Sequence record: SRR31156797_4857 | Length of the DNA stretch: 44,768 nucleotides | Reading direction: 5' to 3' (one strand) | In this document: piece after piece, positions 1 through 44,768 of the stretch | How the letters are laid out: each line of letters begins with the position of its first letter | Numbering within the stretch: the stretch's first letter is position 1 | Notes under the pieces: generated by a model | What the model was told of the DNA's origin: nothing | What the model saw: only the letters and a program-made list of their open reading frames with translations | The model's database searches: none | Translations under genes and position numbers: made by a program

Positions 1-142
1 GCTTGAAAGTTGGATAATTGTTGTAATTATATCAGTTGGATGTGCTATTTAGGTGTGAAACTGGTGACACATCCTCAATTATCCCCGCGCCATCCATTGC
101 TGCAGAGATTGTTACTGGTAAAGCTTTGAAAACGACCGGTTA

Positions 143-844
143 CTATGCCTCACCATCCGCTGGAGAGGTATATTCAGATTGCTGGGTGGTTTTGTCGTAC
201 GCACCGTGTATCTCATCAAAATTGTAGTTACCGGCACTGGTTTCAAGTTTTGTGGTACCGTCTTCCATATTTACCCCGATAACTTCTGAACGGACGAGAG
301 ACGTCGCCGTACCACCACCTGTAGTCTGGATATCGATGGTGTAGCTGCCAGAAGAAAGAAATTCGCCTTGTCCGTTTTTACCATCCCAGGTAAAGGTGTG
401 ATTGCCTTTGTCAAGATCGGTAAGTTCAATGGTATCTACGGTTGTCCCAGATGAATCCTCTATACGGAGCGTCCCTTCTGTAACAGTATCTTCAATCCTG
501 TACCCAATTTCAACCGGTTGCTGGTCAAGTCTGAAGGTGTCTCCTGAAACAAGTACCTCCTTGCCTATCAGGGAAAGGGCAGAAATGCGTTGTGAGTTGC
601 TTTGGGCCAATGTCATTTGTTCCATGGCCGAGTTCAGGTTGAACAGTTGTTCCAGTTGACTGTATTGAGCCAGCTGGGCGGTAAATTCTGTTGCATCTGT
701 GGGGTTAAGGGGATCCTGGTTTTCTAGCTGAGCAACCAGCAGTGTCAAGAAATCTTCCTGACCTAGGGAATTCTTTTCAGTTGTACTCTTCCCGCTTGCT
801 GCTGAGGATATATTTTGTTGGGTAATCGATCCGATATCGGCCAT
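143..844 (-). CDS. flgD: Flagellar hook capping protein FlgD
   Basis: LGQEDFLTLLVAQLENQDPLNP...FTAQLAQYSQLEQ signature and FTWDG FlgD_ig motif; follows fliK. Confidence 0.95.
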   Translation of the reverse strand: MADIGSITQQNISSAASGKSTTEKNSLGQEDFLTLLVAQLENQDPLNPTDATEFTAQLAQYSQLEQLFNLNSAMEQMTLAQSNSQRISALSLIGKEVLVSGDTFRLDQQPVEIGYRIEDTVTEGTLRIEDSSGTTVDTIELTDLDKGNHTFTWDGKNGQGEFLSSGSYTIDIQTTGGGTATSLVRSEVIGVNMEDGTTKLETSAGNYNFDEIHGAYDKTTQQSEYTSPADGEA

Positions 845-859
845 GGTGTTTCTCCTCTT

Positions 860-2428
860 TTATACCGTAACGCTTAAACCCTGTTTACTGTCATTTGCAA
901 AGCTGGATTCTTCGCCTGCAATGGGGGGGAACTCAGTGGTTTGGATGTTACCCTGCCTGTAACTTTTGCCCAATTGGTGCCGGGCATTATTTTGCTGAAA
1001 ATGGTTTCCATCATGTTGGTCGCCCGCTGCTACGGTAATTTCTACCTCACCGAGGTGCAGACCTTGTTGTTCCAGGGTTTCCCGAAGTCGTGGTAAATGG
1101 CGATCCAGCGCTTCCTGAGCCTGTGGGTTTTGTGCTGTTATATGCGCCTTGACATTATCTTGTTTCACCTCTATCTCCATTCTTAGTTCGCCCAATTCCT
1201 GTGGGTGCAATTGGAGGCGGATAGAACCTGACTCAAGTTTTTTGGCACTAGAAAAATGATTAATAACCTGGTCAACCACTGCACTTTCTTGAAAAGTTGT
1301 ACCGGAGGGCAGTTTCATGAGACCAGATCCAGGAGTCGTTGCGGTTGAGGTAGGTGTTGAAACAGTGGGAACCACGCTATCAAGGGTAAAAGTTACAGGA
1401 GAGGTCTCCCTACTGAGGCGAGGTTCTGTTCCATGTTCGCTTGCAGTGGACAAGCTTTTAGGATCAGGCTGTTGTTCTCCACCGTTTTTAGTCTGTTGGT
1501 CGCCTTCTGCTCCCAGGGCAGCTTTGACTGAATTGTTGGGCAGGTTGGAATGAATATAATTACTATTGGAGTCCTGCCGCTGGCCACTTTGGTCGACAGT
1601 TGCTGGTCGGGTAGTCAGTGGAGTTGCTGCGGCCATCTCTTCGTTGTCACTGGATTGGTAAATAGTTATGGTTTGGCCACTTTCAGTTTTTATAACATTT
1701 TCACCCATGGGTGTTGGTGAGGCAGCAACTGTATTGTCAGGGCTCACAGGCTGTGCTTGAATCGGCTTGTAGGTTGCACTCCATTGCTCTACGATCACTG
1801 AAGGAGAACCTTCGTTACCTGTGGTCAGTTGGATCGTTCCTGGAATCGCGCTTTTTGTACCCTGTTGTATAGGTTGAGGGGCACTTGCAGCTGGCTCGGC
1901 CGGTGTGACAATTTCTGTAAGTGTTGTCAATTGCTGCTGGAGGGCGGAAGGCTTTTTTTGCTGACCAATTATTTCTGTAGGGGTAGGGACGACACCTTTC
2001 ACAGTTACAATGCTCGGTGAACTGGATTCGGCATTACCTGTAAGTAGTTGGGGGGTGGTTTGTTTATCCGATAGTTTATCAAACAGTGCCATCAATGGAG
2101 ATGCGGATTGTTTTTTTTCATCAGCTCCATTCACCTGTTGTGACTGTTGGGCTTCCAGTATTAGGTTGACTGTGCTGGCGACGTTGTTCTGAACGATACG
2201 AAATTGCGACTCAACCTTTTCTGCTATCTGGTTCAGTTGGATTGAGTTCTCTGGCATCTCTCTTCCGTATAAAAGGGCAGACTCACTGTCGCCTGCAGTC
2301 TCTCGTGACGTTTCTTTGGAAAGGTGGCTTGAAAAACTTTCCTCTCCGACAGGAGGCGAACCTGTTTGCTGGCTGCCAGATGGTGCCGGTGCAAGAAAAT
2401 CACCTGTTGTTGAAGGAAGGGGATGCAT
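860..2428 (-). CDS. fliK: Flagellar hook-length control protein FliK
   Basis: Long S/T/P/Q-rich low-complexity region then C-terminal IRLQLHPQELGELRMEI...LPRLRETLEQQGL domain; upstream of flgD. Confidence 0.9.
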   Translation of the reverse strand: MHPLPSTTGDFLAPAPSGSQQTGSPPVGEESFSSHLSKETSRETAGDSESALLYGREMPENSIQLNQIAEKVESQFRIVQNNVASTVNLILEAQQSQQVNGADEKKQSASPLMALFDKLSDKQTTPQLLTGNAESSSPSIVTVKGVVPTPTEIIGQQKKPSALQQQLTTLTEIVTPAEPAASAPQPIQQGTKSAIPGTIQLTTGNEGSPSVIVEQWSATYKPIQAQPVSPDNTVAASPTPMGENVIKTESGQTITIYQSSDNEEMAAATPLTTRPATVDQSGQRQDSNSNYIHSNLPNNSVKAALGAEGDQQTKNGGEQQPDPKSLSTASEHGTEPRLSRETSPVTFTLDSVVPTVSTPTSTATTPGSGLMKLPSGTTFQESAVVDQVINHFSSAKKLESGSIRLQLHPQELGELRMEIEVKQDNVKAHITAQNPQAQEALDRHLPRLRETLEQQGLHLGEVEITVAAGDQHDGNHFQQNNARHQLGKSYRQGNIQTTEFPPIAGEESSFANDSKQGLSVTV

Positions 2429-2433
2429 GGTTC

Positions 2434-2958
2434 CTAGGGGGTCTCCAGAGTTGAAAAAGCAGTCGTCAGGGCAGCCGCCTTATCACGATCCATGTTATTA
2501 AGGACTTTTGCTGCAGATTTCGTCTTCATTTTAGCTAGTATTGCAATTGCAAGATCTTGTCCCAGGGTGCCGAAAATTCGGGCGGCTTTGTCAGCGCCCA
2601 TTTTTTCGTACATTTTGCTTAATTCCTGGATTCTTTGCAGCTCCCGAGCATCCTTTTCGGCAAGCATTTTTTCAAGTTCAATTCGTTGCTGCTTCAGTTC
2701 TTCTAATTTCTTATCGACCTCTTCTTCTAATCTCTTTAGGGACTTTTTTTTCTTCGCAAGTTCTTCTCTTTCATTTTTCAGGTTAGTCCGTTCTTCTTGG
2801 AGTGCTACCAGTAATCTCCTTTCTTCAACAGACCTGTAGCTATCTCTATTTTCCCCAGATGGCTGCTCTTCCTGGTCTGCTCCAGTTTCGGTTGAAGCAA
2901 TTCCGGTAAAGAAGAGGGTACATAACGAGCAAAGAATTATAAGTCGAATTATTTTCAT
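2434..2958 (-). CDS. MotE/FlbB-like flagellar protein (signal/TM, coiled coil, MgtE_N-like domain)
   Basis: Hydrophobic N-terminus, coiled coil, LSKMYEKMGADKAARIF...ILAKMKTKSAAKVLNNMD repeat pattern; between fliJ and fliK. Confidence 0.8.
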   Translation of the reverse strand: MKIIRLIILCSLCTLFFTGIASTETGADQEEQPSGENRDSYRSVEERRLLVALQEERTNLKNEREELAKKKKSLKRLEEEVDKKLEELKQQRIELEKMLAEKDARELQRIQELSKMYEKMGADKAARIFGTLGQDLAIAILAKMKTKSAAKVLNNMDRDKAAALTTAFSTLETP

Positions 2959-2980
2959 ATTTCAGTTCCCTGCGACCATG

Positions 2981-3412
2981 TCATTTTTTGTGAAACAGGA
3001 CAGCCAGCTCATCGAGCATGACGAGTTCTTTTTTATTGAGATGCTGCCTGTAGGCCGTGTTTTGTTTTTCTTTCATTTTTTCGATTACTTTTCTGTCCTG
3101 ACTGGTTTTAAGAAGGGCTTTTCTTTTGTTTGCTACCTCTATCCTGGCTTTTTCAGCACCTTCCCGGGCCGTTGCGACCAGTTCCTTGACAAAAGGAATT
3201 CGATTTTCCAGCATAATCAGTCGAGGGGCGGTTGTTCCCTGTTCTTTCTCTTTCTGCAGGCTGAAATACAGATGGTCAAGGTCTTGTTGTTGCTTGATGA
3301 GATCGGCCTGTGCCGTAGCCTCTTCTTCAAGTGCTGTAAAGAGATTTTGCCTGGCAGTGTCCTCAAGCTGTTTGCGAAACTTGATAACGGCATCTAGTTT
3401 AAAGGGCTGCAT
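2981..3412 (-). CDS. fliJ: Flagellar export protein FliJ
   Basis: PFKLDAVIKFR N-terminus, coiled coil, LDE near C-terminus, 143 aa, directly after fliI. Confidence 0.9.
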   Translation of the reverse strand: MQPFKLDAVIKFRKQLEDTARQNLFTALEEEATAQADLIKQQQDLDHLYFSLQKEKEQGTTAPRLIMLENRIPFVKELVATAREGAEKARIEVANKRKALLKTSQDRKVIEKMKEKQNTAYRQHLNKKELVMLDELAVLFHKK

Positions 3413-3468
3413 ACGTTATTGGTAACAGTTCTGCGTTATTCTGGAGATGCTGGGTATTATTAAGGTAA

Positions 3469-4842
3469 CTATCCAGCAGTATTTCTTCTTCTGTCTTTGG
3501 CTCTGCGTCCGGGGCGTCGTCGGTCTTTTCCCTCACGTTCACTGACCAGGGATCCCATGCCGGCAATGGAGTCTTCAAGAGGAGAGGACTCGTTTAACCC
3601 TTGGGTAAGGAACTGATTGATGCCATCAATACGAGAAATGGCATAATCTATTTTTGGATTACTCCCAGCCGCATAGGCCCCTATATTTATCAAATCCTCT
3701 GACTCTCTGTACGTCGCCATCACGTTTCTTGTTTTTCCTGCCAATTCCATGTGTCTGGGGCTTACGATGTCTCTCATTACCCTGCTGGTTGACATCATGA
3801 CGTCAATTGCTGGATAATGATTTTTAGCGGCAATGCTTCGTGAAAGTACAATGTGACCATCAAGGATGGATCGCACAGCATCTGCTACCGGTTCTGTCAG
3901 GTCGTCACCATCTACAAGAACTGTGTAAAGCCCGGTTATTGAGCCTTGATCTTTAAATTTTCCAGCTCGTTCCAGTAGCTTTGGGAGGGTGGCAAAAACT
4001 GAAGGTGTATACCCTTTGGTGGTGGGGGGCTCTCCGATTGATAAGCCAATTTCCCTCATTGCCATTGCAAAGCGGGTCACGGAGTCCATCATCAACAGAA
4101 CATTTTTTCCTTGTTTGCAGAAGAATTCGGCAATGGCAGTGGCAAGGTAGGCCCCTCGCATCCTGAGAAGCGGTGAGTGGTCAGAGGTAACTGCAATAAT
4201 TACAGACCTGCTAAGCCCCTCTTTACCGAGATCGCGTTCAATGAATTCGCGAACTTCCCTGCCCCTTTCGCCAATAAGGGCAATGATATTTACATCAGCC
4301 TGGGCATATTTTGCCATCATACCTAGAAGAACACTTTTTCCAACACCGGAGCCTGCCATGATGCCCATTCGTTGGCCGATTCCGCAGGTGAGCATACCAT
4401 TTATGGCCCGAATACCTAAATCCAACGGTTGATTAATGGTATCACGCATCATAGGGCCGGGAGGCAAAGCGTACAGTGGTTGTTCGTGCGGCAGGTGTAA
4501 AGGCGGACCGTCGTCAACCGGGGTTTCCATTCCATCGATAACTCGGCCAAGCAGGTCATTGCCAACTCTGACCGTGGCCTGTTCTTTTTTTACCCTAATC
4601 AGGCATCCTGGCCTTAGTCCTCTAAGTTCGCCTAAAGCCATCAGTTGGGCTCGGTCATTGTTGTAGCCGACAATCTCTGCAGCAACCGGTGCTCCTCCCT
4701 GCATGGGTAAAATTTCGCAAAGGGATCCAATGGAAGAGTGCGGACATGAGCCTTCTACGACCAAGCCGACTATACGTTGTACTTTACCGTACACTTTAAT
4801 TGGTGAAAACCTGTCAATCAAGGTGCTGTTTGGAAAAGGCAT
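3469..4842 (-). CDS. fliI: Flagellar export ATPase FliI
   Basis: Walker A AGSGVGKS, ALIGERGREV, LLMMDSVTRFAMAMREIGL, ILDGHIVLSR. Confidence 0.97.
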   Translation of the reverse strand: MPFPNSTLIDRFSPIKVYGKVQRIVGLVVEGSCPHSSIGSLCEILPMQGGAPVAAEIVGYNNDRAQLMALGELRGLRPGCLIRVKKEQATVRVGNDLLGRVIDGMETPVDDGPPLHLPHEQPLYALPPGPMMRDTINQPLDLGIRAINGMLTCGIGQRMGIMAGSGVGKSVLLGMMAKYAQADVNIIALIGERGREVREFIERDLGKEGLSRSVIIAVTSDHSPLLRMRGAYLATAIAEFFCKQGKNVLLMMDSVTRFAMAMREIGLSIGEPPTTKGYTPSVFATLPKLLERAGKFKDQGSITGLYTVLVDGDDLTEPVADAVRSILDGHIVLSRSIAAKNHYPAIDVMMSTSRVMRDIVSPRHMELAGKTRNVMATYRESEDLINIGAYAAGSNPKIDYAISRIDGINQFLTQGLNESSPLEDSIAGMGSLVSEREGKDRRRPGRRAKDRRRNTAG

Positions 4843-4936
4843 TGCCTGGTTTGTCTCCTTATCAGGGTGGGGGGCGCTGCTACCCCTTATTATTGAATAG
4901 GGGGTGATTATAGAGAATTTACAAGAGTTGTATCAG

Positions 4937-5722
4937 TCAGGGAGGCTCTGTTTGCTCGACTGATGGTGGAGCAGGGGCATCTCCACTTTTACCAAAGGAT
5001 AAGGTGTTTTCCTCAAGAAATTCCTGTGCGCTTTCAAGTTGGGCTGCAATAGTGGCATCTACTGAACAGGTTTTCGATTCGACAAGACAGCCGCCGGGAG
5101 AGACCCCCTGATCGGTTTGGATGATGATGTTTTTCAGGCTGCGGATTTTGGTCATCAGTTCAGCTTTGGCATTTTCAACGGCATTCAGGTCGTCAGGGTG
5201 AATGGTGACTATAAATTCATCACTGGCAATGGCTTGTTGAAGAGCGCTTTCCAGTGTCTTTGCAATAACATCCCTGTTGGTTACAAGTTCTTGGCCAATG
5301 ACTTTTTGGGAGAGACCAATAACGGTATTGATGATATCGCTGCGGTACCGGTCGAGCATGGAATGGTGCAGTGTGTCGATTTTTTGACAAGCCATGCTGA
5401 AGGCATTAATAGCAGTTTCTATTCTCAGCTGCTGGCTGGCCGTGCAATCAGCGACCCCCTGATCATAGGCACTTTGTTGAAGTGCCTGGATATCCACTTC
5501 AGGTTCAGGGGGGGGAGGAGGCGGCTGTTCAGGCTCGGTAGCGGGCTCTGGTTGAGGCAGCGGCGTCTGTTCCTCCTCCATAGACGGGTGGACGGTTTCG
5601 TGATGAATTTCAGGAGGTATTTCTGTTTCCTCAGGGTGCGGTATTTGTTCAATGATTACTTCCTGAACAAGAGGGGTCGGCACAAAGGATGGGTCCTCCT
5701 TGAAAATCTTAGACGAGCTCAT
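4937..5722 (-). CDS. fliH: Flagellar assembly protein FliH
   Basis: Pro/Glu-rich N-terminus, AYDQG, C-terminal IHPDD...GGCLVES..SVDATI; start placed at ATG 5722 (MSSSKIF) behind GGAG, overlapping the fliG stop. Confidence 0.9.
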   Translation of the reverse strand: MSSSKIFKEDPSFVPTPLVQEVIIEQIPHPEETEIPPEIHHETVHPSMEEEQTPLPQPEPATEPEQPPPPPPEPEVDIQALQQSAYDQGVADCTASQQLRIETAINAFSMACQKIDTLHHSMLDRYRSDIINTVIGLSQKVIGQELVTNRDVIAKTLESALQQAIASDEFIVTIHPDDLNAVENAKAELMTKIRSLKNIIIQTDQGVSPGGCLVESKTCSVDATIAAQLESAQEFLEENTLSFGKSGDAPAPPSVEQTEPP

Positions 5723-6722
5723 CTCCGCCTCCTCTACCAAGGACTAGTTTACCTTCCTCTTCTAGCTTCAGAGCTATCTTGACGATTGTCTGCTGCATGG
5801 CTTCAACCTCTGAGAGCCGGACAGGCCCAAGTGCATCCAGATCGTCTTTAATCATGTCTGCAGCACGGGCGGACATGTTGGAAAAGATTTTATCTTTGAT
5901 TTCATCGGAAGCAGTCTTCAGAGCCAGTGTCAGTGAGTCGTTGTTCACTTCTCTGAGGATCATTTGCATGGAGCGGCCATCGAGTACACCGAGATCTTCA
6001 AAGGTAAACATCAGTTTTCTGATGTCTTCCACCATGTCTGGGTCGACCTCTTCCAGATTATCTAGAATATCGCTATCCATGTTGTCGGTCAAGTTGTCCA
6101 GTATCTCAACAACCTTGGGGATGCCGCCTACCTGGCGTTGATCCTGTTGACTGACCACAACCCCGATTTCTTTATTGAGTGCATCTTCTATCTGGTTGAT
6201 AACATTTGGTGAAACGCTATCGAGGGTGGCAATGCGGTAGATGACATCTGCCCGCTTATCCTCGGGCAGGTTGGCAATGATGGCACTGGAGTGTTCTGGG
6301 GTCTGGGTTGAAAGCACCAATGCTACGGTCTGGGGGTGTTCTCTTTCCAGCAGTCCGGCAACCATTGGCGGCTGCATTTTTGAAATGGTTTCCAGCGGGC
6401 GCCCCTCGGTTCCTGAAACAAACTGGCGCATAAGATTGGAGACCCGGTCATGGTCACCGGCTCCGGCAATAGTTTTTTTGGCAAACTCCTGACCACGCAC
6501 AACGACACCAGCCTGGCTTTCCACAGCGAGTTCAAAATCTTCCAAAACCCGCTGTTTAACTTTTTGCGGAATATGTTCAACCGTAGCCATGTACCTGGAT
6601 ACTTTGAATATTTCTTCATCGGTAAGCTCACGCATGAGCTTTGCGGCCGTTTCTTCACCAAGGCACATCAGTAGGATTGCTGTCTTGCCAATACCATCAA
6701 GTTGTTTATCTGCTGCTGCCAT
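5709..6722 (-). CDS. fliG: Flagellar motor switch protein FliG
   Basis: KTAILLMCLG, EHPQTVALVL, GG linker, LMFTFEDL, NMSARAA, GPVRLSEVE. Confidence 0.97.
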   Translation of the reverse strand: MAAADKQLDGIGKTAILLMCLGEETAAKLMRELTDEEIFKVSRYMATVEHIPQKVKQRVLEDFELAVESQAGVVVRGQEFAKKTIAGAGDHDRVSNLMRQFVSGTEGRPLETISKMQPPMVAGLLEREHPQTVALVLSTQTPEHSSAIIANLPEDKRADVIYRIATLDSVSPNVINQIEDALNKEIGVVVSQQDQRQVGGIPKVVEILDNLTDNMDSDILDNLEEVDPDMVEDIRKLMFTFEDLGVLDGRSMQMILREVNNDSLTLALKTASDEIKDKIFSNMSARAADMIKDDLDALGPVRLSEVEAMQQTIVKIALKLEEEGKLVLGRGGGDELV

Positions 6723-6967
6723 ACATTCTCAGGGTGAAGTTCATGTTATATATAGATGGCGTCTTAAAAAGTTAAGCTTACGGCATCGTGACATTCTTTA
6801 TTGCACTGTACATACAGTGCCTTCGTACCATAAAAAACACATCTCCACCTGTGTTTTAAATGAGCCATTCTAGAGTAAGTGGTGGACTTGTGAAAAATCC
6901 AACAAAAAATGAGAAAGTCGATAGGGTTAGGGGCTGATTATTGTCTTGGACAAGTCGCAGCTTAAAA

Positions 6968-8566
6968 TCAAGAGCCTTCCATCCAGTTTTTGAGAATATG
7001 AGCACTAAAGACAGGGTTAGCATCAACACTTTTACGAATACGCATAACCGGATCCTTCATTACTAAATCATCCATTTCTTGTTGTTCAGTTTCTTTTTTG
7101 ACCTGTGCCGTTTCCGCCTCCATCTCTTCTACAGTTTTATTGTGTTGAGTGACTTCACCCTTCAGGGTTTTGATTATCGGTCGCACCAGCAGAAAGTAAA
7201 CCAGCAGTCCGCCGATGAGCAGCAGACCATAGCGGACAAAAGGCATGTACTGGTAGAGATCAGCCGACGCAATCCCTTCTGTACCATCTATTTTTGGTGG
7301 ATCGGTAAAGGCCATGGAGGTGACTTCTATTTTATCTCCTCTTGCTTTGTCCAAACCAAGTGCAGAAGCGATCATTTTTTCCAGGGCCAGCAGATCTTTT
7401 TCTGTCCGCGGCTCTGATTGTTCAGGTGTGTCTTCTGTAGCAGGAATTATTTTGTCCGCTACCAGCACCGCAACAGATATTTTCTTTACCGTTCCCACCG
7501 GATTGATGGTTTTGGAGACAACTTTACTGATTTCGTAATTAGTTGTTTTCTGAGATCGTGACGATGGAGGCGTAGCCCCTGCAGTCGGGTTGGTGTTGCC
7601 TTGCAGGTTCGACTGCACTCCGGGGATGCCGCCAACAATTTCAGAACCAGATTTTTCTTCGTTAACCTGTTCGCTGCGGATAACAGGCTCTTCTGAATCA
7701 AACAACTCCTCGGTTTTTTCTGTATGAGCGAAATCCAGCGATGCTGTGACTCTGACCATACCATTTTTAGGGCCAAGTGCTTTGTCAAGAAGGGCCTGCG
7801 CTCTTTCCTCCAAGTGCTGTTCCACTTGGAGTTGAAACTGGAGCATGTCCGGCGAGAGGTTGCCGACCATATTATGATTGCCGGTTTTGGTCAACACATT
7901 GCCGTTTTGGTCGATGACGGTAACGTTGTCTTGGCTTAACCCCTCAATAGCACTGGATACAAGGTGAGTCACTCCTTCAACCTGGGGTTCTCCTAGCCTT
8001 CTTCCTGATACAAGGGTCAAGGTCACTGAAGCCGTAGCAGGTTGTTGTTGATTTTTAAAAAGTCGTTTTTCTGGAAGCACCAAATGGACACGAGCTGTCT
8101 CAACCGGGCCAAGGGAAGTGATTGTACGCGCAAGTTCTCCCTGCAATGCTCTGGAGTAATTTACCTTTTGGACAAAGTCAGTCAGGGCGAAGGATTGTTT
8201 GTCAAAAATCTCAAACCCTACTCCGCCACCCTGTGGAAGGCCTGCAGAGGCAAGGCCTAATCGCGTTTGATGTACATTGGTACTGGGAATGAGTATGTTG
8301 CGTCCATTGTTGCCTAGCTGATAGGGAACGTTTTGCGCAGTCAGCCATTCCACCATGGCTGCGGCATCACGATTGTCAAGGTTGCCGTAGAGGAGTTGGT
8401 AGTCCGCCGTTCTTGCCTGGATGATTATAACCGCAAACAGGGCCAAGGTCACGACACCTGCCGCTGCCAGAGCAATCTTTCGTGATAATGGCCATCCCTT
8501 GAGACTGGAGACAAGAACTTGCCATCCATTTTCAGGTGTTGCCGGACTAGTGCTTTCTTCTGCCAT
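6968..8566 (-). CDS. fliF: Flagellar MS-ring protein FliF
   Basis: Two TM helices, GVGFEIFDKQSFALTDF..NYSRALQGELARTI, ARVHLVLP, ASVTL. Confidence 0.97.
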   Translation of the reverse strand: MAEESTSPATPENGWQVLVSSLKGWPLSRKIALAAAGVVTLALFAVIIIQARTADYQLLYGNLDNRDAAAMVEWLTAQNVPYQLGNNGRNILIPSTNVHQTRLGLASAGLPQGGGVGFEIFDKQSFALTDFVQKVNYSRALQGELARTITSLGPVETARVHLVLPEKRLFKNQQQPATASVTLTLVSGRRLGEPQVEGVTHLVSSAIEGLSQDNVTVIDQNGNVLTKTGNHNMVGNLSPDMLQFQLQVEQHLEERAQALLDKALGPKNGMVRVTASLDFAHTEKTEELFDSEEPVIRSEQVNEEKSGSEIVGGIPGVQSNLQGNTNPTAGATPPSSRSQKTTNYEISKVVSKTINPVGTVKKISVAVLVADKIIPATEDTPEQSEPRTEKDLLALEKMIASALGLDKARGDKIEVTSMAFTDPPKIDGTEGIASADLYQYMPFVRYGLLLIGGLLVYFLLVRPIIKTLKGEVTQHNKTVEEMEAETAQVKKETEQQEMDDLVMKDPVMRIRKSVDANPVFSAHILKNWMEGS

Positions 8567-8646
8567 ACAACTTCCTTAGCGTTTTATCGGGTTTGTTTTA
8601 AGGTTGGTGAAAAGTACTGCGCTGCCATCTTAAAAATAGACTTTGC

Positions 8647-8943
8647 TTATACCTGCAGTCTTGATATTTCCTGGTATGCTTCAAGGGCCTTGTTTCTTAC
8701 CTGAACCATGTATCGAAGAGCAATGTCAGCCTGTTCCATGGAAATCATTGCTTCATGAAGGTTTTTTTCTCCTCCTGTATGCAATTGCTGGATTGCCCTG
8801 TCGGCTTGTTGCTCCTGGTTGTGGACATTAGAAACCATGTCACCGAGCATGTCTTGAAAAGAAGAAGTTGCCTCTGTGGTTTCAGACGTCTTCGTCTGTG
8901 CCGGGTTCAGGGCCAGCGGAGGCAGATTTTGAATGGGCAGCAT
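8647..8943 (-). CDS. fliE: Flagellar hook-basal body protein FliE
   Basis: LHEAMISMEQA...QVRNKALEAYQEISRLQV. Confidence 0.95.
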   Translation of the reverse strand: MLPIQNLPPLALNPAQTKTSETTEATSSFQDMLGDMVSNVHNQEQQADRAIQQLHTGGEKNLHEAMISMEQADIALRYMVQVRNKALEAYQEISRLQV

Positions 8944-8947
8944 AGAA

Positions 8948-9379
8948 TTATCCTCCTATTTCAAGGGCTTTCATTGCCATTCGCTTAGCAGACTTAATGA
9001 CCGTAGTGTTGGCCTCATAGGATCGCGTGGCAGACATCATGTCGACCATTTCTTTGAGTACGCTGACATTGGGCATGCCAACGTAACCGTCTTCGTTCGC
9101 ATCCGGGTGCGAAGGATTGTAAATCTGTTGCGGAGGTTCATTGTCTTCTATTATTTTAGCGATTTTCACACCCTCAGCGTGGTTGTTAAGGGATTGGCTG
9201 AGTTGATTTTTAAATGAAACCGGCTCTGATTGGAAAATCACCGATTTTTTCTTATATGGGCCTCCCTCTGGCGTGGAGGTGGTTTCCGCATTGGCCATAT
9301 TGGAACTGATGGTGTTAAGTCGTGTTCGCTGAGCTTTAAGACCGGAAGCTGCAATGTCAAAAGTGGTAAAAATATCCAT
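8948..9379 (-). CDS. flgC: Flagellar basal-body rod protein FlgC
   Basis: ISSNMANAETT, YNPSHPDA, MPNV...EMVDMMSATRSYEAN. Confidence 0.97.
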   Translation of the reverse strand: MDIFTTFDIAASGLKAQRTRLNTISSNMANAETTSTPEGGPYKKKSVIFQSEPVSFKNQLSQSLNNHAEGVKIAKIIEDNEPPQQIYNPSHPDANEDGYVGMPNVSVLKEMVDMMSATRSYEANTTVIKSAKRMAMKALEIGG

Positions 9380-9420
9380 GTATATTTCCTCGGGGGTATG
9401 TTTGGTTATGTCTATGCAAA

Positions 9421-9834
9421 TTACGATCCACCATTGATGGTGTATTTGAGTAGAGATAATTTTTTCTTGAGCATTGTAGCCGCTGTTTCGTAAAGGATTT
9501 GGTTTTCTGAGAGTTTCACCATCTCCTGATCCACACTGACGCTGTTTTCATCCCCAATTCCGGTGTTATCTGTTTTTGTAGTCAGTGTTCCCTCTATATG
9601 AGCCAGGCTTGAAGATTGAAGGGGGATATGATTTGGGTGAGTGGTTACAGGTCCACTATGTTTACCGGACATGGCATTGTTGAGTTGGTCTTCAAATTCC
9701 AGCGATTTAGCCGCGTAACCAGGTGTTTCTGCATTGGCGATGTTAGAGCCAATGATTTGTTGGTTTTTTGCTCTTAAATCCAATACCTTTTGCAACATTT
9801 GAGTAGTGGTGTCGAGCTGTTGTAGAAAGGGCAT
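9421..9834 (-). CDS. flgB: Flagellar basal-body rod protein FlgB
   Basis: NIANAETPGY, DENSVSVDQEM..L.ENQILY. Confidence 0.96.
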   Translation of the reverse strand: MPFLQQLDTTTQMLQKVLDLRAKNQQIIGSNIANAETPGYAAKSLEFEDQLNNAMSGKHSGPVTTHPNHIPLQSSSLAHIEGTLTTKTDNTGIGDENSVSVDQEMVKLSENQILYETAATMLKKKLSLLKYTINGGS

Positions 9835-9851
9835 GAATCGTCTCCCTGGGG

Positions 9852-12287
9852 TTATTTGTTTTGTTGCAATTGGAGGATGGCAATTTCTTCAGTGGCAAGC
9901 TTTTTCCATAAGGGGTCTACTCCTTTTTCGGTAATTTGCGTAAACCTGTTAAGTGCTTGTTGAATATTACCTTTTTCAACGGCAATCTGGGCGAGCCGGA
10001 ACCTGGCTTGGTCGTTGGTTATTTCTTTTTTTATGACTTGCTCAAACAGTGGCTCTGCCTTAGTGGCCTGATCCGTCTGGAAATAAGACTCCGCCAGCAT
10101 CATGATTCTCTGTGTGGCGTCATTTTTTCCTTGAGTAATGTCGACCGTCTCGAAGTGTTGAATTATATTCTGCCATTGTTCCAGGTCGTAATAGATGCTG
10201 AGGGCTAATTGGTCTATATCGTTTGAAAAAGGTCTGTTTTGGTTCTGGAGAAGGGAGGCCGCTTTATCGACTTCGCCATTCCTGAGCAGGGCTTTTAGGC
10301 GGAGATGAAATATTTCCGGGGCAAGAGAGCTTTCAGGGTATCTGAAACTGAATCGGTCAGCATAGTCTTCGATGATAGTGTATTGCCCATCCTGGAAAAG
10401 TGATTTAATGAGCGGCAGGTATACCTTTTCCTGCTCGTCACCGCTGGTGGTTTCAAAAAGGTACTGGTAGGTACGGGCTGATCGGTCAAAAAAACCAAGA
10501 TTACTGTAGGCGGTCGCGAGATTGTAGAGCATGGTGTTTGGGATCCAGCCGCGAGTGAAAAGCCTTCTGTTTTTTTGGGCAAGGACCAGTGCCTCTATGT
10601 ATCGTTTATCTTGAACAAGCTTTGCTGTCATATCCGGAAGTTGTTGGATAATGAGAGCCTGAGCTTCAACCCGCAGCGCTCCTGATTGAAATTCTCGCAG
10701 CAATAGCATTGCTTTTTTCAATGCTGACTCAGGGTCGCCTTTAAGCAGATGGACAAGGGCCTGTTTAAAGGCCGCTTCCTCGCGCAGAGAAATGGTGTTT
10801 GCTGTGGTCGATAGTTTTGAATATGTGTCCAATGCTTTAGTTGGGGTGAGTTTGCCGGAAAGGTAATCAAGGTCTGCCTGCTTCATCTCTGTTCTAAAAG
10901 TACCTTCGGTTCCTGTAAAAGCTTCTAAGACCTGGGATAGTTTTTGTTCAGTTTGCTGTTGAGGAGCTCCCGCATGCATATTGCTCATGGCTGTTCGAAA
11001 CAAAGCAAGATCATATTTACTCTTACCGTTTAATAGCTCAGCGAGTCTCTGGTAGGATAATTCTGCCTGTTTAAATCGTTTAAAGGTGTAGAGAGCGTCG
11101 CTAAATCTTGCAAGGGATTCTGGATAGTTATCCAGGACAGGTAAGAGGTCTTGGAGCTGGAGGTAGGCGACCAGAGCTTTTATCTTTTCGTCTTCAAGGT
11201 AGTCAGCGTCTGCCAGGCGCATGAGACGAAGTGCATTCGCAACTTCACTAAACCCTATATCGTTCCGGGTCAATTGCTGCCTTGCTTGGTCAATTCTGTT
11301 ATTTTTAAATGCAGCCTCTGCCAGGAGTATGCTGAAATAGTCATTAAAGGGGGGGGGTGAACCAATACGGCCAATGGCTGTGCTTATTTCCTGATACCCA
11401 AGGAAGTCTTCTTCATGTTTGTTGCGTAGATAGGCGAAAAGAAAATCAGCGACAGCAGCAGTCTGGGTATCGGGGTAGCGAAGAATGATTTTTTGCAGCA
11501 AGGGATATGCTTCTTTGTACAGATCAGACCGAACAAGAGATTCCGCATAGGTCAAAAGGAGGATGTCTCGAAGATTTTCGTCTGTTTCATTTTCAAGCTG
11601 CTCCAGGATTAGTTGATTAACGAGGCTCCAGTCACCTGTTGATGCATTGTTAAGAATTGGTGCGGCCAGCCATTCAGTTTGGGGTAGTCCTTTGAGGAGT
11701 ATAGCTGTAAGCGGGAAAGGGGGCAGTGTGTATGTTGTTGGTAGGGTTATTTGTATAGGCGACTCGTATTCATTGAAAAACGCGCGCCACTTATTTGTAT
11801 ATGGAGAGAGGTGAATAGGGTTGGTGAAGTCTATAGTGTCCCTGGTGAGGAGAGTAAGTCCCTGGAATTTTGTGGACAGGTCTGGGTACATGGAAGTGAA
11901 TTGATTGCCAAGCAGGATGTCAAGCATGAGCGAGGCCGGATCCGGCCGCTTCTTTTCGCTTATTTTTTGCGGAGGATAGCGAAAGAAGAAAGAAAGGATT
12001 GTGTCCTTTCCTTGCTTTTGCGTGAGTATTTTAATGATTCTTTCATCGTCTCCAGGTAGTTCCAAGTCAGCATCAGGTGCTGTGTCTTTAAGAAGAAGGT
12101 CAATTCGTTTCTGGCGTTGATTCACCTCATATTCAGGCAATTCAGTAAAGCGAAGATAGAGCTGCAGACTTGAGGTTTCATCAGTCCTGTTTATTGCTGT
12201 CAACAGTGGCGATGCCTCTACCTGAGAAGGATAGATGCTAAAAAGGTGTTGAGTGATTATAAAAAAAAGTATGAATAAATATTGCAT
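9852..12287 (-). CDS. Exported tetratricopeptide-repeat protein, first gene of the flagellar operon
   Basis: N-terminal signal-like segment, many TPR-like helix pairs (LAESYFQ, ARFRLAQIAVEKG); ends 17 nt before flgB. Confidence 0.8.
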   Translation of the reverse strand: MQYLFILFFIITQHLFSIYPSQVEASPLLTAINRTDETSSLQLYLRFTELPEYEVNQRQKRIDLLLKDTAPDADLELPGDDERIIKILTQKQGKDTILSFFFRYPPQKISEKKRPDPASLMLDILLGNQFTSMYPDLSTKFQGLTLLTRDTIDFTNPIHLSPYTNKWRAFFNEYESPIQITLPTTYTLPPFPLTAILLKGLPQTEWLAAPILNNASTGDWSLVNQLILEQLENETDENLRDILLLTYAESLVRSDLYKEAYPLLQKIILRYPDTQTAAVADFLFAYLRNKHEEDFLGYQEISTAIGRIGSPPPFNDYFSILLAEAAFKNNRIDQARQQLTRNDIGFSEVANALRLMRLADADYLEDEKIKALVAYLQLQDLLPVLDNYPESLARFSDALYTFKRFKQAELSYQRLAELLNGKSKYDLALFRTAMSNMHAGAPQQQTEQKLSQVLEAFTGTEGTFRTEMKQADLDYLSGKLTPTKALDTYSKLSTTANTISLREEAAFKQALVHLLKGDPESALKKAMLLLREFQSGALRVEAQALIIQQLPDMTAKLVQDKRYIEALVLAQKNRRLFTRGWIPNTMLYNLATAYSNLGFFDRSARTYQYLFETTSGDEQEKVYLPLIKSLFQDGQYTIIEDYADRFSFRYPESSLAPEIFHLRLKALLRNGEVDKAASLLQNQNRPFSNDIDQLALSIYYDLEQWQNIIQHFETVDITQGKNDATQRIMMLAESYFQTDQATKAEPLFEQVIKKEITNDQARFRLAQIAVEKGNIQQALNRFTQITEKGVDPLWKKLATEEIAILQLQQNK

Positions 12288-12323
12288 AAAAGAAAGCAGT
12301 GAGTTGAGTTTATATAATGCGAA

Positions 12324-12338
12324 GCAATAAGCATTCCA
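12324..12338 (-). promoter_or_regulatory. sigma54 (-24/-12) promoter of the TPR-flgB operon
   Basis: Minus strand TGGAATGCTTATTGC = GG-N10-GC with TTGC, about 37 nt upstream of the start codon. Confidence 0.7.
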
Positions 12339-12472
12339 TTACTGTCGGTATAGTAAAGAGCATCAGTGTTACCGTCACTGCTGTTATCTAACTTTACACC
12401 CTGTGGTTATTTTATAACCAGGCGGTATTTTATTTATAATCAATACAAAAGGGGTGAGGTGAGTTGGGTTGG

Positions 12473-12486
12473 GACATTTTTTTGAC
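12473..12486. promoter_or_regulatory. Candidate FleQ-type enhancer box
   Basis: GACATTTTTTTGAC, near GTCA-N6-TGAC, ~135-150 bp upstream of the sigma54 promoter. Confidence 0.4.
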
Positions 12487-12633
12487 TTTTGTTTTTTTTT
12501 AGGTAACCTGCAGTGAACAAACAGTGGCTTCGTTTGCCGTGCGGTGTCGTTATAAAAGATATTGCGAATAGAGTTACTTAAGTCAACCTCTCCTGTCCGG
12601 GGTACTATACTATTTTAACAAGGTGTCAAAAGC

Positions 12634-14433
12634 GTGAAAATCAGGAAAGAAGATTACGGTGTTCTTAGGCTGTTTTTACAGGAAATCTATACTATGGCCT
12701 CTGAGGTAGAGCCTTTTGTGCTGGCACTGATAGAAGATCCTGAACGCCGGGAGATAGAAGATAAAGTTATAAATGGCAGCTATCTCCTTTTTCATTCAAT
12801 AAAAGGGACTGGTAGTTTCCTTCATTTAAATAACATTGTCTGTTTGGCTGAGGCATATGAGGATATGCTTGACCAGGTACGCTCTGGTTTGCTTATCCTT
12901 CAACCTTCATTGGCTAAACTTCTTGCTCAAGGACTAAACTTACTGCAACAAAATTTGAGTGTGATATGGAAGGATAAAAGTGATGTGCGATTGGCCAGTG
13001 AGATGAAGCAGCTTTCCTCCGCTGTGGTACAGGTTGCGCGATTGAGTCATGGCTTTCCAGAAAGTACTCCAGTAGAATCCATCTCCTCGTCGCAGAAGCA
13101 ATTGCTGGAAACTTTTAGAGAAGAAACCCGTGGTTTACTGGAAATTTCTGAGCAGGAGTTTATTCTTTGGGACTATGTTGCTGTTGATACTGAGCGAGTA
13201 GATGATCTTTGTAAAATGATTGGTCTTCTAAAAAGCAATTATGAAATGTTTGGCCTCCAGGACTTGGAGCGCATTTGCCAAGCCATGGAGGCTACTTTGG
13301 TTCGTTTTATTGACGGGGATTTCTTTCAGGGATCTTATCCTGAGCAGGTCTTTATTCGTACTATAGATACGCTGCGTGAGGCAACAGATCGTTTTCTGGT
13401 TTACGGGGAGGCGGATATTGCCAACGTTGATAAACACCTGCGTGCCCTGCAGGGATTGATTCGTCTGCCGATAGGTGAATTATTGGTTCAGGCAGGATTG
13501 GTAGCTACTCATACAATCGAGGAGGCGCTTGAAAAACAGAAGACCGTACAATCGGAACATCCCCGTCGTCTTGGAGAGGTGCTGGTCGAAATGGGCGAAA
13601 TTACCGAAGGCGACATCGATCAGATGCTTGGTATACAACATCAGGAACGTGTGGAAACCAACGAGTTAAATGAACAACTGGCTGATGAAACAACAGATCC
13701 CAACAGGGGCGAAGCGTTAGATGTGTTACCCGCAGAATTCACCATTGACCGGAAAATAGTTCATAAAATGAGTGAATTGGTAAGCATGCTGGCCGGGGAA
13801 TACAGTGACCAAGAGACAATGCCGGAGGCACTGGTTGAGCTGGAAGGGGTGTGCCGAGCATTACAAAAAATTCCTATAAGTGTAATAATCCCCAAATTAA
13901 AAAGAGTGGTGCACGATCTGGCCGTCAAAACCAATATAAAAGTGTACTTTGCTGTAAAATGCGCCAGTTGTGAAGTGGATGGTGAAATCATAACTGAACT
14001 GTATGAGCCATTGGTAGAATTGCTTAAAAATGGAATTGAACATGGCCTGGAAACAGCAGCCGAAAGTAAGGGAAATGATAAGAAAGGGAAGGGTAGGTTG
14101 AGGTTGCTTTTTTTGAAAAAGGGCAATGAATTGTGGGTGAGCATAGAGGATGATGGACGTGGTTTCGATGTTGATCGACTTGCTGAAATTGCAATGCAGT
14201 ATGGTGTGGTGCAAGCTGAAGAACAGCAAGTTTTAAGCAATAGTGATGTAGTAAAACTTGTTATAAAAGAGGGGCTCAGCACCAAAACGCAAACCTCCGG
14301 GGTTTTGAGGGGTGAATTGGGGTTAGAGGTCGTAAAAAAAGGACTGGAAAGACTGCAGGGAAAGGTAGATATTCTTTCTTTGCCTGGCAAGGGAACTCGA
14401 GTTACCTTGCACATACCATGTAAAGCCCATTAA
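12634..14433 (+). CDS. CheA-like histidine kinase: Hpt + degenerate Hpt + MshEN motif pair + HATPase, no CheW (P5) domain
   Basis: FHSIKG Hpt (H54); PIGELLVQAGLV..IEEALEKQ and RLGEVLVEMGEI..IDQMLGIQ; LKNGIEHG N box, IEDDGRG G1, GKGTRVTLHIP then stop. Confidence 0.85.
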   Translation: MKIRKEDYGVLRLFLQEIYTMASEVEPFVLALIEDPERREIEDKVINGSYLLFHSIKGTGSFLHLNNIVCLAEAYEDMLDQVRSGLLILQPSLAKLLAQGLNLLQQNLSVIWKDKSDVRLASEMKQLSSAVVQVARLSHGFPESTPVESISSSQKQLLETFREETRGLLEISEQEFILWDYVAVDTERVDDLCKMIGLLKSNYEMFGLQDLERICQAMEATLVRFIDGDFFQGSYPEQVFIRTIDTLREATDRFLVYGEADIANVDKHLRALQGLIRLPIGELLVQAGLVATHTIEEALEKQKTVQSEHPRRLGEVLVEMGEITEGDIDQMLGIQHQERVETNELNEQLADETTDPNRGEALDVLPAEFTIDRKIVHKMSELVSMLAGEYSDQETMPEALVELEGVCRALQKIPISVIIPKLKRVVHDLAVKTNIKVYFAVKCASCEVDGEIITELYEPLVELLKNGIEHGLETAAESKGNDKKGKGRLRLLFLKKGNELWVSIEDDGRGFDVDRLAEIAMQYGVVQAEEQQVLSNSDVVKLVIKEGLSTKTQTSGVLRGELGLEVVKKGLERLQGKVDILSLPGKGTRVTLHIPCKAH

Positions 14434-14563
14434 GCATCTGCAGCTGACCCTTTTACTTTACTTGTTTTTAATATTTGGTTTCCTTGTTTGGCGTTGTTCG
14501 TTCGAGCAGATGTAGTTTTAAGTGAAAAAAAACAATATTTGCCGCAAGGTTGGTTAAGAAAAC

Positions 14564-14593
14564 TTGATTTCCTTGATTTCGACTTGATATGAT
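14564..14593 (+). promoter_or_regulatory. Putative sigma70 promoter for cheY-cheX-cheX
   Basis: TTGATT-N18-TATGAT with TGn extension; CTTGAT occurs three times (14563, 14572, 14583). Confidence 0.4.
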
Positions 14594-14733
14594 AGGGGAC
14601 ATGCAGATTGTGTCTGGTCAGAAGTATCGGACTTAAATCCCATTTATGGGAGGCATTAAATAGCTTTTGGTTATCCAATCACTGACAGTAGGGTTGGTTT
14701 TATTATTGAGTACTTCTTTTGGAGAAACAAACG

Positions 14734-15105
14734 ATGGCAAAAAATATTTTACTTGTAGACGATTCAAGCACAATGCGGAAAATTATCAGTCGTTCTTTGC
14801 GTCAAGCCGGACTGGACTTTGGAGAGATATTTGAAGCCAGTGATGGGTTGGAAGCCCTGGATATGCTGGAAAAAGAAAATGTTGATATTGTGCTCAGCGA
14901 CATCAATATGCCAAATATGAACGGGATTGAATTTTTAAGGGAAAAAGCCACTCGTGATGCCATAAAAGATATTCCTGTATTTATGATTTCCACAGAGACT
15001 GGTGAGGATATCATTGGCGAAGCCAAGAGTTTAGGTGCCGCTGGAGCATTGAAAAAACCATTTACACCTGACAAAGTAAGCGAAGTCCTGGGGCCATTGG
15101 TTTAA
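14734..15105 (+). CDS. cheY: CheY-like single-domain response regulator
   Basis: ILLVDDS, LSDINMPNMNG, ST, KKPFT; ATG 14734 follows GGAG. Confidence 0.88.
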   Translation: MAKNILLVDDSSTMRKIISRSLRQAGLDFGEIFEASDGLEALDMLEKENVDIVLSDINMPNMNGIEFLREKATRDAIKDIPVFMISTETGEDIIGEAKSLGAAGALKKPFTPDKVSEVLGPLV

Positions 15106-15177
15106 GCAACCCCTTGTTGTTTACAGGTAAAAGACTTGAACTGTTAAGGTTCTAATTGAATAGACAGGAGGGGTTCG

Positions 15178-15651
15178 GTGGATATTTCGGGTGAAATAGC
15201 AGAGAAGATTGTTGCGTCGACAAACGAAATTTTTACAGGGATGGTTATGATGGAGATAGAAGCCGTCGGCCCTCCTGCGAAACCGCTGGGGCAGTTGAAA
15301 AATTCTATAACAGGCCTGATAGGTCTAGCGGGTACCTTTAAAGGGGTCTTGGCTGTACATTTTCCAAATACTGTTGCCATGGCGGTTACAGGCAGCTTTC
15401 TCGGGCTTGGTGTCGAAGAGATTAATGATGATGTACATGATGCTGTCGGTGAGATTGCAAATATGCTGGGAGGCGACTTAAAGACAATACTCTCTGATAA
15501 AGGAAAGGATATTCAACTTTCACTCCCTTCAACCATAGGTGGAGAGGAATATTTTTTTAATTCCAGAGAATCGGGAGAGCAGTTGATCCTGGCCTTTAAA
15601 GTACCTGCAGGTGAGTTTTTTGTTGAAATTGAACTGGAAAGTAATCAATAA
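15178..15651 (+). CDS. cheX: CheX-family phosphatase
   Basis: ITGLIGLAG, DAVGEIANMLGG (ExxN), LSLPSTI; GTG start after AGGAGG. Confidence 0.9.
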   Translation: MDISGEIAEKIVASTNEIFTGMVMMEIEAVGPPAKPLGQLKNSITGLIGLAGTFKGVLAVHFPNTVAMAVTGSFLGLGVEEINDDVHDAVGEIANMLGGDLKTILSDKGKDIQLSLPSTIGGEEYFFNSRESGEQLILAFKVPAGEFFVEIELESNQ

Positions 15652-15681
15652 TTTTGTTTAAATTTTACCACAAAAAAGAGA

Positions 15682-16146
15682 TTGGAATCTGATTTAGAGA
15701 AATTCATTATTGAGACCACCATTGAAATTTTCGAAACCATGGTTTTTATGGAGTTGCAACCTGGGCAAAAGCACAAGGGCTGCAACATCGACATGGGAGC
15801 TGATCTTGCCAGTTGTATAGGGCTGGCTGGTGATATTCGAGGCTTGATTGGTGTACATTGTCCACTTGGTGTGGCAACGGGCATTACTGGTGCCATGCTG
15901 GGTATGGAGTTTGATGGAATAAATGATGATGTCAAGGATGCCATTGGTGAGATTGCCAATATGATAGCTGGTGGGGTGAAAGTCGGGCTTGCTGGTAATA
16001 ATAAAGAAATTCAGTTGGCTGTTCCGACCACCGTTTGTGGCAAATCCCTACGAATAGGTGGTCCCGCTAGAGGGTCTAGCTTGGTGATTCCCTTTACTGT
16101 GGATCCCGGCACTTTTTATGTTGAAATGCGCTATATGCTTTCCTGA
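15682..16146 (+). CDS. cheX: CheX-family phosphatase (second copy)
   Basis: IGLAGDIRG, DAIGEIANMIAGG, LAVPTTV; TTG start. Confidence 0.88.
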   Translation: MESDLEKFIIETTIEIFETMVFMELQPGQKHKGCNIDMGADLASCIGLAGDIRGLIGVHCPLGVATGITGAMLGMEFDGINDDVKDAIGEIANMIAGGVKVGLAGNNKEIQLAVPTTVCGKSLRIGGPARGSSLVIPFTVDPGTFYVEMRYMLS

Positions 16147-16388
16147 CTTGCCCCAAAATTTTTTTATTTATCTGTGATTGCTTGTTTTTTATAAATTATT
16201 CACAAGGAACAGTCGAAATAAATAGAAACCAGAGTTTGCCTGCGTCGTCATGTCAGTGCAGTGATGTCACGCTGCAGTACTTTTTGCTTCTTATGCCCAT
16301 CATTTTTAGTTTTCGTAATGATTTTTAACAAGCAGCCCTTTTAAATTTAAGACAGCCCCTAGGTTGCCTAACCGGTACGATCAGATTT

Positions 16389-18227
16389 ATGAAAGCCAGA
16401 GAGCGTATTGATAAAATAATGATGTCCTGCAAGGAGCGAATGCAGGAGGAAGTTTCCGCATTATTGGGGAAAAGTCTCAGGTTAGGTGATCTGCAAGCAG
16501 ATGTTAAGACGAAAGAGGTTTTTTTTGAGGAGCCTGCCGGCAAGCATGTACTAGCCCATATGCAGCTTCAGGGTGATTTGGAAGGAGACGGGGCTATACT
16601 TGTGTCTCTAAAGGATGCTATTCGAATCGGCGGCTCACTGATAATGTTGCCCGATTCCGAATTGCAGACTGTTGTTTTCGATGAAAATTACACCGAGGAA
16701 TTAGAGGATTCGTACGGTGAGATTGCTAATATCATCTGCGGTGCCATCACCTCAACTCTTGACGATATGCATCCCAAGAGTTTCAGGGTGGTCCGAACCG
16801 AGCAAGAGGTCATTCTGCCTGTTAAGGTGGATGTTGCCTCTGATCAGCCTTTCCCTGACGGTCATTATTATACATGCTCCATTCCCATGGCAATGGATAA
16901 TGCGGAAATGGGGCAGTTGTATTTGGTTTTACCTGCTGCTCCGCTTGGGCTGGTCGAAGATGCGGCAAGTGAGTCACCATCTGTATCAAAAGAGCCTGAA
17001 ACGGAGACACCAACACCAGCCAGGACTTCTGAACAAAAAAATGAAGCTGATGCCCCTCAGGGGGAGGTGCTTTCAGCGACAAGAGCGGGCTCAGCTGGAG
17101 ATCCTGTTAAAGTAAGAAAAGAGGCCGAAAAGAAACAGAAGCTTGTAGATAGATTGCTGCAGGAGTGTTTTGATAAAATAGGCGAAGAAGTAGGTGCGCT
17201 CATTGGAAATAAGCTTACCGTTGGTAAGCTAAAGGCCGGCCTCTTTTCTAAAGAGGAGTTGCTGGAGCATCTTGGTGGCAAGCAGGTGATGGCCCGCTTG
17301 GATGTCAGAGGTGACGATGGTGGCGAAGCTTTTATGTTCGCCCGAGTTTCTACAGCCGCATATCTTGGAGGCAGTCTTATCATGCTTCCTGAAAGTGAGT
17401 TGAAAGAGTCTGCCGCCAACGAAGAACTGGGAGAAGATGCTCAGGATGCATATGAAGAAATCACCAACATCGTTGCCGGTGTTTACACTGCTGTTTTTGA
17501 AGAGCAGCACCAGAAGAAAATTGGTTTTGTAAAGACCTCCACAGAAACCGTTATCCCTATTAAAATTGATCCGGATAGCGACGAGACACTTCCCAATCAT
17601 TTGTATTATCTTGCCTTTGGGGAGATCGAATTTAGTGGTCAAGATCTTGGGCTTTTTTATGTTGCTTTTCCTGCAGCGCTGTTTGAGCTGGAAGGGATAG
17701 CTGTAAAAGAATCTTCAACTGAGGAAATAAGACATGTTGCAGAGGCTGCCAAAGAGGATAGCAGCGCTGAAGCAGTCGAGTACGAACGCACTCATGAGCA
17801 GACAGGGCAGGGGAACCCTGAAAAAGCAGGCGGGAACCTGGACGGTGAAGGTACCGTTGCTGCTGCTGATATATTACTTTTTAGTGATGATAATGATGAG
17901 AGTGCCAACGTTGAACAAGCTTTGCAACAGTTGGGTTATACTTACAAGACTCTTCATTTTAAAAGTTCGGTGAATAACTATCTGACAGGATCTGTCAGGT
18001 TGGTTTTCCTCATCATGAAAGAGATCAGTGAACAGGGGTTTGGGGTCGCCATTAAAATCAGCAGCGCAGGACGTCCAATCCCTCTCATTACAGCAGGCCC
18101 GGCATGGACGCGGACAATGGTTATCAAAGCCGTGAAATATGGGGCGGTTGATATTCTGATTACTCCTTCTACAGAAGAGGATATCAGGGAGAAGGTGAAA
18201 ATGAATCTGAGTAAAATTGCTGCTTGA
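16389..18227 (+). CDS. Tandem CheC/CheX-like domains plus C-terminal degenerate receiver domain
   Basis: Internal duplication (IGGSLIMLPDSEL / LGGSLIMLPESEL; DSYGEIANII / DAYEEITNIV); C-terminal ILLFSDD...KAVKYGAVDIL lacking the phospho-Asp and Lys. Confidence 0.75.
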   Translation: MKARERIDKIMMSCKERMQEEVSALLGKSLRLGDLQADVKTKEVFFEEPAGKHVLAHMQLQGDLEGDGAILVSLKDAIRIGGSLIMLPDSELQTVVFDENYTEELEDSYGEIANIICGAITSTLDDMHPKSFRVVRTEQEVILPVKVDVASDQPFPDGHYYTCSIPMAMDNAEMGQLYLVLPAAPLGLVEDAASESPSVSKEPETETPTPARTSEQKNEADAPQGEVLSATRAGSAGDPVKVRKEAEKKQKLVDRLLQECFDKIGEEVGALIGNKLTVGKLKAGLFSKEELLEHLGGKQVMARLDVRGDDGGEAFMFARVSTAAYLGGSLIMLPESELKESAANEELGEDAQDAYEEITNIVAGVYTAVFEEQHQKKIGFVKTSTETVIPIKIDPDSDETLPNHLYYLAFGEIEFSGQDLGLFYVAFPAALFELEGIAVKESSTEEIRHVAEAAKEDSSAEAVEYERTHEQTGQGNPEKAGGNLDGEGTVAAADILLFSDDNDESANVEQALQQLGYTYKTLHFKSSVNNYLTGSVRLVFLIMKEISEQGFGVAIKISSAGRPIPLITAGPAWTRTMVIKAVKYGAVDILITPSTEEDIREKVKMNLSKIAA

Positions 18228-18399
18228 ACCTGATTTTCCACCAATATTGCGTTAGCTAGCTCAATTGCCAGGAATTTTTCTGTTTTATGCGAAGTCAGAA
18301 CAATTATAGATCGAGGGTGAAGCGGGGGTATTTGGTATTCGCTGAAAAAGTTACCTCTATCTTTTCGTGATTTTCATGAGTAAACCAGACTGAGGTCTG

Positions 18400-19473
18400 T
18401 CAGGACTCCGTTTTTAGTTCCTTCTTTTTAATTTTTTCAAGCAGGGTCGTTCGTTTAAGGTTAAGGATACGAGCGGCTTCTTTTTTGTTACCTTCGGTCA
18501 TCTTTAAGGCCTGGACTATAAGCTGGGTCTCGAAATCATTGACCAGCGCATTGAAATCTATGCCTTCTTCCGGCCAGTTATCCTCTGGAAGCATCTGGGG
18601 CGACGTGGAAAAGAGCGGTAACTGTTCAGGCCCATTCATTTCCTTTTCCGTATGGCTGTCATCCTGTCCGGGTACAGCCTGTTGTGTTAGGTCATTGCTG
18701 CCGTTTCTGTATTTTTCAGGGAGATCGCTGTGGCTGACATTGCTACCGCAGTGGAGAATGGTCATGTGTTGGACCAGGTTTTCAAGCTCTCTAACATTTC
18801 CACGCCACATGAGGTTTGAAAGGGTCTGCATGGCGGCAAGGTCAAACCCAAGTACACTTTTTTTCCTTGTTTGTGCGTAATTTTTAATGAAGTGTTCAAT
18901 GAGAATCGGAATGTCCTCCCTTCTCGCCCTGAGCGGCGGAATAGCAACCGGAACGACACTGAGGCGATAGTAGAGGTCTTCTCGAAATTTGCCTTCATTG
19001 ACTAGTTCTTCAAGATTTCGGTGGGTGGCGGCAATCACACGAACGTTTACAGGAATGGGTTTCAATCCGCCTACCTGTTCAAATTCTCGCTCCTGGAGTA
19101 CTCGAAGGAGTTTGGCCTGTAAAACAGGTTTCATGTCACCAATTTCATCGAGAAAGAGTGATCCGCCATTGGCGTACTCGATTCTGCCTATCTTGGTGCC
19201 GGTTGCACCGGTGAATGCGCCCTTGGTGTATCCGAACAACTCACTTTCAAGTAAATCTTCGGGGATGGCAGCGCAATTGACAGGGACAAAGTTGTTGTCT
19301 TTTCTCGGGCTGTGCTTGTGAATAGCTTTGGCAACCAATTCTTTACCCGTACCTGACTCTCCTTGAATGAGAACAGTGCTCAGGTCGTCTTCGGCCAACA
19401 TGGCTATCAGCTTGAAAAGCTCCTGCATGCAGCTGCTTCTTCCAATGATGCCATAAAAATAATCTTTTGCCAT
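18400..19473 (-). CDS. sigma54-dependent activator (FleQ/FlrA-like) without N-terminal sensor domain
   Basis: [42 protein letters not shown], Fis-type HTH; AAA domain starts at residue ~8. Confidence 0.9.
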
Positions 19474-19478
19474 GGTTT

Positions 19479-19961
19479 CTAAATTGACATTTTGTCGGCG
19501 AGTTTACTGGAGGTACGGCGCATATTCAGACTTAGCAGTCGCATAATTTTTTTTAACAGAGTAACTCCGAGCACCGGATGTTTTTGGGTGAGAATATCAA
19601 AACCTTTTTTTGTCAAGATAATGACAATCGTTGGTTGTCTAGCTATGACACTTGCAGAACGAGGTGATTTGTCAATGATAGACATTTCGCCTATGGTATT
19701 TCCTTTACCGAGCCTGGCTATCACACGAAGATCACCATTTGATGTTTTTTTCAGTACATCAAGCAGGCCCCTGACAACAAAGCACATGTAGTCGCCCTTT
19801 TCTCCTTCGGAGAAGAGGTAGTTCCCACGGAGTAACTCCATGTAGTTCATGTGCCTAGATATCGTGTCAAGCTCATCCATTTTAAAGGCATCAAACAGGG
19901 GAAGGCTGAGAATGAGATCTCGGGTTTTTTCCTCATTATCCGTAAGGTTCCGCTCGGCCAT
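19479..19961 (-). CDS. Stand-alone cyclic-nucleotide-binding (cNMP) domain protein
   Basis: [25 protein letters not shown] phosphate-binding cassette; no HTH. Confidence 0.9.
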
Positions 19962-20094
19962 GTATTTAGGAGTCCTGCTGCATAGTTGATATCAAATTGG
20001 AGTCGAGCCTTTTTGCTAATGTAAGAAGGAAGTTTTATATAACTGTTAGAATACCATAGGAATGAGTGGAATGACAAGCTGCAACAATAAAAAG

Positions 20095-20110
20095 TGTCAT
20101 TTTATTGACA
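20095..20110. promoter_or_regulatory. Palindromic FleQ-type box
   Basis: TGTCA-TTTTAT-TGACA inverted repeat upstream of the cNMP/activator operon. Confidence 0.5.
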
Positions 20111-20265
20111 AATGAAAGGCGTGTGGGGAAGCAGCGGTGTGATGAGATACTCTGTGGAGGCAGAAGATAGGTCGGAAAATGGTGCTATGATATTTGGATC
20201 ATGACCTTCTTTAGGTGTATAAGGTAATGAGGTCAATGCTTTTAAAAGATGGGAACTCTCCAAAC

Positions 20266-20808
20266 ATGAAAGCTCAAAAGATTATTTATATGCTGGCAAT
20301 TGTTCTGTCTGTGATGATGGTTTTGCCAAGATATGCCTGGTGCTGGCACGGTTACGTTGTCAAGGTTATTGACGGTGATTCCCTTCGAGTAAAAAAAGGG
20401 GGGGAAATATACGAAATACGCCTCTACGGAATCGATGCTCCCGAATACGGTCAGCGCTACGGAGGCAAGGCGAGAAGATTTATCAAAGCCAGGGCCTATA
20501 AAAAAACAGTCTCCATTGAGCAAAAGGATGTTGATCAGTATGGACGAATAGTTGCTCTTGTTAAGAGTCAGGGGCGTTTGGTTAACCAGGAACTTGTCAA
20601 AGATGGGTTGGCCTGGGTTTATCCAAAATATTGTCGAGAGACAAAAATATGTAACTCATTGAAAAAATATGAGGAAAAAGCCAGGAAGGCAAGGCGCGGC
20701 CTATGGAAGGATAAAAATCCTCTACCTCCCTGGCAATGGCGGTTGGCTAGGGAAAACGGTTCACCCTTGAGGTTCCGTCGGGAGTACCGTCTCCCGAATT
20801 GGCGGTAA
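20266..20808 (+). CDS. Thermonuclease (SNase) family protein
   Basis: VIDGDS, IRLYGIDAPE, DQYGRIVA, LVKDGLAW, ARRGLW; signal-like N-terminus; start could be as far up as 20215. Confidence 0.92.
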   Translation: MKAQKIIYMLAIVLSVMMVLPRYAWCWHGYVVKVIDGDSLRVKKGGEIYEIRLYGIDAPEYGQRYGGKARRFIKARAYKKTVSIEQKDVDQYGRIVALVKSQGRLVNQELVKDGLAWVYPKYCRETKICNSLKKYEEKARKARRGLWKDKNPLPPWQWRLARENGSPLRFRREYRLPNWR

Positions 20809-22191
20809 TGTAAGAGGACCGGCTGCCTCTTTTTGTACCTGCGGCACCTTGATTTTTGTTGGTGCTTCCCGGTCAAGCCATGGGTCCATTGTGTACCCTA
20901 GAGCAGGCCATTGCATTCGGCCCTTTTTTCCATGGCAATCCATACAGTCTAGGGCTTGTTCAGTTTTTACTACGCCATGGCTTAATTTTCGATAGGTCAC
21001 TGTAGTGGTAAAGGTCGCATTGCCGCTGAAAGGAAGCCGAAGTTTTTGCATACCCTCTTGTGCTGCATCATGAGCGTTGTGGTTATGCAAGGCCAGTGTA
21101 CCGTCGTTTGCTAGAGTAGGGGCAACGAGATAACGGTATTTTCCGTCAATCATTTGTGTGGCCAGAGAAACTGTAAACGGAGCAATTTTTGATTGCGCAG
21201 TACGTGCTGAAGGCTTTTGCAGGATTGTGGTCTTGTTTTTCGCTGTTTTTTCACCCCTGGTATATACCTTGTCTTCACCGTTGTCCCAAAAATGGACAGG
21301 TTGAATATTTTGTGCCTGGATAATACCGAATTCTTTTACTAGAGCAAGAGGTCCGGTTTCGAGATTTTGATATACTGGTGGAGTGTGGGGGGCGAGCCAG
21401 TTCCAGCTGACAATTGACGGTGCTTCTGTTGCGTATTGTGGAATGTGGCAGGTGTTGCAAGTAATAAGCTCGGCGTGGTCGTTGAGTTGCTGCTGTTGGT
21501 GCGGTGAGGAGGTGTGACAGACTGCGCAGGCTTTAGTTTGGCGAAGTCCTGGCGCAGAAGCGATCTCTCTGGTAAAGGCATGTCGGTCGCCTGAGGGGTG
21601 GCAGTTCTGGCAAGTTAGTCCCGGGCCGTCTCCTTGCAGGTGAATGTCTTTTTCAATCCCATTGTGGAGTTTTTGCCCGGCCATTTTTTTACCTGTCCCG
21701 TGGCAGGTCATGCAGTTTGTCGATGAAGGGCTACCTACATTCCTGGCAATATAGATCAGGTTCAGGTCAGCTTTTGGTGCCCCTGCAACCCGCTCGTAGG
21801 TTCCTGTACTATCATGACATACCAAACAGTCGATATTGCTTGCTGCAGTAGGGTCAAAACGTTCGTCCAGCAGGTTGGTACTTATGTGACAGGTCAGACA
21901 TTGTGAAGGATTGGCACCAGCAGCAATGGAAAAAGTGGTCAACCCGTTTTTTTTGCTGAAGAGCGTTTCGCTGCCATTCATCTTACGTTGCCGCTTCCAT
22001 GTCCAGTGGCTCGAGCGAAGGAGGTCTTCACCCTGCTGCGTGTGGCAGGTTAAGCATTGAGCCGTTACATCACTTACCTTTGAAAACGGACCGTTGAGTT
22101 GTGCATGTTCCTGGGGCATGGCTCCTGCAGCAGGTATGTTCAGTATATATAGGGCGGCGGCTAATAAAGAAGTAGGCAGTGCTTTATTCAT
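20761..22191 (-). CDS. Octaheme c-type cytochrome, tetrathionate reductase (OTR) family, divergent
   Basis: 8 CxxCH (CLTCH x2, CLVCH, CMTCH, CQNCH, CAVCH, CNTCH, CMDCH), HWTW, HIPQYA, SKIAPF; signal peptide from ATG 22191. Confidence 0.85.
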
Positions 22192-23977
22192 CGTTGTTTC
22201 CTGAGTTTTGTGCAACCAGTGTTTGTATTTCCTGATGAGAAATTGTTTCGCGTTCCAGAAGGGCCTCTGTAATATCCTCAAGAATGGGCCTGTTCTCAAG
22301 GAGGATTCTTTTGCTGGTTGCATAAGCATTTTGGACAAGGGTGTTCACTTCATCGTCGATCAGGTTAGCGGTCTTTTCGCTCATGATCTGTCCGGGCTGA
22401 CCATTGAGGGGGTCTGTAGGTTTAAAAGTTAAAGGTCCTACAGCCGCACTCATTCCCCAGTCACAAACCATTTTTCGTGAAATATCAGAGACCCTTTCAA
22501 TATCATTTCCAGCACCTGTGGTGATTTCGTCAAAAACGATCTCTTCTGCTACGCGGCCCCCGAGGAGAATACATAAGGTATTAAAGAGGTAGGTACGGTC
22601 CTGAGAGTTACGCTCCTCATCCGGGAGCTGCATAGTTACGCCCAGTGCACGTCCACGGGGTATGATGGTCACCTTGTGCACAGGGTCTGTGCCAGGAAGC
22701 ATCCAGGCGACCAGAGCGTGTCCTGCTTCGTGATAAGCTGTCACTTTTTTTTCACGATCTGTGATTATTAAACTGCGCCGCTCGGCACCCATCAGTACCT
22801 TGTCCTTGGCAGACTCAAGGATGTCCATGGTGATCTGGGAGCCTTTCTGGCGAGCCATGAGAAGAGCCGCTTCATTAATCATGTTTGCCAGCTGTGCCCC
22901 AGAAAAACCCGGGGTTGCCTTGGCCACGACCTTCCAGTTAACATCTTCTGCAACATTGGTACGTTGAGCGTGTACCTTGAGGATTTTTTCGCGACCTCCA
23001 ACATCGGGAAGCGGAACCATTACCTGGCGATCAAATCGGCCAGGCCGTAATAGTGCCGGATCAAGAATGTCCTGGCGGTTGGTTGCAGCGATGACGATGA
23101 CGTGATCATTGGCTTCAAATCCGTCCATTTCAACCAGAAGCTGATTCAAGGTTTGTTCTCTCTCGTCATTGCCTCCGCCTCCACCGGAACTGCGATGACG
23201 GCCAACGGCATCTATCTCATCTATAAAGAGGATGCAGGGCGCCTTCTTTTTTCCTTCTGTGAAAAGATCCCGTACCCTTGAAGCACCTATGCCGACATAC
23301 ATTTCGACAAAATTAGATCCGCTGATAGAAAAGAAGGGGACGCCGGCCTCGCCTGCAATGGCTTTTGCTAAAATCGTCTTGCCTGTACCGGGTTCACCGT
23401 AAAGGAGTACACCGGTTGGGATACGTGCTCCAGCATCAGTAAAGATTGCAGGATTTTTTAGAAAATCGACAATTTCCTTCACTTCTTCTTTTGCTTCTTC
23501 AATGCCTGCAACATCATCCAAGGTAACTTGTGACTGCTCGGGATCAACTAATTTTGCCCTGCTTTTGCCAAACGCCATGGCTTTTCCACCAGATTGTCCG
23601 CCCCCTTTGCGCATGTAAAAAAACCAGATAAGGATGATGAGCAGAAACGGCACCCAGTTGAGAAAGGTTTGGAAAAACCAGTGCGGTTTGGTTTCCTTCT
23701 TGACATGGATTGTCACCTTGCCGGCAATAAGTTTGCTAACAGCATCGTTTGCAGGGGGGGCAATGCTTTTGTATTTATCACCATCAGGAGTCTCCCAGGT
23801 AATTACATCGTCCATAACGCTGACTTCAGGGAGCAACCCCTTTTCAGCTTTTTGAAGAAATACATTGTATGGAACAGTGTGGTAAATGTCAGGTTGCTTG
23901 CTGAGAAAGTTGAACAAGAAAAGTACAGCTAGGGCAATGATAAGCCATATAGACAGGTTTTTGTAAAAATGACGCAC
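22184..23977 (-). CDS. ftsH: ATP-dependent zinc metalloprotease FtsH
   Basis: Two [50 protein letters not shown] start 23977 behind GGAG. Confidence 0.96.
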
Positions 23978-24428
23978 TGAAATCTCCGAATACCAGAAAT
24001 GATGAGCATGAATGGAGGCCGAAAGTTGCCAGACATATGAAAGCTGGTGGGTACAAAATAGAGCGGGTGGAGGCTCTGGGTACCGGAGTAATAGTAGTTT
24101 ACTATGGTAGTAGGTAGCCTCCTGCAGCTTGCAGTACCTGGATACGGGAAGACCCGTTGCAAAATGAGCTAACACAAAACTGAAAAAAGGTAAAGGAGGA
24201 GGGGTGGCTTGAAAAAAAAAATCCCTCCTGAGCCGCCACTCAGGAGGGAAAGCGCTTTCTCGTAACTGGTTATTTTCGAGTAGCAGAATAAGCACTGCAC
24301 AATGTGTTCCGAAATTATTCTTATTGGGAATAATTCCTTATTTTTTTCTAACTGATTGATATTGTGATATAGTTGGTGTTTTGCGGCTTGGTGAAAGGGG
24401 GGCCTTGTAGACGGCCTTTGTATTGCTT

Positions 24429-24445
24429 GGACGCATAATGCGCTT
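24429..24445. promoter_or_regulatory. Candidate enhancer (UAS) palindrome
   Basis: GGACGCATAATGCGCTT, variant of GGGCGCA-N3-TGCGCCC. Confidence 0.45.
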
Positions 24446-24603
24446 GCCGTTTGTGCTTTACGGCTTGTTTTGATCTGTTGTTTAAGTTTTGGTTTGTGCG
24501 ATTTATTTGTTGCTGTTATTGCTTAAGATGCTGTAAGTATGTTTGATTTAATGGTTGATTAAGGTGAAGTCGTAATTTCCTGTTTTTGGAAGAAATTAAT
24601 TGT

Positions 24604-24620
24604 GGGCGCAATGTGCTCCT
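24604..24620. promoter_or_regulatory. Candidate enhancer (UAS) palindrome
   Basis: GGGCGCAATGTGCTCCT. Confidence 0.5.
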
Positions 24621-24659
24621 GCTATTTACAGTAAAATTATAAATGTTGGTTGTTTTGGC

Positions 24660-24691
24660 TTGACACCTTTTAACGGGGGCGATATTAATAT
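24660..24691 (+). promoter_or_regulatory. Putative sigma70 promoter upstream of NrfD cassette 1
   Basis: TTGACA followed by TATTAA (17-bp spacer) or TAATAT (20-bp spacer). Confidence 0.45.
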
Positions 24692-24857
24692 TGTTAAGGT
24701 TAAGGTAAAAAATAATTTCAGAAGAACAGGTCGCCTTGAAAATATTGTATCAGGGTGGCTGTAAAATCAGGGAGGTGGAAAAGAGGTAGCTTGGAGTTGG
24801 GTTTTTATCCGCCAATAAGGTTCAGCTCTATTACATGGTTTTGTTAGGGAGGAGTTA

Positions 24858-24974
24858 ATGGAAGCAATTATTTTTCTCGTAGTCTGGTTAGGTGGTTCAG
24901 CTCTCCATACTCTGTTTGATGTCAAGGTTAAGCCTGTCCTGCAATCTCTCAGAGAAGAAAGCGATATGCCATAG
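24858..24974 (+). CDS. Small membrane protein, 38 aa (MEAIIFLVVWLGGSALHTLFDVKVKPVLQSLREESDMP), absent from the ORF track
   Basis: Strong GGGAGGAG RBS just upstream of ATG; hydrophobic N-terminal helix; directly upstream of nrfD-like gene. Confidence 0.65.
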   Translation: MEAIIFLVVWLGGSALHTLFDVKVKPVLQSLREESDMP

Positions 24975-25065
24975 CCGCTGGCAAGCTTGTTGCGGTGGGG
25001 ATATCGTATCGCTACCAGCTTTGAATGAATGTGATCGTACAAACAAGTCTGGAGGGTCTATAAAC

Positions 25066-26259
25066 ATGGAAAAAATTCTAGCAGCAGTGCTGCCTCAAGA
25101 GGGTGGTCTTGCTGGAAACGAATCAAGTGTTTACAACGGTGCAATTGCAATATTTGGTCTTTTAACCCTGGTAGGAGTTGCTTTTGGTGTGCATGCCATG
25201 TTTATAGGGCATGAACATGCTTATGGCGTCACCAGGGAGGTGCCGTGGGGGTTGCTTCTGGCAGCCTATGTGTTTTTTGTTGTTACTTCTACAGGGCTTT
25301 GCCTTGTTTCGTCCATTGGGCATGTCTTTGGCTTTACCGCATTTCAGCCCATAGCAAAAAGATCTGTTTTTCTCGCTATAGCTACTATTATTTCAGGTTT
25401 TTTGGTCATCGCTTTTGAAATTGAAAACCCTTGGCGGATGGCTGTGTATAATATTATTTCACCGAACTTAACTTCAAGTATCTGGTGGATGGGTACCCTG
25501 TATGGCGCATATCTTTTCTTTATGCTGGGTGAATTTGCCCTGCTGCAGGCGAATAAACATAAAATAGCAGGTGCTCTTGGCCTGTTAGGCGTTATTGCCG
25601 GTGTGGCTGCCCATTCAAACCTCGGGGCTGTTTTTGGCCTTCTGAATGGTAGGGAATTCTGGCATGGTCCATATATGCCAATTTACTTCATCACCTCAGC
25701 TATGATGTCTGGTTGTGCAACTGTCATTTTCTTTCATTGGCTTGGATACAAGATAAACGGTTGGAAAATGAGCAGCGAGCTTGAGAATTCTTTGTTTGCG
25801 GTTGCTAAGCTCGGTGCTTTGCTCTATGTCGTTATTATGTTTTTCACCACCTGGAAATTTATAACCGGCATTTCCGGGCATCCGCCAGGAAAGTATGAAG
25901 CTATAATGTCGCTCATTAACGGACCGTATGCCAAGAATTTCTGGATTGGTGAGGTTGCCATGGGGCTGGCGATTCCTTTTATTATCATTCTTGCTGTAAA
26001 GGCTCGCAATGTAACGGCTCTGGCTCTTGGCTCGGCATCCAGTATCATTGGTATCTTTTTCATGCGGTATGATTTGGTTATTGTAGGTCAGGTGGTTCCC
26101 GGGTTTCATAACATGAATATTGTTGATATGCCGCACCTGTTACCGTACACGCCAACACTGCATGAATGGGTTATTACCCTGTCTGGCTTCACCTTCTGTG
26201 CTGTGCTGTTCATGCTTGGAGAGCGGATGTTTCGAGGTCATCTCTCGGAAGATCACTGA
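25066..26259 (+). CDS. NrfD/PsrC-family integral membrane quinol-interacting subunit (copy 1)
   Basis: VTREVPWGLLLAAYVFFVVTSTG, FEIENPWR, SSIWWMGTLY, RYDLVIVGQ, YTPTLHEW; ~10 TM; ATG 25066 after GGAGG. Confidence 0.92.
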   Translation: MEKILAAVLPQEGGLAGNESSVYNGAIAIFGLLTLVGVAFGVHAMFIGHEHAYGVTREVPWGLLLAAYVFFVVTSTGLCLVSSIGHVFGFTAFQPIAKRSVFLAIATIISGFLVIAFEIENPWRMAVYNIISPNLTSSIWWMGTLYGAYLFFMLGEFALLQANKHKIAGALGLLGVIAGVAAHSNLGAVFGLLNGREFWHGPYMPIYFITSAMMSGCATVIFFHWLGYKINGWKMSSELENSLFAVAKLGALLYVVIMFFTTWKFITGISGHPPGKYEAIMSLINGPYAKNFWIGEVAMGLAIPFIIILAVKARNVTALALGSASSIIGIFFMRYDLVIVGQVVPGFHNMNIVDMPHLLPYTPTLHEWVITLSGFTFCAVLFMLGERMFRGHLSEDH

Positions 26260-26331
26260 TCTGCTGCTTCTAGGAAGGTGCTGAGACAAGTACCTTCCTG
26301 CTAACAGTCAGGAAGAGGAGGTAAGGGAATA

Positions 26332-26775
26332 ATGGCAAGAAAAAAGACAGAAATACAGGCAGTGCGACCTGATGTGGCTATCTATCCGATTGGTGTTGCA
26401 GCCAAATTGCTGAATGTTCACCCTCGAACCTTGCGTATTTATGAAAAGGAAGGGTTGATAAGGCCAGCTCACGTAGGCAGCCGGCGTATGTTTTCAGCTG
26501 ATGACATTCAATGGATTAACTGTATTCGTAGATTTATCCACGAAGAGGGAATCAGTATTCCGGGGCTCAAAAAGTTGCTAGAATTCGTGCCTTGCTGGGA
26601 AATTGCAGATTGCCCTTCAGATGTCCATGAGTGCTGTGGTGCCAGGGTTGACCGTTCTGTGCCAAGGAGCCTGCATAATGTGGGTGATGTGGCAGCGCGT
26701 AAAGTCGCCAAAGAAAAGGATGATGAAAAAAGAAAGGTTGCAGCCCAAAAAAAAAAGCACCAATCTACCGGCTAG
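26332..26775 (+). CDS. MerR-family (HspR-like) regulator with Cys-rich C-terminus (copy 1)
   Basis: YPIGVAAKLLNVHPRTLRIYEKEGLI HTH; PCWEIADCPSDVHECC. Confidence 0.92.
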   Translation: MARKKTEIQAVRPDVAIYPIGVAAKLLNVHPRTLRIYEKEGLIRPAHVGSRRMFSADDIQWINCIRRFIHEEGISIPGLKKLLEFVPCWEIADCPSDVHECCGARVDRSVPRSLHNVGDVAARKVAKEKDDEKRKVAAQKKKHQSTG

Positions 26776-26912
26776 TCCCTATACAGGCACAGCGGAGGTT
26801 GTCCTGGAGAATGTCAAATGGATAGTGCCTTGCCAGTTGTCTTGGGCAAGGTTGCGAGCGGTCGGTGGTGATACTTAAAGAAAGGGCTGAGTCCTCACAG
26901 GTCTGTGGAACG

Positions 26913-26953
26913 AAAAAGGCTATACTGCGTTGATTGCGGTATAGCCTTTTTTT
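26913..26953. terminator. Bidirectional intrinsic terminator
   Basis: AAAAAGGCTATACTGC-loop-GCGGTATAGCCTTTTTTT between convergent genes. Confidence 0.85.
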
Positions 26954-26998
26954 ATTGAGAAGTGGGCTTGGTTATTATTGATAGGGACTGGTTTGTAA

Positions 26999-29416
26999 CT
27001 ACAATGCATTAAGTTGCTTTTCGTGATTTTTGAGTTTTTCGTCTACCGGGCTGGAAAGGTCGTATTTCTTAATTTTTCTGCGCAGGGTGTCTTTGGATAT
27101 TTTCAGCTCGTCACAGGTGCGCATTTTGCGCCATTTGTTGCGATCTAGAGCAATGCTGATTGCCTGCTTTTCGATTTCTTCCAATGACTGTGCGCTACTG
27201 TTACTTGCGCCTGGTCCTGCGCTCTGCGATTCAGGAGCAGTGGAAAACGGTTCCGGCAGGTGATGTGACTGGATATATCCACCGTCGCAGAGAATAAACG
27301 AGTACTCAACAATGTTTTCGAGCTCTCGGATGTTGCCGGGATAGTCGTAACGCATGAGGATGGACAGGGCTCCGCTGGCCATGCCAACAATATCTTTGCC
27401 CTGTTCTGTACTGTATTTCTTGATAAAATGGTCAATCAGTAGAGGGATGTCTTCCTTTCGGTCCCGCAGGGGAGGCAGGTTAATCTTTACAACGTTAAGT
27501 CGGTAAAAGAGATCGTCACGAAAGAGTCCTTCCTTGACCAGGGTCTGTAAATCACGATTAGTTGCGGTAATGATTCGGACGTCTGCTTTGACCGGGGTGT
27601 TGGACCCGAGAGGTTCATATACCTTTTCCTGAAGTACTCTGAGTAACTTTACCTGTACACTTGTTGGGATATCTCCTATTTCGTCCAGGAAGAGAGTGCC
27701 GCCATCTGCGGCAGCAAACCTGCCAGCCTTATCTTTGCGTGCGTCGGTAAAGGCTCCCGCTTTATACCCGAACAGTTCAGATTCGAGCAAAGTCTCTGGC
27801 AATGCTCCACAGTTAACAACTATAAAAGGTTTTTCCTTCCGGGAGCTTGCGTTGAAAAGAGCCCTGGCTATAAGTTCTTTTCCTGTCCCGCTTTCCCCTA
27901 AGATTAACACAGTGCTGGGGCTGCGGGCAATGTCGGGCATGATGTTGAACAATCGCTGCATACTTTTTGACTTGGAAATGATTTCGTCAAAAGTGTATTT
28001 TTGTTTGAGTTGATTTCTCAGGGCGGTGATGGTTGTCAGATCGCGAAATGTTTCCACCCCACCGATGATGTTTCCTTCATGGTCGGTGAGGGGAGCAGCG
28101 CTGATGCTTATAGGTATTTTTTCTCCTTTCTTGTTGAGAATAGTGATGGAGCGGTTGGAGGCAGCCTTGCCTGTGTACAGGCTCTCTGCAATGGCACAGT
28201 TTTTACCGCAGATAGAGGAGTGGAATATGTCTGAGCAGGATTTCCCCATTGCATCTTCTCTCTCCCATCCGGTGATCTTTTCAGCCGCCTGATTAAATGA
28301 GGTTACTTTCCAGTTTCGGTCAACTGTAAACACTCCGTCTGCCACCGAATCCAGGATAAGATTTTCGCGTATGGAAGAGGTGTTGTCGCGAAATGTTTCA
28401 ATCCCGCCTATGGTGTTGCCGAAATCGTCTAGAAGGGGGGAAGAGCTGATGGTAACCGGGATCGAGTTGCCTGCTTTGCCTTTTATAAAAATTGAACGGT
28501 CTATAAATGAACTGTTAAGATCAATCGCCTTTTGCAGCAGGCAGTTTGACCCGCAAACACTCGAATGAAAGATAGTATTGCAGGGCTTACCAATAACCTC
28601 TTCCCGAGTCCATCCTGTAATCTGTTCTGCTGCGGTATTAAAGGAGGTGATGAGTCGGTTTTTGTCAATGGTAAAGACCCCGTCTGCAACCGAAGACAGG
28701 ATAAGGTCGCTGTAGAGTTCGTCTGTGCAGTCGTGAAAGGTTTGCACTCCACCAATGACCAACCCGTTCGGGTCAAACAGGGGGGAGGACTTGAGGGAGA
28801 GGGGAAAGGACTGACCGTCTTTATTGGCCATGGAAACCGTGTGAACTGCAATGGGTTTTTCCTCGGTAATGGAACGCTGGATAAGGCAGCTGTTGCCGCA
28901 TATTTCAGGAGGGAACACCTGGTTGCATTTTTTGCCAATAACTTCCTGTCGAGTCCAACCTGTCAGTTTTTCTGCACTGTTGTTGAATGTTGTAATCACA
29001 AGCTCTTTATTGACGGTCAATACCCCTTCTTCGACCGAGTTGAGGAGTAGCTGGTGATGAACGGATTGGTTAGTGGTGTCAAGGGTGATCAGGATATCTC
29101 CAGGCTTATTTGTTGAGCCGTGCAGTGGTATGATCGAGGCGAGCACCGGTTGAGGTTGGGTGTCAATCTTGATACTGGGAAGTAGTACAGATTGCTTCGA
29201 AATAGGGTGCTCGTCTTTTGCCTGTTCAATCAATCTATCCAGTGAAGAAGCATTGCCGTCCATGGGAAATAATTCGCCTAGGGTTTTCCCTTGCATTTCA
29301 AAAACTTTTTTACAGGTAAGCTGTTCGGCGTCTGAGTTGGCACTGGTCACCCGGCGCTGTTTATCAAGAATAAAAACAGCTAAAGGAGAGTGTAGGGTTT
29401 CAAATGGTTGCGACAT
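26999..29416 (-). CDS. sigma54-dependent activator with four PAS domains (three carrying CX8CX3C), OrpR-like
   Basis: Repeated ILxSVADGVFTxD..FNxAAExITGW; [31 protein letters not shown]-terminal HTH. Confidence 0.92.
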   Translation of the reverse strand: MSQPFETLHSPLAVFILDKQRRVTSANSDAEQLTCKKVFEMQGKTLGELFPMDGNASSLDRLIEQAKDEHPISKQSVLLPSIKIDTQPQPVLASIIPLHGSTNKPGDILITLDTTNQSVHHQLLLNSVEEGVLTVNKELVITTFNNSAEKLTGWTRQEVIGKKCNQVFPPEICGNSCLIQRSITEEKPIAVHTVSMANKDGQSFPLSLKSSPLFDPNGLVIGGVQTFHDCTDELYSDLILSSVADGVFTIDKNRLITSFNTAAEQITGWTREEVIGKPCNTIFHSSVCGSNCLLQKAIDLNSSFIDRSIFIKGKAGNSIPVTISSSPLLDDFGNTIGGIETFRDNTSSIRENLILDSVADGVFTVDRNWKVTSFNQAAEKITGWEREDAMGKSCSDIFHSSICGKNCAIAESLYTGKAASNRSITILNKKGEKIPISISAAPLTDHEGNIIGGVETFRDLTTITALRNQLKQKYTFDEIISKSKSMQRLFNIMPDIARSPSTVLILGESGTGKELIARALFNASSRKEKPFIVVNCGALPETLLESELFGYKAGAFTDARKDKAGRFAAADGGTLFLDEIGDIPTSVQVKLLRVLQEKVYEPLGSNTPVKADVRIITATNRDLQTLVKEGLFRDDLFYRLNVVKINLPPLRDRKEDIPLLIDHFIKKYSTEQGKDIVGMASGALSILMRYDYPGNIRELENIVEYSFILCDGGYIQSHHLPEPFSTAPESQSAGPGASNSSAQSLEEIEKQAISIALDRNKWRKMRTCDELKISKDTLRRKIKKYDLSSPVDEKLKNHEKQLNAL

Positions 29417-29715
29417 GTTTTTTTGTGTGCCTCACGTGTGACGTTATGGATTTGTTGAATGGACAAGAATGCCTGTTTAAAATTTTTTAACTATTGAAAG
29501 GTGTCCAAATAATATTCATCTTTCTTTTTATGGTCAATGGGATTGCTTATGTGGCTGTGTAAAGCATTGAAGCTTTTGATGGTGGTGCTACCACCTTGTT
29601 CGCCATGAGAGCTCTTGCCTTTTTCGTGTTTTTAGGTATATTGGCCGTTTTATTTCCCCGCTTTTTGGGGAGGTTTAGCCTAAAGTATATTTTTTAGAAG
29701 CGTTACACATTGTAG

Positions 29716-29885
29716 TATCGGTCTCTTGAAAACTGGTTTTTTCAGTCAAGGCCAAGGTATGATTTGATTTTTATCGTAGGCATATGGTTAATATTCCGAG
29801 GATATTTTTTTAATCATAACCAGGTTAGCGTGGGTTGTGAGATTCTGCGAGATTGGAAGAAAAGCTTTTTTTAAGACAGCCTATA
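29716..29885. mobile_element. Degenerate MITE-like repeat, related to the 39367-39529 element
   Basis: Core AGGCATATGGTTAATATTCCGAGG resembles AGGCATATAATTGATAT..TCCGAAGG; imperfect terminal inverted repeats (TCGGTCTCTTGAAAA / TTTTTAAGACAGCCTA). Confidence 0.45.
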
Positions 29886-29927
29886 GTTGTTTAACGTCTT
29901 TTCTTATATTTTCATTGGGGGCGTGTA

Positions 29928-30683
29928 ATGAATGTCGATGAATTAGAAAAAAAGGAAAATGAAGGGGTGGATAACCTTCCCTCGTTGGAGCGTAGAACTT
30001 TTCTTCGTGCCGGTTTAGCGGTTACCGGACTTTTTATGGGGGGTACGGTAATGTCGTTAACCTCTGCAGAAAAGGTTCTTGGGGCCATGGGGGGGCAGGA
30101 GTCGGTAGCAAAATATCCATATAGTCCGCATTACAGCATGGTTATGCGTCAACATCTTTGTGTTGATTGTGAGCTTTGTATGGAAGCCTGTGTGCGCACA
30201 AATCATGTCCCTCACTATGGGTACAGGACCACTATTCTTGAGCGTTATCGCGAGACTGGGCCAACAAGCAAAGAGCGGATATTTACCCCGGTTCTTTGTA
30301 ATCAGTGTAATCGTCCCCCCTGTGTGCGAGTTTGCCCGACCGTGGCGACTTACAAGGACAAAAAAACCGGTATCATCGTGATGGATGAAAAAAAATGTAT
30401 CGGTTGTAAGACTTGTATGGCTGCCTGTCCCTATAATGCCCGTTATTTTAACGAGGAAACTCGGGCCGTAGATAAATGTAACTTTTGTTTTGATACCCGT
30501 CTCTCGAAAGGGATGAAGGATACGGCATGCGTGGAAGCCTGTCCGGCTGGGGTAAGGGTGTTCGGGGACTTGAGCGATCCGGCCAGTGAAGTATACAGCC
30601 TGGTGCACAAGCCCGGAACAGTTGTCTGGGTGCTTCGCCCTGAAACAGGTGCTTTGCCGAATGTATTTTACATGAACGCCTAA
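29928..30683 (+). CDS. Tat-exported 4x[4Fe-4S] protein, NrfC/TtrB/DsrO family
   Basis: ERRTFL Tat motif; CVDCELCMEAC, CNQCNRPPCVRVCP, CIGCKTCMAACP, CNFC...CVEACP. Confidence 0.93.
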   Translation: MNVDELEKKENEGVDNLPSLERRTFLRAGLAVTGLFMGGTVMSLTSAEKVLGAMGGQESVAKYPYSPHYSMVMRQHLCVDCELCMEACVRTNHVPHYGYRTTILERYRETGPTSKERIFTPVLCNQCNRPPCVRVCPTVATYKDKKTGIIVMDEKKCIGCKTCMAACPYNARYFNEETRAVDKCNFCFDTRLSKGMKDTACVEACPAGVRVFGDLSDPASEVYSLVHKPGTVVWVLRPETGALPNVFYMNA

Positions 30684-30703
30684 CCCATTTAAGGAGAGAT
30701 ACA

Positions 30704-31408
30704 ATGAGAATGTCATTCAAGTTGGCAACGATTTTGGGGGTAGCAATTGTGGCTGGCGGGCTCCAGGTAGACAGGGCAGCTCAAGCAACGGCCGAACTAG
30801 AAAAACAACCTGTTGAAGAAAAGGTGCTTCATTCATATGGCGACACGTTGATACTGAAAAAAGAGCCGGTTGGTAATATGTTCAACCACAATTCCCATGT
30901 CATTGAATATGAGCTTTCCTGCGATTCCTGTCACCCGGATCTCTTTGAAAGAAAGCGTGGAGCTGCAAGGGATAATGGCGACTACACCATGGCTTCTTTG
31001 GAAGAAGGGATGTATTGCGGTGCTTGTCACGATGGCGATACAGCTTTTAACACCGTTGATGAAGATACCTGTGTTACCTGTCATGGAAGCGATATGGTAG
31101 AGCCGGAAACAGTGGTTTTTGTTAAACCTGTAAAAGCCGTAATTTTTAACCACACTGAGCATAAGGAAATGGGCTTTGATTGCGCAAGCTGTCATGATGA
31201 ACTTTTCGAGATGCGAGTCGGTGCAGCTGAAGAACAGCCTGAGAAATTCACCATGGCTGCTCTGTATGATGGAAAATTTTGCGGAGCCTGTCACAATGGA
31301 GATGATGCCTTTGCATCTGATACACTTTGCACCACTTGCCACATAGGTGTGCAGGGGTTTGAAAGGATGCATGGAGGAGGAGAAAAAACTGCTGAGAAGG
31401 AGCATTAA
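30704..31408 (+). CDS. Hexaheme cytochrome c with two c7-type triheme domains
   Basis: Signal peptide; 6 CxxCH; duplicated FNH..H..CxxCH..(Y/F)TMA.L..G..CGACH.G..AF...CxTCH unit. Confidence 0.9.
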   Translation: MRMSFKLATILGVAIVAGGLQVDRAAQATAELEKQPVEEKVLHSYGDTLILKKEPVGNMFNHNSHVIEYELSCDSCHPDLFERKRGAARDNGDYTMASLEEGMYCGACHDGDTAFNTVDEDTCVTCHGSDMVEPETVVFVKPVKAVIFNHTEHKEMGFDCASCHDELFEMRVGAAEEQPEKFTMAALYDGKFCGACHNGDDAFASDTLCTTCHIGVQGFERMHGGGEKTAEKEH

Positions 31409-31444
31409 TAAGGTTCAGTAGTTCAATCTTTACGTTGGTTTTGG

Positions 31445-31490
31445 AAAAGCCGCATCGGAAGCATTATGCTTCCGATGCGGCTTTTTTTTT
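31445..31490 (+). terminator. Intrinsic terminator
   Basis: AAAAGCCGCATCGGAAGCA-TTA-TGCTTCCGATGCGGC followed by a T9 run. Confidence 0.92.
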
Positions 31491-32088
31491 AGGCATGGGA
31501 CTGTAAGTATAATTTACTGCTGTCGTTGTCCTATAAGTTGTAAATTGAAAAGAGGGAGCTGGTGTTTTTTTCGAATGCTCATTCTTCGTAGGTTTTTCTT
31601 CACGCACTATTTACTGGTGCCGTCTTGGCCCCTGCTGCCTCGTCCTTTCCGTTGTTTCTTCGTTGCTGCTCCATCGGTCATAAGCACAGGTTTGTTTGAA
31701 CCAGATTAGAGATTTGTATCTTTCTAATAGTTGTTTCTAATAAAGCCTTTCCATCTAGCAGTCCTGTTCTAGCTATTTTTTTTACTCTGTAACGGATCAA
31801 TCTGTGGTGCGCGAAGGATTGTATTTGTTGAAGTGTAGGCTCCTGTAGGGCGCAAAATACAGTTTTTGCCGCTCCCTGTTTTTTAAATACCTGAAATAAT
31901 TTGATTTAACTGTAGCCTTCTGTTTGCTGAAGTTTGTTCTTTATTTTGCCGCCTCTTCTGAGGGGAAACGGGTTGCGAGCTATAAGTGGTTGTATGCTCG
32001 TCGTATAGTAATGGTGCCTATGTGCTGCGGTTTTTTTGCTGGTGGCGATGTTTTGGGAGCGTTTTGAGTCATAGGTGGCAGGGGCAAG

Positions 32089-32105
32089 GGGCGCATTGTG
32101 CGCCA
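32089..32105. promoter_or_regulatory. Enhancer (UAS) palindrome for the sigma54 promoter at 32235
   Basis: GGGCGCATTGTGCGCCA, ~130 bp upstream of -24. Confidence 0.65.
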
Positions 32106-32234
32106 TTGGCGTAGTTAATTTACAAGTTTCTTCTGCCTGTAAAACGTGTAACTTTACGTTTGCATATATATTTAATCCCCTTTTTCCGGGGAGTTAGTTT
32201 TTTTCCGTTCTTGTTTGCAGCAGAAGTGTGGTTT

Positions 32235-32249
32235 TGGCACAGCCCTTGC
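32235..32249 (+). promoter_or_regulatory. sigma54 (-24/-12) promoter of NrfD cassette 2
   Basis: TGGCAC-AGCCC-TTGC, consensus spacing. Confidence 0.85.
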
Positions 32250-32301
32250 GATAATAAAGGTAAAGATTCGCAACCACCTGCGGACAACGAGAAAGAGGAA
32301 G

Positions 32302-32538
32302 ATGATGAACATTCTCCAGCAAAGCCCAATGAAAGAAGTCAATAATGATGGCGGTCATTTTTTGATTACTTGGCTTAAGGCCCATATTGGGCAAATCAGT
32401 GAATGGTTTTGGTTCTGCTTTTCTTTCCTGCTTTTTATTGCTCTTGGACCTTTTTCAGCGATAGTTGCATTGATCGGACTGAAGTCCTTGGCAAGTAAAG
32501 AACAGCAGCAGAAAATGGTAGAGCCAGCTCGGTTATAG
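32302..32538 (+). CDS. Small membrane protein, 78 aa
   Basis: GAGG RBS; hydrophobic WFWFCFSFLLFIALGPFSAIVALIGL segment; downstream of the sigma54 promoter. Confidence 0.7.
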   Translation: MMNILQQSPMKEVNNDGGHFLITWLKAHIGQISEWFWFCFSFLLFIALGPFSAIVALIGLKSLASKEQQQKMVEPARL

Positions 32539-32575
32539 AAAATTAACTCAGTACAAAAAGATGAGGAGGTACACA

Positions 32576-33763
32576 ATGGTAAACAGTTTCCCTTTTGCAG
32601 CTACTGCAGAGCCCGAAGTAGCGAGTCCGTCAGTAACCTATTTATCCGGAGCTTTCGCTCTTTTGCTCTTTGTCGGCGTGGTAACCGGTTTGTATGGTTT
32701 TTTCGTCGGGCATGAGCATGTGTATAATGTAAGTCGTGAGGTGCCATGGGGATTGCTCATATCTACATACGCATTTTTTGCAATAACTTCCACCGGCCTT
32801 TGCCTGCTGGCAGCAATTAGTCATGTTTTCGGTGGAAACAAACTGGCCCCTTTGGCAAACAGGATGGTCTGGATTTCCCTCATTACTATCGTGAGTGGGT
32901 TTGTTGTGATTGGGATGGAGATTGCCAATCCCTGGCGGATGGCGATTTACAATATTATCTCTCCCAATATAACATCTAATATTTGGTGGATGGGTACCCT
33001 CTATGGTATGGCCCTCGGATTTATTCTGCTCGAGTTCTGGCTCATTCTTAGTGAGAAGTACAAGCTTGCTTTATTCCTGGGTATTCTGGGTGGCCTTGCT
33101 GAAGTTGCTGCTAATACATGTCTGGGCGGTGTATTTGCCACTCTTGCCTCACGGCCATTTTGGTATGGTGCTCAGTTGCCTGTATACTTTCTTGCTTGTG
33201 CATTTCTCTCTGGCGCGTCTGCAGCCATTGTTTTTACTCACTTTGCTTATGCGATACGGGGTAAACGGATGGAAGAATGCGTTTTTGAGGGTGTTCAGTC
33301 AGCAGGCAAGGTTCTGTTACTTATGCTTATCTTGGTGAGTGTGTCTACTTTCTGGAAAATGGCATCTTTTTATGTGGGCGGATCTTCCGCAGGAAGAACG
33401 GCTGCTGATGCTCTGTACACTGGGCCGTTGTCAACTAACTTCTGGATGCTTGAAGTAGGTGTTGGCCTGATCGCCCCTATTCTTTTGCTCAGCTTAACCA
33501 GAATGAAGAGCCTGATGGCGCTGTCTGCGTCGGGATTGATGGCTCTGGTCGGTATGTTCATTGCACGTCTGGATATGGTAACTGCTGGTCAAATCGTGCC
33601 TCAGCTTGCAGAGTTTGATGTCAGTGCTCCCGTGTATATAAACTATACCCCCTCTGGTCCTGAATGGATTGTTGCTATGGCTGGTATTGGTCTGACAGGT
33701 ATGCTTTTTCTCCAGGGTGAAAGATTCTTTGGTAAGCGATTCTCTGGTCAGGACAGTCACTGA
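32576..33763 (+). CDS. NrfD/PsrC-family membrane subunit (copy 2)
   Basis: VSREVPWGLLISTYAFFAITSTG, MEIANPWR, SNIWWMGTLY, YTPSGPEW; ATG 32576 after AGGAGGT. Confidence 0.92.
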   Translation: MVNSFPFAATAEPEVASPSVTYLSGAFALLLFVGVVTGLYGFFVGHEHVYNVSREVPWGLLISTYAFFAITSTGLCLLAAISHVFGGNKLAPLANRMVWISLITIVSGFVVIGMEIANPWRMAIYNIISPNITSNIWWMGTLYGMALGFILLEFWLILSEKYKLALFLGILGGLAEVAANTCLGGVFATLASRPFWYGAQLPVYFLACAFLSGASAAIVFTHFAYAIRGKRMEECVFEGVQSAGKVLLLMLILVSVSTFWKMASFYVGGSSAGRTAADALYTGPLSTNFWMLEVGVGLIAPILLLSLTRMKSLMALSASGLMALVGMFIARLDMVTAGQIVPQLAEFDVSAPVYINYTPSGPEWIVAMAGIGLTGMLFLQGERFFGKRFSGQDSH

Positions 33764-33834
33764 TTTTTCAATGGACATTAGAGAATGTGGCACAGCTTTA
33801 GGGTTGTGTCACAAATTACTAAAAGAGGCGTGAG

Positions 33835-34191
33835 ATGATCGACGAGAAAAAGGCAATCTTCACCATAGGAGTTGCAGCCCAGATGTTGTCTGTTCATCCG
33901 AGAACATTGAGGATTTACGAAGAAGAAGGGCTCGTGATTCCGATGCGTAAGGGCAAGTGGCGTTACTATACAATGAATGACATTAAGTGGATAGAATGTT
34001 TACGTGAGATGATTCACGAACATGGTGTGTCTATTGCTGCTGTAAAGAAATTGTTGAAGTATACACCTTGCTGGAACATCACTGATTGTCCTTTTGAAAA
34101 ACGGAAACAGTGTACGGCCTTTATGTCAAACGGCCTTATTCCGAAAAAGATTGATAAGCAGAAGTCTAGAAAAGTACAAAATTTGCAATAG
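33835..34191 (+). CDS. MerR-family (HspR-like) regulator with Cys-rich C-terminus (copy 2)
   Basis: FTIGVAAQMLSVHPRTLRIYEEEGLV; PCWNITDCPFEKRKQC. Confidence 0.92.
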   Translation: MIDEKKAIFTIGVAAQMLSVHPRTLRIYEEEGLVIPMRKGKWRYYTMNDIKWIECLREMIHEHGVSIAAVKKLLKYTPCWNITDCPFEKRKQCTAFMSNGLIPKKIDKQKSRKVQNLQ

Positions 34192-34229
34192 GAAGTATTG
34201 CCTCCGTGCAAAATGGTACAGGTTAATTG

Positions 34230-34273
34230 AAAGCCCCGTTCTGAAGCATATCTTCGGAGCGGGGCTTTTTTTT
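34230..34273. terminator. Intrinsic terminator between convergent genes
   Basis: AAAGCCCCGTTCTGAAG-CATAT-CTTCGGAGCGGGGC followed by a T run. Confidence 0.85.
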
Positions 34274-34299
34274 CGGGAGTTTTGGGGGGTGGGAGGGGG

Positions 34300-34698
34300 T
34301 TAAATTCGGCGTCGATGGAATAGGGAGTAGTATCGAAATGTTGCAGTAGCATGTGAGGTGATGCCCGAGAAAAAAATAATCCCTAGTACAGGCCATATTG
34401 GATTGATCCCAGTGTGCTGAAGTATTCCCAGAATCAGAATCTTGACTATGATTAAAAAGCCTCGATTCTGAAAAATCCATTTCCCGTTACTGAAAAGGTC
34501 TGCACCCATCATGAGTAGTCCGCTTGCAGCTGTAACAATATACCAAGGGATTAAGAGCGGTGCGGCTACATCAAAATAGAGGCCTCCGGTGTAAACAGCC
34601 ATGCCGCAAAGGTGGAGGCTCCTGGATATGATGTTAACCCATCGCTTACCTATGAATGTTCTTGATTCTGAGGGGAAAAATGTTTCTCGTAAACGCAT
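34300..34698 (-). CDS. Hypothetical membrane protein (~4 TM)
   Basis: 132 aa hydrophobic ORF (RWVNIISRSLHL..., SGITSHA); start chosen at ATG 34698, could be 34788. Confidence 0.7.
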   Translation of the reverse strand: MRLRETFFPSESRTFIGKRWVNIISRSLHLCGMAVYTGGLYFDVAAPLLIPWYIVTAASGLLMMGADLFSNGKWIFQNRGFLIIVKILILGILQHTGINPIWPVLGIIFFSGITSHATATFRYYSLFHRRRI

Positions 34699-35010
34699 TA
34701 AATAGTGTGGGTATGGTGTGAGTGGTAGGGGAGCAGGCTTTAGGTCTAATAAGGGAAAACCAAGATTTGATATACCCGCATAGGTCATTATGCGTCAACT
34801 GCTTTTTAGTTCATAATAAAATGTGGGGTGGTAATGATCTTTAAGCTGCATTATATAGTGTTGGCAATAAATGATAGCACCTGTAAAAAGCTTTTGCTGG
34901 TTACTGCTGCTTGAGAGGTATCCATTTTTGTTCATGGTAAGCGATAGCCTGACCTGTTACCTGGGTAGGGTTGTATTCGCTTTTTAAAAATATTCATATG
35001 GGTCGTCTTT

Positions 35011-36717
35011 ATGAAACTTTTTTTAACGTCTGTTTCTTGTTTGGCGCTTAGCTGCTGTGTTGTGCTGTCTTGTGCTGCCTCGCCCCTCGGTTCCCCTCGT
35101 CCTGAAGCTCAGGCGAATTTTCAGCAGTTACTCGAAACAAAGAGTTGTCCCGGCTGTGATCTTGCCGGGGCCAATATGATCCGTGTGGATCTGCGTGGGG
35201 TGGATCTGGAAGGTGCCAATCTTGCTGGAGCTAAATTGTTTCTGGCGGATTTGTCTGGTGCAAATTTGAAAAATTCGAATTTGCAAGGTGCGTCTCTTGG
35301 CGGGGCTGATCTTGCCGGGGCAGACCTTCGTGGTGCGAACTTGACAGGTGCAGTTCTTGAGGGTGCTTTTCTTGAAACAGCTAAGATCGATGGCGATTTT
35401 ATCACCCGTCCCCATGTTGATGAGGAATCCTTCGCAGGCTCAGGGGAAAAAGTATATGTGCCGGCAGAAGATCAGTCTAAACAAATGCCGTATTCCCATG
35501 ATGTGGCCGTCGGGGAGCGAAAGGATCTTGAATCGCCTCCTCCTGCGATTCAAAGTGCTGATTCTGGAGACAGTGAACAGGCTGTGCCGCAAAGCGAGGT
35601 TTCCCCTGCTTCTTCCTTAGCCAGCCAGAGTCCTGAGCCGTCTGTGACTGAAGAGGCAACATCTAAAAAGATCGTTCCCATGGCTGATGCAGTTGTCACG
35701 GAAGTAGACGTGGAATCAGTAAAAAGTGTTCCTCCAGTAAGAGTAGAACCTGAGCAGGACGCAAATCTGGTATCGTCCAAAAAAATCCCGGTCATTGAAC
35801 CTGTGGCTAAGACGCCCGTGGTTGAAGAAAAGGCTGTCAATCCGGAAGCCGAAGCAGCTGTTGACCAGGTCGCTAAGAGCAGTGTTGCCGAAGAGTCTCT
35901 TCTTAGCTCGTCGCCGCCGCAGGCCGATAAAAAATCTACCGACAGGATCGAGCAAGTTGGTGTTATTGAGGAGGACATTCAGATCGCAGATAAGCCAACG
36001 GATTTAGCAGAGGATATCGTGACCGGGTCGGTAGCGGGAGGCGTTGCTGCGAAAACTGAAGCTGGAGAGGGCGTTAGCGAGCCTTTCAAGGCTGCAGAGG
36101 AAAATGATGGTACCGTGCCTGAGGCGGCATCATTGGATGAGGTTGCAGGCAGTTCTGGTCAAAAAACGACGGCTGTAGCTCCTGCTCTGCCTCAGGATGA
36201 GCGCATGGCCAGTGGGGAAGATGCAGTCGGTCAAAAGCAGGAAAAGGAGTTGCAAACTGACCAGGGTGTTTCATCCATGATCGCACAGATCGAAGAGGAA
36301 GCGCAGCAGCAACAGCCAGATACAGCAGCAGGGATGTACACGGTTGAAACTCCTGAGCAGGCTGCTGCAAAGCAGCAACTGATTATTGAGAAGCTTTTTG
36401 ATGAAGAGCGCTGTGTTGGCTGTGATTTGTCAGGGATGGATCTTGCTGGGAAAAATTTTAAAGAAATAGATCTTGAGCGGGTTAACTTTCAAGGCTGTAA
36501 TTTACAAGGAGCAGATTTTGAAGAGGCTAATCTGAAAGGTGCCAATTTTCGCGATGCGGATTTGCAAAATGCCGATTTTAGTGAGGCGGATATCTATCGT
36601 GCTGATTTCTCCAATGCCAATCTGACCGGTGCACGCTTTGAAGAGGCACTTATGGATTCTGCTAATTTCACTGGGGCTAAGGGTTTGGTACTCGGAGATG
36701 AGGAGTTGGTAGAGTAA
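35011..36717 (+). CDS. Exported pentapeptide-repeat protein with two repeat domains and a long acidic linker
   Basis: Cys-containing signal; CPGCDL + A(D/N)LxG repeats; CVGCDL + A(D/N)F repeats. Confidence 0.88.
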   Translation: MKLFLTSVSCLALSCCVVLSCAASPLGSPRPEAQANFQQLLETKSCPGCDLAGANMIRVDLRGVDLEGANLAGAKLFLADLSGANLKNSNLQGASLGGADLAGADLRGANLTGAVLEGAFLETAKIDGDFITRPHVDEESFAGSGEKVYVPAEDQSKQMPYSHDVAVGERKDLESPPPAIQSADSGDSEQAVPQSEVSPASSLASQSPEPSVTEEATSKKIVPMADAVVTEVDVESVKSVPPVRVEPEQDANLVSSKKIPVIEPVAKTPVVEEKAVNPEAEAAVDQVAKSSVAEESLLSSSPPQADKKSTDRIEQVGVIEEDIQIADKPTDLAEDIVTGSVAGGVAAKTEAGEGVSEPFKAAEENDGTVPEAASLDEVAGSSGQKTTAVAPALPQDERMASGEDAVGQKQEKELQTDQGVSSMIAQIEEEAQQQQPDTAAGMYTVETPEQAAAKQQLIIEKLFDEERCVGCDLSGMDLAGKNFKEIDLERVNFQGCNLQGADFEEANLKGANFRDADLQNADFSEADIYRADFSNANLTGARFEEALMDSANFTGAKGLVLGDEELVE

Positions 36718-36746
36718 AACAAATTGCATTACCCTGGCTATTATTC

Positions 36747-36775
36747 TTGACAAACGGCGAGCTATTCGTTAAGAA
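36747..36775 (+). promoter_or_regulatory. Putative sigma70 promoter of rpsT
   Basis: TTGACA-N17-TAAGAA. Confidence 0.5.
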
Positions 36776-36835
36776 TCACGACTTAAATTTAATTATTTCA
36801 TCGATATTTATACTATAAAGAGTTAGGAGTAATTC

Positions 36836-37108
36836 ATGGCCAACCATAAGTCCGCTATCAAGAGAGACCGTCAGTCAAAAGTTCGTCGCATGCGCAACCG
36901 CATGGACAAATCTACAATGAAAACTGCTATTCGCAAGGTAGAGGAAGCTCTTGTTGCCGGGTCAGAAGAACAGGCCAAAGAAGCTCTGCAGGTTGCCATT
37001 CCGGTAATCCAGAAAACAGCGGCCAAGGGTACGATTCATAAAAACAATGCATCGAGAAAGGTTTCTCGTCTCACCAGACGTGTAAACAAAATGCAGCCAC
37101 TTGGATAA
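36836..37108 (+). CDS. rpsT: 30S ribosomal protein S20
   Basis: MANHKSAIKR...KGTIHKNNASRKVSRL. Confidence 0.98.
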   Translation: MANHKSAIKRDRQSKVRRMRNRMDKSTMKTAIRKVEEALVAGSEEQAKEALQVAIPVIQKTAAKGTIHKNNASRKVSRLTRRVNKMQPLG

Positions 37109-37149
37109 GGTGGACTCTGCAATACCCTCTGCATAGTTTGAGATGATTT

Positions 37150-37186
37150 AAAGCCATGGAAGCAATTTGCTTCCATGGCTTTTTTT
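37150..37186 (+). terminator. Intrinsic terminator after rpsT
   Basis: AAAGCCATGGAAGCA-ATT-TGCTTCCATGGC followed by a T run. Confidence 0.92.
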
Positions 37187-37236
37187 ATTGTATGTGCTGT
37201 GCTTTTCCATTTTAGAAATCACGAGATACCAGTGTC

Positions 37237-38724
37237 ATGTATTTTCCAGAGCAAAAAGATTTTGTTCACTTGATGGGACAGGCCGGTCTTGTACCTGTAT
37301 ACAAGACCATCGTCGCTGACCTTGATACTCCATTAACCATTTTTGCCAAGGTTGCCGGTAAAGATGAGCATGCTTTTCTTTTTGAGTCAATGGAGGGAGG
37401 CGAGAAGTGGGGGCGATATTCCTTTGTTGGCATGGATCCATTGGTCACCTTTGAAAGCCTACGCGACTCGGTGAGCTATATTTATCCAAACAACGTCGAG
37501 CAAAATTGTGAAAAGGAAGGCGTGAATCCGCTTGATGAACTGCGGCAACTGCTTAGTTCCTTTGATGTGATTGATGCCCCGAACCTGCCAAAATTTTACG
37601 GTGGCGCGGTAGGGTTTCTAGGCTATGATATGGTTCGATTTGTGGAAGATATTCCTGATCACCATCAACCCTCAACGGTCCCAGAAAGTTCGTTTCAAAT
37701 CCCAGGTGTGGTTCTTATCCATGATGCCGTACAGCAGACCCTGACTATTGTAAGTAATCTTTGGAGCGGCAGCGGGGAAACGCCAGAAGCGTTGTATGCA
37801 GAAGGGTGCCGCAAGATAGACGAGATTATTAAAAAGATCAAAGACCCTGTGCCGGCTGATGTGGTGGACCAGGTGCATCCAGTTGAGCCGCATACCTTTG
37901 TTTCCAACATGGAGGCCGAAACATTTGGTTCCATGGTGCAACAGGCAAAAGAGTATATTCTTGCCGGTGACATTATCCAGGTAGTTTTATCGCAACGGTT
38001 TCATGCCCGGTCAAGCCTCAATCCGTTTAACCTGTATCGAGCTTTACGCCATATTAATCCTAGCCCCTACCTCTTTTATCTAAGAACCGGCAATATGGTG
38101 CTGATTGGTTCTTCTCCTGAGATTCTCGTTCGTCTTGAAAATGATGACATAGAGCTGCGGCCCATTGCAGGTACCAGAAAACGTGGTGCAACCAAGGAAG
38201 AAGATCTGGCACTGGAGAAAGAACTGCTTGCTGATCCAAAAGAGTGTGCCGAGCATCTTATGCTGGTCGACCTTGGTCGCAATGATGTTGGACGGGTGGC
38301 TGATTACGGGTCTGTGTCGGTCAAAGATTTGCTGGTTGTTGAGCGGTATAGCCATGTCATGCATATTGTTTCTGGAGTAAATGGTAAGCTCGCCCCGGGA
38401 AAAGATCAGTTTGATGTACTTAAAGCGTGTTTTCCTGCTGGAACCGTGAGCGGTGCACCTAAAATTCGGGCAATGGAAATTATTGACGAGCTGGAAAAAG
38501 AGCGTCGGGGGCCTTATGCGGGAGCTGTTGGTTATTTCGGATTTTCAGGCAATATGGATTTCTGTATAACAATCCGTACTTTTGTCTTTCAAGATGATAA
38601 CCTGTGGATTCAGGCAGGTGCTGGCATTGTGGCCGACTCGGATCCTGTAAAGGAACATGAGGAAACCATAAACAAGTCCATGGGGCTGCGTAGGGCAGTA
38701 GAACTTGCTGAAAAAGGATTTTAA
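37237..38724 (+). CDS. trpE: Anthranilate synthase component I
   Basis: [50 protein letters not shown]. Confidence 0.96.
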
Positions 38725-38726
38725 CT

Positions 38727-39341
38727 GTGATTGTTATAATTGATAACTACGATTCTTTTACTTATAATATCGTTCAAACCTTGACAACCGCACCTCCAGA
38801 TGGTGGTGCAGCTTGGCAGGTCCCTGAAATACAAGTCTACCGAAACAACAAAATCACTGTAGCCGAGATTGAAGCTCTGCAGCCCGACCGGCTGCTTATC
38901 TCACCTGGCCCCAAAAATCCTAAGCAGGCTGGTATATCCATGGAGGCTATCAAGGCCTTCAGCGGCAAGGTGCCCATACTTGGTGTTTGTCTGGGGCACC
39001 AGTCTATTGGTGAGGCATTTGGAGGACAAGTTGTACGTGCCGCACGTTTAATGCATGGGAAAACCAGCCCCGTGCATCACGATAGCCTGGGAGTGTTTAC
39101 AGGGCTCGAAAATCCCTTTCCAGGTATGCGATACCATTCTCTGATAATTGACGAGCAAAGCCTGCCAGATTGCTTTATTGCCACCGCTCATACCGATCAG
39201 GGTGAACTGATGGCTATTCGGCATAAGGAACTGGCCATTGAAGGGGTACAGTTTCACCCCGAATCCATAATGACTGGGGGGCAGGGGATGCAGCTACTGC
39301 ATACCTTTCTGCGGCCAGACTATGAACAGTTGCTCCGATAA
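38727..39341 (+). CDS. trpG: Anthranilate synthase component II (glutamine amidotransferase)
   Basis: [33 protein letters not shown]. Confidence 0.95.
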
Positions 39342-39366
39342 TCAGGTTTCTTTTCATCAAAGTATA

Positions 39367-39529
39367 TAGTGTCTATCCCAAAAATGAGGATTTTGGTTTG
39401 AGAGCAAAGCGTGCGGGAAACTTTACCACAGGCATATAATTGATATCGGAGCCTAACACCTGCCTCCGAAGGTTAAATTTTTTGCATTCGCTGCTATCTT
39501 TCCTAAATACCATTATTAGACGGGCACTA
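39367..39529. mobile_element. MITE-like 163-bp element between trpG and trpD
   Basis: Imperfect TIRs TAGTGTCTATCC / AGACGGGCACTA with TA at both ends; non-coding; fills most of the trpG-trpD gap. Confidence 0.65.
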
Positions 39530-39544
39530 ACTAACGGTTAAGCT

Positions 39545-40573
39545 ATGATAAAAAAAGCTATAAGTAAAGTCGTCGATAAGGTAGATCTCTCCGAGCAGGA
39601 GATGGTCATGGTAATGAGTGAGATTATGGGCGGAGAAGCCACCGAAGCCCAGATTGGCAGCTTTATCACTGCGCTTCGGATGAAGGGTGAAACCATTGAC
39701 GAAATCGTCGGCGCAGTTAAGGTTATGCGTGAGAAAGCAACTTTTGTCGATACTGGTGTGGATACCAGTTCCGGCAATTTGTTGATGGATATAGTTGGAA
39801 CAGGCGGTGACGGATCAGGGAGCTTTAATGTTTCCACCACCACCAGTTTTGTAGTTGCTGCGGCAGGTGTGCCTGTTGCCAAACATGGGAACAGAGCTGT
39901 CTCGTCAAGCTGCGGCAGCGCGGATGTCCTGGAAGCCCTGGGGGTCGATCTGTCCATGGGGGCCGAAGCGGTTGGGCGGTGTGTGAGGACCGTTGGTATT
40001 GGATTTCTTTTTGCACCGATGCTCCACCGGGCAATGAAATATGCCATTAACCCTCGTCGGGAAATTGGCATCCGCACTATTTTTAATATCCTTGGGCCGC
40101 TTACCAACCCAGCCGGTGCAAATGTGCAGCTTACAGGTGTTTTTGCCAAAGAACTAACCACAATCCTTGCCGAAGTACTTGTTCGATTGGGAATGCAGCG
40201 GACTCTGGTTGTATGGGGCGAAGGCAATATTGACGAGTTAACCATCAGCGGTACCTCTTATATTGCGGACGGCCATGCTGGCAAGGTTACGACTATGGCT
40301 GTCACTCCGGAGCAATTTGGCCTGCAAAGAGCAGCGATGGATGCTGTGCGCGGCGGGAACACTGCAGAAGAATCTGCTGAGTTGGTTCGTTTAGTACTTA
40401 AAGGTACTGCCGGCCCAAAACTCGATATGGTCCTGCTCAACGCAGGAGCAGCTCTGATGACTGCAGGGCAGGTTGAAAATTTGCAGCAGGGCGTTGACAA
40501 GGCAAGAGATATCATTTTGTCAGGGGCAGCGCTTGAAAAACTCGATCAACTGGTTGCCTTTAGGGACCATTAA
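39545..40573 (+). CDS. trpD: Anthranilate phosphoribosyltransferase
   Basis: DIVGTGGDG, FNVST, KHGNRAVSS, RTIFNILGPLTNP. Confidence 0.97.
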   Translation: MIKKAISKVVDKVDLSEQEMVMVMSEIMGGEATEAQIGSFITALRMKGETIDEIVGAVKVMREKATFVDTGVDTSSGNLLMDIVGTGGDGSGSFNVSTTTSFVVAAAGVPVAKHGNRAVSSSCGSADVLEALGVDLSMGAEAVGRCVRTVGIGFLFAPMLHRAMKYAINPRREIGIRTIFNILGPLTNPAGANVQLTGVFAKELTTILAEVLVRLGMQRTLVVWGEGNIDELTISGTSYIADGHAGKVTTMAVTPEQFGLQRAAMDAVRGGNTAEESAELVRLVLKGTAGPKLDMVLLNAGAALMTAGQVENLQQGVDKARDIILSGAALEKLDQLVAFRDH

Positions 40574-40588
40574 TAAGACTTACTTGCC

Positions 40589-41353
40589 ATGATACTTGAT
40601 ACAATTGTTGCCAGAAAGAAGGAAGAGGTTGCCGAGCTGTACCGAAAAGGAGTGATGCCTCCTCCTGAAAACCTCGATCCTCCCAGAGGGTTCGTTGATG
40701 CTATTAATAATGCCTCCAGTGTGGCCTTTATTGCTGAGGCTAAAAAAGCGTCCCCATCCAAGGGGGTTATTGAGCCAGATTTTGACCCCATGGCCATTGC
40801 CGCTCACTATCAGGCCAGTGGTGCAAATGCAATATCTGTATTAACAGACGTGGATTTTTTCCAGGGCGCACTCGCCTATATTCCTTTGGTGCGTAATGTG
40901 GTTGACTTGCCTGTGCTGCGTAAGGACTTCATCATTGATCCCATGCAGATTAGCGAGGCGCGTATGGTGGGTGCAGATGCGATACTTTTGATCGCCGCCA
41001 TTTTGGAAACCGAACAGCTGCGTGAATACCGGTTAATTGCTGAAGGTTACAACATGGATGTGCTGGTTGAAGTTCACGACGAAAAAGAACTGGAGTCTGC
41101 TCTTGCTGCCGAAAGTAAATTAATTGGCATTAATAATCGCAATCTTAATGATTTTTCAGTCAATCTGGATACCACATTCCGGCTGCTGCAGTTGATTCCT
41201 GATTCCATTCCGGTGGTCAGTGAGTCGGGTATTGCCACTATTGAAGATATGCGTCGCCTGAAAGAGCATGGTGTAGCGGCGGCACTCATCGGTGAGAGTC
41301 TCATGCGCAGTGGAACCGAAGGGAGCCTGTTACAGGAGTTTGCATCGCTATGA
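40589..41353 (+). CDS. trpC: Indole-3-glycerol phosphate synthase
   Basis: IAEAKKASPSKG, SVLTD, LRKDF, GADAILLI, GINNRNL, SESGI. Confidence 0.97.
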   Translation: MILDTIVARKKEEVAELYRKGVMPPPENLDPPRGFVDAINNASSVAFIAEAKKASPSKGVIEPDFDPMAIAAHYQASGANAISVLTDVDFFQGALAYIPLVRNVVDLPVLRKDFIIDPMQISEARMVGADAILLIAAILETEQLREYRLIAEGYNMDVLVEVHDEKELESALAAESKLIGINNRNLNDFSVNLDTTFRLLQLIPDSIPVVSESGIATIEDMRRLKEHGVAAALIGESLMRSGTEGSLLQEFASL

Positions 41354-42024
41354 TAAACCAGCAAAGGTTCAGGGTTAAAATATGCGGCACCACCAGATAC
41401 GATGATGCTGTCACCGCTGTTCAGGCAGGCGTAGATGCGCTAGGATTTATTTTTTTTGAGTCCAGTCCTCGGCATATTGATCCTGAAGATGCAAAGTTGA
41501 TCATAGAACAGTTACCCCCTTTTGTTGATATGGTAGGGGTTTTTGTCGATAAAAAAAGAAAGGAAGTCGAAGAGATTATAGATTACTGTCGCCTTGATTA
41601 CGTGCAGCTCCATGGAACAGAATCCCCTAAATACTGTGAGCGGTTAACCAGAATGGCTGCACCCTGTCAGGTAATCAAAGCGTTTCGGGTGGAGCCGCAG
41701 TTAACTGCAGAGAAGATCGATCCCTACAAACCCCATGTTAAGGGTTTCTTGTTGGATACCTATAACAAAAATATTGTTGGGGGAACAGGCGAGGTCTTTG
41801 ATTGGTCTGTGATTGAAAAACTGTATCTGCAAAAACCATATCTTCTTGCAGGCGGCCTGGGTGTTGACAATATAACCCAGGCATTGGAGAGCGTTTGTCC
41901 CTATGGGATTGACGCAAACTCGGGACTTGAAGAGGAACCAGGCAAAAAAGATCATGATCTGGTTCGGGCTTTTGTCAGAAAGGTTCGGGATTATGAATAT
42001 ACAAGCCTCTCTAGCGCCTCGTGA
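41350..42024 (+). CDS. trpF: Phosphoribosylanthranilate isomerase
   Basis: VKICG, VQLHGTE, GGTG..FDW, LAGGL, DANSGLE. Confidence 0.96.
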   Translation: MINQQRFRVKICGTTRYDDAVTAVQAGVDALGFIFFESSPRHIDPEDAKLIIEQLPPFVDMVGVFVDKKRKEVEEIIDYCRLDYVQLHGTESPKYCERLTRMAAPCQVIKAFRVEPQLTAEKIDPYKPHVKGFLLDTYNKNIVGGTGEVFDWSVIEKLYLQKPYLLAGGLGVDNITQALESVCPYGIDANSGLEEEPGKKDHDLVRAFVRKVRDYEYTSLSSAS

Positions 42025-42035
42025 TGACAGAGGGG

Positions 42036-42836
42036 CTAGCGGGCGAGTATTAAAGCATCGGGGAACCCATTTTGTTCCAAATGCCTTTCGTAAATTTTAA
42101 CCTTTGCAAGTGAAGTTCCTCCAAAGACCATAACTCGGTAGAGTTGCATCCCCGCGGCAGGGTACTGCTGTATGGTTACATTGCGCCCCTTAAGAGCGAA
42201 CTTCTGGGCCAGTCTCCTCGCGTTTTCCAATTCAATAAAAGCGCCAACCTGTACGTAAAAATTTCCCTGATCAAATTTATTGGTAACAGAAGGCTGCTGT
42301 TCTTTTTTATTTGGTTTCGGCTGTGGTGGCTGCTGCTTGCTAAGAGCGACAATCTTCACCCTGGCAGTACCGTTCCTTATCATCCCCAGTGACTCGGCGC
42401 CTGTGTAGGTAAGGTCGATTATCCTGTTTTTGACAAAGGGACCTCTGTCGTTAACCCGAGCGACAAATTTCTTATTATTTTCAAGATTGGTTACCAGAAG
42501 CATGGTGCCCATGGGTAAGGTTTTGTGTGCGGCGGTTTCAGCATACATGTCATAGGTTTCTCCATTGGCTGTTTTTCGGCCATGGAATTTCTTCCCATAC
42601 CATGAGGCTTTTCCCAGCTCACTATATCCTTCAGCAGAAGGAATGGGGTAATACTTAATGCCGTTTATCACATAGGGGCGCTGGGTAGCTTTGCTATATT
42701 TTTTTTTAGTTTTTTGTTTGTTTTCCTTTTTTTGCTGGGAATAGGTCGGAGTTTTGGTGCTGCAGCCAAAAGTAAGCAAAGCAAGAAAAACAACCACTGC
42801 AAGGCAAAAATTATAGAGAATTGCGGTACGTTTCAT
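42036..42836 (-). CDS. rlpA: Septal ring lytic transglycosylase RlpA (lipoprotein, DPBB + SPOR)
   Basis: Lipobox TFGC, GKASWYG..FHGRKTANGE, AAHKTLP, VNDRGPF, IIDL, VQVGAF. Confidence 0.95.
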   Translation of the reverse strand: MKRTAILYNFCLAVVVFLALLTFGCSTKTPTYSQQKKENKQKTKKKYSKATQRPYVINGIKYYPIPSAEGYSELGKASWYGKKFHGRKTANGETYDMYAETAAHKTLPMGTMLLVTNLENNKKFVARVNDRGPFVKNRIIDLTYTGAESLGMIRNGTARVKIVALSKQQPPQPKPNKKEQQPSVTNKFDQGNFYVQVGAFIELENARRLAQKFALKGRNVTIQQYPAAGMQLYRVMVFGGTSLAKVKIYERHLEQNGFPDALILAR

Positions 42837-44296
42837 TTGATTTGATTGTCAGGAAGTAGGTGGCGAAAGCGATTTTTATAGTACAAACCGGCCTTGCCGG
42901 TTGTATGGGGCGTATAAGGCAAGAGTCCATTGCCTAGACCTTTTTCATTGTCAAAGATGAGCATGTCATCTTCTGTGACCATTGAAAGCCGAAGGTCCAG
43001 GAGGGGGCGGAATACCTTAATTTTGCCGTCAATATCTTTGTTAATTATCATCTGTTCCCACCTGCGCTGAGTAAAACCTTTGTACCATATTCCGGAGCGC
43101 AGTTCGCCGGTAATGCCGTCACGCATAGCAATCGGAAATTCGTCTTCATCGCTGTAAAGATTATGTTCAAGCAGGGTTTCAACTTCTGCGCTGCCTTGAA
43201 CCGTTAAACGTTCCCAAATGTCGTACTCTTCAGATTCGGATCGAAAGAGATGGGTGGTTTGGTCGTTAAAGCTCCATTGTCCGTGACAAACCTGGCAGTC
43301 CACCTTGTTGCCGTATTGTGAATGTGCAGGATGGAGCAGTTTGGGAATAGGGTGCTGTTTTTCAGAAATTTTTCCTGTTAAGATAAGGGTGTCGCCTGTC
43401 TGCTGCAACTTGAGAGAGGATGGGATGGGCAACTTGGGATTCCACTGATGGCAGGTGGTACACTTGACTTCCGCCTGTTTGCCATGGCCGCTCCTTGGAT
43501 GACAATCTATACAGACCAGTCCTTTCTGTTGGTGGATGTCGGGAGCAAGGTTGAACTGCTCTACCCCGTAAGGCCGTAAAAAGGGGGTGCGGGTGGCATA
43601 GGGTGTCCTGTATTCCCAGTTATAATCGGTTTCAAATTTTCCGTAATAGTCACTTCCCACATAGTTTCCGTAATGACAGCTCAAGCAATTTTTATCAGTG
43701 GGTTTGGTAAAAGTATGCGATGTCAGTTTTGCACTGGTAAAAGAGAGGTGACAGGCAGCACAGCCAGTTCCGCGAGAGACATAAGGGTAGGGGTCGCCAG
43801 AAGTGTAAACATGACACCGGAGACAGCGTCTGCGGAGCATGTCATCACCTAGTTCTAACACGGTGGTAATGTTTTCTGGAATGGGAATATCTGTTAGTTT
43901 TTCAAGTTCATCCTTGGCCCCAAGGTGGGTGCGGATGGTGTTAATCTCATTACGCAGAGTAAAATGATTTCCTGATGCAGCTTGTTGTACCTCCTGTGGG
44001 TGGCAGCTGCCGCAGGTCTTGGCCATAGTAGAGGGATGAGCAGGTTGGGTAACCAGTCCCTGATGTGCCTGGTTTTTATCTGCAACCGCATTGTTTCCTT
44101 GGTGGCACTTGATACAGGGAAAAGAGTGATTGCGGTCAAGAGTAATCCCTGTATGGCAATTTTTACATCCAGGCAGAGGCGGATGTTTTTTGAGATCAGA
44201 AGAATGTATAGAGGACGGTGTTTCAGCTTGCTCTTCAGAGCTGCATCCGACGAGTAAGGAAAGAATGATGAGGAGAATGGTAAAATAACTTTTCAT
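42833..44296 (-). CDS. Nonaheme c-type cytochrome lipoprotein
   Basis: Lipobox LVGC; 9 CxxCH (CKNCH, CIKCH, CGSCH, CLRCH, CAACH, CLSCH, CIDCH, CTTCH, CQVCH). Confidence 0.9.
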   Translation of the reverse strand: MKSYFTILLIILSLLVGCSSEEQAETPSSIHSSDLKKHPPLPGCKNCHTGITLDRNHSFPCIKCHQGNNAVADKNQAHQGLVTQPAHPSTMAKTCGSCHPQEVQQAASGNHFTLRNEINTIRTHLGAKDELEKLTDIPIPENITTVLELGDDMLRRRCLRCHVYTSGDPYPYVSRGTGCAACHLSFTSAKLTSHTFTKPTDKNCLSCHYGNYVGSDYYGKFETDYNWEYRTPYATRTPFLRPYGVEQFNLAPDIHQQKGLVCIDCHPRSGHGKQAEVKCTTCHQWNPKLPIPSSLKLQQTGDTLILTGKISEKQHPIPKLLHPAHSQYGNKVDCQVCHGQWSFNDQTTHLFRSESEEYDIWERLTVQGSAEVETLLEHNLYSDEDEFPIAMRDGITGELRSGIWYKGFTQRRWEQMIINKDIDGKIKVFRPLLDLRLSMVTEDDMLIFDNEKGLGNGLLPYTPHTTGKAGLYYKNRFRHLLPDNQIK

Positions 44297-44300
44297 AAAC

Positions 44301-44329
44301 TTGACACCTTACCATAAAATTGCTACATC
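44301..44329 (+). promoter_or_regulatory. Putative sigma70 promoter of the tRNA
   Basis: TTGACA-N17-TACATC with TG extension. Confidence 0.45.
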
Positions 44330-44375
44330 AATAAACCTCAAAATTTCTATGATACTTCTCATCATTCATATGAGA

Positions 44376-44452
44376 GCCGATATAGCTCAGCTTGGTAGAG
44401 CGGCTGATTCGTAATCAGTAGGTCTCCGGTTCAAGTCCGGATATCGGCTCCA
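44376..44452 (+). tRNA. tRNA-Thr (anticodon CGT)
   Basis: Acceptor GCCGATA/TATCGGC, D arm TAGCTCAG..GGTAGAGC, anticodon loop TTCGTAA, T loop TTCAAGT, encoded CCA. Confidence 0.96.
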
Positions 44453-44459
44453 TTATATC

Positions 44460-44502
44460 AAGGGTTTAGCTTCTCTCGCTGAGATTAGCTAAACCCTTTT
44501 TT
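44460..44502 (+). terminator. Intrinsic terminator after the tRNA
   Basis: AAGGGTTTAGCT...AGCTAAACCCTTTTTT. Confidence 0.8.
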
Positions 44503-44539
44503 GCCTACTTTAGGCAAAAAATATCATTTCGGTGTGTAG

Positions 44540-44665
44540 CGCGTCGCGAGGTTTGGAACCAACTCACGCGAGGTTTGAACCCTGAAATGCGACGCGTTTA
44601 ATTAGATTACCCCTGCTTTTTAACGCTCCATTAATTGCTGATTAAAAGCTCAGTTCGAGGTTTGG
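44540..44665. repeat. Short direct repeats (CG)CGAGGTTTG x3; first two enclosed by an 8-bp inverted repeat
   Basis: Copies at 44545, 44567, 44656; CGCGTCGC (44540) / GCGACGCG (44589). Confidence 0.6.
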
Positions 44666-44768
44666 ATCGGCTTTCTTTTTTCCTACTCACAGAATACTTC
44701 AATTCGACTTCTTCTATATTATATAGGCGGAATATTTCGGTTCCATAAGTAGAAGGGGAGGTCTCCCT

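Follow-up and report, generated by a model that had tools for sequence, protein, structure and literature searches.

What kind of complex is encoded by a locus in which two NrfD genes, each accompanied by a small membrane protein and a MerR-type regulator, lie on either side of an iron-sulfur (FeS)/cytochrome operon? We analysed such a locus at positions 24296..34191 of a 44,768-nucleotide stretch of DNA (sequence record SRR31156797_4857), hereafter the window. Every gene of an initial annotation was found at its claimed coordinates, and the Pfam and NCBIfam assignments agree with it. We estimate a probability of roughly 0.55 that the cluster encodes a quinone-linked FeS/cytochrome electron-transfer complex with two separately regulated versions of NrfD, each with an uncharacterised four-cysteine MerR.

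Gene content of the module

The two cassettes share the architecture proposed for them, small membrane protein, NrfD, hairpin and MerR/HspR-like regulator, as assigned using Pfam and NCBIfam. Features described below are on the plus strand unless noted, and palindromes have no strand. Cassette 1 begins with pep38 (24858..24974), which has a strong RBS and encodes a 38-aa single-helix membrane protein that matches no Pfam or NCBIfam family but has residues conserved in an alignment (F6, W10, H17, T18, and P26). NrfD1 (25066..26259) is a 397-aa, 10-helix, cofactor-less quinone-interacting subunit of the NrfD/PsrC family (PF03916, 3e-33), whose true ATG is located within a longer GTG ORF. Its structure model (pLDDT 81.5) has 10 helices and in fold is closest to ActC from alternative complex III (TM 0.76-0.79). 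A stem-loop without a T-run (26271..26300) separates nrfD1 from merR1 (26332..26775), and a terminator consisting of a hairpin and T-run (26918..26953, strand not assigned) lies where merR1 and the activator gene converge.

Cassette 2 comprises small78 (32302..32538), encoding a membrane protein of 78 aa that has a single long hydrophobic stretch, contains a conserved GPF and likewise matches no Pfam or NCBIfam family, nrfD2 (32561..33763; PF03916, 3e-26), a spacer stem-loop (33786..33813), merR2 (33835..34191), and a terminator with a hairpin and T-run (34233..34273). NrfD2 is a paralogue of NrfD1 (~42% identical), from which it is distinguished by 19 clade-specific fixed differences, and it forms a separate clade in a quick tree with an unresolved backbone. 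Stable hairpins (-10 kcal/mol or lower) were found, as raw counts, in 57 of 72 NrfD1-MerR1 spacers of relatives, which differ in sequence, and in 32 of 38 of their NrfD2-MerR2 spacers.

Between the cassettes are, as the initial annotation described, a sigma54 activator with four PAS domains and an operon for a Tat-exported protein with four [4Fe-4S] clusters and a hexaheme cytochrome. A sigma70-type promoter candidate (29615..29642; TTGCCT, 16 nt, TATATT) is followed by a leader of ~285 nt, and the promoter region contains a conserved block (26 sequences). The NrfC-type ferredoxin (29928..30683) has a Tat motif (RRTFLR) and 16 invariant cysteines, enough for four [4Fe-4S] clusters. Its best PDB match is PsrB (2vpw_B, 6.4e-40), and its scores against the TtrB, NrfC (170 vs 378 bits), and DsrO equivalogs are under the cut-offs. 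The periplasmic cytochrome (30704..31408) has six CxxCH motifs in two c7-type triheme domains (TIGR04257, 2.8e-38; best PDB match 3ov0_A, 5.2e-46), and weak PDB matches to the ActA chains 6lod_A and 8k9e_A. The operon is separately terminated, as claimed, by a hairpin with 20-nt perfect arms (31445-31485) and a T-run (31445..31492) 3' of the hexaheme gene.

The cluster was also said to be without a molybdopterin or hydrogenase catalytic subunit. This holds inside 24296..34191, but just outside lies a gene for an Otr-like octaheme c-type cytochrome (20761..22191, minus strand) with a signal peptide and eight CxxCH motifs. It matches 1sp3_A over near full length (E 1.1e-77) and scores 297 bits against TIGR04315, under the cut-off of 375. 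The start of this gene overlaps the end of ftsH (ATG, 22191-22189; ftsH stop, 22186-22184) and the two genes are translationally coupled. The octaheme protein is, by sequence, a candidate terminal reductase. Only 12 of 30 loci have it after the module ftsH, and it therefore cannot be the general partner.

Conservation of the locus among relatives

The module genes are co-conserved among relatives, and the layout recurs in many Desulfobulbales of the sulfur cycle. MerR1 lies 3' of NrfD1 at 69 of 73 loci, and pep38 lies 5' of NrfD1 at 69 of 72. Among the 33 loci flanked on either side by 8 kb or more (full-flank loci), the FeS gene was found in 25, the activator in 26, NrfD2 in 24, and small78 in 21. 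The FeS gene is absent from the locus in the other eight; all five genomes tested that have no FeS gene near NrfD1 carry one FeS orthologue at another site, adjoining a hexaheme gene and a divergent activator.

The initial annotation had allowed that NrfD1 and NrfD2 might form a heterodimer, as in ActC/ActF, with both permanently in one complex rather than serving as alternatives. Both cassettes are present at 24 of the 33 full-flank loci, each NrfD has 10 helices (from the model for NrfD1), and the NrfD1 model matches ActC best, then ActF. We nevertheless consider this arrangement unlikely: the activator-FeS-heme-NrfD2 unit is in some genomes far from the NrfD1 unit, some loci have no NrfD2 within 10 kb, and five loci from more distant relatives (L077, L080, L082, L083, and L096) have a plain, adjacent nrfD-nrfC-c7 operon with a single NrfD. 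The promoter types of the cassettes also differ, as described below.

A different possibility is that one or both NrfDs anchor a module encoded elsewhere, such as an orphan PhsA/PsrA-like molybdoenzyme with an FeS protein, in which case adjacency to the FeS/hexaheme genes would be regulatory or historical. D. japonicum has four further NrfD paralogues, each with an adjacent FeS partner, in Dsr, Fdh, and two Hyb clusters, and its locus L101 carries an orphan PhsA-like and FeS pair without an NrfD gene. At locus L084, a sister NrfD clade (45-48% identical) is in a molybdopterin/FeS/rhodanese operon. Together, the orphan pair and the sister clade suggest that such an NrfD could serve a molybdoenzyme, and cable-bacteria relatives are reported to be without PsrC in PMC13047784. 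Against this stand the plain nrfD-nrfC-c7 operons, locus L107, where NrfD2 is still directly 3' of FeS-hexaheme although that unit is away from NrfD1, and the Desulfocapsaceae, in which a second NrfD1 copy lies directly 5' of the FeS gene. In six of eight such loci this copy has kept 94-99.6% DNA identity to the copy with pep38 and MerR1, in the coding region only; judged by sequence, it is gene-converted. We therefore give little credence to an enzyme partner elsewhere.

Control of the two cassettes

The gene for the sigma54 enhancer-binding protein (26999..29416, minus strand) encodes four PAS domains, an AAA+ domain (loop GAFTDA), and a Fis-type HTH (Pfam). PAS2-4 have three cysteines each, spaced C-x8-C-x3-C; those of PAS4 (C394, C403, and C407) do not vary in any of 40 sequences, and the remaining PAS cysteines are 78-100% conserved. 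The description of this protein as a multi-Fe-S PAS activator was not borne out, as this spacing is no recognised Fe-S motif and no cofactor is readable from the sequence.

A sigma54 promoter (32235..32250; TGGCAC-N5-TTGC) precedes cassette 2. It is the single strong site in the window and, within the window alone, is not above chance, but 34 of 35 loci have a site 5' of small78, with scores mostly of 10-11 of 11. In comparison, cassette 1 has a sigma54 site in only 7 of 70 loci, the FeS operon has no conserved site (weak ones only, at 5 of 54 loci), and other module genes have sites in 2-20% of loci, all weak. Cassette 1 has instead a sigma70-type promoter candidate (24660..24688; TTGACA, 17 nt, TATTAA) with a conserved -35 box (footprint, 32 sequences). 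The suggestion that the two anchors are separately regulated is thus supported.

The palindrome GCGCA-N3-TGCGC, with at most one mismatch, has four matches in the window, all inside the module, compared with 0.70 expected; two of 100 shuffles reach four. They include ACGCA-N3-TGCGC (24431..24443, one mismatch), a candidate activator-binding site, GCGCA-N3-TGCTC (24606..24618, one mismatch), 54 nt 5' of the cassette 1 -35 box, and the exact palindrome GCGCATTGTGCGC (32091..32103), a candidate upstream activator site 144 nt 5' of the sigma54 promoter. Across loci, the density is 1.62/kb before cassette 2, 0.78/kb between ftsH and pep38, and 0.05-0.09/kb elsewhere, and cassette 2 has tandem copies 33-34 bp apart 5' of its sigma54 promoter. 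With its conserved sigma54 promoter and tandem palindromes, the NrfD2 cassette is probably the target of the adjacent PAS-Cys activator, a link drawn from adjacency and motif architecture.

Palindromes had been described as common to both cassettes. Sites are indeed present 5' of each, but they fit better as activator sites for cassette 2 and the divergent ftsH(-otr). The FtsH paralogue (22184..24295 for the longest ORF, minus strand; AAA and M41 protease domains, Pfam) has its real start near 23977, at an FYKNLS motif, because conservation is lacking over the first ~103 residues (alignment, 34 sequences). The sigma54-like -24/-12 element CGGAACACATTGTGCA (24297..24312, minus strand), directed towards ftsH, is weak here (8 of 11). 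In 20 of 28 loci, a GG-N10-GC site with a score of 8 of 11 or higher is located 260-405 nt 5' of the FYKNLS codons, and palindromes occur 125-165 nt 5' of this sigma54-like site.

MerR1 (Pfam MerR_1) and its paralogue MerR2 are HspR-like winged-helix regulators with four cysteines each (C64, C88, C94, and C102; C55, C79, C85, and C93) in the pattern C-x23-C-x5-C-x7-C. All four are invariant in 63 of 63 MerR1 sequences and in 40 MerR2 sequences. Genes of this Cys-MerR type number just two per genome, both within the module. Like SoxR and HspR, the regulators have an N-terminal MerR winged helix, and like SoxR they have a Cys cluster near the C-terminus. However, the SoxR spacing is C-x2-C-x-C-x5-C, and the HspR profile, although the best match of both (64-67 bits; 64.5 for MerR1), misses its cut-off of 105. 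Solved MerR proteins match the MerR2 model (pLDDT 74) by the N-terminal wHTH only, and the helix C-terminal to the wHTH in the MerR model (residues 47-62) is shorter than MerR dimerisation helices. A search for a MerR operator found none. The activator and both MerRs might be the three Cys-based redox sensors that the initial annotation proposed.

The HspR-like profile of the regulators also raises the possibility that each cassette is a unit for envelope stress or quality control (HspR-like repressor, FtsH, and membrane protein) in which the NrfD-like proteins have lost their respiratory role. FtsH paralogues, of which there are 4-5 per related genome, adjoin NrfD-family genes in three arrangements (the window, L088 and L089, and L102). 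We regard this as highly improbable, given that NrfD1 is 65-97% identical over 76 loci, that both paralogues have 68 positions conserved in 95% or more of their sequences, that NrfD1 is in operons with FeS and cytochrome genes in relatives, and that ftsH is divergent from cassette 1 in just 30 of 57 loci.

Known systems and a proposed mode of action

No characterised equivalent of the module was found in the literature searched, and every NCBIfam equivalog cut-off was missed, in agreement with the view that the locus matches no characterised complex. In systems of the NrfABCD (E. coli), MccACD, and SirCD types, a multiheme reductase is fed by an NrfC/NrfD quinol dehydrogenase. The module resembles these in its Tat four-cluster NrfC-type protein, cofactor-less NrfD, multiheme carrier, and nearby candidate multiheme reductase (Otr-like), but it has no NrfA or MccA, a 2 x c7 hexaheme acts as its carrier, and its nrfD is detached and duplicated, each copy accompanied by one small membrane protein and one four-Cys MerR (subunit make-up of the known types partly from PMC8076601, PMC11434368, and PMC13047784).

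Alternative complex III (ActABCDEF) likewise contains two NrfD-type subunits along with a multiheme subunit that is c7-like, and the NrfD1 model superposes best on ActC/ActF (TM 0.59-0.79). Identity is only 14-18%, however, and the module has no fused ActB and has its two NrfDs under separate promoters. The Geobacter ImcH/CbcL/CbcBA set, in which cbcBA is under sigma54 control, is similar in concept, consisting of potential-dependent alternative inner-membrane quinol oxidoreductases, whereas the alternatives in the module vary in the NrfD subunit only. Geobacter Cbc4 (CbcSTU), consisting of a cytochrome, a four-cluster FeS protein, and an NrfD-like protein, is described as a quinol:cytochrome oxidoreductase in bioRxiv 10.1101/2025.04.14.648717; CbcS is a membrane-anchored NapC/NirT-type tetraheme, unlike the soluble c7-type hexaheme of the module. 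Uncharacterised NrfH-NrfD-NrfC-triheme loci in Thermosulfurimonas dismutans and Dissulfuribacter thermophilus (PMC4911364 and PMC5276818) appear, by description only, to be of the same kind, with different heme numbers. In D. thermophilus, regulator genes flank one NrfD gene on its own strand, with FeS and tetraheme genes opposite, and this NrfD is far more abundant under sulfite/H2 (log2 FC -6.9; both from PMC13490349).

The QrcABCD menaquinone reductase of sulfate reducers also combines a hexaheme, an FeS protein, and a 10-helix NrfD, and the module gives weak QrcA and QrcC profile matches, widely missing the equivalog cut-offs (41.7 vs 180 bits and 95 vs 400). The module differs in having no QrcB-like molybdopterin-fold subunit, and the hydrogenases and formate dehydrogenase of the relatives have their own membrane subunits. 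Desulfobulbales are reported to be without Qrc in a figure legend of PMC10553843 (S9 Fig), so this niche may be open.

Our best reading, to which we give slightly better than even odds, is an Nrf/Mcc/Qrc-like quinone:cytochrome module of the NrfCD type whose alternative anchors are regulated differently. Based on protein families and synteny, the Tat four-cluster ferredoxin and the c7-type hexaheme would dock on a 10-helix, cofactor-less NrfD and carry electrons between the menaquinone pool and acceptors or donors in the periplasm, the likely partner in this organism being the Otr-like octaheme reductase beside ftsH. Comparison among relatives suggests that the module arose from a simple nrfD-nrfC-c7 operon whose membrane-subunit gene was duplicated and detached in Desulfobulbales. 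NrfD1, with pep38 and MerR1, would be expressed from the sigma70-type promoter candidate, without a conserved sigma54 site, and NrfD2, with small78 and MerR2, from the sigma54 promoter, presumably driven by the PAS-Cys activator. On sensing a redox or substrate signal, the activator might cause the cell to swap the anchor serving the same FeS/cytochrome arm, and quinone or proton chemistry would then change too. Each four-Cys MerR may be synthesised at a low level behind its intra-operon hairpin and feed back on its own cassette via a metal, cluster, or thiol switch.

What is new here is the conserved cassette 2 sigma54 promoter with tandem palindromes, and the same palindrome with a sigma54-like element facing ftsH(-otr). 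Also new are the simple operon in distant relatives, the second NrfD1 copy in Desulfocapsaceae, and the four invariant MerR cysteines.

Gene content and conservation of the module

Every gene named in the initial annotation was recovered by ORF listing and profile scans. A hairpin separates nrfD from merR in both cassettes, and terminators made of a hairpin and a T-run lie 3' of merR1, the hexaheme gene and merR2. Cassette 1 comprises pep38 (24858-24974, from the ORF listing), nrfD1 (25066-26259, starting at a conserved ATG with an RBS, internal to a longer GTG ORF) and merR1 (26332-26775, from ORF and profile scans). Next come the gene for the activator, a sigma54 enhancer-binding protein that contains four PAS domains (26999-29416, minus strand), and an operon encoding FeS, an NrfC-type four-cluster ferredoxin with the Tat signal RRTFLR and 16 cysteines (29928-30683), and a hexaheme cytochrome with two c7-type domains (30704-31408). 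Cassette 2 consists of small78, which encodes a 78-aa membrane protein (32302-32538), nrfD2 (32561-33763) and merR2 (33835-34191). The products of pep38 and small78 matched no family in Pfam and NCBIfam profile scans. On the minus strand before cassette 1 are a long ORF for an FtsH paralogue (22184-24295) and an Otr-like octaheme cytochrome gene (20761-22191). The organism is a Desulfogranum, as its NrfD1 and the D. marinum protein share 97% identity.

Just after cassette 2 there is a 162-aa ORF of no family (34300-34788, minus strand) that is conserved in two of the compared loci (L003 and L004), and a gene for a pentapeptide-repeat protein of 568 aa (35011-36717, plus strand). The flanks (143-12287, 12634-19961, 37237-42024 and 42833-44296) carry genes for flagellar proteins (FlgD, FliK, FliJ, FliI, FliH, FliG and FliF) and for a CheA-like kinase together with CheY and CheX. 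They also hold a trp operon, a cNMP-binding protein alongside a second sigma54 activator, and a further multiheme cytochrome whose ExtM/ExtN-like matches are weak.

When species-representative genomes were scanned with NrfD1, 76 loci were recovered, the named ones nearly all from Desulfobulbales; the proteins of the window were placed on them by tblastn and counted. Co-conservation was strong, in keeping with the original proposal that these genes form one module. MerR1 is directly 3' of NrfD1 in 69 of the 73 loci with downstream room, and pep38 is 5' of it in 69 of the 72 with upstream room. Of the 33 loci that extend 8 kb or more to each side, the activator was found in 26, FeS in 25, NrfD2 and MerR2 in 24 each, small78 in 21, the hexaheme cytochrome (at 35% identity or more) in 20 and FtsH in 19. 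FeS was missing nearby in eight of these 33 loci. Whole-genome searches for five such loci located exactly one FeS orthologue elsewhere in all five genomes (67-78% identity), adjoining a hexaheme gene and a divergent activator, with NrfD2 following in one case. The cluster thus falls into two conserved units, adjacent in most cases but not in all: ftsH divergent from pep38-nrfD1-merR1, and the activator gene divergent from FeS-hexaheme, followed by small78-nrfD2-merR2. NrfD1 is conserved at 65-97% identity. Of 201 genomes sampled from the order, 88 have an orthologue at E 1e-150 or better; in a phylum-wide sample, any match at 1e-30 was found in 37 of 301 genomes.

The membrane subunits and their probable partner

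Members of the NrfD/PsrC family match over the Pfam gathering score and are polytopic membrane proteins with 8-10 helices. Both anchors belong to this family, with PF03916 scores of 116 bits (NrfD1) and 93 bits (NrfD2) against a gathering cut-off of 25.8. The predicted NrfD1 model (pLDDT 81.5) has 10 helices. Its best superpositions are on two subunits of alternative complex III, ActC first and ActF second, followed by PsrC, which has 8 helices. A phmmer search of the PDB identified no solved relatives of NrfD1, and the Protein Atlas, queried with a stored homologue, returned only generic NrfD clusters. NrfD1 and NrfD2 have 68 common positions conserved at 95% or more. They are separated by 19 clade-fixed differences, several of them protonatable and clustered at residues 179-209, where the fixed changes include H183N, E197P, H200Y and Y203Q.

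The NrfC-type four-cluster gene is not adjacent to an nrfD gene in the window; in Desulfocapsaceae and in more distant relatives it is. Three lines of evidence point to the module's own FeS/hexaheme pair as the probable NrfD partner. First, more distant NrfD members (45-57% identity) are encoded in simple nrfD-nrfC-c7-cytochrome operons that lack MerR and small genes (L077, L080, L082, L083 and L096). Second, in eight Desulfocapsaceae loci (L062, L064, L068-L070 and L074-L076) the FeS gene is immediately preceded by an additional NrfD1 copy, approximately 5.6-5.9 kb from the other NrfD1 gene. In six of these eight loci the DNA identity between the two copies is 94.2-99.6%, the similarity ending at the limits of the coding region, and in a quick NrfD tree the copies pair within each genome. 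This combination is a signature of gene conversion and looks like concerted evolution between functionally equivalent copies. Third, D. japonicum has six NrfD genes detected by the Pfam NrfD profile, of which the four outside the module adjoin FeS subunits of their own (dsrMKOP, a formate dehydrogenase cluster and two Hyb hydrogenase clusters). The module FeS is one of the few in this genome without an adjacent NrfD.

A molybdoenzyme encoded elsewhere is a live rival as the client of NrfD1 or NrfD2, since D. japonicum also encodes a PhsA/PsrA-like molybdopterin subunit and an FeS subunit with no NrfD gene beside them (L101, 4683-7758), and a sister NrfD clade (45-48% identical) is found in a molybdopterin/FeS/rhodanese operon (L084). 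The L084 operon (5286-11915) is a block on one strand encoding a molybdopterin oxidoreductase, an FeS protein, an NrfD that is 45% identical to NrfD1, two rhodanese-like proteins and a NapC/c7-type multiheme cytochrome.

Among solved chains, PsrB is nearest to the FeS protein, which does not reach the equivalog cut-offs for TtrB, NrfC or DsrO. The best solved match of the hexaheme cytochrome is chain 3ov0_A (E 5.2e-46), which is Geobacter GSU1996. The module differs from DsrMKJOP in its profile scores (45.7 and 23.8 bits against 350 for DsrP, 167 against 200 for DsrO), and the canonical dsrMK(J)OP sits elsewhere in D. japonicum (L097). In contrast to QrcABCD, the module locus has no QrcB-like (molybdopterin-fold) ORF, its proteins score 41.7 against 180 for QrcA and 95 against 400 for QrcC, and neither NrfD1 nor NrfD2 has a QrcD profile match. 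Alternative complex III is defined by a single operon for a fused Mo-pterin-like/FeS ActB, a pentaheme ActA, ActD, ActE and ActF, whereas the module FeS is a stand-alone 251-aa protein and no molybdopterin family was found among the ORFs scanned in the locus; the likeness is limited to the NrfD fold (ActC/ActF). In the related Cbc4 (CbcSTU) system of Geobacter, as described in a preprint (bioRxiv 10.1101/2025.04.14.648717), CbcS is a membrane-anchored NapC/NirT-type tetraheme cytochrome, whereas the module cytochrome carries its six hemes on two c7 domains and gave no NapC/NirT match in the profile scan.

No description of the module's arrangement was found by full-text literature search. A dsrOhPh-tetrahaem locus, a separate one, is described for cable bacteria and for some of the Desulfobulbales (PMC13047784). 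Other papers report NrfH-NrfD-NrfC-triheme loci of unassigned role in T. dismutans and D. thermophilus (PMC4911364, PMC5276818), and a D. thermophilus NrfD, with regulator genes flanking it and FeS and tetraheme genes opposite, that is strongly raised under sulfite/H2 (PMC13490349). The module is most likely an NrfCD-type quinone:cytochrome module whose membrane subunit comes in two differently regulated versions.

Predicted regulation of the two cassettes

The two anchors had been proposed to be separately regulated, and promoter conservation agrees with this: a conserved sigma54 promoter is predicted for cassette 2 only and sigma70-like hexamers for cassette 1. The element TGGCAC-N5-TTGC lies at 32235-32250, 52 nt 5' of the small78 start, with the GG at -24 and the GC at -12 correctly spaced and palindromes upstream, as predicted for a sigma54 promoter. 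In the window alone the sigma54 element is not above chance (one match at up to one mismatch, 2.1 expected). Across the compared loci, a site with both GG and GC precedes small78 in 34 of 35, mostly scoring 10-11 of 11. The same test on other genes gave few sites, all weak (pep38 7/70, NrfD1 5/83, FeS 5/54, MerR1 3/71 and the activator gene 2/46), which argues for a conserved sigma54 promoter on cassette 2 and not on cassette 1 or the FeS operon; in the latter two the hexamers are sigma70-like and the -35 regions are conserved. Upstream of the operon-type NrfDs (L077, L078, L080, L082, L083 and L096) no sigma54 site reached a score of 9, and ancestral sigma54 control is therefore not supported.

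The palindrome GCGCA-N3-TGCGC, a candidate activator site, is densest in two spacers: hexaheme-small78, at 1.62 per kb (at least one copy in 22 of 31 regions), and ftsH-pep38, at 0.78 per kb (18 of 34 regions). Its density falls to 0.05-0.09 per kb in the activator-FeS and merR1-activator spacers and across the remainder of the loci. Copies are often spaced 33-34 bp apart. The window contains four matches against 0.70 expected, all within the module. An exact copy (GCGCATTTTGCGC, 27119-27131) lies within the 3' end of the activator gene and could be due to chance or autoregulation. Twenty of 28 loci have a sigma54-like site 260-405 nt upstream of FYKNLS, a conserved motif near the real FtsH start, and palindromes a further 125-165 nt away; the site on the ftsH side of the window is weak (CGGAACACATTGTGCA). 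This layout fits one enhancer-binding protein activating both cassette 2 and the ftsH unit, and we infer that it may be the adjacent activator. The activator is a sigma54 enhancer-binding protein by its domains (the AAA+ domain PF00158, 3.1e-70; the Fis-type HTH_8, 8.5e-11) and has no receiver domain. Its AAA+ loop reads GAFTDA, one change from the consensus GAFTGA of sigma54 activators. Each of PAS2 to PAS4 contains C-x8-C-x3-C, the PAS4 version being invariant in 40 of 40 sequences.

MerR1 and MerR2 scored 60-62 bits for MerR_1 (cut-off 21.6) and 64.5 and 67.3 bits for the HspR equivalog (cut-off 105), and are classified from these profiles as MerR family proteins and not HspR equivalogs. 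They have an HspR-like winged helix at the N-terminus and the motif C-x23-C-x5-C-x7-C, which is invariant in 63/63 MerR1 and 40/40 MerR2 sequences. The [2Fe-2S] cluster motif of SoxR is C-x2-C-x-C-x5-C, unlike that of MerR1 and MerR2, and the SoxR profile gave 16 bits against 117. Only the DNA-binding half of the MerR2 model matched solved MerR proteins in Foldseek, and its Cys region is modelled with low confidence (pLDDT 36-75). The three relatives searched have exactly two such MerR genes per genome, both within the module. These four-Cys MerR/HspR-like proteins form a well-defined, uncharacterised regulator subfamily. As for a MerR operator, no exact palindrome was shared upstream of pep38 (best 8/70) or FeS (AATGA-N8-TCATT in 13/55). 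MerR-activated promoters have 19-20-nt spacers; those of cassette 1 and the FeS operon are 16-17 nt.

The leader of cassette 1 (approximately 170 nt) contains two conserved blocks, around CAGGGAGGTGG and CCGCCAATAAGG, at 24768-24822. They match no known RNA family, as Rfam gave no match at E up to 1 across 24000-35200.

FtsH, the Otr-like cytochrome and the possible exchange of anchors

The N-terminal 103 residues of the long ftsH ORF are non-conserved. The ATG of the Otr-like gene (22191-22189) overlaps the ftsH stop codon (22186-22184), so that the genes share 8 nt (ATGAATAA); this overlap suggests co-translation of a membrane protease with a candidate terminal reductase. The Otr-like product combines a signal peptide with eight CxxCH motifs, scores 297 bits against a cut-off of 375 for TIGR04315 (the tetrathionate-reductase octaheme family), and matches over residues 80-494 (E 1.1e-77) the solved chain 1sp3_A, the octaheme tetrathionate reductase of Shewanella. 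An Otr-like gene is 3' of the module ftsH in 12 of 30 loci. The cytochrome is a candidate terminal reductase in the window's genus, not a universal partner.

FtsH, regulator and NrfD genes also occur together with different paralogues in two loci carrying a third NrfD clade (37-43% identical). In L089 (7144-11990), a Cys-rich MerR gene is followed by the third-clade NrfD, two small ORFs and another FtsH, and in L088 the NrfD gene (7941-9155) is near FtsH and a receiver-PAS sigma54 activator. Another FtsH paralogue of D. japonicum is directly 5' of HmcB-like FeS and HmcC-like membrane genes (L102, 2236-6840). That FtsH and NrfD genes recur side by side is a hint that respiratory membrane subunits may be controlled by proteolysis.

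A more specific reading, to which we give a probability of roughly one in eight, is a regulated exchange of membrane subunits. A redox or substrate signal would act through the PAS-Cys activator to induce NrfD2 with its own small subunit, together with the dedicated FtsH paralogue, which would remove the resident NrfD1; the Otr-like terminal reductase would be co-induced where present. The one FeS/hexaheme arm would be re-plugged into an anchor with different quinone or proton chemistry, and the MerR family would gain a new Fe-S or thiol-switch branch in the co-transcribed four-Cys MerRs, each of which would report on its own anchor's state.

The Desulfobulbales have sulfate reducers, sulfur disproportionators and relatives of cable bacteria among them. 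According to the S9 legend of PMC10553843, Qrc is absent from this order, which makes the link between its quinone pool and periplasmic cytochromes an open question. With an NrfD1 orthologue in 88 of 201 genomes and 65-97% identity, the module is a prime candidate for this missing link. If the anchors are true alternatives under sigma54 control, the module would be a compact, testable case of respiratory re-tuning by a swap of membrane subunits.
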